Virus record (IMG/VR): IMGVR_UViG_3300044703_000050
Span: 1 to 57,725 of that record
Length of the DNA: 57,725 bases
From: a virus
Lineage: Duplodnaviria; Caudoviricetes
Strand: one strand, 5' to 3'
Shown here: positions 1-57,725 of the stretch, in pieces
Position numbering within the stretch: position 1 is the first letter of the stretch
How the letters are laid out: the number at the start of each line of letters is the position of its first letter
Notes under the pieces: model-generated
What the model saw: the letters and a program-made list of their open reading frames with translations, nothing else
Told to the model about the DNA's origin: nothing
Databases searched by the model: none
Position numbers and translations under genes: made by a program

Positions 1-266
1 CTGGACCCAGAGCTGGCCCCCGAGCTGGCCCCAGAGCTGGCCCCAGAGCTGGTCCCCGAGCTGGTCCCAGAGCTGGCCCCCGAGCTGGCCCCAGAGCTGG
101 CCCCCGAGCTGGCCCCAGAGCTGGTCCCTGAGCTGGCCCCAGAGCTGGTCCCCGAGCTGGTCCCTGAGCTGGCCCCCGAGCTGGTCCCAGAGCTGGCCCC
201 CGAGCTGGCCCCAGAGCTGGTCCCCGAGCTGGTCCCTGAGCTGGCCCCCGAGCTGGTCCCCGAGCT
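1..266. repeat. 12-bp tandem repeat (GAGCTGG[T/C]CCC[C/A/T]), about 22 units, coding L-[G/W/R]-[D/G]-Q on the minus strand
   Basis: Directly visible. The same repeat occupies the last ~215 bp of the window, indicating a circular genome broken in the repeat. Confidence 0.97.
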
Positions 267-537
267 TCTTTTCCAGCACGGCGCGCTGGTTCTCGCCGAG
301 CGTCAAGTTGAGCAGTCGCTCGACGATGGCGCGCGCGATCAGACATGCCATCGGCGACGCCAACAGGATCACTGCCGTCGGCTCTGGCACATCGCCCGCA
401 TGGTAGAGCGTGCGCACCGCCGCGCGCGCAGCGTCGGCATGGACGGGAGCAGTCGAAAGCCCGACTGCACGCCAGCGTTCCCGGGCCGCAGGAAGCTCCG
501 CTTCCTGCTCCGGCGTCATTTTTTCGATGCGTTTCAT
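1..537 (-). CDS. N-terminal part of a DUF6745-type tetrapeptide-repeat protein (continues across the window junction)
   Basis: ATG at 537 reads MKRIEKMTPEQEAELPAARERWRAVGLST...SPMAC...KKLGDQLGGQ and stays open to base 1. It lies just after the stop of the upstream gene (540). Confidence 0.8.
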   Translation of the reverse strand, partial: MKRIEKMTPEQEAELPAARERWRAVGLSTAPVHADAARAAVRTLYHAGDVPEPTAVILLASPMACLIARAIVERLLNLTLGENQRAVLEKKLGDQLGGQLRDQLGDQLWGQLGGQLWDQLGGQLRDQLGDQLWGQLRDQLWGQLGGQLWGQLGGQLWDQLGDQLWGQLWGQLGGQLWVQ

Positions 538-539
538 TG

Positions 540-1034
540 TCAGTCCACCACCACGCGCTCTTCGGCACCCGCACTCTCGACTTGGCGGCCAAGATAGTAG
601 TTGCCGGGCGGCACGCGAATGCCGTTGTGTTCCTCGTGCCCGATCACGACCGGGCCACCTTCGACGACAAGGCAGCCGATGGCGAGATCGGTGCGGGTTA
701 AGATGCCGGCGTGGCGGAGCGCCTCGACGGCGGCGGGATCGCGGTAGAGGTGTGCGATGCCGGCTGACTTGCCGCCGAACGCGCGGCGCAGCTTGGTGTC
801 GCGGACGTGCAGCACGGGATCGGCTGCGGCTACCTCCGGCCGGAAGTGGTGACGACGCGGCAGGTTGATCGCGTGATGATGCCCGCTCGCTTCGCCTTCC
901 TGGATGATCAGCCTGCCGTCGACGGGCACGATCTCGTCGCGTCGCACGATCGTGATGGCTGCCGGCATCGGAACGATGGCGACGTCGCCCTGAAAGGCTT
1001 GGCCGCTTTTGGGATCAAAATTTCTAATCTGCAC
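540..1034 (-). CDS. Conserved phage protein with QGDV / GEASGHHH / HEEH motifs (usual partner of DUF6745 proteins)
   Basis: ORF 540..1103 carries AFQGDV, EGEASGHHHAI and HEEHNGIRVPPGNY. GTG at 1034 is preceded by GGAGG. Confidence 0.75.
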   Translation of the reverse strand: MQIRNFDPKSGQAFQGDVAIVPMPAAITIVRRDEIVPVDGRLIIQEGEASGHHHAINLPRRHHFRPEVAAADPVLHVRDTKLRRAFGGKSAGIAHLYRDPAAVEALRHAGILTRTDLAIGCLVVEGGPVVIGHEEHNGIRVPPGNYYLGRQVESAGAEERVVVD

Positions 1035-1365
1035 GATGGCCTCCTTCATGAGAGCCGCGCCGGTCGGGCGCGACGGGGTTGGGGTCGTGACGCACGCGAG
1101 CATCCGCCCGGCCTGCTTGCCGTTCGGTGTACAGCGCTGCCGCCAGCCGGCGGCCGCGATCGGTCAGCCCGTAGAACGGGCCTTGCAGGCCCTGTCCGGC
1201 TTCGGGCGATTGCCGGTACCAGATTTCCACCAGCAGCTGCCGCCACAGCGACGCGGCAGGCTTGCGCTGCCACGGCTTGAGCGTGACCTGGCCGGCGACA
1301 CCGCAATGCGTGACGAGGTGGCGGATGACTGCAATTTCGCGATTGGTGAGGCGCTGGCCAGTCAT
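1024..1365 (-). CDS. Hypothetical protein, possible winged helix
   Basis: ATGA-coupled to the upstream gene; YGLTDRGR motif is typical of a wHTH wing. Confidence 0.6.
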   Translation of the reverse strand: MTGQRLTNREIAVIRHLVTHCGVAGQVTLKPWQRKPAASLWRQLLVEIWYRQSPEAGQGLQGPFYGLTDRGRRLAAALYTERQAGRADARVRHDPNPVAPDRRGSHEGGHRAD

Positions 1366-2117
1366 GCGGCCTCTTCGATCTTGCCGGTCCAGTTCCAGAA
1401 CCCCTGATAGCCGCGCGCCGGCACCGGCGCGGCGAACGGGCGGATGTCGCCCAGCGGCCAGGCCCAGTTAAAATCCCCGCGATCGCTGTCGTGCGGGAGC
1501 CCGCGGAAAATCGTCCCGGCATTGCGCGGCTTGCCGATCACCGCGGTGCCGAGGCCGGCGCCGAGCGGCAGCAGTCGATACTTCCAGGCCGCCCGCACGC
1601 GCAGCAGCAGCTCGCGTGCGCGGTCGACGACCAGGCCCGTCGTGTCGTGCTCGCCGTCGAGTCGCTTGAGCAGATCCTCGACCTCGGCCGGCTTCACCGG
1701 CCGCACCCCGGCATGGATGACAATATGTTCGCCCGGCTTCGGATGGTTCGCGTAGTCGAGGTAGCTGCGCGGGCGAAACTCGTAGGGCTTGGCCCCGACC
1801 ATGATCAGCGACGCCCACGGCTGCCAGATGGTGCAAGCCTTCACCGGCCGCGATCGGGCGACGATGTCCGCCAGCTGCAGCGTGCCGTTGAGCACCGCGA
1901 TCGCAGTCTCGAGATCGTCGACCGGGACGGTGTCGACCATCCAGGTGCGGGTCGAGCCGGCGTGCTTTCCGGAGCGGATGGTCTGGTCCATCACCGTCAG
2001 GCGGGGCAGGTCCTCCACGGCGTACATGTAGCCATAGCCGCCCTGCAGCTTGAGGTGGGCGATGCCGCGTAGCTTGCGGCCTTTGAAGTCGGCGAGGGTC
2101 AGGAGAGCATCAGCCAT
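1362..2117 (-). CDS. ASCH-domain protein with N-terminal extension
   Basis: KACTIWQPWASLIMVGAKPYEFR ... IVIHAG ... WAWPL ... RGYQGFW is the ASCH/PUA-like signature. Confidence 0.85.
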   Translation of the reverse strand: MADALLTLADFKGRKLRGIAHLKLQGGYGYMYAVEDLPRLTVMDQTIRSGKHAGSTRTWMVDTVPVDDLETAIAVLNGTLQLADIVARSRPVKACTIWQPWASLIMVGAKPYEFRPRSYLDYANHPKPGEHIVIHAGVRPVKPAEVEDLLKRLDGEHDTTGLVVDRARELLLRVRAAWKYRLLPLGAGLGTAVIGKPRNAGTIFRGLPHDSDRGDFNWAWPLGDIRPFAAPVPARGYQGFWNWTGKIEEAA

Positions 2118-2370
2118 TGCCGTTGAACTTCATCGTGCCGACCGCAGCATCCTGCTTGTAGACGCCGCGCAGCACGTCGTTGCGGTTCTGCATCATCATC
2201 CGCTCGGTGAACTCGAACAGGTGCAGCTGCTCCTCGAGCGGCGCGGTGGCGATGTAGTCCGCGATCAGCTCGAGCATGGCGGCGATCGATCCCTCGATCG
2301 TCAGCGCCGGGAAGCGTTCCTCGCGCAGCTGTGCGATTCCGCAGTGCAGGCAAAATTTCTGATTGGTCAC
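2110..2370 (-). CDS. Hypothetical protein
   Basis: Overlap-coupled in the operon; N-terminal CxxC. Confidence 0.6.
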   Translation of the reverse strand: MTNQKFCLHCGIAQLREERFPALTIEGSIAAMLELIADYIATAPLEEQLHLFEFTERMMMQNRNDVLRGVYKQDAAVGTMKFNGNG

Positions 2371-4481
2371 GCTAAGTCTTCCTCGACCCGCCGCAGCATA
2401 CCGCCTTCGTCGGCGACCAGGCCGGACTCGATCATTTCCTTAATAGCGCCGTACCAGGGACCGGCCTTTGCACTCTGCGCGCTGACGTTGAGCGCTTCGG
2501 CCAATTGCTGGCGCGTCATGGGCCGCTTGAGGGCGTCATAGTGGCGTTGCGATTTTTGCAAGAGGTCGTAGCGAGCGGCACGCAGCGTCTCCGCAGTGTC
2601 CGCGCGCGGCGGCGCAAGGATCTCGAATAGCGCACAGCCCTTGGGCGTGATGGCGAATTGACGATCGCCTTCGATCAGCGCCCATTCGCGTAGCGCCTTA
2701 ATGTTGCCGTACCACGGACCGGCCTTTGCGCTCGCCGGCGTTTTCCCGGCCAGCAGCGCCCATTGTTCATTGGTGAGGCGATGGCGCCGGTGGTCGGCGA
2801 GCACGCGCAACATCGTCATGGCCGCGGTGCCGACGGTAGCCGCTATCCGATCGCGCCACAGTGCGAACAGCTCGACTTCGTCTTGTGGATTTTGAGGCAC
2901 GTGCGTGGAGGAGGCGGTGCCCGCCAGTGTCGCGCGAAAGCCGCCGGCGGCTTCTTCGATGAAGCCGTTCGCCAGCAGCGTATTGCGCGAGCGATACCAT
3001 GGCCCCGCCTTCGCGCTTTCTGGCGATTTACCGACGGCAACCGCCCACAGGGCCAATGGCAATGGCTGCGGATACGACCGCACCAGCGCATCGAGCATGG
3101 CCATGTCGGCGCGCGACGGTGCGTTAGCCTGAGAATATTTATCGGATGACTCCTCAGCCGGCGGCCGGGCTTTGCTTGTCGCCGCCGGCACACCCTGATC
3201 TTCGGCGGCGCCTGTGGCTTCGCTGCGCCGCGAGGCACGCTCCCAGCGGCCCTCGCGGGCGACCTCCGCGAGGTGCTCCGCAAGATCGGTCACCTTTCGA
3301 GCGTGATCGCGAACATCGAGTGCCGCGGCATTCCAGTATTCGCCGGCCTGGCGCAGGCCGGCTGTCATCCCGCGCTCGTAGCCACGCTGTTCGGCTTCTC
3401 CGGTTTCTGTTTTCAGCCGCGTGTTCTCGGCTAGCAGTGCGTCCGCTTCTGCCCTGTCCACTTCATCCTCCTGCTGCTTGGGTAGATGCTGCGGCTTCGC
3501 CGGCGGCACCGTTTCGTCAATCGACATGGCGCCGGTCGCGATGTCGCGCGCGTCGTCGGCTGCCATCCACGCGGGCTGCACGTAGACCTTGGCCACGGTT
3601 TGCCCGAAGCACGCGAAGAACTGGCCGCGCTCGAGGGTCGCGACGTCTGCGGCGCTGGGGCGCTTGATGCCGGCCGGGATGTTGGAGAGGTTGCGCTTGA
3701 GCTCGTTGGCTTCCCGCTGCACGCCGATGATCCAGACGGTGCAGCCGCGCAAGATGGTCTTGTCGACGCCGGCCATGTCCTGGCTATCGACCCAGATGTG
3801 GTTGCCGATGCCAGCGCCCTTGCGAACGAGCGTGATGGCCGACACCTTGACCGGCGAGCCCTTGCCCTCGGGCACGAACTCCCAGGCCTCCGGGATCACG
3901 ACCGTGGTGTTGCGGCAACGCTCATTCACCCAATCGAGCGCCGACTGGATGAACAGCATCTGCATCGGCGTGGCGAAGGGGCTCACGTCCATGACGTTGA
4001 TGCCGGTGGCCAGGTCGAGGCGATCGGCGAGATCGGCGCGCTCGATCTCCGGCACGATCAAGTCGAGATAGGCGTCAAGCTGGGTGTAGACGCCTTCGTT
4101 GATACCTCTGGCGGTGGCGAGCGCCTCACGAACGCGTTCCTGCACTTCCGCCAGCGTTTCCGTGTTTCGGCAGATCTTCATGATCCAGGGGCGCAGGAAT
4201 TTGTTCTTCTCCTGCAGGGTGGCATCGAGGATCGAGGTGACGAACTGCCAATCGGCGCGATCGCGGAAGTAGGGCTTCACCCGGCGGCCGGCGGCGAACG
4301 AGCCTTCGCCGCGCTTGGTGATGAAGGTCAGCGCGGTGGCGCCCGACCTGGTCGCCAGCGCCTCAAGCGTCGTGGTCTTGCCCGACTCCTGGGTCTGGCC
4401 TGTGACCGCCAGGTGGCGCAGCGGGATGGCGATCGGCGCGCCGGTGCCGAGCTCGTAGCCGAGGTGGACGGAGGCTTTCAT
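2367..4481 (-). CDS. HerA/DUF87-like P-loop ATPase with three C-terminal repeats
   Basis: HLAVTGQTQESGKTT Walker A; VVIPEAW at the Walker B position; LVRKGAGIG arginine-finger-like segment; SAKAGPWY occurs three times in the C-terminus. Confidence 0.8.
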   Translation of the reverse strand: MKASVHLGYELGTGAPIAIPLRHLAVTGQTQESGKTTTLEALATRSGATALTFITKRGEGSFAAGRRVKPYFRDRADWQFVTSILDATLQEKNKFLRPWIMKICRNTETLAEVQERVREALATARGINEGVYTQLDAYLDLIVPEIERADLADRLDLATGINVMDVSPFATPMQMLFIQSALDWVNERCRNTTVVIPEAWEFVPEGKGSPVKVSAITLVRKGAGIGNHIWVDSQDMAGVDKTILRGCTVWIIGVQREANELKRNLSNIPAGIKRPSAADVATLERGQFFACFGQTVAKVYVQPAWMAADDARDIATGAMSIDETVPPAKPQHLPKQQEDEVDRAEADALLAENTRLKTETGEAEQRGYERGMTAGLRQAGEYWNAAALDVRDHARKVTDLAEHLAEVAREGRWERASRRSEATGAAEDQGVPAATSKARPPAEESSDKYSQANAPSRADMAMLDALVRSYPQPLPLALWAVAVGKSPESAKAGPWYRSRNTLLANGFIEEAAGGFRATLAGTASSTHVPQNPQDEVELFALWRDRIAATVGTAAMTMLRVLADHRRHRLTNEQWALLAGKTPASAKAGPWYGNIKALREWALIEGDRQFAITPKGCALFEILAPPRADTAETLRAARYDLLQKSQRHYDALKRPMTRQQLAEALNVSAQSAKAGPWYGAIKEMIESGLVADEGGMLRRVEEDLA

Positions 4482-4765
4482 AGAACGCGCTCTCCGCGGA
4501 TTGCCGCGGCGGCGATGGCAGCGGCGCCGGTCGCTGCGGCGCCATTGTCTCTCTCGTCTAGCTCGTGCGCCTCATCGCAGAGCTTTGCGCAACGGGTGCG
4601 CTCGTATGTCGCCGCTTTAGCTTCAACGTTTTGGAGGCGTTCGATCTCCTGTAGAGCCTCCATGTAGCTCAAAACGAGCCTTTGGCTGTCGACCGCGATT
4701 ACGCCGGCCGACGTGAAACAGCATCCGGCCGTTTCTAGCTTGGCCTTAAGTTCGTCGGGGCTCAT
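4478..4765 (-). CDS. Hypothetical protein
   Basis: MSPDELKAKLE... start is ATGA-coupled; ERTRCAKLCD...AAAIR is a motif common in phage early proteins. Confidence 0.65.
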   Translation of the reverse strand: MSPDELKAKLETAGCCFTSAGVIAVDSQRLVLSYMEALQEIERLQNVEAKAATYERTRCAKLCDEAHELDERDNGAAATGAAAIAAAAIRGERVL

Positions 4766-4929
4766 CGGCTGCCGCCGATCAGTTCGCGATACTCGTAACA
4801 GAGCACGTCGTCGCCCCAGCACTCCCGCCGCTCGACGGCGCGGAGCCAGCGGAGGTAGCCATCGATGCGCACCGGGTGCCAGGCGAACCAGGGGTGCCAG
4901 CCGCTGTGGTCCTGCAGAGGGGGGCTCAT
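4762..4929 (-). CDS. Small Trp-rich phage protein (55 aa, below ORF-track cutoff)
   Basis: Manual translation: MSPPLQDHSGWHPWFAWHPVRIDGYLRWLRAVERRECWGDDVLCYEYRELIGGSR; ATGA overlap with the next gene. Confidence 0.7.
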   Translation of the reverse strand: MSPPLQDHSGWHPWFAWHPVRIDGYLRWLRAVERRECWGDDVLCYEYRELIGGSR

Positions 4930-5032
4930 CGGCGCGCCGCCATGTCAGAATCGCAGGGCCCTTCCGGCTGGACCGCGTCCGGGCTATACCCCTGTCGGTC
5001 AGAATCGCAGTGAGCGATTCCAACGGTTTGGC

Positions 5033-5060
5033 GCAGGTTCGAATCCTGCTGCCCCGACCA
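5033..5060 (+). pseudogene. tRNA 3' fragment (T-arm + acceptor strand + CCA), tRNA-Pro-like; probable relic att core
   Basis: GCAGG-TTCGAAT-CCTGC-TGCCCCG-A-CCA; no convincing canonical 5' half. Confidence 0.6.
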
Positions 5061-5089
5061 CCAACGGCCACCCCGAAAACTCGGTTTTT

Positions 5090-5314
5090 GCGATTCGACT
5101 CCGGTCATGGGGAGAGTCGAATCCTGGGCCTTAACGCCCCTCTTGCCCCCGCCAGAGTCGAATCGTAAGCTGTTTTGGCTGCAAAACCCCCGGCCTGTCA
5201 CGCCGGAGGTCGCGGGTTCGAGTCCCGTCGCTCCCGCCAGTTTTTGAACTGATTCAATCATTTAGAAGTTTCCTGTTTTGCGATTCGACTCTCGCCGTCG
5301 AGGCGATTCGACTC
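5090..5314. repeat. Integrase arm-type sites: five copies of (GC)GATTCGACTC flanking the att core
   Basis: Direct copies at 5090-5101, 5280-5291 and 5303-5314; inverted copies at 5114-5123 and 5155-5165. Confidence 0.8.
5190..5239 (+). other. attP core: 3' two-thirds of tRNA-Asp(GTC)
   Basis: CCGGC-CTGTCAC-GCCGG-AGGTC-GCGGG-TTCGAGT-CCCGT-CGCTCCCGCCA lacks the tRNA 5' end. It sits just downstream of the integrase, between arm repeats. Confidence 0.9.
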
Positions 5315-5373
5315 TGCGTCCGCGATCTGTTCCCGCTCCAAGCGATCGGGGAGGGCCTGTAACCAACGGCGCT

Positions 5374-6681
5374 TCATCGATCTTCTCCCTTAGCGCCCCG
5401 CAGGCGCGTTCGCCCACGGAGGCGAGAGGCGTCGGCCATGCGCACCAGCGTCGCGTCAGGCGGCAGCGCTGTGGCCGGCAGGTAGGTTTCCCGCAGCATG
5501 CGGCTCTTGTCGATGGTGTTAGCCATCTTGCCGGCGAGTGTCTTGTCATCGGCGTGGCCGGCCTTGACCTCGATCGCGCCGGAGCGACGGAAGTCCGATA
5601 TCTGGCGGTGGGCGCCCGGGAACACGACGGAGCGCACGTCGCGGAAGTCGTCGCCGAACGTGTCTGCGGTGTAGGGCACAGGCGGCCGCGGCTTGCCGCC
5701 CTTGCGGGTGGCCTTGTGGCCGCGCGTGTAGAAGATCGGCGCGCTCTTCAGGAGGTTCGGAGGCAGCGTCGTCATGTAGGCCTTGAGGACGCGCTGGGTC
5801 TTGTGACTGAGTGTCCCGATCGCAGCCGCGCCGCTCTTGGTACGATCGAGCGAGAAGAACGGCCCCTCGGCGTCGCCGGTGAGCTGCGCCAGCGTGAGCG
5901 TGCGCACGTCGACCGGCGAAAGCATCGTGTCCCAGGAGACCGCTAGCGCGGCGGCGAGACCGCGGTAGCCCAGGCGCCAGGCGCCCTTCACGAGCTGGCG
6001 CAGCTCGTCGTAGTTCCAGAAGGCACTGCGCGGCTTCGGGGTCTTGCGACGGATGCCGAGCGAGGGGTCGTTGTCCCGCTCGCAGTAGTGCTCGCCGTCG
6101 TTGCGCTTGAGTGAGCCGACCACGTACCACATCGCGCGCCAGATCTTCATGGCGCGGTGCGCCTCGCGCACGCCGATGGTTTCGAGCAGGCCCTTCACGC
6201 TTGGGTCGTCGGGATCTCCGGCGTACCACAGATCGACATCCTCAAGGGTGACCGTGCGCGGGTCGACGTCGCCGAATACCGGCTCGATGTGCTTCCAGCC
6301 GCGCCACCAATCCTCGCGCGTGCGCGGCTTCTTGCCGCTGCGCCACTCGTTGGTCCTGCGATAGCGCGCGAAACCCTCGCCGAGGCTGTTGGGCGGGAAC
6401 ACGCGCTCGATCTGGGACGGGTCGACCGCCACCGCGCCGGCGAGATAGGCAGCGCGCGCGGCTCGCCATTTGACGTTGTAGGCTTCCGCGATCGCCCAGG
6501 CGCGCGCTCCATCCTCGCCGCAATTGATCAGCGCGAAGCCGAGTTTTGCCATCAGCGTCGGCTCGATCCTGCCGGTCTTTGGATTGCGGCGTTTGAGGCA
6601 CGGCGCCCAGTAGCCCCAGCGCTTCTTGCTGCCGGGCCAGGCCTTGCGGGTCACGTAATAGGGGATGTTCACGTCACCCAC
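5374..6681 (-). CDS. int: Tyrosine recombinase / phage integrase (divergent active site)
   Basis: 435 aa adjacent to attP; RTKSG, DFRRSG and C-terminal ETY correspond to the K, box-II R and Y positions. Confidence 0.8.
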   Translation of the reverse strand: MGDVNIPYYVTRKAWPGSKKRWGYWAPCLKRRNPKTGRIEPTLMAKLGFALINCGEDGARAWAIAEAYNVKWRAARAAYLAGAVAVDPSQIERVFPPNSLGEGFARYRRTNEWRSGKKPRTREDWWRGWKHIEPVFGDVDPRTVTLEDVDLWYAGDPDDPSVKGLLETIGVREAHRAMKIWRAMWYVVGSLKRNDGEHYCERDNDPSLGIRRKTPKPRSAFWNYDELRQLVKGAWRLGYRGLAAALAVSWDTMLSPVDVRTLTLAQLTGDAEGPFFSLDRTKSGAAAIGTLSHKTQRVLKAYMTTLPPNLLKSAPIFYTRGHKATRKGGKPRPPVPYTADTFGDDFRDVRSVVFPGAHRQISDFRRSGAIEVKAGHADDKTLAGKMANTIDKSRMLRETYLPATALPPDATLVRMADASRLRGRTRLRGAKGEDR

Positions 6682-6973
6682 TGCCGATTCTCGCTATCCG
6701 CTGCCGCACGACGTCTTTAGCGTCGCGCGCGTTGGAAGCGAGGGTCAATGGTGCGGCCTGTGGATAGAGCTGTGGATAGCGGGCGCGGCGCCAGGCATCG
6801 ATGGCGTCGAGATCGTAATTGCCGGTGTCGGGATCGGCTTGCGGGAACGGCGGCGTGCGCGCCTGCAGATGCGGCAGCGCGGCCTTGAACTGCTCGGACG
6901 ACAGGCCGAGACGACGCGCTGCTACCGCCGGCGGGACGTCGCCACCTGGTGGGAGCTTGAAGCGCATCGTCAT
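6674..6973 (-). CDS. Excisionase-like HTH protein
   Basis: AARRLGLS...FPQADPDTGNYDLDAIDAW is AlpA/Xis-like; the gene overlaps the integrase start. Confidence 0.7.
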   Translation of the reverse strand: MTMRFKLPPGGDVPPAVAARRLGLSSEQFKAALPHLQARTPPFPQADPDTGNYDLDAIDAWRRARYPQLYPQAAPLTLASNARDAKDVVRQRIARIGSG

Positions 6974-6976
6974 GGG

Positions 6977-7186
6977 TCATCCCTCCATGATGGCGACGTA
7001 GTCCGCCGGCGCCAGGCAGACGGTGTAGGTGTCCTTGGGGATGACGGCGATCTGATCGAAGCCACGGCAGCCGAGGACCTTGCGGCCGTGGCAGCACATA
7101 ATCCTGCCTTGGGGGACGATGGCGGTGGACTGCGGGTTGAGCGCGCGCAGGAGGTGGCGGTCGGTGACGGTGAGGGTCAGCGTCAT
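6977..7186 (-). CDS. Hypothetical protein
   Basis: Fills the operon gap with ATGA coupling. Confidence 0.55.
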   Translation of the reverse strand: MTLTLTVTDRHLLRALNPQSTAIVPQGRIMCCHGRKVLGCRGFDQIAVIPKDTYTVCLAPADYVAIMEG

Positions 7187-8031
7187 GTCGAGAGTCGCTC
7201 GTTGGCGATCAATTGCACGAACGCGAACTTGTCGACCTTTCGCAGATCGATGCGATCGAGATTGTCGAGCACGTAGCGGCGCAAATCAGCCGGCTTAATG
7301 ATCCAGCGCGAGCCGCCCTGTTGCGGCGAACGCGCATCTTTGCGGCGCGCCGCCTTGATCTCGCCCTTGCCGGCCATGATGCCAACGGTCTTGCTGTCGA
7401 AGCCGACGATGACTGCAGCCTGGTGCGCCGACAGGCCTTCATTAAAACGCCGGGAAACGTCGAGGCGCTTGGCCCTCACCATGATCGCTGTCGGCGAACG
7501 GGCGAAGCCGTGTTCGCGGAAAATCTTCGAGCACTTGTTGACATCGTGAAGTGGCACCTTCCGAAGGAGCGCGGTCTCGGCCGCCGTCCAGGGCGGCGTT
7601 TTCTTGTGCGGCATCACCAGGCCAAGCTTGGTCGCTCGCTTCGTTACCCACCAGCGCGGCAGCTTGAGCTTGTCGGCGATCGCGTTGATGGCGCCGCGCT
7701 TCTTGCCATCCTGCAGCTCGTATTCGCGGCGCAGGATATCGTCGATATCGGCAGGAGGATTGATCTCAGAGAGAGAGCCGCCGCCTCTGGTGCGCGGCGC
7801 ATAGAGGCCGAGCTTGTTAGCCTGCCCATAGATAGAGCATTTGGACGTGTGCTGCGGCGGCAGATGCGCGGCGCAGGCGGCAACGCCGCCGAGCGGATAG
7901 TATTTCCGCATGATCTGGTTTTCCGCCTCGGTCCAGAAGCGGCCGGAGCGCCGACCGGCGACGTAAGGTGCAGACACTCGCGGGGCGTGCTGGCGGCCCT
8001 TCTTGAACGAAACCGGCGTGAGCACACTCAT
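7183..8031 (-). CDS. Multi-HTH DNA-binding protein
   Basis: Two WTxAE(N/T) Myb-like repeats and a C-terminal MerR/Xis-like HTH; ATG at 8031 is coupled to the ATPase stop. Confidence 0.7.
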   Translation of the reverse strand: MSVLTPVSFKKGRQHAPRVSAPYVAGRRSGRFWTEAENQIMRKYYPLGGVAACAAHLPPQHTSKCSIYGQANKLGLYAPRTRGGGSLSEINPPADIDDILRREYELQDGKKRGAINAIADKLKLPRWWVTKRATKLGLVMPHKKTPPWTAAETALLRKVPLHDVNKCSKIFREHGFARSPTAIMVRAKRLDVSRRFNEGLSAHQAAVIVGFDSKTVGIMAGKGEIKAARRKDARSPQQGGSRWIIKPADLRRYVLDNLDRIDLRKVDKFAFVQLIANERLST

Positions 8032-9302
8032 GCGAGCTCCTTGGAAATTCGGACGGCGCGTCTCTTGCCGTCGCCGGTGAACTCGACGGCGCCGTAGCGG
8101 TCGAGCAGCTCGAGCGCGGCGGCCACCTGGTCGACTCTGCGGCTGAGATGCCGGGCGAGCTCGACGACCACGGCGCCGGCGGGCGCGAGCCGCTGCAGCG
8201 CGCCCCATACTCGGCCGGCATCGGCGAAAGACGTTTCGCGGATGAAGCCGCGGATGTGGCGCAAGCCCGGCGCCAGGGCGCGCTCTTCGATCGCAGCGCG
8301 ATCGACTTCCGAGGCCGACAGCAAGGCCTCGAGATCGATGAGCTGCGCGGCGGCACCTTTCTTGAACCGGGGCGCATTGCCGATCGCTGGCGCCGCGCCG
8401 GAGTGGAACGTCTCGACCGGACCGACCCTGGCCACCACCGGACTGAATGAAAAAGCCGGGCCGACGGCGACGAACTCGCCTGGCGTCAACAGCGGAAGCC
8501 GGTCAAAGCCCTTGCTCGCGTCCCAGCCGATCATTTCCGCCGCGCGCCGGATGTCGATGTCGAGAGTGTTAAGCCCAACCATGAAGTTCTGCGCTTCGCT
8601 CACGACCGATTTGGCGATGCGCGCGACGCGCTGGGTCGCGAGGATCCCGGCCAGCCCTCGCTTGCGGCCGCGGCTCATAAGGTCGGTGAGCGCCGCGATC
8701 GAGGCCTTGCGCAGCGCCGGCGTTTCGGAATAGCCCCCGAACGGCGCGAACAGGTGCGCCTCGTCGATAGCGACCAGCGCCGAATGCCAATGCTCCCGGG
8801 GCGCGGCGACGAGCGCGGAGAAGAACGCAGTGGCGGCCTTGAGCTGATCGTCGCGGTCGAGCTCGGAGAGATCGAGCAGCAGCGAGGCGCGGTGCTCTCG
8901 CGCACGTAGCGCCGCGGTGGCCAGCGTCGCGATATCGAGGCGATGGCCGTCGAGGTGAAGCAGCTCGAGCTTCTCCCCGAGCTCGCGGAACTCGCCCTCC
9001 GGATCGACCACGATCTGCTGCACGCGGCCCGCCGTCTGCTCGAGCAGCCGTCGCAACGTCCAGGACTTGCCGGCGCCGGAAGCGCCCTGGATGAGCAGGC
9101 GCCCTTCCATCAGCTTGCGCAGGTCGAGCCCGATCTCGGCGCCGGTGTCGGCATCGCCGAGGTGGACGTCACCAGGTCGACATTTCGCGGCGACGATCGT
9201 CGGACGCGCGATGACGCCTAAAGGCTTGGCCGTGCTCGGTCCGAAGCTACGCCCGCCCGTAGCGGCGGCAAAGGCGGCTTCCGGGGAGGCGGCGCGGGTC
9301 AT
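8028..9302 (-). CDS. HerA/DUF87-like P-loop ATPase with C-terminal wHTH
   Basis: LLIQGASGAGKS, VVDPEGEF, AIDEAHLF and RGRKRGLAGILATQR are canonical HerA/FtsK-family motifs. Confidence 0.9.
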   Translation of the reverse strand: MTRAASPEAAFAAATGGRSFGPSTAKPLGVIARPTIVAAKCRPGDVHLGDADTGAEIGLDLRKLMEGRLLIQGASGAGKSWTLRRLLEQTAGRVQQIVVDPEGEFRELGEKLELLHLDGHRLDIATLATAALRAREHRASLLLDLSELDRDDQLKAATAFFSALVAAPREHWHSALVAIDEAHLFAPFGGYSETPALRKASIAALTDLMSRGRKRGLAGILATQRVARIAKSVVSEAQNFMVGLNTLDIDIRRAAEMIGWDASKGFDRLPLLTPGEFVAVGPAFSFSPVVARVGPVETFHSGAAPAIGNAPRFKKGAAAQLIDLEALLSASEVDRAAIEERALAPGLRHIRGFIRETSFADAGRVWGALQRLAPAGAVVVELARHLSRRVDQVAAALELLDRYGAVEFTGDGKRRAVRISKELA

Positions 9303-9595
9303 CGCGCCAGCTCCCGACGTCCCGCCGGCGTGATGCGCGCGCGGCGGTACTTGCCTGCGCCGGAGACGCTGCAGAGCCCGCGCTGCGCCAGCGACAGCAC
9401 GGTCTGGCTCGAGTGGTAACCGCCGACGTCTCCGTTAAAGCCGGCGACGGTATAGATGAGCTCACCCAGCGCCATGGCGGCGAGCGCCGCACACTGGCGC
9501 TCGGACAGCGCCGCCGGCGGCCGCTTCCAGTTACGGGCGCGCTCGTTGATCGCTTCGCGTTCCGCGTCGGTCCTTTGCTTGTAGCCTGCAGGCAT
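9299..9595 (-). CDS. Hypothetical wHTH-like protein
   Basis: TVLSLAQRGL...RITPAGR. Confidence 0.6.
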   Translation of the reverse strand: MPAGYKQRTDAEREAINERARNWKRPPAALSERQCAALAAMALGELIYTVAGFNGDVGGYHSSQTVLSLAQRGLCSVSGAGKYRRARITPAGRRELAR

Positions 9596-9602
9596 GATGT
9601 CC

Positions 9603-9857
9603 TCAGATGATCATACGAAGCGGAATCGCTTCGACGGTCGGCCGCGGCTTTACCTGGCGCACGAGCTCGCGCTCGAAGGTCGCGGTCAGCCGCTCGATGT
9701 TGGGATCGGACTGCGGGATCTCCGGCGCGATCCGCGTGATGAAGCACTGCACCGGGATGCCGAGCTCGGTGGCGCCCTGCCAGACGCGGGCGGGGACTTC
9801 GTTCCCGTCGATCACGAGAGTGATGATCTTGGGTGTGCTCTCGATCGTGATTTTCAT
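9603..9857 (-). CDS. Conserved hypothetical phage protein
   Basis: MKITIESTPKI...VPARVWQGATELGIPV; operon position. Confidence 0.7.
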   Translation of the reverse strand: MKITIESTPKIITLVIDGNEVPARVWQGATELGIPVQCFITRIAPEIPQSDPNIERLTATFERELVRQVKPRPTVEAIPLRMII

Positions 9858-10204
9858 GTGATCACCGGTCCGAGATCATGAACGGGCAGGGAGCCTTTCG
9901 GCGGGTCCGACCAGCTGCGACCGAAACTTTCCAGCGTGGCGCGCCATCGCGCGATCATCGCCGGCTCGCAGTGGCTGCAGGCATCCGCCCAGGTGGGCCA
10001 ACGTCCGACGGCGCCATAGAACGCATACTGGTAGTAGAGCGACATCTGATCGTGTGGCAGCAGCGGATCGTGCTTGACGGCGCAGACCTGGCAGACGTCG
10101 GCGCGCGGCGGCAGCAGCTTAAACGGCGCGGCGCGCTGCTCGATCACTTTGCCGGTCTGCATGTCGACCGTCTGCATTTCGACCGGGACGGTTTTCATCT
10201 TCAT
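9854..10204 (-). CDS. Hypothetical Cys/His protein
   Basis: CQVCAVKHDPLLPH...RWPTWADACSHC; ATGA coupling. Confidence 0.7.
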   Translation of the reverse strand: MKMKTVPVEMQTVDMQTGKVIEQRAAPFKLLPPRADVCQVCAVKHDPLLPHDQMSLYYQYAFYGAVGRWPTWADACSHCEPAMIARWRATLESFGRSWSDPPKGSLPVHDLGPVIT

Positions 10205-11217
10205 GCGGCGGCTCCGATGCGTGGAAATTCGTTGTGCTCGCGGCCGTCGAGGAGACGGCCGGCGGCTTTCCTGCCGACGCGCCACATGGCGTGATCACCC
10301 AGATCATCCCAGCCTGCGAGCCCCTCGGTTTCGAAGGACTTGTCGCCATCCCAATCCATGCACGCATAGCGGCTCTGGTGGAGGTCGCTATCGCGCCTTT
10401 GAAGATCGTCTGTGTAATGATGGCCAGGCAGCCACTCACCCCATTGCTTGAACAAGAACGCCACGCCGGCGGCGGCACATTGATCGCGCACCGCCCGGAA
10501 CCAGTCGGGATGGGCGGGCTTCGGATCGAGCTTGCCGCTCATGCCGCCGGCGATCACCTGCGCGCGGCGGCCGAGCGCGAGGAAGTCGTCAGGAAGCTGC
10601 AACGGCCCGATCGCCGGCTCGTAGGAAATGAACACGGTGAAGCCGAGCGCGGCGAGGCGGCGGAGGTGCGGCCAGCGCTCGTCAAACTCCGGTTGTCGTT
10701 CGGCGGAAGTGCCAAGCCAGAAACGCTCGCGCGGGTTACCCCAGTCAACCAACGAGTCACAATCCATCGAATTCCGCCGCTCCGGCAGGCCTTCGAAGTA
10801 AGCCGCCATCACGTCGGCGCGCTTCGTGAGCAGCTGCCCAATGTGTTTGGAGCAGAGGATGGTGCCGACGGTCTTGTCGATCACCGCGCGCGGCCGGTCC
10901 TCGTGAAACAGATCGCTCATGTCGCCGACGAAGATTGTCGACGGCTGTCCTCGGCCGAGCTTCGGCTCCTTGGCGCCGCGCCAGGTCAACGGCCAGCTCC
11001 ACACCGGATGATCATCCGGCGCTGCCGTCAGCTTGCCGTTGAACACCGGGCGGCCCTTCTGCAGCGTCGTGGTGCCTGCATAGAGCGGATGGTTGGCGAG
11101 CCGCGTGCCGGCGAGCTGCTGGGCGTAGCAGGGAATGCAGCCGGGCGACTTGATCGAGCAGCCGCCGATCGGGTTCCAGGTGGCGTCGGTCCATTCGATC
11201 GGGGTCGGATAGCCCAT
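10201..11217 (-). CDS. DUF5131 / phage Gp37-Gp68 family (radical-SAM-like) protein
   Basis: IEWTDATWNPIGGCSIKSPGCIPCYA, IFVGDMSDLFH, LLTKR, FLFKQWGEW. Confidence 0.92.
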   Translation of the reverse strand: MGYPTPIEWTDATWNPIGGCSIKSPGCIPCYAQQLAGTRLANHPLYAGTTTLQKGRPVFNGKLTAAPDDHPVWSWPLTWRGAKEPKLGRGQPSTIFVGDMSDLFHEDRPRAVIDKTVGTILCSKHIGQLLTKRADVMAAYFEGLPERRNSMDCDSLVDWGNPRERFWLGTSAERQPEFDERWPHLRRLAALGFTVFISYEPAIGPLQLPDDFLALGRRAQVIAGGMSGKLDPKPAHPDWFRAVRDQCAAAGVAFLFKQWGEWLPGHHYTDDLQRRDSDLHQSRYACMDWDGDKSFETEGLAGWDDLGDHAMWRVGRKAAGRLLDGREHNEFPRIGAAA

Positions 11218-11221
11218 TGCG

Positions 11222-11458
11222 TCACGCCTCTCGCAGCAGCGCGTGTTGCGCAGCGCGCTCGATCAATGCCGCGGTGACCTCGCAGCACGCGCCGGCGAGA
11301 GTCTGGAAGTCCCATTCCATGGCCTCGGCGCAGGCGCTGCAGATGCCGGTGGGAAAATCGATATCGAGCAGCACCCAGCTGCAGCCGCCCGGGCAGGCGC
11401 GCAGATCCGTGCAGGCGCAGCCGCGGCAGGTGCGGACAGTTTGGGTGAGCGCCGTCAT
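11222..11458 (-). CDS. Small Cys-rich (zinc-binding) protein
   Basis: RTCRGCACTDLRACPGGCSWV...CSAC; GGAGG upstream. Confidence 0.7.
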   Translation of the reverse strand: MTALTQTVRTCRGCACTDLRACPGGCSWVLLDIDFPTGICSACAEAMEWDFQTLAGACCEVTAALIERAAQHALLREA

Positions 11459-11853
11459 GTCTGGCCGCCCTCCGGTTTGGTGGTCAGGGCGATGGCGGCG
11501 CGGGCTGCGGTTAGGGCCGAGAGCGAGCCAATAGTGTCGGCTGCATCCGCCTTGCGATCTTTGCCGTCGCCCTCGCCACACATTCCGAGCTTGTCGCGCG
11601 CGGCCGCCAAAGCTTCCGAGCAATCAATGAGCGCGGCCAGCAGATCAGGCGCGGCGGCGATCAGGCGGGCGTTGGCGTACTGTTCCCGTTCATGATCGTC
11701 GAGGCCGCCGCAGCATATCGCTATGAATTGCGATGCGTCCGCGGCGTGAGCGGGGCCCACGATCACTGGCTCATACGGCCGATCCGTTTCTATCTCAAAG
11801 CGCCACGGCCCCGCCGTATGCCCGCCTGCGAATGCGTGCTTGCTCTCGCTCAC
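11455..11853 (-). CDS. Phage protein with HTxGPW / ANARLIAAAPDLL motif
   Basis: Motifs visible in the 3' part of ORF 11455..12423; GTG start overlaps the upstream stop. Confidence 0.75.
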   Translation of the reverse strand: MSESKHAFAGGHTAGPWRFEIETDRPYEPVIVGPAHAADASQFIAICCGGLDDHEREQYANARLIAAAPDLLAALIDCSEALAAARDKLGMCGEGDGKDRKADAADTIGSLSALTAARAAIALTTKPEGGQT

Positions 11854-12227
11854 CGCGCACCCACCTTCCGCTTCGGCATGGCGGCGTAGCCCGGGCGCGT
11901 GGGGCGCGAGCTCTGCGCGTCCTCGTCCTGCTCGACGGCGTGGCTGCCGCAGTCGGGACAGCGCAAGGAGGGACCGCCGAGCGCGCTCCACATCGCGTCG
12001 CAGGCGTCGCAGTGCATGTGGAACATCCCGTTGCTCCTTTTGTGCTGCTGGTGACGGCGGTCGAAGTCGCCCTCGACATAGCCGGAGGCGTAGGCGAGCA
12101 GATCGGGTGCATCGCGCCGCCCGGGGACGCCGGCGTAGCCGTCGGCATAGCCGCGCTCGCGGCTGCCGGGATCCAGCGCCAGGCCGCGCGCGATCGCCAC
12201 GGCGGGCGTGATGGACGCGGTTGGCAC
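11850..12227 (-). CDS. Hypothetical protein with zinc ribbon
   Basis: GYADG...YASGYVEG followed by CDAC...CPDCGS. Confidence 0.6.
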   Translation of the reverse strand: MPTASITPAVAIARGLALDPGSRERGYADGYAGVPGRRDAPDLLAYASGYVEGDFDRRHQQHKRSNGMFHMHCDACDAMWSALGGPSLRCPDCGSHAVEQDEDAQSSRPTRPGYAAMPKRKVGAR

Positions 12228-12235
12228 GGCGCGCC

Positions 12236-12646
12236 TCACGCGGCTTTGCGGTGTTCGCCGCGCCGGGCTTTGGCGGCCGCGGCCTCGACCACGGCCAGCA
12301 CCGCCGCGCGCATGCCGGCGTCGTCGATGGCGTTCCAGGCGCGCGCCAGGGCGAGGCCGTTGTGCGATACCGCCAGCTGCTGGAACGGGTCGTCGGTGTT
12401 TGTGGCGACGATGTTGCCGGCAATGCCCTCGTAGAACCAGGCGATCGGCCGCTGCAAAATGGTTGAAATCTCGCTCAGGCGGCTGGCGCCGATGCGGTTG
12501 GTGCCCTTTTCGTACTTCTGCACCTGCTGGAAGGTGAGCTTGAGCGCGTCGCCCAGCTTCTCCTGGCTCATGCCTCTCATGAGGCGAGCCTGGCGCACGC
12601 GCGCCCCGACGTGGACGTCGACCGGATTGGTTTTCTTGCTGGCCAT
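12236..12646 (-). CDS. XRE-family HTH transcriptional regulator
   Basis: GMSQEKLGDALKLTFQQVQKYEKGTNRIGASRL. Confidence 0.93.
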   Translation of the reverse strand: MASKKTNPVDVHVGARVRQARLMRGMSQEKLGDALKLTFQQVQKYEKGTNRIGASRLSEISTILQRPIAWFYEGIAGNIVATNTDDPFQQLAVSHNGLALARAWNAIDDAGMRAAVLAVVEAAAAKARRGEHRKAA

Positions 12647-12735
12647 GGATCACTCCTCGGTTAGGGGGTCGCCGCGATGCCGGGCGATTGTCCAGGCCGA
12701 TCGGCATCGCGGCGTTCGCGTCGCCTCGCGAACGG

Positions 12736-12810
12736 TGGAGCGGGGAGCGGGAGTTGCACCCGCAACCTTCCGGCTGGATGCCGGATGCTCTGGATTTGAG
12801 CTATCCCCGC
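12736..12810 (-). tRNA. Atypical tRNA-Gly(TCC)
   Basis: Full cloverleaf: GCGGGGA-TA-GCTC-AAATCCA-GAGC-A-TCCGG-CATCCAG-CCGGA-AGGTT-GCGGG-TGCAACT-CCCGC-TCCCCGC-T-CCA; U73 discriminator. Confidence 0.85.
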
Positions 12811-12815
12811 GAAAT

Positions 12816-12917
12816 TCATGGCAGCAGGCCTCCGAGGCTCACCGCGGCGCCGGAGGCGATCAGCACCAGCGCGATCACCAGCAGATATCCGCACGTGTTG
12901 TTGCTCGTGACGAACAT
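12816..12917 (-). CDS. 33-aa hydrophobic peptide
   Basis: Manual translation: MFVTSNNTCGYLLVIALVLIASGAAVSLGGLLP; GGAG upstream. Confidence 0.45.
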   Translation of the reverse strand: MFVTSNNTCGYLLVIALVLIASGAAVSLGGLLP

Positions 12918-12920
12918 CGG

Positions 12921-13280
12921 TCAGTGCTCCGCTCCGATGCAGGCGGCTACGGCTCGGCGGTAGTCACCGCCAACACGGTTCATGTCCTGCCAGACCTCAC
13001 CGGCGCCGAGCTCGTCGGCCAGCCAGGCGAAATCCGTCACATAGAGGATGGCGTGCAGCAGCACGCGCTCGCCGGATGAGGCGACGCCGTCTATGTGCCG
13101 CGCGGCCTTAACGAAAGCGCCGCGTTCCTTGTTGTCGTTGAAATCGACGATCAGGCTGCGAAGCATGCGCCAGCTGCCGGCCGCGGTTAGAAATTCTTCG
13201 AAACCGAGCATGCGGAACATGTCCTGTGCAGGCTGCGAAGATTGGAAGGTGGCGAAGTCCGCTGTCGGTTGATCGTCCAC
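12921..13280 (-). CDS. Conserved hypothetical protein
   Basis: GTG after GGAGG; SSGERVLLHAILYVTDFAWLADEL. Confidence 0.65.
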   Translation of the reverse strand: MDDQPTADFATFQSSQPAQDMFRMLGFEEFLTAAGSWRMLRSLIVDFNDNKERGAFVKAARHIDGVASSGERVLLHAILYVTDFAWLADELGAGEVWQDMNRVGGDYRRAVAACIGAEH

Positions 13281-13281
13281 G

Positions 13282-13695
13282 TCAGGCCTCCGATGTTGAG
13301 TTTCGAGGCGCACCCCAAGGCTCGCCGGTTCGCCGATCGACAACCGGCCCCGCCATCGTCCGCTTGCGCGGATCATCCTTCCCGCCCGGCAGCGGCGTTC
13401 TGGTCTGAAACGCCCCGATGTCCTTCTGACGCACGCGATCGCAGTGCGCGATCAGCGGAATGTCATGGGTCCAGGCGCGTTCGAGATTGCAGCGGGCATG
13501 CGCGACGCCGTCGGCCGGCGCCCCGGTGATGGCGTGCGGCGCCGGCATGTGGCTCTCGTGCCACTTGCGGCCGCGGCCGATCTCGAGCCCGCAGATGTTG
13601 CAGAGCGGGAATTGAGCGGCGATGCCGGCCGCCTGCTGCGCGGCGAGCACCGATCGATAAAGTGCTTCGCGCGCGGTGGTGGAGAGGCGGCCCAT
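13282..13695 (-). CDS. HNH endonuclease-like protein
   Basis: CNICG...WHESH...AHARCN, followed by the basic tail (LPGGK...RKRTMAG.VVDR) typical of phage HNH proteins. Confidence 0.75.
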   Translation of the reverse strand: MGRLSTTAREALYRSVLAAQQAAGIAAQFPLCNICGLEIGRGRKWHESHMPAPHAITGAPADGVAHARCNLERAWTHDIPLIAHCDRVRQKDIGAFQTRTPLPGGKDDPRKRTMAGPVVDRRTGEPWGAPRNSTSEA

Positions 13696-14054
13696 CACCA
13701 GGCGCCCGACTGCGAGTAAACCTGCCGCTCGTAGCCGGCGCGCGGTCCGGAGAGCGCCGGGATGGCGATGCCGAATTCCCGCGCCAGGTCGCGCGCCAAT
13801 GCGCCCGACAGCATGGTGCCGAGGCCCGTCAAGCGATGCCAGCGGTCGGGGCCGCGCCGCGCCAGACCCAGCGCCACCAGCGCGCGATAGTCGGCCATCG
13901 CGGCGCGTACGGTCGAATGTTCGAGCTTGCGCACCACCGCGATCGACAGCGTGCAGCGGCGCAGGGTGAGCAGCACCAATTGCTGCGCGGGCGGGAGCTT
14001 GCTCGGATCGATCGCGACGGAACATGGCTGGCCTGACGGTTGGGTGTCTGACAT
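13695..14054 (-). CDS. Hypothetical wHTH-like protein
   Basis: LVALGLA...WHRLTGLG; GGAG upstream. Confidence 0.6.
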   Translation of the reverse strand: MSDTQPSGQPCSVAIDPSKLPPAQQLVLLTLRRCTLSIAVVRKLEHSTVRAAMADYRALVALGLARRGPDRWHRLTGLGTMLSGALARDLAREFGIAIPALSGPRAGYERQVYSQSGAW

Positions 14055-14092
14055 GACGCACTCCACGAAACGCGAAAGGGGACAAACGCGCT

Positions 14093-14347
14093 TTACGAAA
14101 CGAGCCCGAGTTGACGGGCGATGCGGGCTCTTTCGTCGGCCTGCCCACGCGCATAGCCAGCCTCGCTGGCGGCGGTGATTTCGGATTGATGTTGGGTGGC
14201 CATTTCGCGGGCCATCGCGTTGAAGCCTTTGGCGTCCGCCATGGACTCGTCGTATTGACCGCAGCGGACGCTATCGAGCAGGTCGACTGCCTGCAGCAGC
14301 GCCTCTCGATCCTCGCCGGCCTCAAGCCGGTTAATGATCATCTGCAC
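14093..14347 (-). CDS. Hypothetical protein, first gene of the leftward early operon (start uncertain)
   Basis: 3' part of ORF 14093..14485; AGYARGQADERARI motif. Confidence 0.55.
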   Translation of the reverse strand: MQMIINRLEAGEDREALLQAVDLLDSVRCGQYDESMADAKGFNAMAREMATQHQSEITAASEAGYARGQADERARIARQLGLVS

Positions 14348-14456
14348 GAAGTTCTCGAGACCGTCGCGCTTGGTCTGCGGGATTTTAATCGGGCGGCTGT
14401 AGTAACACTGGGTGACCACTGGGCGCTCCCATCGCTGAGACTCAGGCGATGGGAGA

Positions 14457-14510
14457 AAGTTACGGTATGCGTAACTAAGCGTCAACCCCTATGTTACGGT
14501 AGACGCAACT
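14457..14510 (-). promoter_or_regulatory. Leftward early promoter (PL-like) with two operators
   Basis: Minus strand TTGACG-17-TAACTT; operators AGTTACGGTATGCGTAACT (14458-14476) and TGTTACGGTAGACGCAACT (14492-14510). Confidence 0.75.
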
Positions 14511-14539
14511 AAGGCGCCCGCCGAAAATGATGGAAGACA

Positions 14540-14956
14540 TCACCGGCTCTTGCGATAGCCGCGCTGTGCCATGCACGCAGTCATGGTCGCGTCTTCGGTC
14601 TGTGTTCGCCGAACGCCCGCACCTAGGTTCGCCCCGATGTCGCCGAGAGGAGAAAAATCCACCGCAGGCGAGTTGTAACTGCCGGGGGTGGGCGGCAGCA
14701 CGGATTGAGGCCCCACATAGACCGGGACGGTTACGTTGTTTTCGACCGATACCCGCGGAGCGGCCGTCGGCGTCGGGACTTGATTTCCCGCCACCACTGC
14801 CGCTGCTCGACAGGTCGCGAAGTCGACTTCCCATTTCTGCTCTAATGCGGGGGTCGATCGAATAGCCTGATTGTCGAACCTCACCCAAGAATTCGGCGTA
14901 TTGGCCGCGCAGCCAGAAAGCACGATGGCGAGCGCCGCAACGACAGTTGCCCTCAT
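14540..14956 (-). CDS. Lipoprotein (superinfection-exclusion candidate)
   Basis: MRATVVAALAIVLSG-C lipobox; C-terminal CMAQRGY; lies directly downstream of the repressor. Confidence 0.75.
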   Translation of the reverse strand: MRATVVAALAIVLSGCAANTPNSWVRFDNQAIRSTPALEQKWEVDFATCRAAAVVAGNQVPTPTAAPRVSVENNVTVPVYVGPQSVLPPTPGSYNSPAVDFSPLGDIGANLGAGVRRTQTEDATMTACMAQRGYRKSR

Positions 14957-14974
14957 TTCGCACCTCGACGCCGG

Positions 14975-15250
14975 CTAAGCCTTTTTTCGCGCCTTCACTT
15001 CCTCTGGCTCCCGATCCGCCTCAGTCGGACGTCGCATCAACAGCGCACCGGCGTGGGTGCCGAGCACGTCGGCGCACGACTCTAGGAAATCCTGGGTGTA
15101 GCCCTGCTTGAGGGCCTCGATTCGCGAGATCGATGTTTTGGTCGTGCCGATTGCGTCGGCGAGCTCCTCTTGTGTGAGCCCGCGAAACTCGCGCCACTCC
15201 CTGATGAAGTGGCGACGACGACGTAAGGAATTGCCGATTTTATGAGGCAT
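14975..15250 (-). CDS. CI-like repressor (XRE HTH only)
   Basis: IREWREFRGLTQEELADAIGTTKTSISRIE; divergent from the cro-like gene. Confidence 0.85.
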   Translation of the reverse strand: MPHKIGNSLRRRRHFIREWREFRGLTQEELADAIGTTKTSISRIEALKQGYTQDFLESCADVLGTHAGALLMRRPTEADREPEEVKARKKA

Positions 15251-15257
15251 GGCGGGA

Positions 15258-15337
15258 GGTTACCTGTGACGCAACCGCCCGTCGTTAGCGCACAGAGCAA
15301 CCTCCTCTTGACAGGAGAGTTGCGTCTACCGTAACCA
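15258..15337 (+). promoter_or_regulatory. Rightward promoter (PR-like) and operators
   Basis: TTGACA at 15308. The operator at 15318-15335 is the exact 18-bp reverse complement of 14493-14510; a related site GGTTACCTGTGACGCAACC lies at 15258-15276. Confidence 0.8.
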
Positions 15338-15344
15338 TGCGGGC

Positions 15345-15608
15345 ATGGATGTGTCAGTCCACCCAGTCCGCGCCTACCGGCTCGCTCAGAAACCGCCGCT
15401 TAGCTTGGAGGATTTGGCTGCACGTATCCGCACGACCAAAGCCAACCTTTCGCGAATCGAGACCTTCAAGCAGACCATCAGCGATGAGCTGCTTGCGAAC
15501 GTCGTCGCCGAGACTGGCATCCCGGCGGGCCGACTGCGTCCCGACCTCGCGAAACTCTTCCGCGTGTCACGCGCGCGGCCACGGCGGCACACGAGTGCCG
15601 CTGCTTGA
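15345..15608 (+). CDS. Cro-like HTH regulator
   Basis: LSLEDLAARIRTTKANLSRIE...GIPAGRLRPDL. Confidence 0.85.
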   Translation: MDVSVHPVRAYRLAQKPPLSLEDLAARIRTTKANLSRIETFKQTISDELLANVVAETGIPAGRLRPDLAKLFRVSRARPRRHTSAAA

Positions 15609-15629
15609 GAAAAGACCTGCTGCATGTTT

Positions 15630-15902
15630 TCACTCCGTCACCAACCGCAGCAGTCGATGCCCCGCCGCTCCGGCGCGGCGGGCGAGGAAGCCGAACACGA
15701 TCTTCAAGCCTGGGCCGATGGCATCGACCGGCACCACGATCTTGCGCTTGATCACGTTCACCACGGCGCCGCCGCTCTCGTAGACGGTCTGTTCGGCGAA
15801 GAACACGAAGCGGGCGCCGAAGCCGAGGTCCTCGATCAACGCCAGTCCCGTGCAGAGTTCGTCCTCGATCGGAACCGGCTCGATCAACATATCTGCTGGC
15901 AT
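15630..15902 (-). CDS. Hypothetical protein
   Basis: MPADMLIEPV... with GAGGA upstream; globular composition. Confidence 0.55.
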   Translation of the reverse strand: MPADMLIEPVPIEDELCTGLALIEDLGFGARFVFFAEQTVYESGGAVVNVIKRKIVVPVDAIGPGLKIVFGFLARRAGAAGHRLLRLVTE

Positions 15903-16307
15903 GCTTCCTCTCCCGATTGCGCGAAAGATAGGATTGCATCCTATCCGTTCGGGCATTCAGGAAAGTATTCAACCATAACATGCGGTTATCTCCGCCTTAA
16001 TGACCCCGTAAAAATACGGGGCTTTCACAACACGCGCAGGATGAGCGCCACAATCAACACTACCGCACTGCCGACGAGTGCGGTGATCGCGAGTGCGTTC
16101 ATGCGGGCCATCGGGAACGCTCCGCCTGCTACCGCGAGGTCGCTCGTTCTGATGCTGGCATCGTCGAGCAAGTGCTCGCCAGCACATCACCTCGCGCCCT
16201 GACGAGTCGAGTCGCGTTTCGTCCACAGGCTGTGGACCGTGTTGATAAGTCGCGTCCCGTTGCGTGCGTCTGCCGCCTTCCTTCAACACTCGCACCCGGG
16301 GTCCGCC

Positions 16308-16475
16308 ATGCCGAGCATTCCGACGATCGTCGTTCGTAGCGAGGCGCGCCTGCAGGCGCTTCGGCGCATGCTGCAGCCGGCGGCGGGAGCGCTGGTGATG
16401 GCGGGCGTATCGATCGGGCTCGGTGTCGCGATCGCGGTGGTGCTTGGTGCTGCGCTGCGCGGATGGCCGTCATGA
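16308..16475 (+). CDS. Small membrane protein
   Basis: One hydrophobic helix; ATGA-coupled to the next gene. Confidence 0.5.
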   Translation: MPSIPTIVVRSEARLQALRRMLQPAAGALVMAGVSIGLGVAIAVVLGAALRGWPS

Positions 16476-16699
16476 GCACCATTCCGTCCGCCCATCACGT
16501 GCTGATCGCGCTGTGCGAGAGCTGTCCCGCCGTGCACATCGATCTGTGCCACGAGGACGGCACGATCTTCGCGACGGCGAGCTGCGGTCCGGAGGAAGCC
16601 TGGATCGAAAGTTTTATCGCCGAGCTGCGTCAAAAAGCTGCGATCGCGCGGCAGCGCGCCGGCGGCGGCACCGCCCTTGAGACGGTGAGGCTGCAATGA
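16472..16699 (+). CDS. Hypothetical protein
   Basis: CESCPAVHI motif; ATGA coupling on both sides. Confidence 0.6.
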
Positions 16700-16968
16700 G
16701 CGCCGCCGCCGCCGCCAAGGAAGAACCCGCCACCCGCTTCGCCAAGGACCAGCTCAAGGCCTTCGTCGAGCGCATCGAGCGGCTCGAGGAAGAGAAGAAG
16801 GCGATCGCCGATGATATCCGCGACGTCTACGCGGAAGCCAAGGGCACCGGTTTCGACGTCAAGGCGCTGCGGGCGATCGTGAAGCTGCGCAAGCAGGACG
16901 TCGACGAGCGCAAGGAGCACGAAGCGATCCTCGAGACCTACATGCACGCCTTGGGGATGCTGTCATGA
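16696..16968 (+). CDS. gapR: DUF2312 / GapR-like nucleoid-associated protein
   Basis: [42 protein letters not shown]. Confidence 0.92.
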
Positions 16969-17495
16969 GTTCGCCGCCGCGACGAGGACGACAGAGTGTG
17001 CCGGTAGCCGCATCCCGGCACGCGCCGTCGCGCGGCGTTCCACGGCCCCGCCCGAGTCCGCACCAAGGCCCGGGCGGGGCCGACCATCAGGCGACACGGT
17101 GTTCGCCGCCGGAACAGAAAGTGCCCCGAGCAGCAGCGGGACGAGATCTGTTCGGCGGCGGCGTACGGTCCCGCCCGGGACAACATCAAGGACACCCGGG
17201 CGGGACCGATTGCGCACTCAAGCCTGGCAGCCTGGTGCAGGCCGCGCAGACTGACCTGCAGCTCTACCGCAAGAAGCGCGAAGGCGACGCCGATCGGTTC
17301 CAGCCCTACGCGTTCCATCGCGATCACGTCGGCGCCGCCGACGGCGCGATCGCGCTCCTCGCGCTGGCGCTGGCCGAGCGCGCGATCGGCGCCAAGAGCG
17401 GCAAGCGCATCACGCGCCTGATCTATGGCGACGAGCCGCTGCTGGCGGCGGCGCTCGCTGCAGTGCGGACGCCGGTGCTCACGGCGGTGAACTGA
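16965..17495 (+). CDS. Hypothetical protein
   Basis: Fills the operon; ATGA-coupled. Confidence 0.5.
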
Positions 17496-17508
17496 TGACG
17501 AGACGGTT

Positions 17509-18147
17509 ATGACTCGCGCACCCCGCCCGCTGCGCGGCCCCCCCCGCAAGCTCGTCAGCCGCAAGTGGGCGCGCGAGCCCGACGACTGGTACATCGAAGA
17601 AGATTGGTGCGACAACCGTCTATTCGATGTCGAGTCGTTCGAAGGCCGGATTGTCGATCCGGCCTGCGGCAGCGGCCGCGTTATCAAGGCGGCGCGCGCG
17701 GCCGGACATGACGCGGAAGGATTCGATCTTCGCCGTCGTCCGCATTTTCGTCACAAGGTGGCGGATTTTTTCGAGGCCTCGCGGCCGGTGCCGAACTTCG
17801 TATCTAATGCGCCGTTCAAGTTCGCGCTGGCGTTCGTCGGGCATGCACTCACGCTCGCGACGCGCAAGGTCGCCATCCTGCTGCCACCGGGATGGGCGCA
17901 GGCGGATTGGCGCTCGACCTGGCTCGAGCGCACGCCGTTGCGGCGCATCTGGCTGTTGACGCCGCGGCCGTCGATGCCGCCCGGGCCTTTCGTGTTCGCG
18001 ACGCGCGCGCCCGGCGAGCGGGTCGGCAATGGAACGACTGACTATGCGTGGTTTGTCTGGGAGCAGGGCTACGTCGGCCCGTGGGAGACGCGCGTGCTCC
18101 GGCGCGATGATGTGAAGGGCGCAGCGATTGTTGCTGCATCAAAATGA
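17509..18147 (+). CDS. Phage DNA amino-methyltransferase-like protein
   Basis: DDWY, IVDPACGSG (SAM binding), VSNAPF (motif IV variant), DYAWFVW. Confidence 0.8.
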   Translation: MTRAPRPLRGPPRKLVSRKWAREPDDWYIEEDWCDNRLFDVESFEGRIVDPACGSGRVIKAARAAGHDAEGFDLRRRPHFRHKVADFFEASRPVPNFVSNAPFKFALAFVGHALTLATRKVAILLPPGWAQADWRSTWLERTPLRRIWLLTPRPSMPPGPFVFATRAPGERVGNGTTDYAWFVWEQGYVGPWETRVLRRDDVKGAAIVAASK

Positions 18148-18305
18148 GCTTCGTACCTGTTGCGTCCCCGAGTTCCGGGCCTGACCTCCGCGCGCAGAGC
18201 ATCCCATGGTGCTCATCTTAGCCCGCGTTCCAAAGGCCCGTCGCCTGTAACCGAGTAGCCATCCCCGCTGTCCCCGCTCTACACAGGGCAAAAACGGAGT
18301 TGTGA

Positions 18306-18998
18306 ATGTCACCAATCAGCGCCCGCGTCCTAGCGGCGCTTGTGGCCGCCGGTGCGACCACCGAGCAGCTCGTCGCCGCGGTCAAGGCGGAAGAAGCCGC
18401 CGAGGCCGAGCGGCAGGCCGCGGCGGAGGAGCGCAAGGAACAACGGCGCGAGAAGGAGCGTCTGAAGAAAAGAAAGTATCGCGCGAAACAATGTCCCCCG
18501 ATGTCCCCGGGGACAAACGGGGACATCGGGGGACCCCCCTCTTTTCCCCCTATAACCCCCTTATCTCCCCCGGGTGGTGGTGATGGTGGTGGTGACGCGC
18601 GCGTGCGTGAAGCCGCGGCCCTGGCGCAGGATGTGTTCGTGCTCGTCGGCATCGATCTCGAGTTCGTGCCGCCGCTGTGGTGTGGGCTCGCGATGTTCCT
18701 GCAGGCTGGCCTTGCCGGCGGCTGGAAACCCGACGTCGTTCGGCTGGCAGTGCGCAAGGTGATGGCGCAACGCCGGCAGGACGGCGCGCCCACCTCGTTC
18801 CGCTATTTCGAAAAGCCGATCACGCGCGAGCACGAGCTCGCCGCGCGGCCGGTGCCCCCTGTCCCTTCCAGCGACGGAGATTTCCATGCGCCAACTCAGC
18901 GCGAGCTTACCCTCGTTCGCAGCGTCCCCGCCCGCGGCAGCGCCGGCTTCACGGCCATCGCCGCTGAAAAGGCCCGCCGCCGTACCGGCGGTGCATGA
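18306..18998 (+). CDS. Putative replication initiator
   Basis: Position; LVAAGAT.EQLV N-terminus, charged RxRKxKYR helix, internal inverted repeat, and SFRYFEKPI C-terminus (DnaD-like). Confidence 0.65.
   Translation: MSPISARVLAALVAAGATTEQLVAAVKAEEAAEAERQAAAEERKEQRREKERLKKRKYRAKQCPPMSPGTNGDIGGPPSFPPITPLSPPGGGDGGGDARVREAAALAQDVFVLVGIDLEFVPPLWCGLAMFLQAGLAGGWKPDVVRLAVRKVMAQRRQDGAPTSFRYFEKPITREHELAARPVPPVPSSDGDFHAPTQRELTLVRSVPARGSAGFTAIAAEKARRRTGGA
18491..18540. repeat. Perfect 17-bp inverted repeat with iteron-like TGTCCCC units; candidate replication origin
   Basis: GTCCCCCGATGTCCCCG (18493-18509) and CGGGGACATCGGGGGAC (18518-18534), inside the initiator gene. Confidence 0.65.
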
Positions 18999-19704
18999 CA
19001 ACCACGTCGAGAGCGAGCTGCCTGATCGGCTCATGTCGTTCTGGCAGGTGACCGAGGACGGCTTCGCCAAAGCGCCACGCACGCTCTGCCGGGCATTACG
19101 GGATATCGAGCGCGCGGCCATTGAGACGCGCGTTGCCGCGCTCAAAGCGGCGCTGTTGCCTTACACCGAGCAGGAACGCGAGGCAGTCGAGATCGCGATC
19201 GGCGCGACCATCGGCGGCTTTCGCTCGATGCGCCAGGAAGGCGCCGCGGCGATCGCGATTGTCGATTCGATCGTTGAACTGGTGGCGGAATTTCCGCCCT
19301 GGGCGATTGCGCAAGGGTGCCAGCTGATCCGCTCGCGCAAGACGGGTTTCTTGAAGCCGCCGATGAACCCGGAATTTCCCCCCAACGATTGTCGCGTCTA
19401 CGAGGTGGTCGAGCATGTCGTCACGCCGTATCGGCGCGCGCTCGCTCTCGCCCATGCGTTGCTGTCGGCGCCGGTCGAGCCGCCGCCGCCCTCGATTGAG
19501 GTAGAGGCCAAAGTCAGCGCCGGCTTGGAACGGCTGGCGTCGTCGATCAAGCCGGCCGGCCTCGTGGATGTGCTGGACGAGCGCGCCCGTGTGATCGCAC
19601 GCCAGATCGACGTCCGGGCCCGGGCGATGCGGGTCGAGGTCGAGCTCGCGGCCAAGCGGGCGGCGCGCGAGACGCAGACAATCGAGGCGGCGATCGATGC
19701 CTAG
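18886..19704 (+). CDS. Putative replication accessory (helicase-loader-like) protein
   Basis: Follows the initiator; EFPPWAIAQGC...FPP; GGAG upstream. Confidence 0.6.
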   Translation: MRQLSASLPSFAASPPAAAPASRPSPLKRPAAVPAVHDNHVESELPDRLMSFWQVTEDGFAKAPRTLCRALRDIERAAIETRVAALKAALLPYTEQEREAVEIAIGATIGGFRSMRQEGAAAIAIVDSIVELVAEFPPWAIAQGCQLIRSRKTGFLKPPMNPEFPPNDCRVYEVVEHVVTPYRRALALAHALLSAPVEPPPPSIEVEAKVSAGLERLASSIKPAGLVDVLDERARVIARQIDVRARAMRVEVELAAKRAARETQTIEAAIDA

Positions 19705-19885
19705 CGCCGACGTGATCATCCTGCCGGTGCTCGACACGAAGGCCGAGACGCGCGTGCCGGCCGGCGTCGATCTCGGTCAACAGCAACTCTTGCCGTCGAG
19801 CGACCGCCGCAAGGTGGTCGATCTGCTGCAGGTGAAGGTGGCGCGCGAAATGGCGCGCGTGAGCGAAGGAGGCAAGGATGTCTGA
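19697..19885 (+). CDS. Hypothetical protein
   Basis: Overlap-coupled; SADVIILPV motif. Confidence 0.6.
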   Translation: MPSADVIILPVLDTKAETRVPAGVDLGQQQLLPSSDRRKVVDLLQVKVAREMARVSEGGKDV

Positions 19886-20213
19886 CGTCGAACAGGACGA
19901 CGACACCGTAAGGCGGCCGGCGGAGCCCGGACCATCGCCCGCGGAACCCGCACCATCACCCGGCCAGGTGCTGCTCGAGCGGCTGCTGGCGGTCCGCGGC
20001 GAGCTGATCAGCGCAGCGGTGACCCAGGACGCGGTGCTGACCAGCCTGCGCGGCCCGACGGCGAGCAAGGACCCCGCAGGCAGCCTGGTGGCGAACGCCG
20101 TGCCCTCGACGACGTCGAGCTTCTTCCCGGCGGCGGAGCGGCTTGCTGGCGACCTTGAGGCCCTGGCTGCCCGGCTGGCGCGGCAGGCGAGCGAGCTGGC
20201 GACCAAGTTCTGA
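19878..20213 (+). CDS. Hypothetical protein
   Basis: GGAGG RBS; overlap-coupled. Confidence 0.6.
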   Translation: MSDVEQDDDTVRRPAEPGPSPAEPAPSPGQVLLERLLAVRGELISAAVTQDAVLTSLRGPTASKDPAGSLVANAVPSTTSSFFPAAERLAGDLEALAARLARQASELATKF

Positions 20214-20328
20214 CGGCCCGTACGCTCCCGTACCGCTTGAGAGTCCCGCCGCAAGCCACGGGTGTCTATCGCCTTTTTTCCCGGATTGCGGTAGGGTCTC
20301 ACCCTGAGGGCAATCAGGGGTGCCGGGA

Positions 20329-20712
20329 ATGGCCATCCAGGGGCGGGACGAGCGCGGGGTTTCCGTCGTACTCGGGGATCCGGTCCTCATGCCGTATGGC
20401 GTCGAGCAATACCAATCCGGCCCTGTCACCTATCGCCACCTCATCATCGGCGGCACCCACTGGTTGGGCATCTTCGAGGCCAAGCACGACGGCGTGGGCT
20501 GGTTCGTGGTGCGGACCTCGCGCCGGCCGCTGGTGCTGATGCCGGGCGATCACATCAACATCCGGGTCAGGGTGGTCGAGGACCACGGCAACGCGGTCGT
20601 GGTCGAGTTTAACGACCCCAACCGCGGCCGCAGCGAGCGCGCGATCGCGCGCCAGGACATCGTCTTCATCGAGGAGAGGCCGGGCCCGATCACGACCGAG
20701 CAGAATCGTTAA
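20329..20712 (+). CDS. Hypothetical beta-rich protein
   Basis: Open ORF with globular composition. Confidence 0.6.
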   Translation: MAIQGRDERGVSVVLGDPVLMPYGVEQYQSGPVTYRHLIIGGTHWLGIFEAKHDGVGWFVVRTSRRPLVLMPGDHINIRVRVVEDHGNAVVVEFNDPNRGRSERAIARQDIVFIEERPGPITTEQNR

Positions 20713-20736
20713 GGGTTCGGGAAGCCAGCCGGGGTT

Positions 20737-21156
20737 ATGCCTGACGCTGCAAGGCGTTCCGGCATGGGTCTCGCGTACCGTCTCACCTTCCTTTTGCCGC
20801 CCGCTCTGGCCCTGGTGCCGGCCGGGCGGCATTCGCCATGCATCGCCGGCTGCGTGCTGGTGATCGAAGCGGACCAGCCGCTCGTGGTGCTGACCGGGCC
20901 CTCGCGCGAGCAGCTGTTCGAGCAGGCGGGGCGATTCCTCAAAGTGGTGAGCAAGGGCGCTGGGCCGCAGACGATCGCGGCCATCCTGGAATCGCCGTGC
21001 GGGCGGCGCGACGGCTGGTCGATCGCCATCAACGCCAAGATCGTGTTCGCGCCGACGGCGCTCGGCGTGGACATCTTTCCGCGGCAGGTTCCGATGCCGG
21101 CGATGCTGAAGGATCCTGGCCGGCCATGGCCGCGGCCGCGGCTGGTGGTCGGGTGA
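20737..21156 (+). CDS. Hypothetical protein
   Basis: Open ORF in operon orientation. Confidence 0.55.
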   Translation: MPDAARRSGMGLAYRLTFLLPPALALVPAGRHSPCIAGCVLVIEADQPLVVLTGPSREQLFEQAGRFLKVVSKGAGPQTIAAILESPCGRRDGWSIAINAKIVFAPTALGVDIFPRQVPMPAMLKDPGRPWPRPRLVVG

Positions 21157-21185
21157 TGTTGAGTGGCGTTATAGCGGAGTGTGCG

Positions 21186-21899
21186 TTGGGGCGGACTGGG
21201 CGCAAGCGTAAACCGGGCAAGCGGTATCCATCGGGTGGACTCGTCCCGGTCGATCGATTCCCTGATGATCGCACACGCGCCGGCCGACAGCCGCACCGGC
21301 GCGGATTGAAAGACGATGATCGCTTGAGTGAGCAGGCGGAATCGCCGCTCGGTTACATGCATCTGTCGGGGCAGCTCAAGGTCGACCTGACTCAGTACGA
21401 GGACAGCGCCGACGCCGAGGCGCGCTATCAGGCCGGCGACCTCTATGCCAAGCTCGTGGGTGCCTACCGCAGCGTGATCGAGACACCGCGCGGCAGCGGC
21501 GGCTCGGGGCTGTCGGCGATGATCGCCGCCGAGCGGGTCGCTATACCCGATGACACCGAGACCCCGCAGCGCGGGTTCGGTTGCCCGTCGGACTTCGGCG
21601 AACCCATCGAGCGCTCGGTGCGCATCGGTGCGCACAGCCTCACGGTGCGGGAATGGCCGTGCGAACGTGATCCGGACGGCTGCGCCTGTGCGCGGCGCAA
21701 GGCACGCTACGACAACGCCTTCGAAGCACTGATGGCCGTCGGGCAGCGCGCGGCCAAGGTGGTGGCGCGCGTCGTCGTGCACCGCGAGGCAATCGCGCCG
21801 CAAGACCGTGTTTACCTTGTTGCCGGTTTGGAGGCGCTGGCGCGTCACTTCGGATTGACGGAACGCCAGCGACGACGGCACTCTCGAAATGCATCTTGA
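21186..21899 (+). CDS. Putative late-gene regulator (Q-position protein)
   Basis: GRKRKPGKRYPSG N-terminus, ESPLG, RYQAG..YA, GLEALARHFGL C-terminus; located at the end of the early-right operon. Confidence 0.6.
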   Translation: MGRTGRKRKPGKRYPSGGLVPVDRFPDDRTRAGRQPHRRGLKDDDRLSEQAESPLGYMHLSGQLKVDLTQYEDSADAEARYQAGDLYAKLVGAYRSVIETPRGSGGSGLSAMIAAERVAIPDDTETPQRGFGCPSDFGEPIERSVRIGAHSLTVREWPCERDPDGCACARRKARYDNAFEALMAVGQRAAKVVARVVVHREAIAPQDRVYLVAGLEALARHFGLTERQRRRHSRNAS

Positions 21900-22125
21900 C
21901 GAAATCCGCCCGGGTCAGCTCCCGGGCGTTTCGATTCCGGGGGGTCGTCATGTGATCGACCCGCAGATCGCGACCGCGCTCGACACTCTCGCCGAGCGCA
22001 TCGCTCGCATCAAGGCTCCCTCGAGCCGCAACCCACATGCTTTCCACGAGGACCGCTCCGAAGTGGCCCACGAAGCGCGCTCAATCGCGACGTGGCTGCG
22101 CACCGGACGCAAGCCGGCGGATTAA
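21889..22125 (+). CDS. Hypothetical protein
   Basis: LAERIARIKAPSSRNPHAFHEDRSE. Confidence 0.6.
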   Translation: MHLDEIRPGQLPGVSIPGGRHVIDPQIATALDTLAERIARIKAPSSRNPHAFHEDRSEVAHEARSIATWLRTGRKPAD

Positions 22126-22960
22126 GGATGCAGCCGCGCACCTGGGATCAAAAATTCTACGCGCGGCGGGCGGAGCGGCCGTTGGCCGCGAGCATCATCG
22201 GCAGCCGTGGTCTGTATTCCATCGTCATGCCACCGCTTGCATCCGAAGGCATAGCGCAGCGGGTCATCCAGTCTGTGCGCGCCTGGATCGAGAAGCCGGT
22301 CCTCGGTCCGGGTGAACGGCGTCACCCTTCTTAGGACGCGTCCGCTTCGGCGGGCCGTCCGGCCCCGACGCTCGCGGATGTACCGACGTCGGCGGCCAGC
22401 AATCTGCAGCGCGAGGTGACCTTGGCGCGGTGGATCACCATAGAAGCTGAAAGAGTGCTCCGAGTTGCGCATGGTCGCGATGTCATCCTGTGCGACGACC
22501 ATTGCGCGGGGCCCGGTCACAATCGTGGTCAGGCTGTCAGATGAAGCGCTGCACAAGCTCTTTTACGAGCCTGAGCTAGTCAGCGAATAAGGAAGAGAAG
22601 AGGGGCGTGCGCGAAATGAACAAACTGACCGGCCGTCGTACGTACGTCCGTAAGAGCGACGGCGCAGTGATGGTCAAGGTCGCGCCTCATCGATTCGTGA
22701 ACCAACAGGCGGCAATCGCGCTTGGTCTGACTCCAATCCACAGCGCCACACTGCAACTTCATTTTCTCGATCAATTCATTGGTCGGAAAACGGAAGCGGG
22801 TGCTTCGGTGCCGGAGAGTATTCGTGGGAAGGGCCGCAGCCGGTGTCAGCCGGTTAGGCCCTAGCGGGGCTGACACACCGCCACCGGATGCTTCGCCGGC
22901 ACCGCAGCGCCTGCCGAAGTCTCCCGAGACTTCGGCAGCATGCGCGCGCCGGTCTCTAGA

Positions 22961-23161
22961 TCACGTCTTCGCCAGGAGCTCCTTGATGACGGCGACTATC
23001 TCCTGCTCCTCCGAGTGACCCTTCACGCTCTTGATGGCGAGGTTGAGGATGGTCGCGCCCTCGCTTCCGTCCAGGATGCCTTTGTTGTGAAGGTGCTTCA
23101 TTAGCGCGAGCGTCAGCGTAATGCCCGCGTGAGCAGCCGCTTCGGGGGTATGGGGTTTCAT
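22961..23161 (-). CDS. Small hypothetical protein
   Basis: MKPHTPEAAAHAG...LHNKGIL; divergent from the recombinase. Confidence 0.5.
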   Translation of the reverse strand: MKPHTPEAAAHAGITLTLALMKHLHNKGILDGSEGATILNLAIKSVKGHSEEQEIVAVIKELLAKT

Positions 23162-23197
23162 TTTGAACGTTCCTTCTAGGTTTCCACAGCCCTTATC

Positions 23198-24121
23198 ATG
23201 AAGGTCGGAGCGGGGCCTGCTCAAGGGGGCGAGGGGCGACATAGGTCCCGACGCGTCGCTCGGCTGCAGGAGCGGCGGGCGGCGGTCAGCGAGTCCCAGG
23301 CGGCCATCGCGTCCCATGCCGCCGGCTACGTCCGTGTCTCGACCGAGGAGCAGGCCACCCACGGCCACGGCCTCGAGGCGCAGGAGCGGGCGATCCGCGC
23401 CTTTGCCGACAGCCAGGGCTACGAGCTCGTCGGGGTTGTCGCAGATCCCGGCGTCTCCGGAGCAACCAGACCGGCCGAGCGGCCGGGCTTCGCGCAGCTG
23501 CTCGAGCGCGCCGCCGCCGGCGAGTACTCCATCCTGCTGGTCTGGAAATTCGACCGGCTGGCGCGTCAGATCGTCTATGCGGTGACCTCGGTCAACGAGC
23601 TCGCCGAGAAGCACGGCGTCGTGATTCGCTCGGTCACCGAGCCGATCGACACCTCGACGCCGATGGGCAAGACCATTTTCGCGGTGCTCGCCGGCATGGC
23701 CGAGCAAGAGCGCCAGGCCATCACCGAGCGCACCTGGCACGGGCGGCGCGAAAAGGCGGGGCAGGGCGGCTTCGCCGGCGGCGGCACGCCCTATGGCTAC
23801 CGGCGCGACCTCGAGGGCGGCCTGGTGGTCGACGAGCATGAGGCCGCAATCGTACGGCGCATGTTTGCGATGCGAGCGCTCGGGCTCGGCTACGCTCGGA
23901 TCGCACGCGAGCTGAATATACATGGCAACGGAACGCGGCGCGGATCTCCGTGGCGCCACGGCACCGTCGCCTACATCCTCGACAACCCCAAATACCAGGG
24001 CGACGTCGAATATCTGTTCCGCTGGTCCGGCGCCGAGGCGCACGTTCTTCGAGCAGGCGCTCACACACCAATCATCGAGCGCGCTGCCGAACCGAGCCCC
24101 TCGGCGCCGACGCCGGCGTGA
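23198..24121 (+). CDS. Serine recombinase (resolvase catalytic + recombinase domain)
   Basis: GYVRVSTEEQ, DPGVSG, RPGF, VWKFDRLAR, GGTPYGY, ILDNPKYQG. Confidence 0.93.
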   Translation: MKVGAGPAQGGEGRHRSRRVARLQERRAAVSESQAAIASHAAGYVRVSTEEQATHGHGLEAQERAIRAFADSQGYELVGVVADPGVSGATRPAERPGFAQLLERAAAGEYSILLVWKFDRLARQIVYAVTSVNELAEKHGVVIRSVTEPIDTSTPMGKTIFAVLAGMAEQERQAITERTWHGRREKAGQGGFAGGGTPYGYRRDLEGGLVVDEHEAAIVRRMFAMRALGLGYARIARELNIHGNGTRRGSPWRHGTVAYILDNPKYQGDVEYLFRWSGAEAHVLRAGAHTPIIERAAEPSPSAPTPA

Positions 24122-24188
24122 CACGAGTCCACGAATATGATTCTCCTGTTAGGTTCGCTTCGAAGCGATCGCACAGGAGGCCAAAAGA

Positions 24189-24296
24189 ATGGCTACGACC
24201 ACTACCAAACGGAAGCCCGCGACGGCGAAGAAAAGGCCGAGCGCGCGCACCACGGCGCGGCGCAACGCGAGCGCGCGCACGAAGCCCAAGCGCTGA
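24189..24296 (+). CDS. 35-aa Lys/Arg/Ala/Thr-rich basic peptide
   Basis: Manual translation: MATTTTKRKPATAKKRPSARTTARRNASARTKPKR; AGGAGG RBS; terminator downstream. Confidence 0.6.
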   Translation: MATTTTKRKPATAKKRPSARTTARRNASARTKPKR

Positions 24297-24317
24297 CGAG
24301 GCGGTAGGGAGCTTCTG

Positions 24318-24350
24318 AAGGGCCGTCACCTGGTGGCGGCCCTTTTGTTT
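24318..24350 (+). terminator. Rho-independent terminator
   Basis: AAGGGCCGTCAC-CTG-GTGGCGGCCCTT followed by TTGTTT. Confidence 0.75.
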
Positions 24351-24362
24351 TGAGGTGTTGCG

Positions 24363-24566
24363 ATGGCGATCGCCAGCTCGGCCAGGCCGCGCGGGCCGAA
24401 CGCCAAAACCCGCCGCCTGATCTACGGCTGGATCTCCGACGATGCGTACGCGGCATTCGAGTGCGCGGCCGCCTCGCGCGGCGAGCATGTCGACGTGCTG
24501 GTGGCGCGGACGTTCGAGCTGATCGGCCGCGAGGATGCGATCGCAGCGATACTCGATGAGGCGTGA
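24363..24566 (+). CDS. Hypothetical (RHH-like) protein
   Basis: GAGGT RBS; short ORF. Confidence 0.55.
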   Translation: MAIASSARPRGPNAKTRRLIYGWISDDAYAAFECAAASRGEHVDVLVARTFELIGREDAIAAILDEA

Positions 24567-24572
24567 CCGATC

Positions 24573-24941
24573 GTGACCGAACCCACGAAGCCCACCAACA
24601 ATCTTCGCCGGATGATTAGGCCGACGCCCGAGGAGCGCGTTCGATTTTCCGAGCGTTGCGCCAGCAGCGTCTGTGCCGCAGCCCGCGCGCTGCGCGACCG
24701 CTTTAAAGAACTCGGCATCCGCGCGCCATTCTCCGATGACGACGCTGCTTGGTGTGACCTTGCCGACGTCGCCCTCCGCGGGGCAAAGGCCACGGGCAAA
24801 TCTCCCGCTGACCTGATTGGGGAAGCAGTTGTCGAAGGCAACATCAGCTGGGGCACGGAAGAGCTTGGCCGGATGGCTATGAAAGCTCTTGAAGAGGCCG
24901 GATATACGATTGTCAGGAGGAACGACCATGGCAAAGAATAA
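24573..24941 (+). CDS. Hypothetical protein
   Basis: Operon position; ALEEAGYTIV C-terminus. Confidence 0.55.
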   Translation: MTEPTKPTNNLRRMIRPTPEERVRFSERCASSVCAAARALRDRFKELGIRAPFSDDDAAWCDLADVALRGAKATGKSPADLIGEAVVEGNISWGTEELGRMAMKALEEAGYTIVRRNDHGKE

Positions 24942-25173
24942 AGGTGCCTCCGCCCCCGTCGCTGACCGCGATTGGGAGATCGACGACGCCGTGCGCACGC
25001 TCACCCGTGCCCAGGAGATCGAGGCCGATCCGAAGCTGATGGAGAAGGTCAAGAAGCGCGCTGCCGAACAGGCGGCCGAGCTCACCGAGGTGGCCGGCTC
25101 CAAGGTCGCCGCCATGGTCAAGCGCGGGCTGATCTCGGAGAAGCAGGCGGCGAAGCTCAAGGGCGCTCAATGA
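24928..25173 (+). CDS. Hypothetical protein
   Basis: AGGAGG RBS; DWEIDDAVRTLTRAQEIEADPKLM. Confidence 0.7.
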   Translation: MAKNKGASAPVADRDWEIDDAVRTLTRAQEIEADPKLMEKVKKRAAEQAAELTEVAGSKVAAMVKRGLISEKQAAKLKGAQ

Positions 25174-25346
25174 CGCTCGCTATGAGGCTTCAAAGCCAGC
25201 GGCGAACGCCGCTTGCGGCGACGAACAAGACGCTGGCCAAGCTCGTGGCGGCTGGCGCGTGCACGTTTGCAGAGGCGATCGAACTACGGGGATCATTCAG
25301 TCGGGCCTTGAAGCCGCGCAAGCTCAACGGCAACGGTTGCCGTTGA
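25170..25346 (+). CDS. Small basic hypothetical protein
   Basis: ATGA and TGATG coupling on the two sides. Confidence 0.5.
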   Translation: MTLAMRLQSQRRTPLAATNKTLAKLVAAGACTFAEAIELRGSFSRALKPRKLNGNGCR

Positions 25347-25528
25347 TGGCTGAAACCGTCGTCCAGCCCAACAACAAAGCGGTCGCCTTCCAGGGCAAGC
25401 CCTCGCGCGAGTCCCGGGCCCCCGGCATCAAGGCCAAGGCCAAGAAGCTCCACCGCCGCGGCATGATCTCGGCAAAAGAGCTCGACAAGCTCACAGGGCT
25501 CACCGAGCATGACCGAGAGCAAGGCTAA
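25346..25528 (+). CDS. Small basic hypothetical protein
   Basis: MAETVVQPNNK...RRGMISAKE; overlaps the terS start. Confidence 0.55.
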   Translation: MAETVVQPNNKAVAFQGKPSRESRAPGIKAKAKKLHRRGMISAKELDKLTGLTEHDREQG

Positions 25529-26120
25529 AGCGTTCCCGGCGCGCCATGCGCGTTTCGTCGCCGAGTACCTGATCGACTTCAACGGCGCCAAGGCCGCGGT
25601 GCGGGCGGGCTATTCGGCGCGGCGGGCGAAGCAGACGGCGTCGGAGCTTTTGGCGCGCGACGAGATCGCGGCGGCGATCGCCGAGGGCCAGCAGCAGCTC
25701 GCGGCGCGGGCCACGGTCACGGTGGACGAGGTGGTGGCGGCGCTCACGACCGTACTGCGCGCCAACGTCCTGGACTACATGCGGGTCGGGCCCGAGGGCG
25801 AACCAATCGCCGATTTCAGCGAGATGACGCGCGAGCAGGCCGCGGCGGTGTCGGAGGTCACGGTCGAGGACTTTGTCGACGGCCGCGGTGACGATGCCCG
25901 CGACGTCAAGCGGGTGCGCTTCAAGCTGCACGACAAGCTGTCGGCGGCCGACAAACTGATGCGCCACCTCGGTGGCTACGCGCCGGTCCGCATCGGCAAC
26001 GCGCCAGGCGAGACGTTTAAGACCAGTCAGGCGGCGCATGAATTTACCGACGCGGAGCTCGTCGCTATCGCCCTCGGCGGCCGCGGCGGAGCTGCTCCGG
26101 AGGAGACGGGCGCGCGATAG
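25509..26120 (+). CDS. terS: Terminase small subunit
   Basis: RFVAEYLIDFNGAKAAVRAGYS...KLHDKLSAADKLMRHLG. Confidence 0.92.
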   Translation: MTESKAKAFPARHARFVAEYLIDFNGAKAAVRAGYSARRAKQTASELLARDEIAAAIAEGQQQLAARATVTVDEVVAALTTVLRANVLDYMRVGPEGEPIADFSEMTREQAAAVSEVTVEDFVDGRGDDARDVKRVRFKLHDKLSAADKLMRHLGGYAPVRIGNAPGETFKTSQAAHEFTDAELVAIALGGRGGAAPEETGAR

Positions 26121-27600
26121 CCTGATCGGCTTCGCCAATTCGGTAGAGATCCCGGGCAAACCCGTTGCCGACGATGAGGATGCCTGGCTGTTCAAGCCGG
26201 TGGAGACCACGGTCGCCGATCACCACCGGCTGATCATGCAGCACGCAGAGACGATCGCCTCGACGCCGTACGGTCGCGGCATGTTCTTCCTGCCGCCGGG
26301 CTCGGCCAAGTCCACTTACGGCTCGGTGCTGTTGCCGGCCTACAACATGGGGCGCTTCCCCGGCAACCGCCTGATCCTGACCACGTACGGCTCCGACCTC
26401 TCGCGCAAGCACGGCCGCCGGGCCCGCCAGATCGTCCGCTCACCGGCCTATGGCGCGATCTTCAACACCGGCCTGTCGCCGGACTCGAGCGCCGCCGACG
26501 AGTGGGCGCTGACCAACGGCTCCGAATACATGGCCGGCGGGATCCTTTCGGGGATCACCGGCAACCGCGCCAACGGCATCATCATCGATGATCCGGTGAA
26601 AGGCCGCGACGAGGCGGAGTCGGACGTCGTGCGCAAGCGCACGCTCGAGGCCTACGAGGACGACATCAAGACGCGGCTGCTGCCGGGCGGCTGGATGCTG
26701 CTCATTCAGACGCGCTGGCACGAGAACGACCTCGCCGGCTCGATCCTGCCGGAGAGCTGGAAGGGCGAGAGCGGGCTCATCCGGTGCCGCGACGGCTTCG
26801 ACTGGCTGGTGCTGTCGATCCCGGCCAAGGCCGAACGCGCCGACGATCCGCTCGGCCGCAAGCCCGGCGAGTATCTCTGGCCGGAATGGTTCGACCGCAA
26901 GCACTGGTCGCAGTTCGAGAGCAACGCGCGGACCTGGTCGGCGCTTTACCAGCAGCGGCCGGCGCCGGAGAGCGGCAACTATTTCCGGGCCGAGTGGCTG
27001 CGGCCTTACACGGACGCCCCGGCACGCGCGACTCTCACCGTCTACGGCGCCTCTGATTACGCCGTCACCGAAAAGGGCGGCGACTACACCGTGCACATCG
27101 TGGTCGGGGTCGATCCGGACAACCGGATGTACCTCCTCGACCTCTGGCGCCGGCAGACGGCGTCGGACGAATGGGTCGAGGCCTGGTGCGACCTGGTGCT
27201 GAAATGGAACCCGCTCGGCTGGGCCGAGGAGAAGGGCCAGATCAAGGCCGGCGTCGGCCCGTTCCGCGACAGCCGCGCGCTCACACGCAAGGCCTATTGC
27301 GCGGTGACAGCGTTTCCGACGCGTGGCGACAAGGCGGTGCGCGCACAATCGATCCGCGGCCGCATGGCACAGCTCGGGCTCTACGTGCCGACGAGCGCGC
27401 CCTGGGCGGCCGACCTGAAGACCGAGCTGATGAGCTTCCCGAACGGGCGGCATGACGACCAGACCGACACGCTCGGGCTGATCGGGCAACTCCTAGACGT
27501 GTTGATGCCCGGACCGAAGCCGAAGACGGCCGAAACCAACAAGCGCAGCGACTACGGCCCGGCGCAACGGTCGGACGAGAACAGCCTGCTGACACTTTAA
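26038..27600 (+). CDS. terL: Terminase large subunit (start uncertain)
   Basis: PPGSAKSTY Walker A, GIIIDDPVKG Walker B, QTRWHENDL, ASDYA nuclease Asp, FPNGRHDDQTD. Confidence 0.95.
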   Translation: MNLPTRSSSLSPSAAAAELLRRRRARDSLIGFANSVEIPGKPVADDEDAWLFKPVETTVADHHRLIMQHAETIASTPYGRGMFFLPPGSAKSTYGSVLLPAYNMGRFPGNRLILTTYGSDLSRKHGRRARQIVRSPAYGAIFNTGLSPDSSAADEWALTNGSEYMAGGILSGITGNRANGIIIDDPVKGRDEAESDVVRKRTLEAYEDDIKTRLLPGGWMLLIQTRWHENDLAGSILPESWKGESGLIRCRDGFDWLVLSIPAKAERADDPLGRKPGEYLWPEWFDRKHWSQFESNARTWSALYQQRPAPESGNYFRAEWLRPYTDAPARATLTVYGASDYAVTEKGGDYTVHIVVGVDPDNRMYLLDLWRRQTASDEWVEAWCDLVLKWNPLGWAEEKGQIKAGVGPFRDSRALTRKAYCAVTAFPTRGDKAVRAQSIRGRMAQLGLYVPTSAPWAADLKTELMSFPNGRHDDQTDTLGLIGQLLDVLMPGPKPKTAETNKRSDYGPAQRSDENSLLTL

Positions 27601-27611
27601 GGAATCGCCCC

Positions 27612-27854
27612 GTGCCGCCCGATCCGCACTGCTCGGCCCGCATGGCGCCGGTCGACGCTTTGTCGGCGCCCTTGCGCGCGCTGGCGAACGAATACGGCGC
27701 GGCAATCGTGCTCGCCATGCTCAACGACGGTTACGACGATCCGGCCGAGCTCCGCGCGCTGCTCGAGCTCCGCCGCCGCCGCAAGCAGGACGAGTGGCTG
27801 GCGACGGATTTCATCACGCCGGCGACCCGGCAGGGATTTATGGCGAGGTTGTGA
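27612..27854 (+). CDS. Hypothetical protein
   Basis: VDALSAPLRALANEYG; AAGGA RBS. Confidence 0.55.
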   Translation: MPPDPHCSARMAPVDALSAPLRALANEYGAAIVLAMLNDGYDDPAELRALLELRRRRKQDEWLATDFITPATRQGFMARL

Positions 27855-27987
27855 TGCCGATGCTCACCCTAACGTCGCTCCGCCGCGCGCAACTGCTGTC
27901 CTCGACGTCGCGGCGTGCGCTCTTCTTCGCCATCCCAGCGTTCACGCCCGCTGAATTGCTGCGCATCCTGGTCGGAGCGCGCGGCTG

Positions 27988-29925
27988 ATGCAGCTCGAGG
28001 TCGCCGCGTCCGAAGGCCGCAGCGTCGCGCGCCGCAAAAGCAGCGCCGACGAGAACCGATCGCAGTTCCTCCCGGTCGAGACTCTGCGCCGCCAATACCT
28101 CGACTATCTCACCTGCAAGGTCGCCGAGATCGAGGAGGCGAAGGAGGCGCGGCGCTATTACCACGGCGCCCACTACACCCCCGACGAAATCCGCGTCCTG
28201 CGCGCGCGCCGGCAGCCGCCGGTGGTGTGGAATCGCATCGCCCGCAAAATCAACGGCATCGTCGGCGTGGTGCAGAAGCAGCGCCGCGACCCGAAAGCCT
28301 TCCCGACCAAGCCGAAGGGCGAGGCCGGCGCCGAGATCGCGACCCAGACCATCCGCACGGTGCTCGACGGCAACGACTGGGAGACCCGCGACGAGTTTTG
28401 CCTGCGCCAGGCGGCGACCGAGGGCATCGGCGGCATCGAGCTGCGTCTGGTCGCGGGCGACCAGGGCGACCCCGACATCGAAATGTGGGAGGTGTTCGGC
28501 GACGACTTCTTCTACCAGCCCACTTCCGTCCGCTTCGACTTTTCAGACGCCCGCTACAAAGGAATCGCCAAGTGGGTCGACGTCGACGAGGCGGTCGAGC
28601 TCTTTCCCGACCGGGAAGAACTGATCCGCGGGCTGATCGAGTCCGGCTCCGACCTCACCACCAACGCCGACCGCGAATACAAGTGGATCAACACCACCAC
28701 GAAGCGCGTGCGGCTGATCGAGCACTGGTATAAGCACCGCGGCGTGTGGTGTTGGGCCTTCTACATCTCCAATCAGCTGCTGGAGGAGGGTGTCTCCCCG
28801 TTCAAGGACGAGCGCCGGCGCACCATCGCGCGCTTCATCATGTTCCGCGCCGCGGTCGACCAGGACGGCGACACCTACGGCTTTGTGCGCAACTTCAAGG
28901 GCCCGCAGGACGAGCTCAATCAGAGCCGCTCGAAGAGCAATCATGTCGCCAATTCCCGCCGGCTGATCGCCGACAAGGGGGCGGTTGACGACGTCGAAAC
29001 CGCGCGGCGGGAATGGGCGCGGCCTGACGGCTACATCGAGAAGAATCCCGGCAAGGAGATCGCGCCGGATAACACTACCGCCGATCTCGCCGCGCAGCTG
29101 CAGCGCGCGCAGACCGCGGCCGACGAGATCGAGAACTTCGCCAATACCAACATCGCCAACATGACCGACGGCGCGGTCGGCAACCTGTCGGGCGTCGCCA
29201 TCAACCTCCTGACCCAGCCAGGCCTCGCCGAGCTCGGGCCTTTCATCAAGGCCTATCGCGGCTGGAAGCTGCGGGTCTATCGCGCGGTCTTCAATCTTGC
29301 CCAGCAGTATTGGACGTCGGAGCGCTGGGTGCGGGTGACCGACGACGAGGACGTCGCTCATTTCATCCAGATCAACGGGCTCGACCTCGACGACTACGGC
29401 CGGCCGGCGATGGTCAATTACCTCGGCGCCCTCGACGTCGACATCAAGCTCGACGAAGGCCCCGACGAAGTGACGCAAATGCAGGATACCTACGACGTGA
29501 TCAAAAATGATCCGGCGGTGCCTGCCCAGGTCAAGATCGCGGTGGCGCCGATCCAGGGCAGCGTCAAGAAGCGCATCCTCGCCATGCTGCAGCCGCCGGT
29601 CGATCCGGCGCAGGCGATCATGAAGCGGCTCGCGCTCGAAGGCGCCTCCGCAGAGAACGAGAGCGAGCGGGCCCGCGCCGAGGAACGCCGCGCGCGTGCG
29701 GTGAAGGATGCCGCCGGTGCGGCCGCGCTGGTCGTCAAGGCCGGGCTCAACGGCGCCGAGGCCTACAAGGCCTCGATCGAAGCCGGGCAGGGCGGCGACA
29801 ACGGGCCGGGCGCTATCCAAGGCTTGCCCGACCAGGCACCGGGGCCAGGCGGTGCGCCCACTGCAGCGCCGATGCCGATGATCGCTCCGCCGGCGCCGCA
29901 GTTCCCGTTACCGTTCGGACCGTAG
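27988..29925 (+). CDS. Portal protein (P22-like)
   Basis: 645 aa after terL; YYHGAHYT, RRQPPVVWNRI, GPQDELN, SGVAIN, DVDIKLDEGP. Confidence 0.92.
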   Translation: MQLEVAASEGRSVARRKSSADENRSQFLPVETLRRQYLDYLTCKVAEIEEAKEARRYYHGAHYTPDEIRVLRARRQPPVVWNRIARKINGIVGVVQKQRRDPKAFPTKPKGEAGAEIATQTIRTVLDGNDWETRDEFCLRQAATEGIGGIELRLVAGDQGDPDIEMWEVFGDDFFYQPTSVRFDFSDARYKGIAKWVDVDEAVELFPDREELIRGLIESGSDLTTNADREYKWINTTTKRVRLIEHWYKHRGVWCWAFYISNQLLEEGVSPFKDERRRTIARFIMFRAAVDQDGDTYGFVRNFKGPQDELNQSRSKSNHVANSRRLIADKGAVDDVETARREWARPDGYIEKNPGKEIAPDNTTADLAAQLQRAQTAADEIENFANTNIANMTDGAVGNLSGVAINLLTQPGLAELGPFIKAYRGWKLRVYRAVFNLAQQYWTSERWVRVTDDEDVAHFIQINGLDLDDYGRPAMVNYLGALDVDIKLDEGPDEVTQMQDTYDVIKNDPAVPAQVKIAVAPIQGSVKKRILAMLQPPVDPAQAIMKRLALEGASAENESERARAEERRARAVKDAAGAAALVVKAGLNGAEAYKASIEAGQGGDNGPGAIQGLPDQAPGPGGAPTAAPMPMIAPPAPQFPLPFGP

Positions 29926-29980
29926 GGAAAAACCCAAACAATGAAATCCAGTAGTGCGCTCCCCTGCGTTGGAGACTCCT

Positions 29981-30502
29981 ATGTCAAATGATCTCGGACC
30001 GGCCAACGCGCCTAATCAGCTTTCAATCTTAGCTGCTATCCAGGCGCTGTTGAGCAATATGACCATCGCCGCCGGCTCTGCCATCATCGGGAAGGTCGGG
30101 ATCGACCAGACCGCCGGACAGAACGAAGTTATTCCGAACGCATCCGCGAGAGCGGGCGGCGTGCCATCGACGGCGCGGTTTGCTTCGGCAGCGGCCTCGA
30201 CCAACGCCACGCTGGTCAAGGGCAGCGCCGGTCGCATTTATCAGGCCAGTGGCAAGAACAACGCTGCCTATGACGTGTTCCTCGTGCTGTACGACAGCGC
30301 AGCCAGCCCGCCCGTGCCGGGCACCACCACAATTCGCAAGAAGATCGTCTGCCCCGCCGGTCAAGCCTTCGTCTATGACTGGCCGTCCGGCCTCTCGTTC
30401 GCGACCGGCATTGGCTACGCCTTCACCAAGTTGGTGGCGGACGCCGACACGACGGTGCTGGTCGCAGCCGATATCACCGGCTTCAATCTGGACTACGCGT
30501 GA
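29981..30502 (+). CDS. Putative beta-sandwich virion/decoration protein
   Basis: SAASTNATLVKGSAGRIY-like segment, GLSFATGIGYAFT; GGAG RBS. Confidence 0.7.
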   Translation: MSNDLGPANAPNQLSILAAIQALLSNMTIAAGSAIIGKVGIDQTAGQNEVIPNASARAGGVPSTARFASAAASTNATLVKGSAGRIYQASGKNNAAYDVFLVLYDSAASPPVPGTTTIRKKIVCPAGQAFVYDWPSGLSFATGIGYAFTKLVADADTTVLVAADITGFNLDYA

Positions 30503-30918
30503 TGTCGGGGTTCTCCAGGCCACCCCTCCCGTCCGTCACTCAGACCGTGGCCGCCGGCAGCGCTGTAGCCCTCACCAACGGCACCGGGAAAAGTGTCGCC
30601 AGCATCACCCTCACGCCCGGCACCTGGCTCCTCTTCGGGGCCGTAGGGTTCATCTACGCGGCCAACACGAGCTCAACACGCCTCCTTACCTCGTTATCCG
30701 CAACGGACAACGGCATCGATACCACCCCGGGCTTCTGGTTCAACGAGTTCACGGCAGCCCTCGTGCCAGGAGCGGGAAACCACCAGCACCGCCCGGTCGG
30801 TCCCGTCGTGGTGACGGTGACGGTCAACACCCCGTACTACCTCATCGCCATGGCGGCGTTCACGGTCGATGTGCTTACCGCATGCGGCGAGATCACGGCC
30901 GTCCGCATCGCCCCATGA
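30499..30918 (+). CDS. Putative beta-sandwich virion protein (fibre-tip-like)
   Basis: VASITLTPGTWLL...GEITAVRI. Confidence 0.7.
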   Translation: MMSGFSRPPLPSVTQTVAAGSAVALTNGTGKSVASITLTPGTWLLFGAVGFIYAANTSSTRLLTSLSATDNGIDTTPGFWFNEFTAALVPGAGNHQHRPVGPVVVTVTVNTPYYLIAMAAFTVDVLTACGEITAVRIAP

Positions 30919-30942
30919 AGTATCCCGGGCTGAGCAACCTTT

Positions 30943-31180
30943 TCATCCGCGCCTGACGATACGGGCGCGAAATCGACGGCCTGTTTCAGGTGGCCGCCAC
31001 GCCCTAACCCCTCTCCCTCACCCCTCATAGGAGGGAGATTATCGAGTTTCGTCCGCGCCTGACGACACAGACGCAGCCGCCCGCTCGCGGTTCTGCAAGA
31101 GCGCTCGTCCGCCCCACGATACGGGGCACCGCCACGTCCGGCGTCAAGGGACGTTTTCCGTAGTCACAACGACACTGTGA
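30943..31180 (+). ncRNA. Tandem H-type pseudoknot array in the scaffold 5' leader (predicted)
   Basis: Five contiguous units (31049-31180) plus two weaker upstream units share an S1a-L1-S2a-S1b-L3-S2b topology with different primary sequences. Confidence 0.7.
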
Positions 31181-31194
31181 AGGACTGACTGACA

Positions 31195-32316
31195 ATGGCT
31201 CAGAACGAGGACCAATTGCTGAAGGGTGCTATCGACGCAACGCAGAAAGAGATTTTTGCCGACGTGTTCGATAACGACGAAGCCGTCTTGGATGAAACCG
31301 GTGATCGTTCCATCGAAGAGATGGGCGATGGCTTGGAAGGTCAGGTCGAAGAGGATGAGGCGGGCGACGAGGCCGAGGACGCCGGGAAAGGCGTTGACGC
31401 CAAGGACGATGCCGAGACCAAAGACGATAAGGCCGCGGGTGACAAAGACCCGAACGACAAGACGGCGCGGGACGACAAGGGCAAGTTCACCACCAAGGAC
31501 GAGAAGGCCGAACCGGAGAAGGGGACCCAACCAGACCCCAAGGCCGGCAAGGATCATCGCGTACCGGTCGGTGAGCTGAAGAGCGAGCGCTCACAGCGCC
31601 AGGCGGCCGAGGAACGAGCGACAAAGGCCGAAGAACGCGCCGCGGCTGCAGAAGCCAAGGCGCAGGACGAGGTCGCCAAGCTCAACGCCAAGCTGGACGG
31701 TGTTCTCGCCGCACAGCGGCAGCCGCCACAGCCGGCCAAGACCGAAGAGGCCAAGACACCCGAACGCCCCGACATGTTCGCCGATCCGGAAGGATACGCG
31801 AAATGGGTCGAGGACCGGGCCAACGAACGGGTCGCTACGGTCGAGCGAAACATCTCCCAACGCTTTATTGAGCAGAGCTTTGCTCTCGCCCATGACGCGC
31901 ACAAGGAGGTCTTCGAGAAGGCCCATGCGGAGCTTACTTCCCTCAACCCGAAGAACCCCGCAGACGTCATCACGGTCCGCAACATCGCCAACGCGCCCAA
32001 TCCGGGCGCCGCGCTGATGAAGTGGCACCGCAATCGCGAGACCCTGCGCGAGGTCGGCCCCGATCCCGCCGCCTTCAAGCAGAAGCTCGCCGACGACACC
32101 CGTGCGGCCCTCATGAAAGACCCGGAATTCCGCAAGCAGCTCCTCGAGGACCTGCGCGCGGAGGCCACCGGGGGAGCCAACAGCGGCGATCCTGCTCGAA
32201 CCATCACGCGCCTGCCGAAATCCCTCAACGGCGCCGCCGGTAGCGGCTCCAACCAGGACGCCGTCTTCGACGGCTCGCAGCGCGCCATCTTCGACAACGT
32301 CTTCGCAGACCAGTAA
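31195..32316 (+). CDS. Capsid scaffolding protein
   Basis: Acidic N-terminus, RVPVGELKSER coiled coil, PDMFADPEGY; located between portal and capsid. Confidence 0.85.
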   Translation: MAQNEDQLLKGAIDATQKEIFADVFDNDEAVLDETGDRSIEEMGDGLEGQVEEDEAGDEAEDAGKGVDAKDDAETKDDKAAGDKDPNDKTARDDKGKFTTKDEKAEPEKGTQPDPKAGKDHRVPVGELKSERSQRQAAEERATKAEERAAAAEAKAQDEVAKLNAKLDGVLAAQRQPPQPAKTEEAKTPERPDMFADPEGYAKWVEDRANERVATVERNISQRFIEQSFALAHDAHKEVFEKAHAELTSLNPKNPADVITVRNIANAPNPGAALMKWHRNRETLREVGPDPAAFKQKLADDTRAALMKDPEFRKQLLEDLRAEATGGANSGDPARTITRLPKSLNGAAGSGSNQDAVFDGSQRAIFDNVFADQ

Positions 32317-32346
32317 TCGCGCCACCCGCTTCGGCCAAACCAAATG

Positions 32347-32369
32347 ACCCGCCGCAAGGCGGGTTTTTT
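32347..32369 (+). terminator. Rho-independent terminator between scaffold and capsid
   Basis: ACCCGCC-GCAA-GGCGGGT-TTTTT. Confidence 0.8.
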
Positions 32370-32416
32370 GTTGGGCGGACGGCTGCGCGCGACCCATCAC
32401 AGAAAGGGTCACGGCC

Positions 32417-33562
32417 ATGGCCGCCACCGCTACGAGTTCCAACAACAAGCTGATCAAGTTCAGCACTGACATCACGCGGGAATTCATCCGCGAGAACCCG
32501 CTGTCGCCCTACATGGGCCCGGGGATGACCAACATCATCCGGGTCATCAACGACCTCAAGCCCGGCGGCGAGCAGATCAACGTCCCGCTGATCGCGCGTC
32601 TGAAGAACACCGGCGTCGGCTCCGGCACGTTGCGCGGCAACGAAGAGGCGATCGACAACTATGGCTGCCGCGGCTGGATCGACTGGGCGCGCAACGCCAT
32701 CACGGTCACCAAGGCCGAGCAGCACAAGTCCTCGATCGACTTGTGGGCGCAGAACAAGCCGCTCCTGGCCGACTGGGGCAAGGAGCTGCAGCTGTTCGAG
32801 ATGGTGGATGCGTTCTACGCGCTGCCGTCGGAAACGGCGCCCGCCGGCCTCGGCTCCGCCGCCGGCCAGCGCGTCAACGGCATCCTGTTCGATGCAGCGA
32901 CCGCAGGCCAGCGCAACACCTGGGTCACCGACAACGCCGATCGCGTGCTGTTCGGCAATGCCGGCTCCAACCTCGTCGCGGGCAACTTCGCCTCGAGCTG
33001 CGCCAACGTCACCAACGCGATGACGCTGTCGGCCGCCATCATCACCCGCATCAAGCGGGCGGCGCGCAAGGCCAATCCGCGCATCAAGCCCTACAAGACC
33101 AAGAACGGCCGCGAATACTACGTGTTCCTGGTCGGCCAGGAGCAGTTCCGCGACTGCCAGAACGACACCACCATCATCACTGCCAACACCCAGGCGCGGG
33201 CGCGTGAAGGCGATGCGATCAACAAGAACCCGCTCTTCCAGGATGGTGACCTCCTCTACAACGGCGTCATCATCCGCGAGAACGTCGAGCAGTCGATCCG
33301 GCTGCCCACGTTCTACAAGACCGCGGGCTCGGGCAACGTGCAGATCGCGCCCGGGTTCTTCTGCGGACAGTCGGCGCTGGCGTGGCTCTGGGGCCAGGCT
33401 GCGTTGCCGACCTTCCTCAAGGAGGATGATTACGGCTTCATCCGCGGCACCGGCGTCGAGCTCGCCTACGGCATCATGAAGATCGCCAAGAAGAACCCGG
33501 CCGGCAACCTCAAGGAGTGGGGCGTGTTCACTTGGTTCGGCGCGGCGATCGCCGACACTTAA
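32417..33562 (+). CDS. Major capsid protein (DUF4043 / N4-gp56-like)
   Basis: PYMG, LRGNEEAI, KNPLFQDGDLLYNGVIIRE, DDYGF; size and position fit. Confidence 0.9.
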   Translation: MAATATSSNNKLIKFSTDITREFIRENPLSPYMGPGMTNIIRVINDLKPGGEQINVPLIARLKNTGVGSGTLRGNEEAIDNYGCRGWIDWARNAITVTKAEQHKSSIDLWAQNKPLLADWGKELQLFEMVDAFYALPSETAPAGLGSAAGQRVNGILFDAATAGQRNTWVTDNADRVLFGNAGSNLVAGNFASSCANVTNAMTLSAAIITRIKRAARKANPRIKPYKTKNGREYYVFLVGQEQFRDCQNDTTIITANTQARAREGDAINKNPLFQDGDLLYNGVIIRENVEQSIRLPTFYKTAGSGNVQIAPGFFCGQSALAWLWGQAALPTFLKEDDYGFIRGTGVELAYGIMKIAKKNPAGNLKEWGVFTWFGAAIADT

Positions 33563-33585
33563 GCCCTGAAGGCTCTGATCAAACG

Positions 33586-33614
33586 GCGCGGCGGGAATCC
33601 TCTCGCCGCGCTTT
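33586..33614 (+). terminator. Hairpin / weak terminator after the capsid gene
   Basis: GCGCGGCGGGA-ATCC-TCTCGCCGCGC-TTT. Confidence 0.55.
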
Positions 33615-33654
33615 CCCGCTTCAAATCCTGATCATCGGCCCAAGGAGGCCAACC

Positions 33655-34137
33655 ATGAAACGCATCCTCGCGGCTCTTGCCGCATTGTTCCTCGTCGGGA
33701 CGAGTGCCGCCTTGGCGATCTCGCCCCTCATCGGCAATGCCACGCCGGCGACCCGGCAGCTGCCGATGCAGCTGGTTCATACCTACCGCGCCACGGTCAA
33801 CTTCAACGATCCGACGATCTCGTCTGCGATCCAGTTCGGCTCGCTGCCGGCTGGCTCTTCCATCGTCGCCGTGCAAGTCGAGATCGTCACGGCGTTCAAC
33901 GCCGCCACCACCAACGTGCTGACCTTCGGCACCACCACCACGGCGACCGAGCTGGTCAACGCCGGCGACCTCAACGAGGCCGCGACCGGCGTGACCAGCG
34001 TCACGCGCGGGCTCGGCCAGTCGCTCACTGCCTCGGCCGATACTGGGCTCTACGCCAAGTACACGCAGACCGGCACGGCGGCGACGGCCGGCAAGGCCAT
34101 CGTCACCATCCAGTACATCCCCAACAACGATCAGTAA
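33655..34137 (+). CDS. Capsid cement/decoration-like protein with signal-peptide-like N-terminus
   Basis: GSLPAGSSIV...VTAFNAATTNVLTFG...ATAGKAIVTIQY; N-terminus MKRILAALAALFLVGTSAALA. Confidence 0.8.
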   Translation: MKRILAALAALFLVGTSAALAISPLIGNATPATRQLPMQLVHTYRATVNFNDPTISSAIQFGSLPAGSSIVAVQVEIVTAFNAATTNVLTFGTTTTATELVNAGDLNEAATGVTSVTRGLGQSLTASADTGLYAKYTQTGTAATAGKAIVTIQYIPNNDQ

Positions 34138-34199
34138 GGCGCCCCGCGCGCCTTCCCGCTGCTCGTCCTCAAATCCAGGCCCAAGGAGGGCCAATCAAC

Positions 34200-34775
34200 A
34201 TGCTGAAGAAACTTCTGGCGGCCGCGGCCGCGCTCGCCGTGACCGCCGCGATCGCCGCGGCGGCTACATTCGCGATCGACGGCGGGCAGCCGGTGCTGCC
34301 GGGCAATGCGGGCCCGACCGTATTCCACTCCGGCGGCGCCACTCCGGTCGCCGTTTCAAGCGGCACCGATGCGACCGCCGTCAACACCGAAACCTACATC
34401 GTCGAGGTGTTCGTGCCGGCGAACGCGACGCTCACCGGCGTGTCGGTCCTGCATCTGGCGACCTCGACCGGCAACGTGCAGTTCTCGCTCGCCGATTCCG
34501 CCGGCGTGCCGATCGCTGCGGCGGTTACGGCCTCGACCGCGGCCACCGGCTCGGCCGCCTACCAGAAGGTGCCGTTCGCGGTCGCGTATGCCGCCAAGGG
34601 CCCCGCGAAATACTTCATCCTGATGCAGAACAGCGGCAGCAACCATTACCGGGCGCACGCGCTCGGCAATTTCGGGGCGGCCAAGAAGACCGGCGAGACC
34701 TACGGCACGTTCACCACGGTGACGCCGCCGACCACGTTCACCGCCGATCTCGGCCCGATCGCCGACGTCTACTGA
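34200..34775 (+). CDS. Putative virion protein with signal-peptide-like N-terminus
   Basis: MLKKLLAAAAALAVTAAIAAAA followed by a beta-rich body; AAGGAGG RBS. Confidence 0.75.
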   Translation: MLKKLLAAAAALAVTAAIAAAATFAIDGGQPVLPGNAGPTVFHSGGATPVAVSSGTDATAVNTETYIVEVFVPANATLTGVSVLHLATSTGNVQFSLADSAGVPIAAAVTASTAATGSAAYQKVPFAVAYAAKGPAKYFILMQNSGSNHYRAHALGNFGAAKKTGETYGTFTTVTPPTTFTADLGPIADVY

Positions 34776-34793
34776 CCACCACACCAACCCCTG

Positions 34794-34828
34794 GAGCGGC
34801 GGCTGGCGACAATCCAGCCGCCGCTCTT
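34794..34828 (+). terminator. 13-bp GC-rich hairpin
   Basis: GAGCGGCGGCTGG-CGACAAT-CCAGCCGCCGCTC with only a short T tail. Confidence 0.5.
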
Positions 34829-34867
34829 CAGCGCCTGACCGGCGCCTTACATCAGAGGAATGACCCT

Positions 34868-35308
34868 ATGGCGAAGAAACCCGAGGCGGCCCTCAATCTC
34901 AAGCCCGGCGACGACGTCGAGAAACGTCCGCTCGTGACCTATGTGCCGCAGTCGGGCGATCCGGCCGAGGTGACCTGGAACAGCCACGTCTTCAAGGCCA
35001 ACATCCCGCGCACCGTCAACGTGCCGGGCATGGTCGAGCAGGCCCGCGGCAATCCCTGGTTCCGGGTCGGCGACGAGGAGAGGGCGCAGGCGTCGTCGGT
35101 GACGGACAGGCCGAAGACCGCCGAGGAATACCGCGCCTATGCGCTCGCCTGGATCATGGCGGCGCCAAGCTCGGCCGAGCTCGCCAAACGCTGGGACGAC
35201 GAGGCGGCGCTGCGTGCCGAGGTCGAGGCCGGCACCGACGACGAGGAATATCTCGCGCAGTTCTTCAACGTGAAGTTCGACCAACTGAAGAAGGTCGAGG
35301 CCGACTGA
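34868..35308 (+). CDS. Conserved hypothetical head-region protein
   Basis: VTWNSHVF...ARGNPWFRV; GAGGA RBS. Confidence 0.75.
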   Translation: MAKKPEAALNLKPGDDVEKRPLVTYVPQSGDPAEVTWNSHVFKANIPRTVNVPGMVEQARGNPWFRVGDEERAQASSVTDRPKTAEEYRAYALAWIMAAPSSAELAKRWDDEAALRAEVEAGTDDEEYLAQFFNVKFDQLKKVEAD

Positions 35309-35309
35309 T

Positions 35310-36263
35310 ATGGCCAAGACCCGCGCCGATCTGGCCAGCGATGCGCTGAGCAATCTCGGCATCGTCATCCTGGCGGACGGCGCACCCACCCGCACCCGCG
35401 CCGACTGGGTCAATGAGACCCTGTACCTCCTTGGGGTTATCCGGCAGACGGATACGTCGGCAGTGCGCACGCGTTCCGAGCTTGTCAACAACGTCGCCTT
35501 CATCCTCGGCCCGGGCGAGGTCGGACAGGCGCTCAATGCCGACGACTATGCGGCGATCGATATGCGCTTCGACACCGTCATCGGCGACCTCAACGCTCGT
35601 GCGATCGCGACCATCGGGAATGCCAACGCCATTCCGGGCGCCTGGTTCGACGCGCTATCCGCGATCGTCGCCAACGTCTGCAAGGAGAAATACGGCGTCA
35701 CCGGCGACGAGGCGACGAAGCTGCAGGCCGAGGCCGCGCTAGCCGAGGGCAAGCTCAAGACGCTGACCCGGACTGGGCTCGTCGATGAGGTCTTGCCCTC
35801 CATCGTCGGCGACCTCAACGCTCGCTCCATCGCCACCGTTGCCGACCTCGGCGCCATTCCGGGCGCCTGGTTACCCTCACTTGCCGACATCGCGGCCGAG
35901 TTCGTCAAGGGCCGCTTTGGCGTGTCGCCGGAACGCTCGCTGGAACTGACCGCGCGCGCCCAGGCGGCCGAGCGCAAGCTCAAGGCCATGACGCGCGCCT
36001 ACCTTGTCGACCGCAACATCGACGCAATCCTTGCCGATCTCGCGGCGCGCGACATCGTCTATCTGGTCGATCAGAGCGACATTCCCGACGAGTGGTATTT
36101 TCATCTCGCCGCCATCGTGGCCGATCGCTGCAAGGGTAAGTTCGAGCTCGATCCCTTGACGCTGCAGCGGGTGTCGACCGACGGCGCGCAGGCCCTGATG
36201 GATCTGCGCGAATTGACCCGCGGACGGCCGAGCTATCTGCCGCAACAGACGAGCTATTTCTGA
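35310..36263 (+). CDS. Head-tail adaptor (P22 gp4 position), internally triplicated
   Basis: Directly before the gp10-like gene; (K/R)TRxxL/W..AL..LG three times, then DL.AR.I...IP..W three times; terminal GRPSY...YF. Confidence 0.75.
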   Translation: MAKTRADLASDALSNLGIVILADGAPTRTRADWVNETLYLLGVIRQTDTSAVRTRSELVNNVAFILGPGEVGQALNADDYAAIDMRFDTVIGDLNARAIATIGNANAIPGAWFDALSAIVANVCKEKYGVTGDEATKLQAEAALAEGKLKTLTRTGLVDEVLPSIVGDLNARSIATVADLGAIPGAWLPSLADIAAEFVKGRFGVSPERSLELTARAQAAERKLKAMTRAYLVDRNIDAILADLAARDIVYLVDQSDIPDEWYFHLAAIVADRCKGKFELDPLTLQRVSTDGAQALMDLRELTRGRPSYLPQQTSYF

Positions 36264-37690
36264 TGCCGACGGTCGATATCCCGTTCCCGCTGTCGTCGGC
36301 GCCCGGCCGCAGTCCGGGTGAGGGTGCCGGCCGGCTGATCAACTGTTATGCCGAGGCGCTGGGGCCAGAGGCGATCTCGCCGGCGGTGCGGCGGCGGGTG
36401 GCCGGGCTGACCGCGTTTTCGTCGCCCGGCGGGGCGGTTGCGGCCTGCCGCGGCTTCCTCGAGGTCAATGGCCTGCTCTATGCCGTGATCGGGCGCACCA
36501 TGTACGCCATCGCGTCCGATGGCGGCTTCACCATCGTCGGCGTCGTCGCGGGCACGAAAAAAGTGTTCATGGCGCGCAACAACAAGAAGCCCAACCCCGA
36601 CAAGGTGCTGGTGACCGAAAACGGCGCCTTTAGCTTCGATACCACGATCGTCGCGTTCGCCGACCCGAATCTGCCGGTTCCGTGCGGGGTCTGCTTCCAG
36701 GATGGCTTTTTCTTCTTCCCGGTCGGCGACGGCCGCTGCTTTGCCACCGGTGTCAACGACGTCACGGTCAACGCGCTGACATTCTCGACCGCGGAATCGA
36801 AACCCGATGGTCTCGTCACCGCGATTCCGTTCAACAACCAGCTCCTGCTGTTCGGGTCCTACTCGCTGGAATTCTGGTCGAACACGTCCAACGCATTCCC
36901 GGCTTTCCCATACACGCGCTCGGCGGCAGTCTCGCGTGGTCTCGTCGCGTCCACCGCGATCGCTGGTCATCAGGACGGCTTCGGCGGTTCGGCGCTGATC
37001 TGGGTGGCCGACGACAACACAGTGGTGAAATTGGACGGCTACACGCCGGTGAAAATCTCTGCGCCCGATCTCGATAACCTGATCGAGCTCGTCGCCGACA
37101 AGACGACGCTCGAGGCCTGCGTCTACATCGCCGGTGGCCATCCGAAATGGGTGCTCTCGTCGAATGACTGGACTTGGGAGTTTGATCTCAACACACAAAA
37201 GTGGAACGAGCGGGCGAGCTATGGCTTGGCGCGCTGGCGGGCGTCGCAGGCGGTTTACGCCTTCGGCAAATGGCTCGCTGGCGACACTCAGACCGGTTCC
37301 ATATTCCAGATCGACGCTGCCCAGCAAAAAGAGGGCACCAACGCGCTGATCTATCGTCTTGAGAGCGGACCGGCGCAGAACTTCCCTAATCGCACGCGGG
37401 TGGCGCGCGCGGATTTCGACCTGGCGAGCGGCGTCGGCGACGCAACTGGCGCGACGGTGCCGGAAACCGATCCGGTCGCCGAGGTGAGCTGGTCGGACGA
37501 CGGCGGCGCCACCTGGTCGCTGCCAGTGCAGCGGCCGCTCGGCCAGCAGGGTCGCTACCGTCAGCGCATTACCGTCACCGGCAGCGGCAGCTCCGGTCCG
37601 CGCGGCCGGCGCTGGCGGATCGTCATCAGTGATCCGGCCTATGCCGCGATCACGCTTGGACGCCAGTCCACCGAATTGCGGGATCACTGA
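36263..37690 (+). CDS. Packaged-DNA stabilisation / tail hub protein (P22 gp10-like)
   Basis: RLINCYAE, STAESKPD, SLEFW, VSWSDDGGATWS, ISDP. Confidence 0.88.
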   Translation: MPTVDIPFPLSSAPGRSPGEGAGRLINCYAEALGPEAISPAVRRRVAGLTAFSSPGGAVAACRGFLEVNGLLYAVIGRTMYAIASDGGFTIVGVVAGTKKVFMARNNKKPNPDKVLVTENGAFSFDTTIVAFADPNLPVPCGVCFQDGFFFFPVGDGRCFATGVNDVTVNALTFSTAESKPDGLVTAIPFNNQLLLFGSYSLEFWSNTSNAFPAFPYTRSAAVSRGLVASTAIAGHQDGFGGSALIWVADDNTVVKLDGYTPVKISAPDLDNLIELVADKTTLEACVYIAGGHPKWVLSSNDWTWEFDLNTQKWNERASYGLARWRASQAVYAFGKWLAGDTQTGSIFQIDAAQQKEGTNALIYRLESGPAQNFPNRTRVARADFDLASGVGDATGATVPETDPVAEVSWSDDGGATWSLPVQRPLGQQGRYRQRITVTGSGSSGPRGRRWRIVISDPAYAAITLGRQSTELRDH

Positions 37691-37935
37691 TGACGACGGC
37701 CACAGGCAAGCCGCTGCCGGATCCTGGATTGCCCTGGAGCAATCCCGCGACCGGTCGGCCGACGCCGCCGTTCGCCGAATATCTGCAGGCGCTCGAGCTG
37801 ATCGCAAAACTTTTGAACGCCGGCATGGTCGGCCCGCTGGTCGATGCGGCGAACGATGCGGCCGCGGCGGCCGCCGGCGTTCAGATCAACGGCCTCTACC
37901 GTACCGCCAACGCCGTCCAGATCCGACTGGTTTAG
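37690..37935 (+). CDS. Small tail-associated protein
   Basis: TGRPTPPF...AANDAAAAAAGVQINGLYR. Confidence 0.7.
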   Translation: MTTATGKPLPDPGLPWSNPATGRPTPPFAEYLQALELIAKLLNAGMVGPLVDAANDAAAAAAGVQINGLYRTANAVQIRLV

Positions 37936-37947
37936 GAGTACGCCGCC

Positions 37948-38838
37948 ATGGGCATCTTCGACGGCATCTTCAACAATAAGCCGGCCGAGCGGGCGGCGGC
38001 CGCGCAGAGGGCTGGGCTCGAAGCCGGCTATGGCATGGCGCAGCCGTTGCTGCAGCAGGGCGCCGATGCGCTAAAGACGAATTTCGCGGCCGGGCTTGAC
38101 CCGTTCCTGAAAAACTTCGCCACTGCCAATCAGGGCCAACAGACCTATGCCGATGCTGTCGGCGCCAACGGTCAGGAGGGCTTCGACCGCGCGACCACGA
38201 ATTTCCGCGCCGATCCGGGTTTTAAGTTCGCGCTCGATACCGGCAACGAGAATGTGCTGCGCAACGCCGCGCGCACCGGCAACCTCGCGAGCGGCGGGAC
38301 CGACGTCGATCTGATGAAATTTGGCCAGGGTCTCGCCGATCAGCAGTACGGCAATTACGTGCAACGGCTGCAGCCGTTCATCGGCGCGTCGGGTGCGGCT
38401 GCTGGCGGCATCGGCGGGCTCTATGCCGGGCTCGGAACGCAGCTCAACGGCAACTACGGTACCCAGGCCAATCTCGCTTATGGCACGCAGACCGGCATCG
38501 GGAATGCGAACGCGTCGGCCGAGCTCAATCAGGGGAACGTAAACAAGAACATCCTCGGCGCCGGGCAGCAAGGCATGGAGCTCGCCGCAAAGTTCCTGCC
38601 ATTCCTGTTCTCCGACGAGCGCGTCAAGGAAGACATCGAGCCCATAGGCGAGCTCTACGACGGTCAGCCGATCTATCGTTACAAGTACATCGGCGATGAC
38701 CCCACCACTCATATTGGTCTGCTGGCGCAGGAAGTCGAAGAGCTCGAGCCCGACGCGGTCGCTGAGTTCGGTGGCATCAAGGCCGTCGATTACAAGCGCG
38801 CCACCAACTTTGCCGCCGGATTGGCGGAGTTCGTCTGA
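37948..38838 (+). CDS. DNA ejection (pilot) protein with C-terminal peptidase-S74-like domain
   Basis: FRADPGFKF, Gly/Ala-rich body, then SDERVKEDI...IYRYKY...GLLAQEVE...VDY. Confidence 0.8.
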   Translation: MGIFDGIFNNKPAERAAAAQRAGLEAGYGMAQPLLQQGADALKTNFAAGLDPFLKNFATANQGQQTYADAVGANGQEGFDRATTNFRADPGFKFALDTGNENVLRNAARTGNLASGGTDVDLMKFGQGLADQQYGNYVQRLQPFIGASGAAAGGIGGLYAGLGTQLNGNYGTQANLAYGTQTGIGNANASAELNQGNVNKNILGAGQQGMELAAKFLPFLFSDERVKEDIEPIGELYDGQPIYRYKYIGDDPTTHIGLLAQEVEELEPDAVAEFGGIKAVDYKRATNFAAGLAEFV

Positions 38839-40814
38839 TGGCGGCTTGGGATAACGTCTCGCTGCCGGGCGCGCCGCAGGCACCGTCCTATGCGTCGCCG
38901 CTCGTGGACTTTTCGCCGCTCGGCAATCTGGTGAGCGATTTCTACAAGGGCAGTCAGCAGAGCCAGGAGTTCAAGGCCTCGCGCGCATTTCCGAATGGCG
39001 TGCCGCGCGATGCCGCCGGCAATATCGACACCAGCGCGATCGCGGATGCGTCTGCGCGCTATGGCGGCGTCTCCGCGGTCCAGGGCCTGCTGCCGTTCCT
39101 GCAGAAGCAGCAGGAGCTGGATCGCCCAGTGCCGCCGATGCCTGGGATGGATCCTCCGCAACAACAGAGCCAAGCCGGTCCCGCCCCCGCGCCGCGCATC
39201 CTGACGCCGATGACCGGCGCCGCCCCCGCGCCGGCACAGATCCCGGCGCACGGGATTCCGGCACCGAGCACGGCCGTGCCGGCGCCGGGCGGTGACAACG
39301 GTCAGACACTGATGGGACTCGTCGCCGGCAAGGTCGGCGACGAGCAGGCCGGCAAGGTCGTCGCGGACCTCGTGCGCATGGCGCCGCAGATCGGCGACCC
39401 GAACGCGCCACAGACGCCGGAACGGCTGGCCAATATCGGGAAATTCGTCGACGGCTATCTCAAACGCGCGGGCGCCGCCGGCGGTCAGCTGTCTGCGCCT
39501 GGCGGACCTCCTGCCGCGGGGACGCCCGTCACCGTCGCCCAGGGTGGGCCGGCGCCGTCACCGCAGGGCGGACCCGGCGGCGCCGGTACTCCGCAGCAGC
39601 CATCACCGGCATCGGTCATGGTACCGCCCGCCTATCGTGGCCGTGAGCTCGAATTCGCGCAACAGCTGCGAACGCAGGCCGATCAGACGCGGCTGCGCGC
39701 GCGCCGTGAAGGCATCGTCGGCATTCCGAGCAAGGCGATGGAGGACCGCGCAGCGGCCTTCGACAACCAGGCCGCCAAGATCGAGGAGGCGCTCGGCACT
39801 GCGGCACAGCCGACGCCGGAGATGAAGAACGCCAGCGCGTCGGGCGGGCTGACGCCGCTCCAATTCGAAAATTCCAAGATCATCGCCAAGGTCGCCGCCG
39901 AGAACAGCGCGCTGACGCCGGAGCAAAAGCTCTACGAGCAGGCGACGCAGCAAGGCTATCGCGGCTCGGTCGACCAGTTCCACGTCGACCTCGCGGGGCG
40001 AAAAAAGGCCGGCGAGGTCGCCGCCGAGAACAGCGCGCTGACGCCGGAGCAAAAGAACGCGCGCGGCGCCGGGGTGTCCAGTCCGCTCGACTATCAGCGC
40101 CAGCAAGAGCAGCAGAAGGCCGACATCACCGCCGGCGAGAAGAAATACGAGGGCATCCAGCACCAGGCCGACGAGGCCCACAACCTGGTGCAGACCCTGC
40201 GGCTCAACCAGTCGCTGATGGATGATCCCAATTTCTATTCGGGTACCGGCGAAGAATATAATTTGATGTGGAAGCGCATCGGCGCCTCGCTCGGGCTCAC
40301 CGATCCGAATGCGGCGGTTGCGCAGGAGGCGTTCCGCAAGACGGTCTCGAGCGCGATCCTCGATCAGATCCGCTCGCTCGGCGGCCAGGGGCTCGGCCAG
40401 GTGCGCGTCGCCGAGATCAACGTGATGAAGCAGGCGGCGCAGAACCAGGACAACACACCGGCGGCGAACCGGTTGTTGTCGGAGATGCAGATGCGGCTCG
40501 CCACCAAGTGGACGCTGCCGATCGCGGAGCTCGCGCAGGCCTATAAGGACGGCGGCTCGGTCACCATCGACGGCCAGACCTATATGCTGCCGAAGCACGG
40601 CTCGCTCGATGCCGGCTTCGACAAGCTGAAGACCAAGTACATCAACGAGCATCCGCTGCTGTCGAAGGAAGATCTCGAGGACACCCGCCGCATCGCTCCG
40701 CCGCTGGTGCGATCGCCCGCGGACCTGAAGAAAATTGGCTGGAAGGACGGCACGCCGTTCCGCACGCCGGACGGCCGTATCTTTACGCATTTCTCGCCGC
40801 AGGGACCGCAATAA
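38838..40814 (+). CDS. Internal virion / ejection protein
   Basis: Position; Pro/Gly-rich linkers; TPE(Q/M)K repeats. Confidence 0.7.
   Translation: MAAWDNVSLPGAPQAPSYASPLVDFSPLGNLVSDFYKGSQQSQEFKASRAFPNGVPRDAAGNIDTSAIADASARYGGVSAVQGLLPFLQKQQELDRPVPPMPGMDPPQQQSQAGPAPAPRILTPMTGAAPAPAQIPAHGIPAPSTAVPAPGGDNGQTLMGLVAGKVGDEQAGKVVADLVRMAPQIGDPNAPQTPERLANIGKFVDGYLKRAGAAGGQLSAPGGPPAAGTPVTVAQGGPAPSPQGGPGGAGTPQQPSPASVMVPPAYRGRELEFAQQLRTQADQTRLRARREGIVGIPSKAMEDRAAAFDNQAAKIEEALGTAAQPTPEMKNASASGGLTPLQFENSKIIAKVAAENSALTPEQKLYEQATQQGYRGSVDQFHVDLAGRKKAGEVAAENSALTPEQKNARGAGVSSPLDYQRQQEQQKADITAGEKKYEGIQHQADEAHNLVQTLRLNQSLMDDPNFYSGTGEEYNLMWKRIGASLGLTDPNAAVAQEAFRKTVSSAILDQIRSLGGQGLGQVRVAEINVMKQAAQNQDNTPAANRLLSEMQMRLATKWTLPIAELAQAYKDGGSVTIDGQTYMLPKHGSLDAGFDKLKTKYINEHPLLSKEDLEDTRRIAPPLVRSPADLKKIGWKDGTPFRTPDGRIFTHFSPQGPQ
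39889..40055 (+). repeat. Exact 41-bp direct repeat within the ejection gene
   Basis: AGGTCGCCGCCGAGAACAGCGCGCTGACGCCGGAGCAAAAG at 39889-39929 and 40015-40055. Confidence 0.9.
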
Positions 40815-42995
40815 ATGGATCCGTGGGAGGCGTTCAGCGACAACGGCCCGGCGCCGGCGCCGCCACCGACGAGTGGTCCTGGTACCGCCGCGGCGGCTGC
40901 TCCTGCGCCCGGCGGCGACCTTTGGGGCGCCTTCGTCGACACCGGGCCGAAGGCAAAGCCGGCGGAGACTGTCTCGACCGCCAAGTCGGCGCTCGAGGGC
41001 TATCTCGACACGGCGGGTTTCGGCTTCCATGACGAGATCAAGGGCCTGTCGGAGGCGTCCGGCCTGCCGGGCTGGATGGGCGGCTTCCGGGCGCCGATTG
41101 GCGCGGTGTGGCTCGGCATCGAGAAGCTCACCGGTGGCGACACAGCGGGTACGGCCTACGAGAACGGCCGCGACGAGATTCGCACGCTCGACAAGGCGGC
41201 GGAGGAGCAGCACCCCGGTGCGTTCCTGACGGGACAGGTCGGTGGTGCGGTGGTGGCGCCCAGCTTGTCGGTCGGCAAGGGCGCGGTGACGGTGGGCCAG
41301 CGGGCGCTACGCGCTGCCGGAACGGGTGCGGTGCAGGGTGGCATCTACGGCGTCGGCAGCGGTGAGACTGCGAGCGATCGCGTCACCCGCGGGCTGGTCG
41401 GTGCCGGCGCGGGCGCCGCGATCGGTGCTGCGGCATCGCCGGTGGTCGATCTTGCGGCGGCCGGACTGCAAAAGGCCGGCCAGACCGTACAGTCGGCGTT
41501 TCGGACGGCGCGTGCTGAATTCGATCCGACCGTCGTCGAGCGGGAAGCCTCAAAGCGCATCGTGGCCAACCAGGCTGCCGACCTCGAGTCGCGTGGGCCC
41601 GCCTGGATGCCCGACGAGATCGCCGCGGCGCAACAGGGCAACATTCCGCTGACCATTGCCGACGCTGGCGGCGAGCGCACGCTCGCACTCGCGCGATCCG
41701 CTGCGAACCAGTCGCCGGAAGGCCGTGCCGCGCTCGAGGAACTGGCGCGCGATCGCTTCGCTGGACAATCGACTCGCGCCGCGGCCGTGATCAAGGGCAT
41801 GACCGGCGTGCGCAACGCAGCCGATGACCAGGCGGCGATTGAGGCGGCGGCGCAGAAAGCCAACCGACCGGCCTATGCGAAAGCCTATGTCGCCGGCGAT
41901 CGCCCGCTGTGGTCACCCGAGCTCGAGCGCCTGACCAGCGCGCCGGCATTGCGCGAAGCGATCACGGGCGCCGCGCAGCGCGGCAAGAACCGTTCGGTAA
42001 GTGAGGGAATGGGCGGCTTCAATCCGACCGCCGAGGTGACCGCCGACGGACGTCTCCTGTTCAACAAGGGGCCGACCGGCGTTCCGACTTATCCGAATTT
42101 GCAATTTTGGGATTATGCGCAGCGCGAGCTCCGCGATGCGGCGAACGCAGCGACCCGCGGCGGCAAGAACGAGGAGGCGGGTGCGCTGAAAGGCCTGCAT
42201 CGGCAGCTGCTCACCGAGCTCGACAAGCAGGTGCCGGAATTCCAGCAAGCGCGCACCGGCGCCGCGGGATTCTTCGGCGCCGAGAACGCGCTCGAGGCGG
42301 GCCAGAAGTTCGTCGGCGCCAAGGGAGAGAATGCGGAGTTTGCGCGCGCGCTCGGCAAATTCAATCCGGAGCAGCGCGAGCTGTTCTCGCGCGGCTTTGC
42401 CTCCGAGCTCGCCAACCGCATCCTGGAGCTGCGCGACGGCCAGGATGTCATCAAGCAAGCGTTCCTGACCTCGCCGGCGTCGAAGCAGCGCATCGAAATG
42501 GCGCTCGGTCCCGACCGCGCCCGTCAATTGGAAGTCTATCTGCGGGCGGAGACGCTCGCCGACCGGCTACGCGGAGCGATGGGAAATTCGACCACGGCGC
42601 GTCAACTGACGGAGCTCGGGCTCGCCGGCGCCGGCACGCTGGCCGTGGGTCACGGCGCCATGGAAGGGGAATGGGACACCAAGCACGCGCTCACCGCGGC
42701 GCTCCTGTTCGGGGCCGCGTACGGCAAGCACCGCGCTCAGATACTCGATAACAGCGTCGCGCGACGGATAGGGGAGATGCTGGCCTCGAACGATCCCGCG
42801 GTCTTGCACCAGGGCATCCAGATCGTCGCCAAAAGCACGAAGCTCACCGACGCGTTGCGTACCGCCGGCGACAAGATCAGCGCAGCTCTGGCCGGCAAGG
42901 TCGCGCCGCGGAGCGGATTGTCCGCCATTCAAGGCCCAGCACGCAGCGCTGCCGATGGCGAACAGCCAAAGCCCGAAGGGGTAGTCAACAAGTAG
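40815..42995 (+). CDS. Large internal virion / ejection protein
   Basis: DPWEAF repeat, GFGFHDEI, EQHPGAFLTGQVGG, GNSTTARQL. Confidence 0.75.
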   Translation: MDPWEAFSDNGPAPAPPPTSGPGTAAAAAPAPGGDLWGAFVDTGPKAKPAETVSTAKSALEGYLDTAGFGFHDEIKGLSEASGLPGWMGGFRAPIGAVWLGIEKLTGGDTAGTAYENGRDEIRTLDKAAEEQHPGAFLTGQVGGAVVAPSLSVGKGAVTVGQRALRAAGTGAVQGGIYGVGSGETASDRVTRGLVGAGAGAAIGAAASPVVDLAAAGLQKAGQTVQSAFRTARAEFDPTVVEREASKRIVANQAADLESRGPAWMPDEIAAAQQGNIPLTIADAGGERTLALARSAANQSPEGRAALEELARDRFAGQSTRAAAVIKGMTGVRNAADDQAAIEAAAQKANRPAYAKAYVAGDRPLWSPELERLTSAPALREAITGAAQRGKNRSVSEGMGGFNPTAEVTADGRLLFNKGPTGVPTYPNLQFWDYAQRELRDAANAATRGGKNEEAGALKGLHRQLLTELDKQVPEFQQARTGAAGFFGAENALEAGQKFVGAKGENAEFARALGKFNPEQRELFSRGFASELANRILELRDGQDVIKQAFLTSPASKQRIEMALGPDRARQLEVYLRAETLADRLRGAMGNSTTARQLTELGLAGAGTLAVGHGAMEGEWDTKHALTAALLFGAAYGKHRAQILDNSVARRIGEMLASNDPAVLHQGIQIVAKSTKLTDALRTAGDKISAALAGKVAPRSGLSAIQGPARSAADGEQPKPEGVVNK

Positions 42996-43117
42996 CCAGA
43001 CGGCCGCAAGGCTGGCGGTGAGGGCGCGCTGCATGCCGGCAAGCATGGCATGCGTCCCGCAGAGTCGCAATCCCGTCCGACCGCGCCACGCGGTTCGCTA
43101 ACGGAGACTTCTCAAAC

Positions 43118-44185
43118 ATGAAACTTCTGTCCCGCGCCCTCTTCGGCGCGCTCGCGCTCCTGTGCGCGCCGCTGCCCGCCTCTGCCACCGGCATCCTGCC
43201 GCTGTCGGGCCAACAGCAGTTCGACAATGCGACCGCGGGCTTCCTCAACGCCGGGTGTATGTGGATCTTCGCCACCGGCACGACGACGCCGCGCACGGTC
43301 TATACTGACTTCGCGCTGACCGTCCCGCATCCATCGCCGATCGTCCTCAATTCGGTCGGTCGCGTGCCGCCGATCTACGGCGCCGACGGTGCGGTGCGGG
43401 TGCGGGTGCGCTCAAAGAATACCGACGGCAGCGCCGGCTGCCTCGTCAGCGGGGTCCTGCAGTTCGACCAGGACAACGTCGCGCTCGTCACCGCGGCCGC
43501 CAGCGGCAGCTCTTTGCCGATCCCCGACGCCACCCAGATCTGGGGCACCGGCGACATCAAGGTCCGCTACGACGACCAGCCGGTCGAAGGTTATGTCCGG
43601 CTCAACGGCCGCACCATCGGGTCGGCGACGTCGGGCGCGGCCGAGCGCGCCAATGCCGACGCCGAGGCGCTGTTCAAGTTCCTGTGGGGTTTTTCCAATG
43701 TCTCGGTGGTGACCGGCAAAGGCGCGAGCGCCGCCGCCGACTGGGCGGCGAACAAGCAGCTTACGCTCCCCGACATGGCGGGACGCCTGCTCGGTGCGCG
43801 CGATGATCTCGGCAACGGCGCCGCCGGGCGCATCACCGCCGCCACGGTGACAGGGCCGACCGCCGTCGGCGCCGCCGGCGGCACCGAGAAGGGCACGATT
43901 GCGCAGGCCAACCTGCCGAACGTCAACTTCCCGGTGTCCGGCATCACGCTTTCGGATACCCGCACCTGGGGCTGGTCGAAGCCCGGGTCCAACGCCGGCG
44001 TCACCGGCGCCACCGACGCCATCCTGCAGCCGAGCGGCACCAACACGACGATCACCGACACCGTGACGGTGACCGGCGGCGAGCTGGCGGTCGCGACGCA
44101 AGGCACCGCCGCCTCCGGCGGCGCCGGCACGGCGTTCAACACCATCGCGCCCGTGATGCTGTTCACCACCTACATCAAGCTGTGA
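43118..44185 (+). CDS. Tail fibre / tail-collar protein with signal-peptide-like N-terminus
   Basis: Head-binding-like N domain (FATGTTTP...PIVLNSVGR), collar motif GDIK...GYVRLNG...LPDMAGR, C-terminal YIKL. Confidence 0.8.
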   Translation: MKLLSRALFGALALLCAPLPASATGILPLSGQQQFDNATAGFLNAGCMWIFATGTTTPRTVYTDFALTVPHPSPIVLNSVGRVPPIYGADGAVRVRVRSKNTDGSAGCLVSGVLQFDQDNVALVTAAASGSSLPIPDATQIWGTGDIKVRYDDQPVEGYVRLNGRTIGSATSGAAERANADAEALFKFLWGFSNVSVVTGKGASAAADWAANKQLTLPDMAGRLLGARDDLGNGAAGRITAATVTGPTAVGAAGGTEKGTIAQANLPNVNFPVSGITLSDTRTWGWSKPGSNAGVTGATDAILQPSGTNTTITDTVTVTGGELAVATQGTAASGGAGTAFNTIAPVMLFTTYIKL

Positions 44186-44192
44186 GGCGTCA

Positions 44193-44594
44193 ATGTTCCG
44201 AGGCGCTTTCCCAGCGATAAGCAACCGCCAAAGCTTCATCGATGCCGTCGAACTCTATGACGACGAGGACGGCACGCTGGTCGACCTGACGGGCTGCATC
44301 ATTCAGGTCGAAATCAGGCCGGCCGGACTGTCGTGGCCGAGCGACAGCTATTGGTCCGCCGGATGGGGATGGGGTTACGGCCTCTTCGGCTCGACGCGCC
44401 TGCTCGCATCGACCGCGGATGGCTCAATCATCATTCCCGACGTCGGCACCTTCATCTTCACGTTCACGCCGGCACAGATCGCCTCGTTATGCCCGGGTCT
44501 TTACGAGCTCGCAGCGAACATCTCGCGAGACGATGAAACCGTTCAACTCATCCTTGGAACCATGCCGGTTCTCGACGGAGTCGTGCCGCAATGA
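44193..44594 (+). CDS. BppU-like Ig-fold tail adaptor
   Basis: DGTLVDLTGC...GSIII...FTFTPAQIASLCPGLY. Confidence 0.65.
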   Translation: MFRGAFPAISNRQSFIDAVELYDDEDGTLVDLTGCIIQVEIRPAGLSWPSDSYWSAGWGWGYGLFGSTRLLASTADGSIIIPDVGTFIFTFTPAQIASLCPGLYELAANISRDDETVQLILGTMPVLDGVVPQ

Positions 44595-45997
44595 AATTAC
44601 AAATGACGCCGCGTTTCCCCGCAATCGTGCAGGCCGCCAACGGCGACAAGGTGGTGCGCGCGAACGGCGCCTACACGTTCGGGCCGGCTTACGACCAACT
44701 CACCGCGCTCGGCAGCCTGACCGATCTGCCGAACACGGTGTTTCGTTCCTACAATCTAGCGACCGGGCTCTATCGCAGCCTCACGGCGCAGCAGCTCGCT
44801 TCGGCAATCGGGTTGCCAATCACCTCGGGCGTGCGATCCCGCCTCCTCGCCGATATCAACTTCTACGTCCGCCCTGACGGCAGCGACGCCAATACCGGCC
44901 TCGCCAACACATCTGGGGGCGCCTTTCGGACAATCCAAAAGGCGATTGATACTGCGTTCGCATCACTCGACTGGAGCGGGTTCAACGTCTACGTCAATGT
45001 AGCTGCCGGGACCTTTACGGACCCCGTGATCGTCACCGGCAAGGCCGTCGGCCAATACGGCGGCGGCACGCTTATGATCATCGGTGATCAGACCACGCCT
45101 GCAAATTGCATCGTCAGCACGACGGCAGCAGATGCGTTTACAATTACCAAGGGCGCCGCGGTCACAATCGCAGGGTTCAAGGTCCAGACAGCGATATCCG
45201 GCAATTGCGTCAAGTGCCTTTTCAAAAGCCGGCTGACGCTCGGCGCGATGGAATATGGAGCGTGCGCCGGTTACCACATCCAGACGGCTTACCAGTCATT
45301 CACGGAGACAATTGCATCATATAAGATATCAGGCGCCGCCGCCGCCCACTTTTACACCGTGCTGAGTTCTGTTCTTGAGGTGGTTGGGATCACCATCACG
45401 CTGACTGGGACGCCTTCGTTTTCGACCGCGTTTTTGGTCGGGGCGGTGAACTCATACTCTCATCTCGTTAGCGTGACGTTCAGCGGGTCAGCGACGGGCC
45501 AGCGCTTCTACATGTACATGAACGCCGTCTACAGCGACGGAAGTACACACGGATACGACTACCTTCCCGGTAATGCCGATGGTGTGACGTTTGGCGGGGC
45601 GGTATACAACAACGATTACGAATACGTCGGCTGGCAGTCGTGGTCTCCGACCATTGCCACGGTCAGCGGAACGGCCGCAACCGCTTCCGGCCAATATAAA
45701 ACACATGGTCGAGATTTTGAGTTTTCAATCACGGCAGTGGTGGGTTCAATTGGAGCATCGCCCAGCATTGCAATACCAATGCCTACCGTGAACAATTCTT
45801 ACAATGCTGCGGGTATTGGAAGCCCTTCGGGGAACAACGCGTTTAGAGCGATGGACATCACATCTGCTGATGTCTTGATGACCGCGTTTGCCCTCGAGAG
45901 CAATCCGTTCATCTTTCTCAAGCCACTCGCGGGCGCATCTTTTGCAACGCATGCCTACGTGATCAGCGGGAAGATGCCGCTCAACGCCTATCCATGA
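44591..45997 (+). CDS. Tail fibre / tailspike (receptor-binding) protein
   Basis: FYVRPDGSDANTGL...AFRTIQKAID start of a beta-helix; visibly lower-GC 3' half. Confidence 0.8.
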   Translation: MKLQMTPRFPAIVQAANGDKVVRANGAYTFGPAYDQLTALGSLTDLPNTVFRSYNLATGLYRSLTAQQLASAIGLPITSGVRSRLLADINFYVRPDGSDANTGLANTSGGAFRTIQKAIDTAFASLDWSGFNVYVNVAAGTFTDPVIVTGKAVGQYGGGTLMIIGDQTTPANCIVSTTAADAFTITKGAAVTIAGFKVQTAISGNCVKCLFKSRLTLGAMEYGACAGYHIQTAYQSFTETIASYKISGAAAAHFYTVLSSVLEVVGITITLTGTPSFSTAFLVGAVNSYSHLVSVTFSGSATGQRFYMYMNAVYSDGSTHGYDYLPGNADGVTFGGAVYNNDYEYVGWQSWSPTIATVSGTAATASGQYKTHGRDFEFSITAVVGSIGASPSIAIPMPTVNNSYNAAGIGSPSGNNAFRAMDITSADVLMTAFALESNPFIFLKPLAGASFATHAYVISGKMPLNAYP

Positions 45998-46422
45998 TGC
46001 GCGCGCCTGTCCGGCAAGCGGGCCTCGTGACGCGCGCACCAATCTTCGCCGCCATCGCGGCGCTATCCACCATTGCGGCCGCGAGCGCGCGCGACGCCGG
46101 CCAGTGGAGCGACCAACCGCCCGCCGTGCGCGAATGGTTCCGTGGGCTGATGCAGCCGGACCAACCACATGTATCCTGCTGCGGCGAATCCGACGCCTAT
46201 GAGGCGGACAGCTTCGAGGTCGAGGGCGACCACTACGTCGCGATCATCACCGACGGCAGCGGCGATCCCGAGCACGGCAAGCGCGAGATCCCGAACGGCA
46301 CGCGAATTACGGTGCCAAACCACAAGATGAAATGGGACGCCGGCAATCCGACCGGGCACGGCGTGATCTTCATCGGGCCGCAGGGCCAGGTCTTCTGCTT
46401 CGTCACTCCAGGCGGCGTCTGA
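45994..46422 (+). CDS. Secreted Cys-containing phage protein
   Basis: Signal peptide; SCCGESD; NPTGHGVIF; VFCFVTPGG. Confidence 0.75.
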   Translation: MMRAPVRQAGLVTRAPIFAAIAALSTIAAASARDAGQWSDQPPAVREWFRGLMQPDQPHVSCCGESDAYEADSFEVEGDHYVAIITDGSGDPEHGKREIPNGTRITVPNHKMKWDAGNPTGHGVIFIGPQGQVFCFVTPGGV

Positions 46423-46449
46423 GCTCGCCCTTTCCAAGGAAAAATCCCT

Positions 46450-47301
46450 GTGAAGCATCCCTTCGGCGCACTCGCGCCCGAATACGATTCGCTATTGCGC
46501 ACGGTCACGGTGCGGCCGGAGCGCGCGAAGGCAATCGACCAGGTGGCGCGCAAGCTGCTGTCCTATCGCGGACGCTACCAGCAGGTCGCCGACGCCACGC
46601 GCGTGCCGGTGATCGTGCTGGCGACCCTGCACGAGCGCGAATCGAGTGCCGATTTCCGCACCAACCTGGCGCAGGGTGATCCGCTCACGCGGCCGTCGAC
46701 GCACGTCCCGGCCGGGCGGCCGAAACTCAAGCCCGGCATCAGCTTCCCGGTGAGCTGGGAATACGCCGCGGTCGACGCCATCGAATATGACCACCTCAAC
46801 GACGCCTCGGCGCCGTGGTCGATGGTCTATGCCTGCTGGAAGGGCGAGGCCTGGAACGGCTTCGGTCCCCGCAACCACGGCATCCACACCGGCTATCTGT
46901 GGGGCGGCACCCAGCACTACGCGCGCGGCAAGTACGTCGCCGACGGGATCTGGGATGCAAACCACGTCGACACCCAGCTCGGCATCGTGCCGGTGATGTT
47001 GCGCATGGTGGCCCTCGCTCCGGAGCTCGCGCTCGTCGCGGCACCGGCGATCGCCGGTGCCGCTGAAAGTGCGCCGCAATCGGTGCCGGTCGGCGTCGGC
47101 GGCGGTGAGCGCGACGCCGCGTGGATCCAGCGCAGGCTCAACGCACTGGGCCAGGCCCCGCCGCTCCTCGAGGACGGCAGCTACGGCCGCCGCACGCGCG
47201 AGGCGGTGCGCTGGTTCCAGGCGACGCACGGGCTCGGCGCCGACGGCCTCGCCGGGCCGCTCACGGTCGCGGCGCTGGAGCGGGGCGAGGTGGGCGCATG
47301 A
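46450..47301 (+). CDS. Endolysin (lysozyme-family) with C-terminal peptidoglycan-binding domain
   Basis: LHERES, LAQGDP, EAWNGFG, GKYVADG, DTQLG; DGSYGRRTREAVRWFQATHGLGADGLAGPLT. Confidence 0.9.
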   Translation: MKHPFGALAPEYDSLLRTVTVRPERAKAIDQVARKLLSYRGRYQQVADATRVPVIVLATLHERESSADFRTNLAQGDPLTRPSTHVPAGRPKLKPGISFPVSWEYAAVDAIEYDHLNDASAPWSMVYACWKGEAWNGFGPRNHGIHTGYLWGGTQHYARGKYVADGIWDANHVDTQLGIVPVMLRMVALAPELALVAAPAIAGAAESAPQSVPVGVGGGERDAAWIQRRLNALGQAPPLLEDGSYGRRTREAVRWFQATHGLGADGLAGPLTVAALERGEVGA

Positions 47302-48167
47302 CCATGGCGCTGGTCCGCAGCCGCGGCGGCTACTATCTCGATTTTGCGATTGCGCCGACGCTGGTCGCGGTCGCGGCTGCGACCGAGCAGCTTAGCCGCG
47401 GCATAGGCCTTGCGTGGCTTGCCGCCATGCTGGCGGGAGCGCTCGCGTGGACGCTCGCCGAATATCTCATCCACCGCGTTTTCCTGCACCGCCTGTGCCG
47501 TGCGCTGCACGCCGAGCATCATCGCGTGCCGGCGGCCTATGTCGGACCATCGAGCTTCTTCACCGTGGCCGTGGTCGGCGTGCTGCTGGTCCTCCTGGTG
47601 GCGCTCATGGGGCAGACCGTCGGTGGCGGCGCCTGGGCCGGGATCCTGCTCGGCTATTTCTCCTACATCGTCATGCACGACGCGCTGCACCGCCGGCGTA
47701 TTCCGCGCGGCCATTGGCTCCGACCCGCCTTCGACCGCCACATGCTGCATCATCGCGGCATCGAGCGGAATTTCGGGGTGACGACGGCGCTCTGGGACCG
47801 CATGTTCGGTACCGCCGGCACGGTCGCGCCGGCGGAAGTGGAGCCCGGCGAGATGGACTTTCCCTTCACCACGGACGGCTGCTCGGGCGGCATGACGGCG
47901 CTGTGGCGCGTCGTCTACCGCCGTGATCCGCCCTGGAACGACCTGTGCGTCGAGCACGACAAGGCCTACTGGGCCGGCGGCTCGGTTGCCGATCGGAGAC
48001 AAGCGGACCGCGTCCTGATGGCCGGCGTCACGCTCAATGGTCATCCGGTCTTTGCCTTCCTCATGTGGTGTGCCGTGCGTATCGGCGGGCATCCCTTGCT
48101 GCCGTTGCCCTGGCGCTGGAGCTACGGCTGGACCTATCCGAAAAATTACGCCTCGCACCAAGGGTGA
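47298..48167 (+). CDS. Fatty-acid hydroxylase / sterol desaturase fused to a DGCS...HD (PLA2-like) domain
   Basis: EYLIHRVFLH, HAEHH, HDALH, HMLHH, NFGVTTALWDRMFGT; then FTTDGCSGG...CVEHDKAYWAGG. Confidence 0.8.
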   Translation: MTMALVRSRGGYYLDFAIAPTLVAVAAATEQLSRGIGLAWLAAMLAGALAWTLAEYLIHRVFLHRLCRALHAEHHRVPAAYVGPSSFFTVAVVGVLLVLLVALMGQTVGGGAWAGILLGYFSYIVMHDALHRRRIPRGHWLRPAFDRHMLHHRGIERNFGVTTALWDRMFGTAGTVAPAEVEPGEMDFPFTTDGCSGGMTALWRVVYRRDPPWNDLCVEHDKAYWAGGSVADRRQADRVLMAGVTLNGHPVFAFLMWCAVRIGGHPLLPLPWRWSYGWTYPKNYASHQG

Positions 48168-48171
48168 GCTG

Positions 48172-48417
48172 ATGAACAAGCGCATTGATGGGCCCGTCAT
48201 CATCTCGGTGATCGTGGTGACCGGGTTTTTCGCCATTCTGGTGCTCTGGCTCGTCACCAAGGCCTCCTCGGTACCGCCGAGTGAAGGGCTCTCCATCATG
48301 CTCGGTGCCATGGCGTCGGCGTTCACCACCGTGGTCGGCTACTGGATGGGCTCGTCGGCCGGCTCGAAGAACAAGGACGCGGCGATCGCGGCGATGGTCG
48401 AGACCAAGGCGCCATGA
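48172..48417 (+). CDS. Holin-like two-TM protein
   Basis: Two hydrophobic helices; VVGYWMGSSAGSKNKD. Confidence 0.75.
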   Translation: MNKRIDGPVIISVIVVTGFFAILVLWLVTKASSVPPSEGLSIMLGAMASAFTTVVGYWMGSSAGSKNKDAAIAAMVETKAP

Positions 48418-48974
48418 TCGCGCTCCTGACCACGCTCGGCCTCGGCGCGCTGGCGCCGCTCCTGGCCGCCGCCGGCGGCTGGCTGACCGTGATCGGCGGC
48501 CCGGTGGCCGGCGTCGCCGGGCTGCTCTCACGCCGGGTGAGCGGCCCGACCCTCAAGCTCATCCTGGTCGTGGTCGCGGTCCTCGCCGTCATCATCGCGG
48601 TGGTGGGGTTCACGGCGCACTACGAACACCTCAAGGACAAGGCCGCCGACTTCCTGGTGCTGCAGCCGAAGATCGCCGCGCTCGAGCGCGATCTCGGCTG
48701 CGATGGCCGGGACGAGAACGAGCGCGAGCTGTTCACCTGCATCCCGGCGCGCGACCGCGATGCCGCGGAGGCAAAAGCTGCGGCGCTGCGCAAGCTGCAG
48801 GGGGACATGGCGCTGGCGCTGGAATTCGAGCGGCGGCGCGCCGACCAGAACGCTGCCGAGCTCGCCGATGCCAACGCGGCGATCGAGCGCTCGAGCGCTG
48901 CCGACGACGGACCGCTGCCGAAGGTGATGCGCGACAACTGGGCGCGCGAGCGGGCGCGTCGGGGGCTGAAATGA
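48414..48974 (+). CDS. i-spanin (Rz-like)
   Basis: N-terminal TM segments plus coiled coil; lysis-cassette position. Confidence 0.65.
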   Translation: MIALLTTLGLGALAPLLAAAGGWLTVIGGPVAGVAGLLSRRVSGPTLKLILVVVAVLAVIIAVVGFTAHYEHLKDKAADFLVLQPKIAALERDLGCDGRDENERELFTCIPARDRDAAEAKAAALRKLQGDMALALEFERRRADQNAAELADANAAIERSSAADDGPLPKVMRDNWARERARRGLK

Positions 48975-49264
48975 TCCGCACCATGGTGGCGATCGCGCTC
49001 ATGTCCGTTCTCGCCGGCTGCGCCTTGGCGTCGAAGCCGGCGCCGATCGGCGTCTCGATCGACGGCCCGAAATTCCCGCGCTCGCAGTTCGACTGCGGTA
49101 GCCGCCCGCTGCCGCCGGATCCCGCGACCGCCACCGGCAAGACCGCGGCGCTCCATGAAAACCGGCTCGGCAGCTGGGGTGAGGGCTGCCAGGGCAGGCT
49201 GCAGAGCACCGGATTGGCGCTCGAGGCGGCCGGACAGCTGATCGACGGAGGCAAGGTGCCATGA
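48971..49264 (+). CDS. o-spanin (Rz1-like lipoprotein)
   Basis: LAGC lipobox, Pro-rich, two further Cys. Confidence 0.7.
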   Translation: MIRTMVAIALMSVLAGCALASKPAPIGVSIDGPKFPRSQFDCGSRPLPPDPATATGKTAALHENRLGSWGEGCQGRLQSTGLALEAAGQLIDGGKVP

Positions 49265-49569
49265 CCGACCCATCGCTCAACCTCGATACCATCCTCAAGC
49301 TGATCGAGATCGTCAGCGTGATCGGCGGGGGCGGCGTGGTGGCATTCCGGCTGGGGCGCGTGACGACGCAATTCGAGGCCGGCATGTCGCAGCAGGCCAA
49401 GGAGATCGCCGAGCTCAAGGGCGACGTGAAGGCCGTCAACAAGCTGATCACCGACATGGCGCTGCAGAGCCAGCGCATGGATGCCCTCGACAAGCGCCTC
49501 GACGAGCTCGCCCACGGCCGCGGGTTCATCGACGTCGCCGTGAAGCGTCCAGTTCGCGCGGCAAAGTAA
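49261..49569 (+). CDS. Single-TM coiled-coil protein
   Basis: TM helix followed by a coiled coil; HGRGF C-terminus. Confidence 0.7.
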   Translation: MTDPSLNLDTILKLIEIVSVIGGGGVVAFRLGRVTTQFEAGMSQQAKEIAELKGDVKAVNKLITDMALQSQRMDALDKRLDELAHGRGFIDVAVKRPVRAAK

Positions 49570-49859
49570 ACTGCTGGCGCCGACGTCCATGACGCTCCTC
49601 CCGGACGGGAGGAATTCCTAGAGCGAGTCGCTCGATCGATTCCCGGCGCACGCGCCTGTTAGTCACAGGTCTTCGAGCGTGGCGGAGATCAAGGATATTC
49701 TGCGGCAGCGGCCCGCGGCTCGTTAAGGTTGCGGGAGTGGAATGTGCCACAGAACCAGGAGTGCCGTCACAGTGAAAGGTGAAGCGATGCTCCACTACGT
49801 CCGAACGGAAGGCAGCACCAACAACTCCCTGTCATCATTGATTTCTATGCTGGCGCTGT

Positions 49860-50663
49860 TCACGCGAGAAACTCCACGTTCGGCGCCGCGCCCTCGACAG
49901 CGGTCAAAGAAGAAAACTGCTTCACGGGTGGCAGGTGCAATAGCTTCATAAGCTTGACCATCGCCGCGCGATACGTGGCGGGGCTTCTATGTTCCCCGGC
50001 CTTCACCCAAGCCTTGATCTGATCGGCGGTGCGCGCGAAGCCTGGAAGCGCCTTGTAGCCCCACATTTTTGTTTCTTGGGCGAGCCGAGCAGCGGCATCG
50101 TCACCGTGCTGGATGGAAATGTAATTATTTAGATACTCGAATGCCCACCAGCTCCAGGGCCACCATTCGAGGTCTCTAATGATTTCCTTTCCCTTGTACG
50201 ACTTGAATTCTTTCTTATAGTTCGCGACCACGCTCCGCTTATTTTGAAACTGGTTTAGGGGCAGGCCTGCGCGAAGAAAGTCGTTCACGAAAATGTCGTG
50301 CTGGACGACGTTGACGAGCTTCCCGAGAACATTGTCGATATAGGGGATATTCGCCTGGTGGGCGGATGACAATTCGAGACTGTTGATTAGCGCGAAGCCG
50401 CGAATGGGAAGGCTTAGGTGCAACAGTTCATGCATCGCCGCAGCTTCTACCCGATCGCTGCCCATGTTCAGCTTGATGGTTGCGCCCTGGAAACGCGCCG
50501 ACGCCCCGCCATCATCGATGCTAAATTTGCTGACACCGTCGAGATTGACGAAGCCCTCCACAAAAAACATCGGCCCGTAAAAGGCGCGGACCTCGCCCAA
50601 TAATTCTTGACCGGCTGGGAAGTCGGCAAAGATTTCGTCGAGGTTGGGAATCGGGTCGGGCAC
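49860..50663 (-). CDS. Moron-like protein with HExxH motif (putative zinc metallopeptidase)
   Basis: AAMHELLHL; visibly lower GC; GGAGG before GTG. Confidence 0.7.
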   Translation of the reverse strand: MPDPIPNLDEIFADFPAGQELLGEVRAFYGPMFFVEGFVNLDGVSKFSIDDGGASARFQGATIKLNMGSDRVEAAAMHELLHLSLPIRGFALINSLELSSAHQANIPYIDNVLGKLVNVVQHDIFVNDFLRAGLPLNQFQNKRSVVANYKKEFKSYKGKEIIRDLEWWPWSWWAFEYLNNYISIQHGDDAAARLAQETKMWGYKALPGFARTADQIKAWVKAGEHRSPATYRAAMVKLMKLLHLPPVKQFSSLTAVEGAAPNVEFLA

Positions 50664-50771
50664 GGCTGCCTCCCACGAAGGAAGTGGGATTCAGCGCATT
50701 CTGTTAGGAGAGTCGAGTCGGGCTGTGGATGGTCCGCGTGGAGGCGATCGCGGCTTGCGACCGCCTCTGAT

Positions 50772-51047
50772 TTAACGCGCCTGCTGTCGCCAATCGCGCA
50801 ACGGTTTCTCGGGCAGATGCGGCATCCCCTCGATCTCGCGCAGCGCTTCGAGCTCCGCCGAGGTCAGATGGCCCAGGCACCCCAGCTTCTCCTGGGTCAC
50901 GAAGGTGACGCCTTCGCATTGCCCGACGTGATTCAAATAGACGTAGAGGATGCGCTTGTAGTCCAGCGCGGGTGCTTCCTCGGCAGGCATCACGCACCGC
51001 GCTTCCGCTGGAAGGCCTTCCCGGAGCTTGGTTGGCAGATAGGTCAT
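50772..51047 (-). CDS. Hypothetical protein
   Basis: YLNHVGQCEGVTF; GAGGGG RBS. Confidence 0.6.
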   Translation of the reverse strand: MTYLPTKLREGLPAEARCVMPAEEAPALDYKRILYVYLNHVGQCEGVTFVTQEKLGCLGHLTSAELEALREIEGMPHLPEKPLRDWRQQAR

Positions 51048-51262
51048 TGTCCCCTCGCATCAGGCGGCGCATTGATCGCGGCAATGATCTGATCGGCAAA
51101 CCAGTAGCAGCCGGTTTCGTCATGTGGCATGCCGTCCTCAGCATCCCAGAAGCAGAACGAACACGGCACCGTATCGTCATCGACGGTCGAGGCCGATTCG
51201 CAGCCGCGTGCGATCCGGAGAATTCTGGCGATCCGCGTCTGTAGATCGGCGGTCACGATCAC
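51044..51262 (-). CDS. Hypothetical Cys-containing protein
   Basis: Overlap-coupled on both sides. Confidence 0.55.
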   Translation of the reverse strand: MIVTADLQTRIARILRIARGCESASTVDDDTVPCSFCFWDAEDGMPHDETGCYWFADQIIAAINAPPDARGQ

Positions 51263-51462
51263 CGCTTCTTCCTCGGTGATTCGAGCGCCTGGTCCACCAG
51301 CCGGCGGATGGCCTCGGGGCGGGAGGGGACGTCGGGCTGGGCGTGAGCCCAGGCGTCAATTCGGCCCAATTCGTTGGGAGGGACGCGCAAATGTATCGAT
51401 GTCGCACCGGTGGGCGGCCGGCCTCTTCCTCTTTTTCGCGTACCGGCTATTGACTGCGGCAT
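51259..51462 (-). CDS. Ribbon-helix-helix (CopG-like) regulator
   Basis: KRGRGRPPTG...IHLRVP...IDAW...SRPEAIRRLVDQAL. Confidence 0.85.
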   Translation of the reverse strand: MPQSIAGTRKRGRGRPPTGATSIHLRVPPNELGRIDAWAHAQPDVPSRPEAIRRLVDQALESPRKKR

Positions 51463-51545
51463 TATTTTCACGTACCACAAAAAGGTCGGGCCGCCAAGAT
51501 GTTTGCACCATCTAGACGGCCCTAACCCAAGCCAAGGAGTCCCCC

Positions 51546-51965
51546 ATGGCCCAGGCTAACCACGCACTCAATCTGATTCGCACGCTCGGCGCGCGTCCGA
51601 GCGTGCCCCCATCCACACCGCGGGACCGCGTGCGGCAGAGCACCGCCGTCCTCGCTCACCAGGCACTGCCCGAGCTGATCGCTGCTCTGGCCGCGCTGAC
51701 AATGCCCCGCATCCGGTCCGGCGCGGCAAGCCCTGCCGAGATCGCCGCGCGCAGCGAGCATCTGACCGACGTCCTGGCGGTGGTGTCCCGCTACGTGACA
51801 ACGGTCATCGACGACACCAATGAGCGGGTGGCGCTCGGCACGATCGACTGCCGCTACATCCAGAACTTCTTTGATGACGCGGCCTCGGAGGTGGCCGGGT
51901 TGTTCAGCGTCTGCGCGCAGCGCACGGCGGCGAACCAGGAATACAACGGAGGGTCACTGTCATGA
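51546..51965 (+). CDS. Hypothetical protein
   Basis: AAGGAG RBS; MAQANH N-terminus; divergent from the RHH gene. Confidence 0.65.
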   Translation: MAQANHALNLIRTLGARPSVPPSTPRDRVRQSTAVLAHQALPELIAALAALTMPRIRSGAASPAEIAARSEHLTDVLAVVSRYVTTVIDDTNERVALGTIDCRYIQNFFDDAASEVAGLFSVCAQRTAANQEYNGGSLS

Positions 51966-53170
51966 CGCTCCTGTTCAAACCGGCCGAGGTCACCTCGGCC
52001 TATCTCAAGGCCTCGCTGACCGGCTTTGCCGGCTCCGGCAAGACCAAGACGTCGGCGACCATCATGATTGGCCTCGTCAAGCTGATGCGCGAGTTGCGCC
52101 TGCCGGCGGCCGAGAAGCCGGTCTACTTCCTCGACACCGAAACCGGTTCGGACTGGGTCAAGAAGGATTTCGACGCCGCCGGCATCAAGCTCGCGGTGGC
52201 GAAGACTCGCGCGTTTTCCGACCTGGTGCCGGCCGTCGAGGAGGCGCAGCACAACGGATCAGGGCTGATCGTCGACAGCGCCACGCATTTCTGGAAGGAG
52301 CTCTGCGACACCTACCAGCGCGCCAAGGCGCAGGAATACCGTCGCTCCACCTACAAGCTGCAGTTCCAGGACTGGGGCTTCCTCAAGGGCGAATGGGCAC
52401 GCTTCACCGAGGCCTATGTCAACTCGGCGCTGCACATCGCGCTCGCCGGCCGCGCCGCCTATGAGTACGACTATTTCGAGGACGACGACGGCAAGAAGCA
52501 GCTCGAAAAGACCGACGTGAAGATGGCGGCCGAAAAGGACACGGCGTACGAGCCCTCGCTGTCGATCCTGATGGAACGCCACACCGACATGGAAACGATG
52601 AAGGCGTACCGGACCGCGACCATCCTCAAGGACCGGGGTTCCGTCATCGACGGCCAGGTCTTCCGCGACCCGACCTTCGAACACTTCATGCCGCACATCC
52701 AACTGCTCAATCTCGGCGGCAAGCACCTCGGCGTTGACGCCAGCCGCAACAGCGCCTTGCTGATGCCGGCTGCTGACAAACGCGACGACAACGCCCGCCA
52801 GCGCCGCATCGTGCTCGACGAGATCACGACGCTGATGACGATCCACTTCCCCGGTCAGACCGCCAAGGAAAAGACCGGCAAGCTCACGATGATGCTCAAG
52901 CACTTCAAGGCGTGCTGGACCGAAATGGAAGAAGTCATGCCGCTGTTCGATCTCCGCGCCGGCTACGAGAGCCTGCACCAGGAGCTCGAGGGCAAGGCGT
53001 CGCGCTACTGCCCGCGCGAGGCGCAGCCGGTGCCGGCGATGAACGACGGCATTCCGGACTTCCTGCGGCGCGAGGATGCCGCGGCCGCGACGCCGGCGGC
53101 CGAGCCGAAGACCAACGGCCACGACGAGCGCGGCTGGGTCAGCGCCTTCCTCGAGCAGGACGCCGCCTAA
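51962..53170 (+). CDS. AAA_24 / Sak4-like recombination ATPase
   Basis: GFAGSGKT, FLDTETGS, LIVDSATHFW, YEPSL, ILKDR. Confidence 0.85.
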   Translation: MTLLFKPAEVTSAYLKASLTGFAGSGKTKTSATIMIGLVKLMRELRLPAAEKPVYFLDTETGSDWVKKDFDAAGIKLAVAKTRAFSDLVPAVEEAQHNGSGLIVDSATHFWKELCDTYQRAKAQEYRRSTYKLQFQDWGFLKGEWARFTEAYVNSALHIALAGRAAYEYDYFEDDDGKKQLEKTDVKMAAEKDTAYEPSLSILMERHTDMETMKAYRTATILKDRGSVIDGQVFRDPTFEHFMPHIQLLNLGGKHLGVDASRNSALLMPAADKRDDNARQRRIVLDEITTLMTIHFPGQTAKEKTGKLTMMLKHFKACWTEMEEVMPLFDLRAGYESLHQELEGKASRYCPREAQPVPAMNDGIPDFLRREDAAAATPAAEPKTNGHDERGWVSAFLEQDAA

Positions 53171-53213
53171 ACGCTATTCCTGGCGCATCGCCAGGCTCTC
53201 TGAGCGACTGTTT

Positions 53214-53249
53214 CCCGCCGCCGGCCTTCGGGTCGGCGGCGGGCTTTTT
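53214..53249 (+). terminator. Rho-independent terminator
   Basis: CCCGCCGCCGGCC-TTCG-GGTCGGCGGCGGG-CTTTTT. Confidence 0.85.
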
Positions 53250-53306
53250 GCGTTTTTAACTCATGCCGCCTACGATTCCGGCCTCACTGCTTCGAGGAGA
53301 TCACCA

Positions 53307-53528
53307 ATGGCCCGACAGATCGTCATGGATCACACCGGCGACTCTCGCCACGAATTTGACGCCGGCGACGCGGTCGCGCTGAAAGCGGCCGAGGAGCGGT
53401 TCAAGGAATTGACCGGGTCGGGCTTCACGGCCGCGAAGCGGACCGGCGACGGCCAGAGCGAGGTCGTGCGGGCCTTCGATCCCATGGCGGAAGAGGTGTT
53501 GTTCTTTCCGCGCCTGCAAGGCGGATGA
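53307..53528 (+). CDS. 73-aa protein ending in Gly-Gly
   Basis: GAGGAG RBS; MARQIVMDHTGDSRH...FFPRLQGG. Confidence 0.8.
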   Translation: MARQIVMDHTGDSRHEFDAGDAVALKAAEERFKELTGSGFTAAKRTGDGQSEVVRAFDPMAEEVLFFPRLQGG

Positions 53529-54454
53529 CCTACCGCGGGTCAGCCGAGGATTTCCTTCGCTTCGAGTTTACTGCGTTCTTGAGGCGAGAGGGTCGCGACG
53601 CGCGGATGTTGTCGCGCGCCGTACTCGAGCGCGTTGAATGCCGCGGCGCTTGGCGCTTGCGTTGTGAATTTGGGCGGGGCGGGCCCTGGTTCATCGACCT
53701 GCCGCCCACGGTCGAACGTGAGGTTCATGGGCTGACCGGCGGGTTGCACGACTCCACCTTGATCTGCCGCGCGACGTTCTCGCAAGCCTACGAAGACCAC
53801 ATGGTCGAGCTTGAGCAGAACGTGCTTCAGCTGCAATACGAAGCGGCTGTGCTCGAGGGCGCCACCCTCGAGACGCTGACGGCCCTTCAGGGGACGATCA
53901 ATGAGCGCGAGGAGAATATCCGGCGTCATCATCGGGGGCCGGTTGTGCCACAGACCGCGCGGCCGGTTTCCCGCCGCCCCGGTCTGGTCGAATGGTTCTC
54001 TGAGGACAATCTTTTCTTCGGCTATTTAGGTCAGGGCCCCGACGTCGGCTCCCCCGAGAGCCAAGCGCGCGGCCTCGCCCTCCTGAAATCCTGGCTTACG
54101 CCAACACAGATCGCGCAGTACGAAAAGGACAAGCACTTCGAGGTCATCGGCGGCGAGACCGGCAAGCGCTACCGCATCAATCACGGCCGCCAGATGAACA
54201 TCGACGAACTCGACGCCGACGGCAACAAGGTCTGCGGCTGGTGTTTCCTGCCGGAAGGAGGCCTCGTCGCCGGCGACGTCATGCTGGCGCAGAAGATCGC
54301 GCTAGAGACCACTGAACGGGCGGCGCTGAAGACGGCGAACCGCTTCGGCTCTGGCGGCGGTGGTGGCGTGGATTTGGCTTTTGGGATCATTCACATCCGG
54401 GAGTGGGCGAGACCGGACGGGTTCGATTTGAGCCAGATCCATGCCGGAATGTAG
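53525..54454 (+). CDS. Hypothetical protein, partner of the GG-terminal protein
   Basis: ATGA-coupled; C-terminal domain LLKSWLTPTQ...GKRYRI...GWCFLP...GDVMLAQKIALE. Confidence 0.75.
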   Translation: MTYRGSAEDFLRFEFTAFLRREGRDARMLSRAVLERVECRGAWRLRCEFGRGGPWFIDLPPTVEREVHGLTGGLHDSTLICRATFSQAYEDHMVELEQNVLQLQYEAAVLEGATLETLTALQGTINEREENIRRHHRGPVVPQTARPVSRRPGLVEWFSEDNLFFGYLGQGPDVGSPESQARGLALLKSWLTPTQIAQYEKDKHFEVIGGETGKRYRINHGRQMNIDELDADGNKVCGWCFLPEGGLVAGDVMLAQKIALETTERAALKTANRFGSGGGGGVDLAFGIIHIREWARPDGFDLSQIHAGM

Positions 54455-54455
54455 G

Positions 54456-54938
54456 TCAGCCGACCTTCGTGTCGTCGGCGGCCAGTTTCTCGCGCAGCGC
54501 GAACCCCATCAGCGGCCAGAGCTGGCGGATGGCGTCCTCGTAGGCGAATTGCCTGCCGAGCTTGGCGTTGAAGTTTTCCGGCGATGCCGGCGCCGACTTG
54601 CCGATGACGGTGAAGCCGTTCTTCATCACCAGGATGCAGATGGAGAGAAGCTGGAGCGAGAGGTGAATAGGAACCCCGGGCCCGAGCGCCCGATCGGCTG
54701 TGAAGTCATACCGCACCTCCATCGCGGCTTCGATGTCGGCAAGCGTCACGCGCGGCGCGATCGCGACGGCCGCGGCGGCGGCATCTGAAGCACGCAAGCT
54801 GTCCATAGGAGTTCCTTTCGATATTTCACCGGTGATGAACTGGCGAAACGTCTTCGCCCTTTCCACCAGCTCATCAGCCCCTCGATGAGTGTTACCATCC
54901 AGCGCATGACGCAGGCATTCGAGATTGAGCTCTTGCAT
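54456..54938 (-). CDS. N4 Gp49 / Sf6 gp66 family protein (Acb4-like sponge candidate); alternative start at 54806
   Basis: APRVT..DIE...LSICILVMKNGFTVIGKSAPASPENFNAKLGRQFAYEDAIRQLWPLMGFAL. Confidence 0.85.
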   Translation of the reverse strand: MQELNLECLRHALDGNTHRGADELVERAKTFRQFITGEISKGTPMDSLRASDAAAAAVAIAPRVTLADIEAAMEVRYDFTADRALGPGVPIHLSLQLLSICILVMKNGFTVIGKSAPASPENFNAKLGRQFAYEDAIRQLWPLMGFALREKLAADDTKVG

Positions 54939-54949
54939 CGGAGACTCCC

Positions 54950-55246
54950 TTATCGCCTCGCCGTCGCCTCGAGCGCTTCGAGCGCTTCCGTCTTCGCTGC
55001 CTGTCCCTTTTGGAACGGCATCCACTCGCAGAAGCCACCCTCCGGGCGCTTGTCGCCGTCCTGCAGGAGCTGCACCCCGTGGCGGCCGTAGGTGAGGCCG
55101 TCCGCCCGGAAGACGGTCAGATTCACCTGCCGATCGGAGATCACGCGGGCGACGATGGCGGCGAGCGCCTCGCCGCGAAACTTCGGCGTCGGATCTGTAT
55201 CGGCCGGCCAGTACCAGACGATGCGGCCGGGTGTGGGTGTGATCAT
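54950..55246 (-). CDS. Conserved phage protein
   Basis: PTPGRIVWY...AAIV...VNLTVF...WMPFQ; GAGGAG RBS. Confidence 0.8.
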   Translation of the reverse strand: MITPTPGRIVWYWPADTDPTPKFRGEALAAIVARVISDRQVNLTVFRADGLTYGRHGVQLLQDGDKRPEGGFCEWMPFQKGQAAKTEALEALEATARR

Positions 55247-55255
55247 GGAAGCTCC

Positions 55256-55693
55256 TCAGTAAGTGACCCAGTGACGCGGCCGGCGCTTTTCGCCGCCGCG
55301 CAAATAGTCCACGGCGTCGCCGACGCTGTTGCATTGCGCGGATTGATACGGATTCTGTCCGTGGAATATCGTCGGCTTGCGCTTCGGCACCAGCTGCTGC
55401 TCGCCGCCAGGATCGCCGACGGGCACGAGCTCTTCCCGCACGACGTCGTCTTCCTGCACGCGCGCGAGATAGCCGCGCATGCGCTGGTTTTCCGACTCCG
55501 CATTGGCCAGGCGCTCCTTGAGGTCGACGAACTGGGCGCGGGTTTCCTTTTCGCGCTCAAGGGCCTGATGCATCGACTTGTTGACGCTGGCGACCGTCTC
55601 GCTTCGCTCCCGCTCGAGCGTTCGGTAGTCGTTGATCGCCTTGGTGAGCTCAAGCTCGAGCTGTGCGATACGGGCTTTAAGCTTTTCGGTCAT
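55256..55693 (-). CDS. Coiled-coil hypothetical protein
   Basis: Heptad pattern; TGATG coupling. Confidence 0.7.
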   Translation of the reverse strand: MTEKLKARIAQLELELTKAINDYRTLERERSETVASVNKSMHQALEREKETRAQFVDLKERLANAESENQRMRGYLARVQEDDVVREELVPVGDPGGEQQLVPKRKPTIFHGQNPYQSAQCNSVGDAVDYLRGGEKRRPRHWVTY

Positions 55694-56055
55694 CAGAACG
55701 CCTCCACCGTGACACTGCCGTAGTACGGCTTGCCGTAGGTCGGGTTCATCTTGACGATGCCGTCGTCGACCAGCTTGGTGCGCGCCTTGTCCGGCAAGCC
55801 GAGGAACGTTTCGACGTTGACCTCGGGCAGGATGCCCTTGAACACGGCAGCGTGACCGCCGGAAACCTTCACGACGCCCTTGCCGGCGAACTCTTCCTTG
55901 AAGTTCTCGCCACCTTCGGTCGCGAACTTGCGCAACGCGGCCTTGATGTCGTCCATGCGGCCGAAGGTCTCGGCGTGCTTGCGGTGAAGCGTGAGCAGCT
56001 CCTCGGCCAGCTGACGGCGATCGAGCTTCTCGGTTTTCGGCTTGGCGGCGGGCAT
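55693..56055 (-). CDS. Hypothetical protein
   Basis: Clean ORF; first gene of a small operon. Confidence 0.7.
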   Translation of the reverse strand: MPAAKPKTEKLDRRQLAEELLTLHRKHAETFGRMDDIKAALRKFATEGGENFKEEFAGKGVVKVSGGHAAVFKGILPEVNVETFLGLPDKARTKLVDDGIVKMNPTYGKPYYGSVTVEAF

Positions 56056-56286
56056 GCGGGCGCTTTCTGTCGGAAGACAGCGGGCGGCGGCAGCCCTGGC
56101 CGGGGCGGCCGCCTAGAAAGCGCGCGGGGCGAAGAATGGGGGATTTGGGTTAAGGCTTCCTGACAAGCCGCTGGAACCGCACGGATTCGCGGTATTTCAG
56201 GCCCCGGGCGGCTAGCATCCCCACCCGCACAGGACGCAATCCCTAGCGGCTGGCGTGCGAGGCCCGACTCGCGCTGCTATGGCGCC

Positions 56287-56589
56287 ATGGGCGTCCGACG
56301 ATATTCCCTCGATCCGACTGTGCGGCAGGAGCAGGAGCGGGTCGATGAGCTGCAGCGGCGCTGCGCGGTCGACTATTACGCGCCGACGATCGGGGAATTG
56401 CTCGCCGTCAACGTGCGCACGGTCGAGCTGCAGTGCCGGGATTATGAGTGCCTGCACACGTCGGAACCAATCGACCTGACCCAATATCCGCCGAAGATGC
56501 GCACCAAGGCGCTGCGGTTGAAATTTGTCTGCTCCCGGTGCGGCCGCAAGCGCCCCCAGGTGAACCTGCAGTGGCACGGCGAGCCTTGA
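56287..56589 (+). CDS. Zinc-ribbon protein
   Basis: CRDYECLH...KFVCSRCGRK. Confidence 0.65.
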   Translation: MGVRRYSLDPTVRQEQERVDELQRRCAVDYYAPTIGELLAVNVRTVELQCRDYECLHTSEPIDLTQYPPKMRTKALRLKFVCSRCGRKRPQVNLQWHGEP

Positions 56590-56620
56590 CTCTGCGGGCC
56601 CGGGCCCCAGATTCCGGGCC

Positions 56621-56866
56621 ATGTCACCGAAGCGTGCGCGCGCCAGGCTAACCCGCCCGATCCGCCTCAAAGACGGCACCACCCTGAAAACCGTCCTTGA
56701 GGCCAGCCACTACATGGCGGCGCTGCCGGAACACATCGCCTTGCGAAACACCTGGCAGCACGCGGCCAAACTCATCCTCGACGGCGCGAGTCCGGAGGAA
56801 ATCACGAAGCAGATCGAGGGCGCGTTGTTCGTGGAGGCAAAGCTCGATCTGCCTGGTAGCAATTAG
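56621..56866 (+). CDS. Conserved hypothetical (DUF982-like) protein
   Basis: RPIRLKDGTTLKTVLEASHYMAALP...WQHAAKLI. Confidence 0.7.
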   Translation: MSPKRARARLTRPIRLKDGTTLKTVLEASHYMAALPEHIALRNTWQHAAKLILDGASPEEITKQIEGALFVEAKLDLPGSN

Positions 56867-57725
56867 GTTCGCACAGCCTCACGATAGATCCCGGCGCTGA
56901 TACCGTAGCTCGCCGCCACGACGTCGTGCGGGGTATCTCCGCGCATGGCGCCGAGGTGAAACTTGCGCCGCACCCCGTCGGGCTCGAGCGAGCCGTTCAC
57001 GACTTCGATGATGTGCACGGTATCGCCGGCGATCTTCACCTCGAGCAGTCGCCGCGGCTGGCCGTGCAGCTCGTCCTGGGCGACGACCTTCGCATCGCGT
57101 GCGGCGAGATAGCGGTCGAAGCCGAAAATCTCGAGCGCGACGCGGCGGAGTTCGGCGTTGTTCTCGGCCTCGATGCTGTCCGGCGTGATCTTTTCGCGAT
57201 CGTCGATCAGGCGCGCCGGCACGCGCAGACCGTGCCAGGCATGCAGACCCCAGCCGTCGCGAAATTTTACGGCCATGCCAGTTGCGCTATGCAGGCGCCG
57301 CTGTGCGTCGAAATGGATCTCGGCTGGCCTATCTGAAACGAAGGCGATGGACTTGTAAGGGTACATCCAGCCGCAGCTCAACGCGTAAGCCTTGTAGGCT
57401 TCGTAGTGAATCTTGGTGCGCGCCTCGAAACGCGCGCCGATGCGTTCGCCATAGTCATAAAAGGCGAGCCAGAACGCGTCCTGGTTTCCGACGAAGTAGT
57501 TGTCCTGGTAGAGCTGGTCCCCGAGCTGGTCCCAGAGCTGGCCCCCGAGCTGGCCCCTGAGCTGGCCCCAGAGCTGGTCCCCGAGCTGGTCCCTGAGCTG
57601 GCCCCCGAGCTGGTCCCAGAGCTGGTCCCCGAGCTGGTCCCAGAGCTGGCCCCCGAGCTGGCCCCTGAGCTGGCCCCAGAGCTGGTCCCCGAGCTGGTCC
57701 CTGAGCTGGCCCCCGAGCTGGCCCC
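56863..57725 (-). CDS. C-terminal part of the DUF6745-type repeat protein
   Basis: Repeat, then YFVGNQDAFWLAFY...SCGWMYP...SDRP...RLHSATGMAV.FRDGWGLHAWHGLRVP...NAELRR...NGSLEPDG. Confidence 0.85.
   Translation of the reverse strand, partial: GQLGGQLRDQLGDQLWGQLRGQLGGQLWDQLGDQLWDQLGGQLRDQLGDQLWGQLRGQLGGQLWDQLGDQLYQDNYFVGNQDAFWLAFYDYGERIGARFEARTKIHYEAYKAYALSCGWMYPYKSIAFVSDRPAEIHFDAQRRLHSATGMAVKFRDGWGLHAWHGLRVPARLIDDREKITPDSIEAENNAELRRVALEIFGFDRYLAARDAKVVAQDELHGQPRRLLEVKIAGDTVHIIEVVNGSLEPDGVRRKFHLGAMRGDTPHDVVAASYGISAGIYREAVRT
57511..57725. repeat. 12-bp tandem repeat, about 18 units (same as 1-266)
   Basis: Directly visible. Confidence 0.97.

Follow-up and report, generated by a model that had tools for sequence, protein, structure and literature searches.

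Sequence comparison among related phages and prophages indicates that the untranslated gap of 277 nt before the scaffold-position gene of a soil phage is very probably a functional structured RNA on the sense strand. The gap would be the mRNA leader of that gene, folded as very small H-type pseudoknots, and its role is most likely cis-regulatory. The phage is a complete 57.7-kb IMG/VR genome, analysed here over its whole length of 57,725 nt (the window). Pseudoknots in cis-regulatory leaders are already known. What appears to be undescribed is a conserved series of 2-5 heterogeneous pseudoknots that occupies the leader of a phage scaffold gene all the way from the preceding stop codon to the Shine-Dalgarno (SD) sequence, and our literature search found no description of the element. 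One survey (PMC10690425) lists more than ten thousand structured RNA candidates from viruses and phages, five of them upstream of a major capsid family, and mentions the autoregulatory leader pseudoknot of T4 gene 32. The leader motif could be among its candidates, unnamed.

The array and its units

The head module is ordered TerL, portal, two small ORFs, the gap, an ORF of 373 aa and the major capsid protein. The 373-aa protein has a strongly acidic N-terminus and a centre rich in Ala, Glu and Lys. We found no Pfam or PHROG family match for it and no recognisable RNA-binding domain; its relatives occur at 13 viral loci. ARAGORN found no tmRNA or tRNA in the gap, and the phage has only a tRNA-Asp (5160) and a tRNA-Gly (12736). 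A promoter and terminator scan of 30400-31400 returned no terminator. One promoter-like site was seen in that scan, on the minus strand.

Type A units consist of a 5′ (U)CGU, a linker of 1-3 nt, a variable stem of 4-7 bp (S2) and the 7-nt loop ACGAYAC, whose first nucleotides would pair back to the 5′ CGU. Type B units would use CGC/GCG in place of CGU/ACG for this S1 (tertiary) helix. In type C the conserved helix would lie on the 3′ side, with a variable stem and a loop, GCCGCCR, that pairs with a downstream GGCG. Units were sought with a strict scanner (S1 of at least 3 bp, S2 of at least 5 bp, L1 of 1-2, L2 of 0 and L3 of 2-6 nt, at most one G.U per stem, mismatches disallowed) and with R1, a covariance model made from 24 units. 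The features are as follows.

30943..30969, + strand: degenerate type A unit, stem CGCGCCTG/CGGGCGCG, loop ACGATA
30994..31004, + strand: truncated copy CCGCCACGCCC, the first half of the 31130 unit without the 3′ partner strands
31012..31038, + strand: plain hairpin TCTCCCTC / GAGGGAGA, 8 bp, 11-nt loop (inverted repeat)
31049..31074, + strand: type A pseudoknot unit TCGT-cc-GCGCCTG-ACGA-ca-CAGACGC, one C.A mismatch in S2
31075..31103, + strand: H-type-compatible unit AGCCGC-c-CGCTC-GCGGTT-ctgcaa-GAGCG (strict scan)
31105..31127, + strand: canonical type A unit TCGT-cc-GCCCC-ACGA-tac-GGGGC (strict scan, R1)
31130..31153, + strand: type B unit (GCG/CGC variant) CGCC-a-CGTCC-GGCG-tcaag-GGACG (strict scan, homologues)
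31159..31180, + strand: last type A unit CGT-ag-TCACA-ACG-acac-TGTGA, its 3′ strand directly adjoining the SD
31181..31197, + strand: Shine-Dalgarno AGGA (31181-31184), 10-nt spacer and ATG (31195)
31195..32316, + strand: scaffold-position gene, 373 aa, flanked by the portal module and the major capsid protein

The five main units had been proposed, with coordinates and pairings, in a sequence-only reading of this DNA; we checked the sequence base by base and all five stand. That the array ends at the SD is likewise correct, since AGGA at 31181-31184 follows the 3′ strand of unit 31159. The same reading described the units as alike in topology and unlike in sequence, which they are, but they do not form one uniform class: the array comprises three type A units plus a degenerate copy, one type B unit, and unit 31075. 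It had also listed two weaker units. One of them, 30943-30969, is the degenerate type A copy; the other, 30969-30996, was not recovered as a pseudoknot.

Units 31049, 31105 and 31159 (type A) and 31130 (type B) are the window's members of the family that we propose. They share a sense-strand 5′ CGN, 1-5 nt, a stem and a loop N′CG(A)NA, directly 5′ of the scaffold-position gene. R1 matches unit 31105 at 31102-31130 (34.2 bits, E = 1.2e-6) and unit 31159 at 31155-31183 (27.2 bits, E = 1.3e-4), and gives a weak match to unit 31049 at 31046-31077 (13.9 bits, E = 1). One relative (L091) has a positional homologue of unit 31049 with the mismatch at another stem position, and also a stem identical to that of unit 31159 with the loop ACGAAAC. 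Unit 31130 has homologues in L167, L188, L189, L191 and others, and belongs to a conserved module in which a type B unit, in penultimate place, is followed by the last type A unit and the SD. It carries U-A in place of C-G at the third position of S2. Its sequence is compatible with pairing as a conserved GCG/CGC variant. Unit 31075 has no homologous unit among the relatives examined, and so no comparative support; in the centroid fold it forms only the nested AGCCGC/GCGGTT hairpin.

Upstream of the intact array, unit 30943 is a direct repeat, 86% identical to 31047-31074. Its 5′ element, TCAT, has one S1 mismatch and its 8-bp stem is good; R1 misses it at E <= 10. The repeat search gave CCGCCACGCCC at 30994-31004 as 91% identical to 31129-31139. 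Between these degenerate copies and the intact array lies the hairpin of 31012-31038, which is present in both the MFE and centroid folds and was not called a terminator.

Tiling, conservation and covariation

The strict scan recovers four of the five main units, back to back from 31075 to 31180; unit 31049 fails it because of the S2 mismatch alone. The claim that such tiling exceeds chance withstood dinucleotide shuffling, as none of 2000 shuffles reached four non-overlapping strict H-type units (maxima of three for 30919-31194 and two for 31046-31186). Strict units do occur genome-wide at about 3 per kb on either strand, and a second cluster of four within 110 nt lies at 34218, in an Ala-rich coding stretch of GCC/GCG repeats. 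The tiling in the window is therefore only suggestive by itself, and is made solid by the strand bias and covariation of the homologues. Under nested folding the gap is no more stable than its shuffles (z = -0.94 sense, -1.06 antisense), so thermodynamics alone cannot single out the gap.

The comparison set holds 56 non-redundant leaders from related phages and Rhizobiales prophages. Their unit number differs between relatives, with 2-5 units of 22-29 nt. In 390 kb of related loci R1 gave 65 matches at E <= 10, 62 of them on the sense strand. Hairpin-and-loop units of type A in the last 200 nt of the 56 leaders number 85 unique on the sense strand against three on the antisense strand; for type C there are 45 sense units, with 25 distinct stems, against one antisense. 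Generic H-type topologies are also in excess (85 against 17.9 +/- 4.9 in dinucleotide shuffles). At 31 Rhizobiales prophage loci, 19 of 21 matches (E <= 0.13) fall on the sense strand at a distance of 925-1397 nt 5′ of the capsid gene; the prophages come from strains of Bradyrhizobium, Rhizobium, Sinorhizobium, Neorhizobium, Mesorhizobium and Xanthobacter. A DNA pattern scan of IMG/VR, independent of any protein, returned 80 loci. Ten have R1 matches, and eight of these show a portal gene or tRNA, the gap, an ORF of 280-360 aa and an ORF of about 385 aa, in that order.

These counts bear on the reading in which the array is a product of chance or a DNA-level feature, i.e., GC-rich tiling, binding sites in double-stranded DNA or a small ORF. 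The background of strict units and the other four-unit cluster speak for it, as does the frame 31008-31163, which is open from stop to stop. That frame contains no ATG, GTG or TTG and is absent from the ORF list, and we rejected it as a small ORF for want of a start codon. Against chance stand the shuffles of the gap; the strand ratio of 85:3, the variation in unit number and the excess of H-type topologies count against chance and DNA features alike, and the reading is largely refuted. DNA sites or codons would not keep the complementarity of changing stems, in which G.U pairs fall on the sense strand. We consider this reading to have almost no chance of being right.

Pairing was counted for each helix. 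In type A, 97.4% of S2 cells are paired, with double-sided changes in all five pairs (61 matches). For S1, the 5′ element is CGT in 51 of 59 units with an ACG loop and CGC in 18 of 26 units with a GCG loop (Fisher p = 1.3e-11, in a test that ignores shared ancestry). A swap of C:G to G:C occurs in two leaders (L166 and L170), which have 5′ CGGT with the loop ACCA. S1 is only 3-4 bp and mostly invariant, so that its covariation rests on few substitution classes, and there are counter-examples: L186 has 5′ TCGA with the loop ACGT, and L034 and L007 have ACGT loops with 5′ TCGT unchanged. Column-based S1 counts on the covariance-model alignments (72-77% paired) are an under-report, since linker length varies; a position-tolerant count was used for this reason. 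The earlier claim that both stems change in a compensatory way is true across phages, but between the window's own units S1 is mostly conserved. These patterns support selection for pairing in both helices of type A. In type B, 79.6% of cells pair, against 30-46% with the partners slid; covariation there is not significant alone (three double-sided cells, 92 of 500 shuffles as good). The loop-tail helix of type C is invariant. The CG core, the unpaired A in L3 or the loop, and the ACGAYAC loop are kept across distant phages.

Pairing of a loop with the CGU of the next unit was considered and rejected, as the first units inspected have their own 5′ CGU after the upstream stop codon. The last units inspected (not a systematic count) have no CGU 3′ of them, only the SD.

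Specificity was gauged on whole genomes. In five whole host genomes (30 Mb), with 150 of 1286-2141 first-look candidates per genome scored, the single R1 match at E <= 0.05 was the prophage leader. In five whole genomes of related phages, four of five matches (E <= 0.02) lie in head-module leaders, all above 20 bits; the fifth, of 17.5 bits in G006, falls outside that phage's head locus (L016). For the type C DNA pattern in IMG/VR, the 80 returned loci were chance matches in GC-rich coding DNA with no clear arrays (descriptor background 0.14 per kb), and a pattern of this kind gave 26 matches in three host genomes against 21 in the reversed control.

The suggestion that the array is not a named RNA family agrees with Rfam 15, which has no match at gathering score in the whole window. 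At E <= 10 in 30700-31400 only mir-1200 touches the end of the gap (minus strand, 31181-31214, 14.5 bits), and the loci of eight relatives yielded nothing beyond a weak osmY match, which lies outside the leader. A BLASTN of 29900-32400 against GenBank phages found no match. The capsid protein gave six distant GenBank phage records by TBLASTN (27-31% identity). R1 finds nothing at E <= 10 in two of them, Rhizobium phage RHph_Y1_10 and CBW1004C-Prop1; the capsid gene of CBW1004C-Prop1 has P22-like neighbours.

A cis-regulatory leader and competing readings

The gene 3′ of the leader is the scaffold-position ORF in every case. Its upstream neighbour varies, and can be the portal gene (L045, L049), unknown small ORFs, a tRNA-Gly (L062) or, in the window, a tail-fibre-like ORF. 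The chain typically begins a few nt beyond the preceding stop codon and extends up to the SD or takes it in. Units were detected in 40 leaders, and in 25 of these the last unit ends at most 22 nt from the start codon (hand tally). In 7 of the 35 leaders with an SD-like motif its 3′ strand overlaps that motif, and in 7 more it ends 0-3 nt before it; as bulged stems are missed, these SD-distance counts are a lower bound.

In our preferred explanation the last unit would control ribosome access, and the units before it would jointly present multivalent binding sites to a factor specific for the conserved CG and ACGAYAC features. The bound factor would determine how well the scaffold (and capsid) message is translated, how long it lasts, or both. 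We think it probable that the leader exerts post-transcriptional control of scaffold and capsid expression; for the whole explanation, a chain of pseudoknots that gates the ribosome and also gathers a factor, our confidence is only a little better than even. The factor is most likely phage-encoded or part of the general machinery, because the motif travels with the head module and was undetected among the candidates scored elsewhere in five host genomes. CsrA and ProQ families were not found in the phage.

The adjacent scaffold protein is the leading single candidate for this factor, and scaffold autoregulation via the leader is plausible; that the scaffold protein itself is the ligand we would still call unlikely. 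The most specific form of the idea makes the chain an autoregulation operator, in which free scaffold dimers or tetramers would bind units cooperatively and lock the last pseudoknot over the SD. The stems would then be kept different so that the repeats are not lost by recombination. If true, the operator would couple scaffold (and capsid) synthesis to procapsid assembly. We hold it to be doubtful.

A passive role without a dedicated regulator is the main competitor. Here the array would be a stabiliser or processing cassette, either a 5′ end that is compact and resists nucleases, left when an endonuclease cuts the long late transcript, or a barrier to Rho and RNases along an extended untranslated region, raising scaffold and capsid mRNA over portal and terminase mRNA. 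The way in which the array fills the gap from stop codon to SD fits this reading, as does its position before the highest-copy genes and its recurrence when another gene intervenes: in L045-L048 an Ig/Hoc-like gene lies between scaffold and capsid, and the capsid gene there has its own units. A strong, terminator-like hairpin with T6 lies at 32347-32372 between the scaffold and capsid genes; such hairpins follow the scaffold gene at 7 of 33 loci, the window included, and would with the array bracket a discrete message. A roadblock, however, needs no invariant CG core, loop A or ACGAYAC loop, since simple GC hairpins would suffice, and we judge a purely passive role unlikely.

The same hairpin could instead point to a cis antitermination RNA of the put kind, in which the folded leader would modify RNA polymerase to read through it. 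Yet 26 of the 33 loci have arrays (or related arrays) without such a terminator, a mid-operon site is unusual for these elements, and the reading does not explain why the last unit overlaps the SD. We regard antitermination as very improbable. Repeated pseudoknots with conserved recognition features and diverse stems would also suit multivalent protein capture by a processed non-coding RNA or decoy, whose released units would sequester a protein in the manner of a type III antitoxin or an anti-defence sponge. The repeats are not near-identical, the downstream gene has no family match, and the array keeps a fixed place before the start codon of the scaffold gene, with its last unit involving the SD, which indicates action in cis. 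A decoy is accordingly improbable in our view.

Finally, the units resemble in size and topology the smallest pseudoknot riboswitches that sequester an SD, and the conserved CG core, together with the unpaired A kept in L3, could be read as part of tandem small-molecule aptamers that close off the SD once ligand is bound. Rfam has no riboswitch model that matches, even at E <= 10; only the last of up to five heterogeneous units touches the expression platform; the scaffold gene offers no metabolic logic; and the motif was undetected in host metabolic genes (five genomes, 150 first-look candidates scored in each). We find a riboswitch highly improbable.

As a cis-regulatory leader, the array gives studies of post-transcriptional tuning of scaffold and capsid output in tailed phages an RNA target that is concrete and can be mutated. 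It is directly testable, since it occurs in prophages of culturable strains (Bradyrhizobium to Xanthobacter). The type A unit would be one of the smallest H-type pseudoknots in nature for which both helices have support; it could serve work on RNA folding and be used as a compact regulatory part.

Comparison with known systems

A close precedent in a phage is T4 gene 32, which has an H-type pseudoknot in its 5′ leader as a translational operator upstream of the SD, for a product needed stoichiometrically. The present element likewise places H-type pseudoknots in the leader of a phage gene, and the product of that gene too is required stoichiometrically. In T4 one pseudoknot is the nucleus from which protein binds cooperatively along an unstructured A/U-rich tract, and the protein is an ssDNA-binding protein. 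In contrast, the leaders studied here have 2-5 heterogeneous GC-rich units, no unstructured tract and a last unit that touches the SD, and the downstream gene is in scaffold position; the window's leader has five units and is GC-rich and structured up to the SD.

P22 scaffolding protein reportedly regulates its own synthesis post-transcriptionally, and we know of no RNA operator defined for this. The gene position is alike, with portal, scaffold and coat in a head module that lacks a protease, so that P22 supplies a precedent for adjusting scaffold synthesis at a post-transcriptional step.

Tandem short pseudoknots are also found in ToxI, the RNA of type III toxin-antitoxin systems, in which near-identical repeats of 34-45 nt precede a toxin gene and are cut out by the toxin; phages carry mimics of such antitoxin RNAs. 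Each ToxI unit can bind one protein. The units described here differ in being 22-29 nt, sequence-diverse and placed in an mRNA leader that ends at an SD, and the direct repeats within the gap are all 16-28 nt long, with 81-91% identity. A search for PF13958 (ToxN/AbiQ) gave no match in the phage, and the control genomes were silent too.

Very small folds (H-type at the SD), a tandem arrangement and a loop beginning ACGA recall preQ1-I, SAM-II and guanidine-II, but the gene context here is non-metabolic and no Rfam model matches. Guanidine-II (mini-ykkC) has two hairpins closed on ACGR tetraloops, while our loops are of 6-9 nt (ACGAYAC). In preQ1-I a 3′ A-rich tail pairs into the loop; the pairing tail of type A is 5′ and is CGU.

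Consecutive pseudoknots are known from the 3′ upstream pseudoknot domain of tobamoviruses and from PK2-PK4 of tmRNA. A recent preprint describes ncRNA arrays of UG27 reverse transcriptases in prophages, with units of about 150 nt (bioRxiv 10.64898/2026.09.22.753630). All of these, like the array in the window, place several structurally alike and sequence-diverse pseudoknotted units in a row. They differ in unit size, partners and location, which is a 3′ UTR in tobamoviruses, the body of tmRNA and reverse-transcriptase loci for UG27, whereas the present array has no reverse-transcriptase context and leads into a scaffold-position gene.

Setting and tiling of the scaffold leader

The record is one complete virus of 57,725 bp, and its putative pseudoknot units lie in the 277-nt gap upstream of a scaffold-position gene. 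The order of features around this gap is as follows.

25972-27600, plus strand: large terminase
27988-29925, plus strand: portal
29954-30502, plus strand: small ORF
30499-30918, plus strand: small ORF of 139 aa, weakly similar to the C-terminal end of a tail-fibre PHROG (E = 5.6e-8)
between 30918 and 31195, plus strand: gap of 277 nt
31195-32316, plus strand: scaffold-position ORF of 373 aa
32347-32372: terminator-like element between the scaffold stop (32316) and the capsid start (32417), with a CCCGCC/GGCGGG stem, a 4-nt loop and T6
32417-33562, plus strand: major capsid protein (phrog_334)

The place of the tail-fibre-like domain, between portal and scaffold, is unusual. The 373-aa ORF is without a PHROG or Pfam match. 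Its product is very acidic at the N-terminus and rich in Ala, Glu and Lys in the centre, a composition compatible with a scaffold, and the assignment is made from gene position alone. The host is most likely a member of the Rhizobiales, since relatives of the capsid sit in prophages of Bradyrhizobium, Xanthobacteraceae, Rhizobium, Sinorhizobium, Neorhizobium, Mesorhizobium and similar bacteria.

Checked base by base, the five main units proposed by the sequence-only reading (starting at 31049, 31075, 31105, 31130 and 31159) are exact in position and content. A strict scanner that disallows mismatches recovers four of them back to back (31075-31180) and misses unit 31049 solely through a single C.A mismatch. 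As to chance, 0/2000 dinucleotide shuffles of the gap gave four units, but strict H-type patterns are common across the genome (approximately 3 per kb, both strands) and form one other cluster of four, at 34218 within 34200-34300. That cluster lies in a GCC/GCG-rich stretch just 3′ of the start codon of ORF 34200-34775, where the product is Ala-rich and signal-peptide-like. We rejected it as a further array; it is a scanner false positive in which GC-rich repeats imitate the H-type pattern. The nested folding energy of the gap is ordinary (z = -0.94). Because of this background, the second cluster and the ordinary folding energy, the tiling judged on the window alone is suggestive, short of proof.

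Type A, B and C units in related leaders

With the capsid and scaffold proteins as queries, we gathered 49 IMG/VR loci, and one motif recurs in their pre-scaffold gaps. In these type A units, (T)TCGT is followed by a spacer of two or three bases and then by a hairpin whose 4-7-bp stem varies in sequence and encloses the loop ACGAYAC; an A usually comes after the 3′ strand. A covariance model built from 24 of them (R1) returned 65 matches at E ≤ 10 over 390 kb, 62/65 on the sense strand and nearly all immediately upstream of the scaffold-position ORF. In 31 prophage loci, 19/21 matches with E ≤ 0.13 have sense orientation and precede the capsid start by 925-1397 nt. A protein-independent DNA-pattern scan of IMG/VR returned 80 loci, ten of which have R1 matches; eight of the ten share the arrangement of a portal-size ORF (tRNA-Gly in L062), the gap, a 280-360-aa ORF and an ~385-aa ORF. 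The remaining two are chance matches within coding DNA. In L062 (7136-7241, minus strand of the locus) a tRNA-Gly(tcc) gene stops 2 nt short of the scaffold leader's first pseudoknot unit; the tRNA-Gly(tcc) of the window phage is situated elsewhere (12736-12810).

Within the window R1 matches 31102-31130 (34.2 bits), 31155-31183 (27.2 bits) and, weakly, 31046-31077 (13.9 bits). It does not match the degenerate copy at 30943, and no homologue of unit 31075 was found among the relatives. The segment 30941-30968 is 86% identical to 31047-31074, and 30994-31004 repeats half of unit 31130. An 8-bp plain hairpin follows at 31012-31038, its 3′ arm within a AGGAGGGAGA run that has no start codon after it. 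The segment 30941-31005 resembles a degraded second copy of the array, comprising a type A unit with TCAT and half a type B unit; over the first 106 nt of the gap (30941-31046), this copy appears to be followed by an insertion.

The strand bias is strong with a hairpin descriptor (stem of at least 4 bp, loop containing RCGNNA) that demands no 5′ element: the last 200 nt before the scaffold start codon in 56 non-redundant leaders hold 85 unique units sense vs 3 antisense. Generic strict H-type patterns number 85 in the same 56 leaders vs 17.9 ± 4.9 in dinucleotide shuffles; the 63 found antisense do not serve as an independent control, since reversing and complementing a pseudoknot yields another. 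In a 61-row model alignment the hairpin stem, S2, is 97.4% paired, G.U pairs occur, and all five pairs vary on both sides. The alignment is itself fitted to S2, so the argument for this helix rests on the strand asymmetry and the diversity of the stems.

The key claim of the sequence-only reading was S1, a second helix between the loop and the 5′ flank. A CGN triplet stands 1-5 nt before the stem in 82/85 descriptor units (summed over the table), being CGT in 51/59 units with an ACG loop and CGC in 18/26 with a GCG loop (Fisher p = 1.3e-11, treating as independent units that are not). In L166 and L170 a 5′ CGGT accompanies the loop ACCA, with the central C:G swapped to G:C, and in the last unit of the Rhizobium group (CGTG ... 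CACG) S1 is longer at its other end. Counter-examples exist: L186 has TCGA with ACGT, and L034 and L007 have ACGT loops yet an unchanged TCGT. In the leaders that we read, without counting, every first unit has its own 5′ CGU just past the upstream stop codon and the last units are followed by the SD, not by CGU; thus the loop is predicted to pair with the flank of its own unit, which is an H-type fold. In that fold S1 would span 3-4 bp, L1 would measure 1-3 nt, L2 would be 0, and L3, which contains an invariant A, would be ~3 nt long.

Type B is the GCG/CGC form, represented in the window by unit 31130 (CGCC-a-CGTCC-GGCG-tcaag-GGACG). It is kept as the penultimate unit in L167, L175, L184, L188, L189, L191, L195, L086 and others, followed by the last type A unit and then the SD. 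Type B helices are 79.6% paired vs 30-46% with the partners slid. Their covariation is not significant (three double-sided cells, one being the window's U-A). Type C has a variable stem, the loop GCCGCCR and GGCG 3-7 nt downstream, with 45 sense vs 1 antisense and 25 different stems. Three occur per leader in Rhizobium, Sinorhizobium and Mesorhizobium prophages, and one in L021, L028 and L044. A loop-tail helix in type C is suggested by complementarity only, since its sequence is invariant.

Position before the head genes and specificity

The upstream neighbour of the leader may be the portal, unknown small ORFs, a tail-fibre-like ORF or a tRNA, whereas the downstream neighbour is invariably the scaffold-position gene. 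A 166-aa Ig/Hoc-like (decoration-like) gene separates the scaffold-position gene from the capsid gene in L045-L048 (L045 3330-3830), where two type A units precede the capsid gene as well (L045 3850-3906). Judging from this gene order, the array serves as a leader for head genes required in high copy and does not form a 3′ element of whatever gene precedes it. By our own tally, 25/40 leaders with a descriptor-detected unit have their last unit ending ≤ 22 nt from the start codon. Of 35 leaders, 7 have an SD-like motif overlapped by the 3′ strand of this unit, and 7 more have that strand 0-3 nt short of the motif; these counts are a lower bound, as several last units with a bulged stem were missed. 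SD-like motifs double as stem strands in L036 (GAGGA), L049 (GAGGG) and L181 (GGAG).

Five whole host genomes totalling 30 Mb, with 150 of the 1286-2141 first-look candidates scored in each, yielded one R1 match at E ≤ 0.05, which is the prophage leader. Among the matches with E ≤ 0.02 in five complete genomes of related phages, 4/5 are in head-module leaders, all four above 20 bits; the fifth (17.5 bits) is in G006, outside its L016 head locus. Rfam gave no family match for the gap even at E ≤ 10, none at gathering score for the whole window and none at E ≤ 1 for the loci of eight relatives. Two named phages with distant capsid homologues, Rhizobium phage RHph_Y1_10 and Phage CBW1004C-Prop1, gave no R1 match at E ≤ 10. 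The latter has, in its portal-scaffold gap (L318 2058-2083), a CCCGCC/GGCGGG hairpin with a T-run that closely resembles the window's element at 32347-32372, without pseudoknot units.

Possible function and known systems

These comparisons establish a conserved, strand-specific chain of small, pseudoknot-capable units, the last of which contacts the ribosome-binding site. What the sequence-only reading observed is confirmed and extended; its structural interpretation is largely right and its putative functional one plausible. Most likely, the chain would act on the scaffold gene and those behind it, at the level of translation initiation and/or message lifetime. Alternatively, the chain could be a riboswitch, a decoy RNA released from the leader, a cassette for processing or passive stabilisation, or a put-like antiterminator whose target would be the terminator-like hairpin at 32347-32372. 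A near-identical element occupies the equivalent position in L034, L042, L180, L188, L189 and L191 (7/33 printed loci, including the window). A strong terminator-like element right before the most highly needed head gene is odd.

For such control, a factor may recognise the invariant CG core together with the loop ACGAYAC, binding several units simultaneously. The motif moves with the phage module among hosts placed in different classes (MAG placements may be unreliable) and is undetected elsewhere in host genomes, so the putative factor probably either comes from the phage or belongs to the general machinery. Homologues of CsrA and ProQ are missing from the phage.

Leader pseudoknots that regulate translation are a known kind of element. 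We found no description, in Rfam or the literature searched, of a conserved series of heterogeneous pseudoknots, 22-29 nt each, running from stop codon to SD before a phage scaffold gene. A 2023 catalogue holds more than ten thousand candidate viral structured RNAs, and its supplements may include the scaffold-leader element, unnamed (PMC10690425). The most economical candidate for the factor would be the adjacent scaffold protein, but it is acidic, and it has no known RNA-binding domain. The scaffolding protein of P22 reportedly autoregulates post-transcriptionally, and would be a precedent for a scaffold protein in this role.

Follow-up and report, generated by a model that had tools for sequence, protein, structure and literature searches.

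Why should genes in the head region of a tailed phage begin with what look like bacterial secretion signals, when textbook accounts place the whole assembly of such phages in the cytoplasm? The question is raised by IMGVR_UViG_3300044703_000050, the record of a soil-type, P22-like short-tailed phage (57.7 kb, rated 100% complete), in which two genes lying just 3' of the major capsid gene, here called A and B, encode such N-termini. A sequence-only reading of the locus had described both as decoration genes with Sec-type signal peptides and a shared 5' leader. We analysed the whole record, 57,725 bases, hereafter the window. It has no exact terminal repeat in a circularity test, and it holds one copy each of A, B and a third leader-bearing gene, C (Table 1).

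Leaders, start codons and upstream cassettes

The capsid protein has Phage CBW1004C-Prop1 and Pseudanabaena phage Pam1 as its closest cultured relatives (31% identity each), and its gene is separated from A by 92 nt. Searches with A and with B against 50,697 records of cultured phages gave zero matches (tblastn). Both N-termini had been read as basic, then hydrophobic, then AxA, and coordinates and sequences agree with this after small corrections. In A, the positively charged n-region is MKR, the hydrophobic h-region ILAALAALFLVGTSA and the site, with small residues at -3 and -1, ALA|I; the corresponding parts of B are MLKK, LLAAAAALAVTAAI and AAA|A, the cut AAA|ATF having been set by alignment to relatives that have ALA|AT. 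A Tat or lipoprotein signal was considered for both and rejected: the RR motif is absent and no Cys follows the site. Signal peptides were scored with a crude heuristic of our own at every possible start in the window, and the call rests on this heuristic together with conservation. A (5.18) and B (5.08) are among the highest values window-wide, surpassed by two lysis-cassette membrane proteins (5.26 and 5.83) and by nothing else; gene C, at 43118, scores 4.58.

The possibility that the true starts lie 3' of the hydrophobic segments, which would have undone that reading, did not hold. A strong AAGGAGG is placed 6 nt before the ATG of A and 10 nt before that of B; A offers no ATG, GTG or TTG codon from the end of its hydrophobic stretch up to M38, and a start at M38 would remove R34, which is conserved in the family. 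The list of open reading frames also gives a longer, GTG-started frame for A, from 33517. Measured from the ATG starts, leaders included, GC3 is 0.89 for A and 0.90 for B, in line with that of the phage. The Sec/signal peptidase I make-up is conserved among relatives: by the heuristic, the n-region is net positive in all 45 leader-bearing A relatives, and each also has 15-28 uncharged residues in a row as well as a small-x-small site (at -1, A in 42/45; at -3, one of A, V or S in 45/45), while the letters themselves vary widely. Because these N-termini have the form of ordinary bacterial secretion signals, A and B probably leave the cytoplasm, where the capsid is built; export of the leader-bearing A and B is, on this sequence evidence, well supported.

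Upstream of the two genes, all three of the blocks reported as common to A and B were located: TTCCCGCT at 33613-33620 and 34153-34160, TCAAATCC at 33621-33628 and 34169-34176, and GGCCCAAGGAGG at 33637-33648 and 34178-34189, the second range thus ending one base later than first given. Together they occur only before A and B within the window. As an exact 12-mer, GGCCCAAGGAGG has these two sites only in 57,725 bases, and TCAAATCC has 3 copies in the window versus 1.2 expected. A set of 100 shuffles gave 0 matches to the composite TTCCCGCT..TCAAATCC pattern; the search for it returned the B copy alone because a gap of at least 1 base was required and the blocks abut in the A copy.

Hairpins accompany these blocks. 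The region 33563-33654, 3' of the capsid gene, folds at -38.7 kcal/mol (z -3.07, 0/200 shuffles as good), and related loci have equivalent post-capsid hairpins at the same position, which may act as a terminator or mRNA stabiliser. The fold of 34776-34867, 3' of B, is also strong (-42 kcal/mol, z -5.8, 0/200 shuffles as good), and that of 34138-34199, between the two genes, is not better than shuffles (-19.7 kcal/mol, z -0.71). A cassette consisting of a hairpin, a T/C-rich stretch and GGCCnAGGAGGCCA precedes the cement gene in relatives, among them a locus, L127, whose protein is leaderless. The common 5' leader is real, but it has no link to export, since the cassette also precedes a leaderless form. 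It appears to be an inherited intergenic cassette, duplicated before B and unconnected with export.

Table 1. Positions of the genes, leaders and upstream elements within the 57,725-base window
Feature	Position	Strand	Description
Major capsid protein gene	32417..33562	+	381 aa; PF13252 Phage_capsid_3, E 3e-37; phrog_334, E 1e-61
Hairpin 3' of capsid gene	33585..33612	+	12-bp, GC-rich, then TTTCCCGCTTC; from fold of 33563-33654
Shared upstream cassette, copy 1	33613..33648	+	TTCCCGCT, TCAAATCC, GGCCCAAGGAGG; ribosome-binding site included
Gene A, whole	33655-34137	+	160 aa; begins MKRILAALAALFLVGTSAALA|ISPL
Gene A, signal-peptide-like leader	33655..33717	+	residues 1-21, MKRILAALAALFLVGTSAALA; modelled as a low-confidence N-terminal helix
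Gene A, predicted mature part	33718..34137	+	residues 22-160, then stop; N-terminal arm and beta-sandwich cement-type domain
Hairpin 3' of gene A	34138..34152	+	weak, 5-bp; from fold of 34138-34199
Shared upstream cassette, copy 2	34153..34189	+	same three blocks, before gene B
Gene B, whole	34200-34775	+	191 aa; begins MLKKLLAAAAALAVTAAIAAA|ATF
Gene B, signal-peptide-like leader	34200..34262	+	residues 1-21; helix modelled over residues 2-21
Gene B, predicted mature part	34263..34775	+	short linker and sugar-binding-module-like beta-sandwich, then stop
Hairpin 3' of gene B	34794..34826	+	13-bp, GC-rich; from fold of 34776-34867
Gene C	43118..44185	+	third leader-bearing virion-type gene; 355 aa, fibre-like, MKLLSRALFGALALLCAPLPASA|TGILPLSG; predicted cut 23|24
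Endolysin candidate	46450..47301	+	PG_binding_1, E 1e-14, and endolysin PHROGs; no N-terminal membrane or signal segment
Holin-like gene	48172-48417	+	from translation and heuristic only
Inner-membrane spanin-like gene	48414-48974	+	from translation and heuristic only
Lipoprotein spanin-like gene	48971-49264	+	LAGC lipobox; from translation and heuristic only

Folds and relatives of the three leader-bearing proteins

That A is a cement-type protein, in keeping with the decoration role proposed beforehand, is supported by its modelled fold and by the position of its gene. The AlphaFold model (pLDDT 85) is an all-beta sandwich, and its best solved match in Foldseek is the Pam1 cement (7eel_H, E 1.6e-5, TMt 0.66), followed by KHP30 (7dn2_1, E 4.6e-5) and GP4 (8h89_J, E 1.5e-4). 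The model thus has the fold class of the Pam1/KHP30/GP4 type, a beta-sandwich (Ig-like/jellyroll) of about 125-155 residues. In Pam1, gp5 (capsid) is directly followed by gp6 (cement); among relatives of A, a capsid gene lies just 5' in 28/53 genome loci and in 58/80 viral loci (tblastn). By sequence, the comparison of A with the Pam1 cement is not significant (BLASTP E 0.67, hhalign probability 1.2%), and the family profiles of A and of B found no relevant match among PDB sequences. A also matches phrog_20969, labelled 'Rz-like spanin' (E 2.7e-5), a label that calls for a membrane anchor at the N-terminus and a periplasmic coiled coil after it; we rejected it given the all-beta model and the separate spanin-like genes at 48414-49264. 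A and B are not paralogues of each other (BLASTP E above 6, hhalign probability 0.04%).

For B, the claim of a decoration protein stands in part. Its model (pLDDT 90, with a linker of about 18 residues between cut site and domain at pLDDT 56-58) has as best solved match a chain of the cyanophage A4 capsid, 9jwb_Z (E 7e-5, TM 0.55, 13% identity), presumed to be gp25 from the fold description in the available text of PMC12002296. Further structural matches are CBM32 and CBM6 (E 0.02-0.06), and in BFVD the model matches phage proteins of 169 aa that have no leader, tips of fibres and a protein of 202 aa from Anabaena phage A-4L. By sequence, DUF4082 (PF13313) reaches 20.0 bits on B, under the Pfam gathering threshold of 28.4, and the comparison with the Pam1 cement is not significant. 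B thus resembles an auxiliary cement, but it is absent from close relatives, sits at an insertion junction and has a fold of fibre tips. In the related loci fetched, A is directly followed by the next conserved gene; in other relatives the junction that B occupies is filled by unrelated inserts (81-134 aa) or by 2.8 kb of low-GC3 DNA encoding a P-loop protein. B accordingly shows two marks of a moron, variable presence among close relatives and a variable junction, whereas A, present in every related locus, does not. As to other moron-type features, hairpins flank the A+B pair, GC3 is like the phage's, and a scan of 31000-36500 gave no sigma-70-like promoter on the + strand, a result of little weight since alphaproteobacteria and phages may use promoters of another kind.

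The domain of B recurs on other proteins. Leaders are present in about 75 of the 120 B relatives among the matches listed, on several different N-terminal architectures. A metagenome scan with B gave 5 loci (L191-L195), and the A+B pair was not seen in the three that were inspected or proved too short (L191, L194 and L195). In L191 the domain terminates a fibre-like protein of 364 aa; in L194 it takes a leaderless form of 172 aa, upstream of the terminase.

Gene C matches phrog_8763, 'tail protein' (E 7e-34), and its predicted mature part has 2 cysteines. Between 52 and 57 of the 120 C relatives among the matches listed bear a leader, whose AxA|G(T/L)IPLS site coincides with the point where leaderless relatives begin, at MAGSISLSLSQQFD. 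Among the virion-type proteins of the phage, leaders are found only on those that would sit outside the finished particle; portal, scaffold, capsid and connector proteins have none.

Most homologues of A, when examined for the leader as the sequence-only reading had advised, turned out to lack it. It is present in 2/53 genome loci, 16/80 viral loci and 17 of the 150 best cluster representatives (about 89% of the latter being leaderless), and because most relatives are without it we regard the leader as a lineage-specific addition. In a tree of 230 A rows, all 45 leader-bearing rows fall inside one well-supported set of 64 rows, with 0/500 label shuffles equally clustered. In the leader-bearing loci, the capsid protein is at least 60% identical to that of the window (18/18 loci) and A lies beside the capsid gene (18/18). 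The leader thus marks a single clade of A, tied to the window's capsid lineage. Moreover, AxA|LNVDQ.R in the related leader-bearing forms lines up with the N-terminus of those leaderless forms that begin MQPLDPNRTFPAR, and the mature end of the window's A, ISPLIGNATPATRQ, aligns with the same N-terminal arm. The predicted cut site of A is, in these alignments, where its leaderless relatives start.

Constraint was compared between the two kinds of A. Column conservation in leader-bearing and leaderless rows is correlated (Spearman 0.66, 131 columns), and of the 21 columns with the highest conservation among leaderless rows, 17 (N-arm R34 included) are conserved among leader-bearing ones as well. 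Leaderless forms (L006, L127, L176) go with the same capsid type, of 381-389 aa, as the leader-bearing ones. In this lineage L006, L011 and L012 are loci of prophage-like character from Hyphomicrobiales assemblies. The ratio of the evolution of A to that of its capsid protein is 1.43 with the leader versus 1.22 without (same capsid-identity band, non-independent pairs). Exported proteins favour even cysteine numbers. With kinship ignored, even (2 or more) versus odd counts are, for A, 10 versus 0 with the leader and 2 versus 14 without; for B, 59 versus 3 and 17 versus 22; and for C, 32 versus 16 and 13 versus 28. The parity argument concerns the families and not the window's A and B, because these two have zero cysteines.

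A proposed export followed by decoration, and its alternatives

Our best guess, in which we place slightly less than even confidence, is that A, B and the fibre-like C are made as Sec pre-proteins and decorate the capsid at lysis. A would be the phage's capsid cement protein, a trimeric beta-sandwich of the Pam1/KHP30/GP4 type, and B a sugar-binding-type outer capsid accessory. The three genes would be transcribed along with the late head operon; their products would be exported unfolded by Sec, lose the leader to signal peptidase I, and fold and build up in the periplasm, while DNA-filled capsids are built without them in the cytoplasm. Once the holin had breached the inner membrane and given the leaderless endolysin passage, cytoplasm and periplasm would mix, and mature A, B and C would bind the outside of finished particles, with new N-termini equal to those of their leaderless relatives. 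(The holin- and spanin-like genes at 48172..49264 have no family match.) What the analysis shows is the modelled fold, the gene position, the single copy, the conserved signal-type leaders of one clade of A and the cysteine shift in the families; that the proteins are exported and cleaved, and when and where they would attach, we infer. Several points count against this explanation: the absence of B from the related loci fetched, its insertion junction and its fibre-tip fold; the lack of significant sequence kinship between A and the Pam1 cement; the cysteine-free A and B of the window, to which the parity argument does not extend; the somewhat faster evolution of leader-bearing A suggested by the rates above; the kinetic demands that, by our reasoning, attachment would face in a short interval around lysis and with dilution into the medium; and the resemblance to secreted cargo, more than to virion parts, of the genes in an unrelated phage contig (L056), where a leaderless Bbp16-type cement is followed by eight consecutive leader-bearing genes. 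We put forward more tentatively still the wider proposal of a two-compartment assembly in a group of soil alphaproteobacterial phages, whose cement, sugar-binding accessory and tail fibre would be Sec-exported, folded in the periplasm (with disulfides in many relatives) and fitted at the holin breach.

If outer virion parts were routinely exported first, the particles of an unlysed cell would still lack parts, assembly would reach its final step only with lysis, virion proteins would gain periplasmic folding, disulfide bonds included, and annotators could no longer take a signal peptide as grounds for leaving a protein out of the virion. If A, B and C have instead left the virion, they would offer a clean natural series from structural modules to secreted envelope proteins, made by a leader at the exact old N-terminus. 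The recurrence in three unrelated protein families provides built-in replicates.

This second outcome, a possibility to be taken seriously even if we do not favour it, is that leader-bearing A, B and C are exported but stay off the virion, as accessory envelope proteins derived from virion modules, with the capsid left without cement. They could act in the periplasm or at the cell surface, for instance in envelope-glycan binding, receptor masking or phage exclusion, late in infection or in the prophage. The case is stronger for B because B lies at an insertion hot spot, the junction that in relatives holds nothing, an insert or the 2.8-kb block; its sugar-binding fold also found on fibre tips, the leaders on several architectures among its listed relatives and the row of leader-bearing genes beside the leaderless cement in L056 point the same way. 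Strong hairpins bracket A and B, as is often so for morons, and there is precedent in Bor, Lom, Cor and T5 Llp, well-known exported prophage proteins with signal or lipoprotein leaders, encoded within or beside structural genes. For A the evidence argues otherwise: it is the sole cement-type gene in a record rated complete, holds the capsid-adjacent slot in every leader-bearing locus, and retains the family's conserved columns, N-arm arginine included, while its leaderless orthologues serve the same capsid type. The GC3 of both genes, which is in line with the phage's, and, weakly for the reason given above, the promoter search speak against it too.

The hydrophobic N-terminus might also be something other than a cleaved signal. 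Serving as an uncleaved membrane anchor or as a segment retained in the cytoplasm, it could keep the protein at the inner membrane or put off binding to a later step of release, as in signal-anchor-release endolysins, an established Sec-dependent phage precedent according to the available text of PMC3765740. Uncharged runs reach 28 residues in some relatives (L141, L153, L166), and in one subgroup (P0005-P0012) the SLA|L site is preceded by a long polar c-region. We consider this unlikely, given the small-x-small motif at the right distance in 45/45 rows, the coincidence of the site with the start of leaderless relatives in both A and C, and the burial of the N-terminal loop at the capsid surface in Pam1-type cements (PMC9698820, available text). 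It is very improbable that the leaders are start-codon artefacts or the chance composition of a GC-rich, alanine-rich frame with real starts downstream: high-GC frames readily give Ala/Leu/Val runs and codon 32 of B is an in-frame GTG, but against this stand the AAGGAGG sites, the lack of a usable start in A before M38, a leader frame that stays open with signal-type features in 45/45 divergent relatives of A and in dozens for B and C, and GC3 values of 0.89 and 0.90 for the two reading frames with their leaders counted in.

Comparison with known systems

No description of a Sec signal on a cement or decoration protein of a tailed phage was found in searches of the openly accessible full-text literature, as far as titles and the opening lines of abstracts show. 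A and B are like Bor, Lom, Cor and T5 Llp in being phage-encoded, in having a signal or lipoprotein leader and in lying within or beside structural genes; unlike A, those proteins are not homologues of their phage's cement or fibre and do not replace its sole gene copy. Outer cements of the lambda gpD type bind only expanded, filled capsids, and later addition is possible. Such addition to finished capsids makes late attachment plausible for the preferred explanation, export followed by decoration. gpD, which is described in the available parts of PMC12002296 and PMC9698820, has another fold, is cytoplasmic and lacks a leader.

The closest likeness of A in structure is to Pam1 gp6 (PDB 7EEL chain H), the cement of Helicobacter phage KHP30 (7DN2) and gp1 of Ralstonia phage GP4 (8H89). 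Cements of this type are made leaderless in the cytoplasm and sit as trimers on the threefold and quasi-threefold axes of the capsid. It shares with all three the beta-sandwich and an extended N-terminal arm before the domain, and with Pam1 the position of its gene directly 3' of the capsid gene (the capsid being about 31% identical to that of Pam1); its leaderless relatives, of ~140 aa, have the size of Pam1-type cements. It is unlike the three in having no significant sequence similarity to them, and unlike Pam1 gp6 in its extra 21-residue signal-type leader, for which the 140-residue Pam1 chain leaves no room. In the available text of PMC9698820, the Pam1 cement's N-terminal loop sits beneath the neighbouring subunit and touches the capsid E-loop; an uncleaved hydrophobic leader would fit poorly in that position.

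The counterpart of B is A4 gp25, described in the available text of PMC12002296 (PDB 9JWB) as an auxiliary cement with a sugar-binding module and an N-terminal anchor, forming a trimer at the threefold axes. In both, a sugar-binding-type sandwich comes after a short stretch at the N-terminus. B differs in its signal-type leader, in the about 18 residues before its domain and in sequence (13% identity), and, set beside gp25, it is not conserved in this phage's close relatives; beyond gp25, its fold is common at fibre tips. Finally, A and B resemble the Sec-dependent lysis proteins (endolysins that are secreted or of the signal-anchor-release kind) in that they would be late proteins of tailed phages, use the host Sec system and act at the onset of lysis (PMC3765740 and PMC7143992, available text). 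Those proteins are enzymes of the lysis pathway, whereas A and B are candidates for parts of the virion.

The genes behind the capsid gene

Besides the features tabulated below, the record, rated 100% complete at 57,725 bases, encodes fibre and tail proteins, a lysis block, a repressor-like gene and a serine recombinase, and from this gene content, terminases through recombinase, the phage is judged to be temperate and short-tailed. The nearest capsid proteins among cultured phages are those of Phage CBW1004C-Prop1 and cyanophage Pam1 (31% identity each), and prophage-like relatives were found in assemblies of Pseudolabrys, Xanthobacteraceae and other Hyphomicrobiales. One 12-nt tandem repeat, GAGCTGGCCCCn, occupies both ends of the record, and no exact terminal repeat is present. 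Probably the genome is circular or permuted and the assembly broke in a gene rich in repeats, perhaps a collagen-like one.

Features of the window and of related loci or contigs (positions with an L handle refer to the latter; ↓ marks the predicted cut site)
Feature	Position	Match or remark
12-nt tandem repeat	1-80, 57646-57725	
Small and large terminase	25509-27600	
P22-type portal	27988-29925	PF16510, E 1.5e-95
Two small genes between portal and scaffold	29954-30918	139 aa, similar to tail-fibre C-terminus (phrog_11393, E 5.6e-8); 182 aa, 33% identity over 87 residues to C-terminal part of a leader-bearing L056 protein
Scaffold-position gene	31195-32316	
Major capsid protein	32417-33562	PF13252, E 3e-37
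Shared upstream blocks	33613-33648, 34153-34189	
Ribosome-binding site between two GGCC tetramers	33637-33650, 34178-34191	GGCC-CAAGGA-GGCC; could form a small hairpin with Shine-Dalgarno in loop; kept in relatives
A, cement-type	33655-34137 (+)	ATG 33655; 160 aa; MKRILAALAALFLVGTSAALA↓ISPL
B, sugar-binding-type	34200-34775 (+)	191 aa; MLKKLLAAAAALAVTAAIAAA↓ATF
Next conserved gene	34868-35308	
P22 gp10-like connector	36263-37690	phrog_578
C, fibre-like	43118-44185 (+)	phrog_8763 'tail protein', E 7e-34; MKLLSRALFGALALLCAPLPASA↓TGILPLSG
142-aa protein just 5' of endolysin	45994-46422	signal-type N-terminus (..IFAAIAALSTIAAA↓SARD); CC pair; no family match
Fatty-acid hydroxylase family membrane protein, in lysis block between endolysin and holin-like gene	47304-48167	PF04116, E 2.5e-20
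Insert after cement gene	L139:1222-4036	2.8 kb, low GC3, includes P-loop protein; same insert starts L006:3983-4625
Insert after cement gene	L114:4616-5020	
Insert after cement gene	L141:1796-2041	
Insert after cement gene	L159:1219-1575	
Leaderless cement gene and eight leader-bearing genes	L056:2770-9621	unrelated viral contig, HK97-type capsid gene; several with cysteine pairs

As the sequence-only reading had proposed, the two genes that follow the capsid gene, A and B, both open with N-termini of signal-peptide type (leaders). In a crude scan of our own over every possible start in the window, a heuristic and not a trained predictor, A and B were among the top scores, with only two lysis-cassette membrane proteins higher and a third virion-module protein lower. 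The three blocks said to be common to their upstream regions are present at the positions proposed; within the whole window the 12-mer GGCCCAAGGAGG has exact matches at these two sites only, and the composite pattern appeared in 0 of 100 shuffles. This shared 5' leader is real, but it has no particular link to export: the layout 5' of the cement gene in relatives (capsid stop codon, GC-rich hairpin, T/C-rich stretch, GGCCnAGGAGGCCA, ATG) also precedes the cement gene of L127, a locus whose protein is leaderless, that is, starts directly at the mature part. The hairpin is strong 3' of the window's capsid gene (-38.7 kcal/mol, z -3.1) and of B (-42 kcal/mol, z -5.8), and weak 3' of A. On the simplest reading, B came with a copy of the intergenic cassette that belongs to the cement gene, or gained one, and would then be expressed like A.

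A has 862 relatives at E <=0.001 in a word-indexed search and 1,433 cluster representatives in an exhaustive profile search. No curated family fits it, and its sole PHROG match, 'Rz-like spanin' (E 2.7e-5), is contradicted by its fold. In the AlphaFold model (pLDDT 85) a poorly ordered N-terminus precedes a beta-sandwich. The model has three significant matches among solved structures, each of them a capsid cement protein: Pam1 7eel_H (E 1.6e-5), KHP30 7dn2_1 and GP4 8h89_J. A also lies in the same slot as the Pam1 cement gene, directly 3' of the capsid gene. A capsid homologue is found just 5' of the A relative in 28/53 genome loci and 58/80 viral loci (tblastn), and in the remaining loci the capsid protein has probably diverged too far for tblastn to find it. 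No significant sequence similarity links A to the Pam1 cement protein, so their kinship rests on fold and gene position. The three fold matches and the capsid-adjacent slot thus support the earlier assignment of A as a predicted decoration or cement-type protein. Per-column conservation is correlated between leader-bearing and leaderless rows (Spearman 0.66, 131 columns); of the 21 top-conserved columns in leaderless rows, 17, including R34 of the N-terminal arm, are also conserved in leader-bearing ones, and the same capsid type (381-389 aa) accompanies both forms. The median ratio of A to capsid divergence is higher in leader-bearing loci (1.43 versus 1.22, within the same capsid-identity band and over non-independent pairs); this somewhat faster divergence counts somewhat against an unchanged cement-type constraint.

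Relatives of B share a conserved C-terminal domain of ~150 aa behind widely differing N-termini: a leader alone, a leader with a short fibre-like repeat, a leader with a 120-aa domain, a fibre-like leaderless form, and a bare form of ~170 aa. The model (pLDDT 90) is a sugar-binding-type sandwich with its best solved match in the capsid of cyanophage A4, chain Z (E 7e-5). Going by the A4 paper (PMC12002296), we take this chain to be gp25, described there as an auxiliary cement protein that forms a threefold-axis trimer and consists of an N-terminal anchor plus a carbohydrate-binding module. The fold also turns up, among predicted viral structures, at the tips of collagen-repeat fibres, in actinophage minor tail proteins, and in leaderless 169-aa phage proteins (49% identical). 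Relatives of B are found 3' of a capsid gene (L056, L085), joined to a tail fibre that has an endolysin beside it (L086), or within tail modules (L088, L094, L101); a terminase is directly 3' in at least five sampled contigs (L059, L062, L068, L078, L194) and within ~1.3 kb in others (L061, L071, L105). The forms upstream of terminase are leaderless, ~170 aa, and occur on otherwise different contigs, which is an unusual setting for a component of capsid or fibre. The related loci fetched lack B, and A is followed there directly by the homologue of the next conserved gene; in other relatives the junction holds unrelated small ORFs or a low-GC3 insert. B was thus inserted later, at a site of varying content, and in this phage lineage the stretch that separates the cement gene from the next conserved gene is a hot spot for insertions. 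The capsid assignment of B is weaker than that of A: its proposed decoration role is favoured by the A4 match and weakened by the fibre-tip fold and the absence from related loci.

Leaders among the relatives of A, B and C

Most homologues of A lack the leader. The majority are ~140 aa and open directly with the N-terminal arm (e.g., MATNTAP..ARQDPRQV); signal-type leaders occur in 28-29 of 120 relatives among the matches listed, in 2/53 genome and 16/80 viral loci, and in 17 of the best 150 of the 1,433 cluster representatives, where only the 25 rows of at least 150 aa were read for leaders, since the shorter ones, which begin at profile positions 1-30, leave no space for one. All leader-bearing loci have a capsid protein 60-71% identical to the window's, and among the 53 genome and 80 viral loci those with a capsid protein at 20-31% identity are all leaderless. 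Inside the window's capsid lineage four loci are leaderless (L006, L139, L127 and L176, the first two apparently identical in sequence). In a FastTree reconstruction from the mature part of 230 non-identical rows, in which few columns leave many forks unresolved, all 45 leader-bearing rows fall in one 64-row set (support 98), a clustering matched in 0 of 500 label shuffles; parsimony gives five gains or losses, of which well-supported branches force one.

By our heuristic, all 45 leaders show net positive charge in the n-region, 15-28 uncharged residues in a row and a small-x-small site, with A at -1 in 42 and A, V or S at -3 in all 45, and their letters otherwise vary widely; in one group of rows (P0005-P0012) the site S-L-A↓L was placed by eye, not by the site-picker. 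Among leader-bearing relatives, the site predicted as AxA↓L(N/Q)VDQ.R..P.R lines up with the opening residues, MQPLDPNRTFPAR, of a nested leaderless group, and the mature end of the window's A, ISPLIGNATPATRQ, aligns with the same arm, so that predicted cleavage would recreate the usual N-terminus. According to the GP4 paper (PMC9698820), the Pam1 cement protein's N-terminal loop runs under the neighbouring trimer subunit and crosses the capsid E-loop; an extra hydrophobic helix at such a position would not easily be accommodated.

Leaders are also found in 52-57 of 120 relatives of C among the matches listed, with the site AxA↓G(T/L)IPLS exactly where leaderless forms open with MAGSISLSLSQQFD, and in ~75 of 120 relatives of B among the matches listed (64 by a stricter rule, plus 11 by eye). 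Exported, disulfide-forming proteins are biased to even cysteine numbers. In the mature parts, with related sequences pooled and relatedness ignored, even counts (two or more) versus odd counts are 10 versus 0 (A), 59 versus 3 (B) and 32 versus 16 (C) in leader-bearing forms, and 2 versus 14, 17 versus 22 and 13 versus 28 in leaderless ones. Cysteines are absent from the window's own A and B; the mature part of its C contains two.

Probable export and the assembly of the virion

We infer, with good support, that A, B and C are exported. More tentatively, we suggest that these peripheral parts would stay in the periplasm and would attach, once the inner membrane is opened, to particles already finished. 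The leader-bearing proteins are exactly the parts outside the completed particle, and membrane opening belongs to the exit of the phage: the endolysin is leaderless, with a peptidoglycan-binding domain, and is accompanied by holin-like and spanin-like genes (roles assigned from sequence features only). The main rival, possible though doubtful, is that A, B and C no longer belong to the virion and have their role in the envelope. The variable junction at which B lies fits this rival, as does L056, where eight leader-bearing genes in a row, one with the B domain, come after a leaderless Bbp16-type cement gene; however, A, present in single copy, remains the only cement gene of a complete record, capsid-adjacent and under cement-like constraint, which speaks for late attachment. 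Less likely, and improbable beside the small-x-small sites of the leaders, is that the hydrophobic run is kept as an uncleaved membrane anchor. Least likely, to the point of being negligible, is a start-codon artefact, with true starts downstream of the hydrophobic segment: AAGGAGG sits 6 or 10 nt 5' of each ATG, and A has no alternative start codon ahead of M38, where a start would lose a family-conserved arginine.

Cement proteins and Sec signals are each ordinary when taken alone. Our full-text literature search outside subscription journals, read at the level of titles and abstract openings, turned up no Sec signal reported for cement or decoration proteins of tailed phages. What is new is that the two occur together, in three unrelated virion protein families, and that the cut site falls at the former N-terminus; confirmation of the periplasmic step would make this a new assembly route.

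Follow-up and report, generated by a model that had tools for sequence, protein, structure and literature searches.

The head-tail adaptor encoded in a 57.7-kb virus record carries three copies of an N-terminal helix (A), followed by three copies of a three-helix body (B) and a single C-terminal tail. We refer to the whole stretch of DNA analysed, 57,725 nt, as the window, and to this 317-aa protein as the window protein. It belongs to an undescribed adaptor family with 1 to 8 units per chain, in which multi-unit chains follow two topologies. We read the gene product as the adaptor of a P22/Pam5-type phage with a short tail and consider, with moderate confidence, that each subunit folds into a nested column of three storeys. 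At present, the proteins are annotated as 'hypothetical', have no Pfam match and are placed in a PHROG without assigned function, and no paper describing repeated adaptor units was found in open-access PMC and bioRxiv.

Repeat architecture and gene context

Motifs of the A helix lie at aa 3, 28 and 53, with a period of exactly 25, and motifs of the B body at aa 92, 167 and 242, with a period of exactly 75; the tail motif lies at aa 305. With unit HMMs derived from single-unit relatives, B was located at aa 81–154, 156–229 and 231–304 and the tail at aa 305–317; A lies at aa 2, 27 and 52 (Table 1). The third A helix is followed by a G-Q...D-D-Y loop that corresponds to the A-to-B joint of single-unit adaptors, and the tail is likewise common to single-unit adaptors (consensus of 114 single units). 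The phrog_29314 profile, which spans 137 positions, also matches Pam5_08 (E 1.2e-9) and the adaptors of two related loci, L002 (E 1.6e-17) and L003 (E 1e-13).

Table 1 Features of the adaptor gene and of further head and tail genes in the window
Feature	Position	Strand	Description
Portal protein	27988..29925	+	phrog_156 E 1e-88
Major capsid protein	32417..33562	+	PF13252 E 3.1e-37; phrog_334 E 1.4e-61
Whole adaptor ORF	35310..36263	+	317 aa + stop; A1-A2-A3-B1-B2-B3-tail; phrog_29314 E 1.8e-17, 3 stretches
A1 (aa 1–27), helix 1 copy 1 + linker	35310..35390	+	model helix 5–15; beta-bridge residue aa 3; A-HMM 21 bits
A2 (aa 28–52), helix 1 copy 2 + linker	35391..35465	+	model helix 30–41; bridge residue aa 28; A-HMM 24 bits
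A3 (aa 53–80), helix 1 copy 3 + loop	35466..35549	+	model helix 55–66; A-HMM 16 bits
B1 (aa 81–155), helices 2–4 of innermost unit	35550..35774	+	B-HMM 86 bits
B2 (aa 156–230), middle body	35775..35999	+	B-HMM 71 bits
B3 (aa 231–304), last body	36000..36221	+	B-HMM 78 bits
C-terminal tail (aa 305–317), G-R-P-S-Y...Y-F	36222..36260	+	T-HMM 9 bits
Tail hub / head closure Hc3, P22 gp10-like, 475 aa	36263..37690	+	phrog_578 E 1.8e-90

We determined the significance of the repeats by comparing local BLOSUM62 alignment scores with those obtained in 1000 shuffles. B1/B2 scores 169 compared to 25 ± 4.7 in shuffles (z 30.6), B1/B3 scores 95 (z 18.4) and B2/B3 scores 80 (z 13.9), while A1/A2 and A2/A3 score 39 and 40, respectively (z 7.9 for both); none of the 1000 shuffles matches any of these five scores. 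The A1/A3 pair is weaker (score 25, z 2.5) and is matched by 27 of 1000 shuffles. Control alignments of A against B remain at chance level (z 0.5, −0.4 and −1.3). Self-BLASTP of the protein returned the diagonal only, with no internal repeat. At the DNA level, no tandem array was detected and only 70–88% patches of 17–44 nt are left. Since likeness in the DNA is reduced to short patches, the repeats are old and no assembly artefact. Motif positions, HMM placement and the shuffle-calibrated alignments thus confirm that the A-A-A-B-B-B repeats with their single tail are real, as an earlier sequence-only reading of the window had proposed.

The ORF opens with an ATG located 1 nt beyond the stop of the preceding ORF and closes with a TGA that overlaps by 1 nt with the ATG of the hub gene, which is translationally coupled to it. 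The hub shares 41% identity with the 'head completion protein' of Pam5; weak Kelch matches were also seen in the hub. The adaptor gene is situated within the head-tail joining block, after the major capsid protein gene and directly upstream of the phrog_578 hub, and the same capsid/adaptor/hub order is found in Pam5 and in IMG/VR locus L003, where a 2-unit form precedes phrog_578. In locus L002, the one frame taken 3′ of the adaptor, a choice that is uncertain, gave no hub PHROG match. The portal encoded in the window is the presumed partner of the adaptor tail. Several large tail proteins whose role is not assigned are encoded downstream in the window.

Predicted fold and packing of the units

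We calculated an AlphaFold2 monomer model from a 29-sequence alignment (pLDDT 85.6, pTM 0.69) and searched it with VIA-align against 48,161 PDB chains. Phage adaptor or neck proteins occupy every one of the top 35 rows, and rows 1–22 all fall on model residues of about 46–156, corresponding to A3+B1. This segment matches Sf6 gp7 (7sfs_N) with Z 12.3 and an rmsd of 2.4 Å over 102 residues, A3 lying within the aligned stretch 49–153, and it further matches P22 gp4 (4v4k_k, Z 10.7) and the Pam1 adaptor (7eep_M, Z 10.3). In the model, A3+B1 forms the canonical four-helix adaptor fold, and the inner unit of the 5-unit relative P0002 yields the same matches. A Foldseek search of the whole model against the PDB retrieved no structure at E ≤ 0.001; unrelated helical enzymes headed the list. 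By fold and by gene position, the window protein belongs to the adaptor superfamily (P22 gp4 / Sf6 gp7 / T7 gp11), so that the identity assigned by the sequence-only reading was correct.

For the outer units, three neck proteins were aligned to A1 and B3 (9gb5_I, Z 6.2; 9jlf_b, Z 5.1; 8hdr_a, Z 4.5). The alignments extend over model ranges 3–315, 1–316 and 2–311 with only 78–90 residues aligned, and Z values of 4.5–6.2 are in the range that VIA-align itself calls common for helical models. The model contains six single bridge residues through which every A start is bridged to a B: aa 3, 28 and 53 lie at the onset of the three A units, and aa 108, 183 and 258 immediately precede the I-P of the B bodies. 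The model fits a hairpin stack A1·B3 / A2·B2 / A3·B1, where the A2–B2 pairing is suggested by elimination together with the bridge-residue pattern; the packing of A2 on B2 and of A1 on B3 and the end-to-end stacking of the B bodies are features of the model. It is hence compatible with the nested pairing anticipated from the order of the repeats. Model helix 133–171 crosses the B1/B2 boundary, the last helix of B1 running into the first helix of B2, and helices 207–228 and 231–246 nearly bridge the boundary between B2 and B3. The linkers between the A helices, 11–13 residues long, are modelled with the lowest confidence (pLDDT 72–73). In the model of the 5-unit relative, the extra units are poor (pLDDT 40–57) and A3 is paired with B5, apparently a copy of the 3-unit core that dominates its alignment; VIA-align matches to this model were confined to the inner unit.

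In a normal unit, helix A at the N terminus is followed by a body B of three helices and by a short C-terminal arm that reaches into the portal. We propose that the window protein elaborates this plan as follows: the chain would run through the three A helices, turn at the A3–B1 loop and return via the three B bodies, with one A packed per B (A3 on B1, A2 on B2 and A1 on B3). Such a hairpin path would bring the chain termini and the single portal-binding arm to one end of the column. By analogy with known adaptors, a dodecamer of such columns would sit on the portal with the tail inserted between portal subunits, and the 13-aa tail may represent the portal-binding arm as described for Sf6 gp7 in the available text of PMC9728967. 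A1·B3 and the tail would adjoin the portal, A3·B1 would contact the tail hub, and the channel from portal to hub would be about three times as long as with a single unit. The height of a storey is estimated at ~30 Å from model helix lengths. The middle storeys would act as spacers whose number evolves. That A and B occur in equal numbers is most simply accounted for if each storey requires one of each.

Unit number may set the length of the phage neck. We consider it possible, if somewhat short of probable, that storey number constitutes an evolvable, quantised neck ruler, where each A+B pair adds one 12-fold ring of ~30 Å. In such a ruler, the first and last storeys would be fixed interfaces, and the middle ones would be quickly gained and lost; n ranges from 2 to 7 inside a single clade, and tandem members reach 8. 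The nested path, with all A running down and all B running back up, would be a second solution to building multiple storeys, one that has probably arisen more than once. If this holds true, the nested path would be a rare natural case of a repeat whose halves are kept in separate arrays, their number being held equal by the fold. As chains with 5 and 7 units exist, we rejected an arrangement in which n units in 12/n chains would close one 12-unit ring.

The present analysis is compatible with more than one orientation of the column with respect to the tail. The extra storeys could point away from the 12-mer ring, forming arms or a collar for docking of fibres, spikes or capsid and leaving the channel at its usual length. 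Sf6 tailspike N-termini also contact the adaptor in the available text of PMC9728967, the fibre dock of T7-like phages is borne by the adaptor in the available text of bioRxiv 10.64898/2026.02.16.706137, and the large tail proteins of unassigned role downstream in the window are compatible with such docking. In the published descriptions at hand, however, the bundle helices of solved adaptors line the channel roughly parallel to its axis, and the units of the model are stacked along those channel-lining helices, which favours an axial stack; moreover, the first B, presumed to be distal, is kept as one clade, as expected if it binds the hub. We consider outward projection unlikely. The nested order would also permit a swap in which A1 and A2 dock onto B bodies of an adjacent subunit and lock the ring. 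P22 gp4 is monomeric and oligomerizes only on the portal (available text of PMC9728967), the long A linkers have the lowest model confidence, and packing within and between chains is indistinguishable in a monomer prediction. The monomer model is nevertheless confident with intra-chain packing, and we regard the swap as decidedly improbable. Hardly credible is the notion that the additional units are tolerated relics devoid of a structural role, or that the long ORF is artefactual: the reading frame is uninterrupted and coupled in translation to the adjacent genes, open frames persist in 30 nested and 15 tandem relatives together with conservation of the units, the repeats are old in the DNA and yet conserved in the protein, and the ESM Atlas holds clusters of 64–79 members for 315-, 213- and 215-aa forms. 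The axial three-storey column is the reading we retain.

Unit numbers, topologies and evolution of the family

Single units are the norm of the family. Among 162 relatives in hand, 114 have lengths of 110–139 aa, and 158 classified proteins divide into 114 single-unit, 29 nested and 15 tandem forms; one further 7-unit protein beyond these raises the nested class to 30. The sequence-only reading had taken single A–B bundles of less than half this length to be usual, and the length distribution agrees, 317-aa forms not being the norm. Exhaustive HMMER searches retrieved many single-unit relatives, where a word-index search for shorter relatives gave none. A search of viral contigs with a 5-sequence alignment found two related loci; the search with the window protein alone found nothing, nor did the search of genome contigs. 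With tblastn, P0001, P0021, P0025 and P0023 gave no match at E ≤ 1e-3 in 50,697 GenBank phage records, and no cultured phage with a multi-unit adaptor was detected among these records with the four queries.

We defined the nested class by (i) gaps between B bodies of ≤16 aa, (ii) all A ahead of all B, (iii) equal numbers of A and B and (iv) one tail. Observed B–B gaps in this class are 1–5 aa. The window protein has its A helices before abutting B bodies, as many A as B and one tail. Nested AnBn proteins, the window protein included, cover n = 2–7 with matched A and B counts (30 proteins), and tandem (AB)n proteins cover n = 2–8 (15 proteins). The claim of a triplication therefore stands with regard to the three copies, while a one-off event does not, given the nested series; similarly, the order AAABBB rather than ABABAB holds for the window protein, but ordinary ABAB forms are present in the family as well. 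In nested proteins, the N-terminal length increases by 27 aa per B (r 0.977) and the total length by 102 aa per unit (r 0.99), and n A units are found in 30 of 30. At a strict threshold of 5 bits, A and B counts are equal in 22 of 29 nested proteins, six being under-counted and the window protein showing one extra A match. The series from n = 1 to 7 provides a system for asking how repeats split into two arrays keep equal numbers.

Across all 19 proteins of the main clade, the first B forms one clade (support 96/94) and so does the last B (support 100/98), to which B3 of the window protein is orthologous; within the main clade, variation is confined to the middle units. Mean identity is highest for the last B (0.58), followed by middle (0.45) and first B (0.41). 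Proteins of different n can have near-identical last units, for instance pairs with n = 6 and 2 or with n = 4 and 2.

The sequence-only reading took the order AAABBB to imply Russian-doll insertion, that is, repeated insertion of a whole A–B copy into the A|B junction, as opposed to separate growth of the two arrays. Nested topology alone does not imply this, and as a whole the unit data do not support the claim. In favour of insertion, every nested protein has as many A as B, the youngest A and B pairs within a protein correlate in age (Spearman 0.72, p 7e-6, 30 proteins), the most similar A and B pairs are nested partners in P0023, P0006, P0003, P0001 and P0007, and the nested assignment ranks 1/12 in the closest subset. 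However, middle A units resemble A_first (14 of 16) but the unit tree places 16 of 16 middle B units on the side of B_first, so that they are not partners derived from one parent unit; the most similar pairs are not nested partners in 6 proteins and are off by one in 4. In the P0022 group, relics of the tail and of the loop remain at every B–B junction and the periods are different (about 35/87), which points to tandem duplication inside the B part. Either pattern could be mimicked by context constraints. The affinities of the middle units and the junction relics speak for arrays of A and of B that expanded separately, and we consider whole-unit insertion unlikely.

In sequence-based tests for nested partners, the nested assignment in the across-protein unit correlation ranks 1/12 in a 6-protein subset, 11/24 and 438/576 as proteins are added, and Mantel tests reveal no special link for A_first with B_last (r 0.32) compared to A_first with B_first (r 0.36). 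Between proteins, an MI-based coupling score told true partners from foreign ones in 72% of cases, but it remained at chance (0.49–0.54) in a within-protein positive control on tandem proteins, and was therefore dropped before use on nested proteins. Sequence tests thus gave no independent support for nested partners.

Comparison with known adaptors

In all matched structures, the helical core of the adaptor occurs once per chain. With a range of 1–8 units and two chain topologies, podophages would be able to tune the length of the neck or its docking capacity by repeat number, loosely comparable to the tape-measure proteins that set tail length in long-tailed phages.

Sf6 gp7 and P22 gp4 (7sfs, 4v4k) share with A3+B1 of the window protein the four-helix core, a short C-terminal extension past the last helix and the position of the gene between the coat gene and that of a gp10/gp8-type beta-propeller hub; the roles of arm and hub in Sf6 are given in the available text of PMC9728967. 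They differ in having one unit per chain, where the window protein has three in nested order, and in the length of the arm, which is about 33 aa after the core in the built Sf6 gp7 model compared to 13 aa here. At the sequence level the relation is distant: PF11650 P22_Tail-4 has no match to the window protein at E ≤ 1, none of the 114 single-unit relatives matches it at E ≤ 0.01, and P22 gp4 chains are reached by the family profile only at E 0.22. ESM Atlas features showed a PF11650 cluster at 0.93, a lead only.

A long adaptor is already present in public databases. Searched with the whole model, BFVD gave one entry at E ≤ 0.001, A0A8S5PNU3, 'Head to tail adaptor [Podoviridae sp. ct8dV2]' of 691 aa (E 3.6e-4, prob 1.0, 314 columns), with a TM-score by query of only 0.41.

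A relative with an annotated function is the adaptor of Pam5, a cultured phage that is short-tailed according to the available text of PMC9382816. Pam5_08 (Pseudanabaena phage, ON014757, 117 aa) matches the same phrog_29314, is annotated as adaptor, lies directly upstream of the homologous hub and ends in the same C-terminal tail motif. It consists of a single A–B–tail unit, and its BLASTP match to the window protein is weak (E 2e-5), extending over B3 and the tail.

The tandem (AB)n members P0038 (n = 3), P0021 (n = 7) and P0025 (n = 8), all metagenomic, are built from the same A and B units with one terminal tail at about 105 aa per unit. Here, each B is followed by a linker of 24–36 aa that holds a full A helix and loop, whereas in the nested class the B bodies abut and every A helix is placed in front.

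Repeat order and copy number

The window protein is a three-storey member of an undescribed podophage adaptor family that varies in copy number and occurs in nested and tandem topologies, where a storey is one N-terminal helix (A) packed on one three-helix body (B) and n is the number of A+B units per chain. Its gene is tightly packed on both sides, with the ATG 1 nt after the stop of the upstream ORF and the TGA overlapping the ATG of the next gene. The A motifs lie at aa 3, 28 and 53 with a period of exactly 25, the B motifs at aa 92, 167 and 242 with a period of exactly 75, and the motif of the C-terminal tail at aa 305. We compared local alignment scores with 1000 shuffles: z amounts to 30.6 for B1/B2, 18.4 for B1/B3, 13.9 for B2/B3 and 7.9 for both A1/A2 and A2/A3 (scores reached by 0/1000 shuffles in each case), whereas A1/A3 is weaker (z 2.5, 27/1000) and the A versus B controls stay at chance level (z 0.5, −0.4 and −1.3). 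The order A-A-A-B-B-B plus tail, proposed in the sequence-only reading, is confirmed by these values. The repeats are old, since their similarity at the DNA level is confined to short patches of 70–88% and Tandem Repeats Finder found no array in the adaptor DNA.

We performed an exhaustive HMMER search of 1.84 billion representatives, which returned 196 proteins at E ≤ 1e-3; the best 150 of these 196, together with word-index matches, give 162 relatives. HMMs for A, B and tail were built from an alignment of 114 proteins of 110–139 aa and used to read the architecture of each longer relative. The counts below exclude four of the 162: P0014 is truncated at its N-terminus, P0122 carries a 36-aa extension on its single unit, P0128 has one unit too divergent for scoring, and P0140 has a foreign-looking N-terminus. 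In this last protein (184 aa), 99 residues unlike the A helix precede a single B, and the entry could be a chimera or a misassembly.

The relatives are cluster representatives found with a three-unit query, so that the following proportions are biased to multi-unit forms: (i) single A-B-tail proteins (n = 1) make up 114/158, with a median of 119 aa; (ii) nested proteins, in which all A precede abutting B (gaps of 1–5 aa, or 13–15 aa in one subgroup), make up 29/158; and (iii) ordinary tandem (AB)n proteins, in which a linker of 24–36 aa after each B carries a full A helix and loop, make up 15/158. Copy numbers are n = 2 (14 proteins), 3 (8, window protein included), 4 (4), 5 (2) and 6 (1) in the nested class and n = 2 (2), 3 (4), 4 (4), 5 (1), 7 (3) and 8 (1) in the tandem class. 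A search for longer proteins added one more nested protein of 730 aa with seven A and seven B. For each B unit, nested proteins gain 27 aa in the N-terminal region (r 0.977), and their total length rises by 102 aa per unit (r 0.99). At a strict cut-off of 5 bits, reached by no match in 240 shuffled sequences, A and B counts agree in 22/29 nested proteins, six are under-counted and the window protein shows one spurious extra A match; when the n best non-overlapping A matches are taken, n A units are located in 30/30 nested proteins, as is also visible in the N-terminal sequences.

Single A-B units are therefore the norm, as had been expected, and the 317-aa form is not. The three nested copies claimed for it are real, but this form is not unique and represents one member of a nested series with n = 2–7. 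For forms of 315, 213 and 215 aa, ESM Atlas has clusters of 64, 79 and 78 viral members, respectively. By tblastn, we found no cultured phage with a multi-unit adaptor, and literature listings from open-access PMC and bioRxiv yielded no description of repeated adaptor units.

Adaptor fold and predicted chain path

A Pfam search of the window protein gave no match, PF11650 included. Its PHROGs match is phrog_29314 ("unknown function"), with E 1.8e-17 across three stretches; against P22 gp4, the family profile attains E 0.22 at best. We aligned its AlphaFold2 model (mean pLDDT 85.6, pTM 0.69; 29-sequence alignment) to 48,161 PDB chains with VIA-align. Phage adaptors and neck proteins fill the top 35 rows, and rows 1–22 all fall on model residues ~46–156, that is A3+B1, with Sf6 gp7 (Z 12.3, 2.4 Å over 102 residues), LME-1 (Z 11.3), Carin-1 (Z 11.2), P-SCSP1u (Z 11.1), P22 gp4 (Z 10.7) and the Pam1 adaptor (Z 10.3) among the matches. 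Foldseek with the whole elongated model gave no match; a BFVD search returned, as the sole match at E ≤ 0.001, an uncultured-podovirus protein of 691 aa named "Head to tail adaptor". Fold and gene position, not sequence, thus bear out the earlier identification, and the protein is very probably a head-to-tail adaptor.

In the model, the last helix of B1 and the first helix of B2 form one helix (133–171) and the B2/B3 junction has only a two-residue break (207–228, 231–246); the B bodies are therefore stacked end to end. DSSP reports six lone bridge residues: one begins each A copy (aa 3, 28 and 53), and one immediately precedes the I-P motif in each B copy (aa 108, 183 and 258), a pattern expected if each A docked on one B in like manner. 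The modelled A3-B1 is a contiguous canonical unit. Three neck proteins (9gb5_I, Z 6.2; 9jlf_b, Z 5.1; 8hdr_a, Z 4.5; all modest in VIA-align) align to the model ranges 3–315, 1–316 and 2–311 with only 78–90 aligned residues and therefore cover A1 plus B3 only. A2 would then pair with B2 by elimination and in view of the short A2-A3 linker. The model is compatible with the nested intra-chain pairing suggested earlier (A3-B1, A2-B2, A1-B3), which we consider likely from these tool outputs on the model rather than from a contact list. The model of a five-unit relative is poor in the extra units and appears to copy the three-unit core of its alignment.

From adaptor descriptions in parts of PMC9728967 and bioRxiv 10.64898/2026.02.16.706137, we infer a four-helix up-down unit in which A would begin and B would finish at one and the same end, from which the C-terminal arm would leave for the portal. 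The A helices would descend storey by storey and the B bodies climb back, a hairpin path needing almost no B-B linker, with which the small observed gaps agree. Each new unit of the tandem class would have to begin one storey away from the previous end; this offset fits the Gly/Thr/Ser-rich linkers of ~10 residues ahead of each A helix. The matched numbers of A and B would follow from a need for one of each per storey.

We calculated a maximum-likelihood tree of 54 B units from nested proteins of the main clade (19 proteins; 10 more were too divergent for inclusion). The last B falls into one clade in 19/19 (support 100/98) and the first B into another in 19/19 (96/94), and the middle B lies on the first-B side in 16/16. 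The last B is the most conserved, with a mean pairwise identity of 0.58, above those of first (0.41) and middle (0.45) units. A tree of last B plus tail (158 proteins; 87 columns only, mostly unresolved) contains a main nested clade (19 rows, support 98) that mixes n = 2 to 6, with the n = 6 protein and an n = 4 protein each sister to an n = 2 protein (support 96 and 99, respectively). Nested proteins occur in ~7 spots and tandem proteins in 2, but a single origin would still be compatible with the starred branches. We read the storeys at the two ends as conserved interfaces and those between them as fast-turnover spacers; if Sf6 is a guide, binding to the portal (via the tail) and to the hub (far end) would fall to the end storeys. 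Whether extra storeys lengthen the neck axially is, in our estimate, evenly balanced.

Origin of the nested order

The order had been attributed to insertion of whole units into one another, A1[A2[A3-B1]B2]B3. This origin is not confirmed and appears unlikely. The middle A is closer to the first than to the last A (14/16 over the helix, 16/16 over 24 residues) and the middle B groups with the first B, whereas nesting would place the first A and the first B in different storeys. All such A/B unit comparisons may be biased by context constraints, because non-last A and non-last B each have a like neighbour. Three relatives with other periods (P0022, P0027 and P0030; ~35 and ~87 aa) retain a tail-motif relic and a pre-B loop relic at each B-B junction, which looks like tandem duplication within the B part.

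One correlation favours coupled growth of the two arrays, as insertion of whole units would have it: identities of the most similar A pair and the most similar B pair rise together across 30 nested proteins (Spearman 0.72, p 7e-6). These pairs are, however, nested partners in 5 proteins only, off by one in 4 and non-partners in 6, the remaining 15/30 having two units and one possible pair. When we asked which A travels with which B, the nested assignment ranked 1/12 in the six closest proteins (r 0.69 versus 0.21 for parallel) and, with more proteins, 11/24 and then 438/576. Mantel correlations give the expected link between last A and first B (r 0.52) and no special link between first A and last B (r 0.32 versus 0.36 for first A and first B); the covariation score for A-B partners failed its positive control. 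In our estimate, separate expansion of the A and B arrays, with selection for equal numbers, is thus more likely than whole-unit insertion.

In one nested n = 2 protein (P0127, 253 aa), the A helices are 89% identical and the B bodies only 42%; its A array alone may have undergone a recent duplication or gene conversion.

Genomic surroundings and likeness to Pam5

CheckV rates the 57,725-base virus record as complete, and the adaptor lies in a podophage morphogenesis block.

Features of the virus record and their positions
Feature	Position	Strand	Description
704-aa protein	2367-4481	-	weak terminase-like PHROG match
HerA/DUF87-type ATPase	8028-9302	-	E 9.6e-10
DUF5131 protein	10201-11217	-	E 1.4e-57; phrog_2045
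Large terminase	25972-27600		
Portal	27988-29925		
Major capsid protein	32417-33562		
Small ORF	33652-34137	+	hydrophobic, signal-peptide-like N-terminus
Small ORF	34200-34775	+	hydrophobic, signal-peptide-like N-terminus
Adaptor ORF	35310-36263	+	open frame, ATG start, TGA stop, 317 aa
Tail hub, P22 gp10 type	36263-37690	+	475 aa; phrog_578 "head closure Hc3", E 1.8e-90
81-aa ORF	37690-37935		
S74 protein	37948-38838	+	296 aa; C-terminal Peptidase_S74 intramolecular-chaperone (endosialidase-chaperone) domain, E 1.9e-10

Most of the left 25 kb lacks a family match; the terminase-like match in this arm is additional to the true large terminase, and the DUF5131 gene lies in an early or replication region. 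The 81-aa ORF separates the hub gene from that of the S74 protein, a possible needle or fibre that would be auto-cleaved once folded; this protein also matches tail-fibre and DNA-ejection PHROGs. The capsid gene and the adaptor block flank the two small ORFs, which have no Pfam match. They could encode cement or decoration proteins, or else products targeted to the membrane, which would be unusual at this location; PHROGs gives a weak "Rz-like spanin" match for the first (E 2.8e-5).

The hub shows weak Kelch and BNR repeat matches (best E 3.6e-4), which fit the six-bladed beta-propeller of the Sf6 hub described in part of PMC9728967. Its closest match among 50,697 GenBank phages (41% identity) is that of Pam5, a short-tailed cyanophage according to a portion of PMC9382816. 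A "cement protein" of Pam5 occupies the position of the two small ORFs, and the gene directly upstream of its hub is annotated "adaptor protein", as the window adaptor adjoins the hub; the Pam5 adaptor has 117 aa compared with 317 aa in the window, and both belong to phrog_29314.

Follow-up and report, generated by a model that had tools for sequence, protein, structure and literature searches.

A predicted fatty-acid hydroxylase fused to a phospholipase A2-like domain within the lysis operon of a tailed phage

Lysis of Gram-negative hosts by phages is explained by the combined action of holin, endolysin and spanin. To our knowledge, enzymatic attack on lipids as a part of lysis has been established only for LysB of mycobacteriophages. 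LysB is encoded in the lysis cassette beside the endolysin and holin genes, cleaves lipid esters and helps to complete lysis; it is an alpha/beta-hydrolase esterase that cuts the mycolyl-arabinogalactan link in the outer layer of mycobacteria. A second relevant protein is TtaP, a member of the DUF1353 family encoded in the typhoid-toxin islet of Salmonella Typhi, which is a proven phospholipase A2 (PLA2) whose activity depends on a distal Asp (PMC11525133). TtaP is described there as a cell-associated protein without a signal peptide that is encoded beside a phage-type muramidase (TtsA) and has relatives that are common in prophages; Salmonella Typhi lacking TtaP showed no envelope phenotype (PMC11525133). 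Di-iron lipid-modifying enzymes are also known in both bacteria and phages. OlsE of Rhizobium and Agrobacterium is described as an ornithine-lipid hydroxylase of the same di-iron superfamily as the protein reported here (PMC12971839), and phage-borne, membrane-bound di-iron His-box lipid desaturases of cyanophages are described as auxiliary metabolic genes (PMC5776448).

Here, we analysed a stretch of 57,725 nucleotides (the window) of a tailed virus of soil origin (IMG/VR record IMGVR_UViG_3300044703_000050), in which six genes on the + strand between 46450 and 49569 overlap one another or lie 4 nt apart. The terminase, portal, head and tail genes all lie upstream of this operon, which runs from an endolysin through the fused ORF studied here to a holin-like gene with two transmembrane (TM) segments, a TM/coiled-coil gene, a lipobox lipoprotein and one further coupled gene. 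The endolysin (46450..47301, +) consists of an N-terminal domain of the 'lysozyme family protein' type and a C-terminal PG_binding_1 domain (residues 223-276, Pfam E 1e-14), and it is through the latter that the PHROG endolysin families match it. We found 1767 homologues, for which 'lysozyme family protein' is the JGI name; in those of three loci (L035, L038 and L040) a C-terminal TM anchor replaces PG_binding_1. The catalytic part gave no match in a PDB profile search, and its AF2 model reached a pLDDT of 50.8 only.

The putative holin (48172..48417, +) is a protein of 81 aa with two TM segments, seen as hydropathy peaks at residues 9-27 and 39-57, and its only PHROG matches are families of unknown function. 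It is followed by a 186-aa protein (48414..48974, +) whose gene shows an ATGA overlap with the neighbour at either end; its N-terminal TM segments and charged helical C-terminal part resemble an i-spanin, and it matched no family in Pfam, PHROG or NCBIfam. The next gene encodes a 97-aa lipoprotein (48971..49264, +), which has the lipobox LAGC along with a Pro-rich stretch and may be an o-spanin counterpart. The last coupled gene (49261..49569, +) encodes a 102-aa protein with a hydrophobic N-terminal part and a coiled-coil-like C-terminal part, for which the best PHROG match was phrog_1009 (unknown function, E 0.0016). Because of the spanin-like pair, the host is presumably Gram-negative; it may be an alphaproteobacterium, as the closest homologue of the C-terminal domain of the fused ORF (61 %) is found in an alphaproteobacterial MAG. 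When region 44000-50000 was compared with INPHARED phages by blastn, the sole match was 78 nt in a mycobacteriophage endolysin.

The fused ORF (47298..48167, +) encodes 289 aa in an open frame from ATG 47298 to TGA 48165-48167, and comprises a fatty-acid hydroxylase domain, a linker and a PLA2-like domain. The initial sequence-only reading had described an ORF that is coupled to the endolysin by ATGA, ends 4 bp before a holin and lies inside the lysis genes. The coordinates bear this out: ATG 47298 overlaps the endolysin stop (TGA 47299-47301), 4 nt separate the ORF stop from the ATG at 48172, which would start the putative holin, and translational coupling extends from the endolysin to the lipobox lipoprotein. 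A longer start in the same frame (GTG 47121) is also present; ATG 47298 agrees with the N-termini of homologues and has a purine-rich stretch just 5' of it. The whole ORF had no match in NCBIfam. It carries none of the features of canonical lysis proteins (a small TM hole-former, a peptidoglycan hydrolase or a TM/lipoprotein pair), and these roles are covered by the separate genes at 46450, 48172, 48414 and 48971. The same reading had also placed the ORF outside the standard holin-endolysin-spanin scheme, which agrees with the nearest cassette of this kind (L160, whose endolysin is 69 % identical), where the endolysin is directly followed by a homologue of the holin-like gene. Neither the hydroxylase nor the PLA2-like domain was found in L160 or in the related loci L161-L163. 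As the closest endolysin relative lacks such a gene, the fused ORF is an accessory insert.

The N-terminal part of the ORF matches FA_hydroxylase (PF04116) at residues 45-172 (47430..47813, +) with a Pfam E of 2.6e-20 and a score of 73.6 bits versus a cut-off of 31. TM segments and four His boxes had been recognised in the letters beforehand, and all four boxes are intact: H59-x4-H64 (47472-47489), H71-x2-H74-H75 (47508-47522), H127-x3-H131 (47676-47690) and H148-x2-H151-H152 (47739-47753), all on the + strand. These ten His residues are invariant in 17/17 viral sequences, which speaks for a functional enzyme rather than a simple anchor. Among solved structures, the best match is yeast Scs7p, a fatty-acid 2-hydroxylase (4zr1; E 1.5e-7, residues 45-178). 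In the Atlas structure search, bacterial sterol-desaturase-family clusters reached a TM score of 0.94 and eukaryotic FA2H one of 0.86. The domain shares the four His boxes, and would share four TM helices, with Scs7p/FA2H and with the bacterial 'sterol desaturase family' (~180-200 aa); unlike Scs7p/FA2H, the window protein has no cytochrome b5 domain, is phage-borne and is fused to another domain. Hydropathy peaks were observed at residues 36-54, 87-105 and 108-126, with a weaker first segment near 14-30, and the Arg-rich His-box loops, together with the analogy to Scs7p, suggest that the metal site would be cytoplasmic. Identity to the relatives found is only 28-48 %. Distant matches are present in 31 of 401 alphaproteobacterial genomes (best 1.7e-32).

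Through a linker of residues 177-185 (VAPAEVEPG-E; 47826..47852, +), the frame continues without interruption into the C-terminal domain (residues 186-289; 47853..48164, +, from an internal ATG at 47853). As had been read from the translation, it contains the motifs FTTDGCSGG (190-198) and CVEHDKAY (217-224), and D193, C195, C217, H220, D221, Y224 and D237 are invariant among 56 homologues. The candidate catalytic residues are D193 (47874-47876), the H220-D221 pair (47955-47960) and D237 (48006-48008), all on the + strand. The family also has a conserved C-terminal W-R-W-x-Y-G-W region. Direct searches of the domain against Pfam (E <= 1) and NCBIfam gave no match, including to DUF1353 (PF07087) and PF09056, the group XIV PLA2 family; the DUF1353 model had no match anywhere in the window either. 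Among the 56 family members, 11 matched the DUF1353 model (best E 0.0025) and 7 the PF09056 model (best E 0.003), all below threshold. When the family was aligned with DUF1353 by hhalign, a probability of 92.7 % was obtained (E 4.3e-7, 75 columns), with the TD-x-(C/A)-S, HD-x2-Y and R-x2-AD motifs all in register. Judging from this alignment, the C-domain family is a sister of DUF1353. H220, D221 and D237 then correspond to the H70, D71 and D85 of TtaP, i.e. its dyad and neighbouring Asp, a correspondence that runs via DUF1353 relatives and not via the sequence of TtaP itself. Both are small helical domains of ~100 aa with a TD-x-x-S loop, HD-x2-Y and a distal Asp, whereas the family of the window domain is a distinct one, marked by two invariant Cys and the W-R-W-x-Y-G-W region, and the window domain, unlike TtaP, is joined to a membrane hydroxylase and lies in a true phage lysis operon.

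Structural comparison pointed in the same direction with weaker signals. The AF2 model of the domain had a pLDDT of 93.1, and the top structures were three group XIV PLA2s (Tuber borchii 4aup, Saccharothrix 8k1w and Sciscionella 7ygk) with Z 6.5-6.8, a range below 8 that can come from a common helical arrangement, followed by the next entry at 4.9-5.7; the alignments covered 75-79 residues with 16-22 % identity. Foldseek against these group XIV structures was weak (E 0.38-1.1, TM 0.46-0.49), and against the PDB and BFVD it returned nothing at E <= 1e-3, although PLA2-named proteins dominated the BFVD list, all sub-threshold. The family profile searched against PDB sequences gave chance rows only (E >= 0.64), with no PLA2 among them. 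Group XIV enzymes share the C-x2-HD-x2-Y core and the distal Asp with the window domain; unlike it, they are secreted and have two disulfides (PMC11525133). It is conceivable, if improbable, that the C-domain is not a phospholipase and has kept an ancient fold and motif in common with PLA2s while serving another substrate or ligand or a structural role. Every direct match to PLA2 models or structures is sub-threshold, the two conserved Cys contrast with the four disulfide-forming Cys described for group XIV enzymes (PMC11525133), and relatives are named 'FAD-binding oxidoreductase' or 'hypothetical' by their sources. Against this, the whole catalytic constellation (the Asp of the N-terminal loop, His-Asp, Tyr and the distal Asp) is invariant, and the family aligns with DUF1353, in which the activity of TtaP needs the distal Asp (PMC11525133).

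The location of this domain deserves a separate comment. The fused C-domain has no predicted signal peptide and follows a segment predicted to lie on the cytoplasmic side, and by this topology it would be expected at the cytoplasmic side of the inner membrane and not at the outer membrane. On the other hand, the two Cys residues invariant in the family (C195 and C217) point to a disulfide bond, as would be expected more of an exported domain than of a cytoplasmic one.

A merger of two genes by a frameshift or a chimeric join would be the simplest artefact, since the record is a metagenome assembly and the fusion looks unique among everything searched. Read support across 47810-47855 had been named as a check in the earlier reading, and two contigs from different runs, samples and studies cross this junction with 0 gaps. 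One contig (X1, 8088 nt, from the likely source sample) covers 46400-48113 with 0 differences. The other (X2, 476 nt, depth 5.2, from a second soil sample and study) spans 47498-47967 and differs there by 9 substitutions, with 0 gaps; three of these nine are synonymous, and one of the remaining six might introduce a stop. The fusion is genuine, as the domain junction is bridged in a second soil metagenome without indels, and an artefact is very improbable. The same fusion, which the earlier reading had advised looking for in other phages, did not recur: both domains occurred together in 0 of 120 other related loci.

A different question is whether the fused frame yields one protein. A stop could have been lost between neighbouring genes, so that the C-domain is also, or mainly, translated from ATG 47853, or the hydroxylase could serve chiefly as a membrane anchor. 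A GGAG within the linker lies 9 nt upstream of ATG 47853, and a stand-alone homologue of the C-domain in another locus (L007) starts at the equivalent Met, which makes a separate C-domain product possible; a purine-rich stretch within a coding frame can nevertheless arise by chance. Stand-alone hydroxylases stop within ~10 residues past the FGT motif, and the linker is similar to their C-terminal tail. Tethering is common in the C-domain family, with a hydrophobic N-terminal extension in 56 of the 121 members in which the motif was found, and the domain is found attached to many unrelated partners, Y_phosphatase3 and Peptidase_C92 among them. In locus L100, in turn, a hydroxylase is in frame with a different following domain. 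Against both versions, the His boxes are fully intact and the frame appears to stay open in the diverged strain of contig X2. None of the 120 other loci held an unfused pair of hydroxylase and PLA2-like genes, so nothing hints at an ancestor with two genes. We consider two products or a mere anchor unlikely, though worth keeping in mind. Both domain assignments of the earlier reading hold, and the two lie in a single frame; the bifunctional lipid-remodelling enzyme that it proposed is a candidate function.

Stand-alone homologues of the hydroxylase are beside or near endolysins in 10 of 18 viral contigs, involving at least five unrelated endolysin types. In eight of the 18 loci the hydroxylase directly follows a peptidoglycan-hydrolase gene (CHAP+PG_binding_1, GH25, DPBB_1 or the window type), and in two further ones it is within ~1 kb of an endolysin (GH108 and GH19); the endolysin-hydroxylase spacing is 0-40 nt or an overlap. 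The other eight loci have no recognised lysis gene adjoining, and one hydroxylase gene adjoins a sliding-clamp gene. A quick tree, without support values, placed the window hydroxylase outside the lysis-linked viral clades. Among bacterial hydroxylase loci (80 metagenome and 30 alphaproteobacterial), no neighbour was homologous to these endolysins except for a DPBB protein on the opposite strand in one locus (L044), and the neighbours in the 10 longest, read by eye, were mixed and housekeeping-looking, giving no clue to the substrate. We found no description in the literature of such hydroxylases linked to phage lysis; their recurrence, without the second domain, in other phage lysis cassettes is new here.

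This distribution bears on whether the gene acts in lysis at all. It might instead be moron-like, superinfection-exclusion or host-fitness cargo that alters the membrane lipids of the host, say through hydroxylation of ornithine lipids or lipid A precursors, and could thereby change its surface properties, its tolerance of stress or its sensitivity to other phages; its place in the lysis region would then only reflect a region that tolerates insertions. Several of the records that carry a hydroxylase are proviruses, the nearest cassette (L160) can do without the gene, and the eight viral loci without a lysis neighbour, including the sliding-clamp one, fit this explanation as well. Hydroxylases of the superfamily modify alphaproteobacterial membrane lipids, as OlsE does (PMC12971839), and OlsE comes from the class to which the host may belong; it acts on the ornithine head group and is a functional precedent only. 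The phage-borne membrane lipid desaturases, described as auxiliary metabolic genes (PMC5776448), belong to a different Pfam family and have no reported lysis-cassette link. The adjacency of endolysin and hydroxylase may likewise mean that cargo genes insert preferentially at this site. However, the association spans at least five unrelated endolysin types, and a phospholipase tethered to the inner membrane would be an unlikely fitness gift to a lysogen. The start/stop overlap and the gaps of 0-40 nt leave no room for an own promoter, which implies expression with the late lysis genes and also counts against cargo of this kind. We rate envelope remodelling as unlikely, although it is a serious competitor.

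Our preferred reading, which we hold tentatively and at a little short of an even chance, is that the late lysis operon has in this ORF a true accessory gene, encoding one polypeptide with two lipid-directed modules that would attack the inner membrane and aid lysis. The N-terminal module would be a di-metal hydroxylase of the Scs7p/FA2H type, set in the inner membrane by four helices, with the His-box site and both termini in the cytoplasm, and it would hold the ~100-residue PLA2-superfamily domain, with its His-Asp pair and distal Asp, at the cytoplasmic leaflet. Late in infection, the hydroxylase would oxidise acyl chains of inner-membrane lipids, and the PLA2-like domain would convert phospholipid acyl esters into lysolipids and free fatty acids, so that the cytoplasmic membrane could be weakened or dissolved, which would assist or sharpen lysis by holin, endolysin and spanin. 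Group XIV PLA2s are Ca2+-dependent, and the PLA2 step might be delayed until holin triggering admits Ca2+. An O2- and reductant-dependent hydroxylase without an electron-donor domain would be an odd tool for rapid lysis. LysB is a precedent in role, whereas its fold is unrelated and the window phage has a spanin-like pair. The idea that hopanoid-rich membranes are the target gained no support, as nothing in the analysis points to hopanoids. In a wider version, which we find rather unlikely, membrane-bound di-iron lipid hydroxylases would be a recurrent, so far overlooked accessory of lysis cassettes in phages and prophages that infect Gram-negative soil bacteria, co-translated with whichever endolysin is present, and the window phage would have added a captured TtaP-like PLA2 to form an 'oxidise and cleave' fourth arm of lysis that would take the cytoplasmic membrane apart from within after the holin fires.

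The finding of a hydroxylase with all its metal ligands alongside at least five endolysin types that are unrelated to one another suggests that lysis or release depends in part on lipid chemistry in this group of phages, and that some phages may also attack membrane lipids enzymatically when the host bursts. With PLA2 as a candidate partner activity, the fusion opens the idea of lipid-directed lysis to direct testing. The C-domain family defined here is large (1257 cluster representatives), has no Pfam model and has its relatives in the TtaP class, itself a recent discovery; it is relevant to the unsolved question of what TtaP does next to TtsA, a phage-like muramidase, as well as to phospholipase discovery. 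Many of its closest members are viral, and the other viral copies were not near lysis genes. In INPHARED, 2 of 50,697 records, both from Aeromonas phages in which the genes around the match carry no annotation, match the fused ORF, in either case via the C-domain.

Downstream of the genes for terminase (25972), portal (27988), major head (32417), head-closure (36263) and tail (43118) proteins, all on the plus strand, the window (an IMG/VR virus record, 57,725 bp, 65.8 % G+C, CheckV completeness 100 %) carries six closely packed genes on the same strand. They encode an endolysin (46450-47301) with a C-terminal PG_binding_1 domain (E 1e-14), the 289-aa fused ORF (ATG 47298 to TGA 48167), a holin-like two-TM protein of 81 aa (48172-48417), two spanin-like proteins, namely a 186-aa protein with a TM segment and a charged helix (48414-48974) and a 97-aa lipoprotein (48971-49264) whose lipobox reads LAGC, and a 102-aa protein (49261-49569). 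As the sequence-only reading had it, the ATG of the fused ORF overlaps the endolysin stop (ATGA) and its own stop lies 4 nt before the two-TM gene; the last three joints of the operon are ATGA overlaps. Such an arrangement corresponds to an endolysin/holin/spanin cassette, the holin and spanin roles being assigned only from the features just listed.

The N-domain of the fused ORF matched Pfam FA_hydroxylase over residues 45-172 (73.6 bits, cut-off 31), and the His boxes of the di-metal hydroxylase family previously described in it proved to contain every ligand. Among solved structures the best relative was Scs7p, the fatty-acid 2-hydroxylase of yeast (E 1.5e-7), and the Atlas model of the N-domain gave a TM of 0.94 on bacterial 'sterol desaturase family' clusters (~200 aa) and 0.86 on eukaryotic FA2H. 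Both His-box loops are Arg-rich, which together with the Scs7p precedent suggests a cytoplasmic position for both the C-terminus and the metal site.

The C-domain (residues 186-289) had no Pfam or NCBIfam match; its PHROG matches were phrog_6098 (unknown function, 6.4e-11) and phrog_1158. When 1.84 billion cluster representatives were scanned in full, 1257 relatives were retrieved at E <= 1e-3. The TD-x-CS motif was found in 121 of the best 150, with no N-terminal extension in 37 of these 121, a hydrophobic one in 56 and a non-hydrophobic one in 28. The nearest Atlas clusters are hypothetical proteins of ~90 aa (69-77 % viral), and D193, C195, C217, H220, D221, Y224, G228, D237 and W274 are invariant in 56 aligned members.

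Profile and structure comparisons were used to look for the PLA2-like fold proposed for this domain. A DUF1353 profile, built from eight domains of alphaproteobacterial genomes (DUF1353 was found in 6 of 151), aligned with the C-domain family (probability 92.7 %, E 4.3e-7), the three motifs being in register. With a confident AF2 model (pLDDT 93.1), group XIV PLA2s topped VIA-align against 48,161 chains (Z 6.5, next entry 5.7) and a second VIA-align list (Z 6.6-6.8, next entry 4.9); three such structures also headed the Foldseek list, at E of only 0.38-1.1. The BFVD list contained many PLA2-named phage, parvovirus and poxvirus proteins, none at E 1e-3, and scans with the 56 single members gave only sub-threshold hits (DUF1353, 11; PLA2G12, 9; Phospholip_A2_3, 7; Phospholip_A2_1, 2; Phospholip_A2_2, 1). 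TtaP, a DUF1353 protein of Salmonella Typhi, is a demonstrated PLA2 whose activity needs its distal Asp; it lacks a signal peptide, is cell-associated and resembles prophage proteins (PMC11525133). Based on the profile alignment, the structure lists and the TtaP precedent, we file the C-domain as a PLA2-superfamily member and sister of DUF1353, belonging to neither of the two Pfam families (PLA2 or DUF1353). Elsewhere it is joined to unrelated partners (P0012, P0014, P0142, P0002 and L003:4728-5252), including signal-peptide tyrosine-phosphatase-like domains, a Peptidase_C92 amidase and two uncharacterised N-domains; in loci L003-L005 its gene lies amid apparent nucleotide-metabolism genes, as judged by eye.

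The two domains do share one frame: the junction (47810-47855) is bridged by contigs of two runs. One, from the probable source run, spans 46400-48113 with zero differences; the other, a 476-nt contig from another sample and study, spans 47498-47967 (His box 3 through the HD motif) with 9 substitutions and no gap, and the three substitutions examined were all synonymous. The same fusion was not found elsewhere. None of 18 near-length homologues, the length class to which this search was limited, spans > 60 % of the query, and HMM searches of six-frame translations (E <= 1e-3) detected no hydroxylase in 22 C-domain loci and no C-domain in 98 other hydroxylase loci; among 289 proteins compared, only the fused ORF has both. 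An internal ATG at 47853, with GGAG 9 nt upstream, matches the start of a stand-alone C-domain homologue (61 % identity) in L007, an alphaproteobacterial MAG, and stand-alone hydroxylases end in a tail similar to the linker; thus, an origin by stop-codon loss and a second, shorter product from this ATG are both possible.

Stand-alone hydroxylase homologues (29-43 % identity) were identified in 18 viral contigs by an alignment-based scan; four of the contigs checked were classed as proviruses. In eight, the gene directly follows a peptidoglycan-hydrolase gene, which encodes PG_binding_1+CHAP (L026; also L031 and L037, whose homology was judged from the sequences), GH25 (L027), DPBB_1 (L029) or the window's endolysin type (L035, L038, L040), and two more have an endolysin within about 1 kb (GH108 in L024, GH19+PG_binding_1 in L032). 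No recognised lysis gene was found at the other eight, of which L028 adjoins a sliding-clamp-like gene. At L033 the hydroxylase lies between two small ORFs with lipobox-like N-termini (3702-3962, 4520-4849), with a two-TM ORF upstream; L033 is a candidate for an eleventh locus linked to lysis. All 17 aligned viral hydroxylases share ten invariant His, and the 16 other than the fused ORF all stop no more than about 10 residues beyond the FGT motif. A quick FastTree phylogeny (without support values) placed viral hydroxylases in several clades, with that of the window next to a clade from soil metagenomes; tblastn against 50,697 isolated-phage records gave zero hydroxylase matches (E <= 1e-3). 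On a metagenome contig (L100:426-1526), the reading frame of a hydroxylase belonging to the L038/L040 clade continues without a stop into a TM segment and a domain homologous (phmmer 1.6e-37) to the window's 142-aa ORF 45994-46422, a secreted protein with a CCGE-x-DAY motif and no Pfam, PHROG or NCBIfam match, encoded just upstream of the endolysin. Either a second in-frame fusion of a hydroxylase or an internal start could explain this arrangement.

Neither the hydroxylase nor the C-domain occurs within 3.5 kb of the closest endolysins (45-69 % identity) on four viral contigs, and in one of these, L160, the endolysin directly precedes a holin homologue; the fused gene is therefore an accessory insert. 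Lipid-cleaving lysis accessories are known (LysB), and T4 lysis has long been linked with the hydrolysis of phospholipids. The fused ORF is translationally coupled to lysis genes, catalytic residues are conserved in each of its modules, and it joins two predicted activities directed at lipids. On these grounds we tentatively read it, at slightly under even confidence, as an accessory enzyme of lysis that would act on lipids from the cytoplasmic side of the inner membrane. Enzymatic attack on lipids there would assist lysis, and Ca2+ might gate the PLA2 after holin triggering. On the other hand, the PLA2 evidence for the C-domain is distant, the domain's two invariant Cys would suit an oxidising compartment, other phage copies of it lie outside lysis regions, and cargo genes, too, are often found in the lysis region; moreover, TtaP has no known envelope phenotype (PMC11525133). 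Phage-borne His-box lipid enzymes are known as well, namely cyanophage desaturases (PMC5776448). Our literature search found no report of an endolysin-tied hydroxylase or of one fused to a TtaP-like PLA2 domain.

The endolysin N-domain (46450-47050) has 1767 homologues, with the JGI name 'lysozyme family protein', and no Pfam or PHROG model or PDB sequence match; for its catalytic fold, profile searching against PDB gave no match and AF2 yielded a model with a pLDDT of only 50.8. In this endolysin type (the window, L029, L035, L038, L040 and the closest-endolysin contigs L160-L163) the N-domain has an invariant R-E together with A-Q-G-D and N-G-x-G motifs, and the C-terminus is either a PG_binding_1 domain or a TM anchor. 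Within the 186-aa gene, an Ala/Gly/Leu-rich, GC-rich part (48437-48533) had contig depths of 112 (X1, probable source sample) and 144 (X2, the other sample) compared with roughly 20 and 5 elsewhere, and showed many loose ends; evidently, this stretch is matched by many unrelated soil-metagenome contigs. The window also carries tRNA-Asp (GTC; 5160-5235, plus strand) and tRNA-Gly (TCC; 12736-12810, minus strand).
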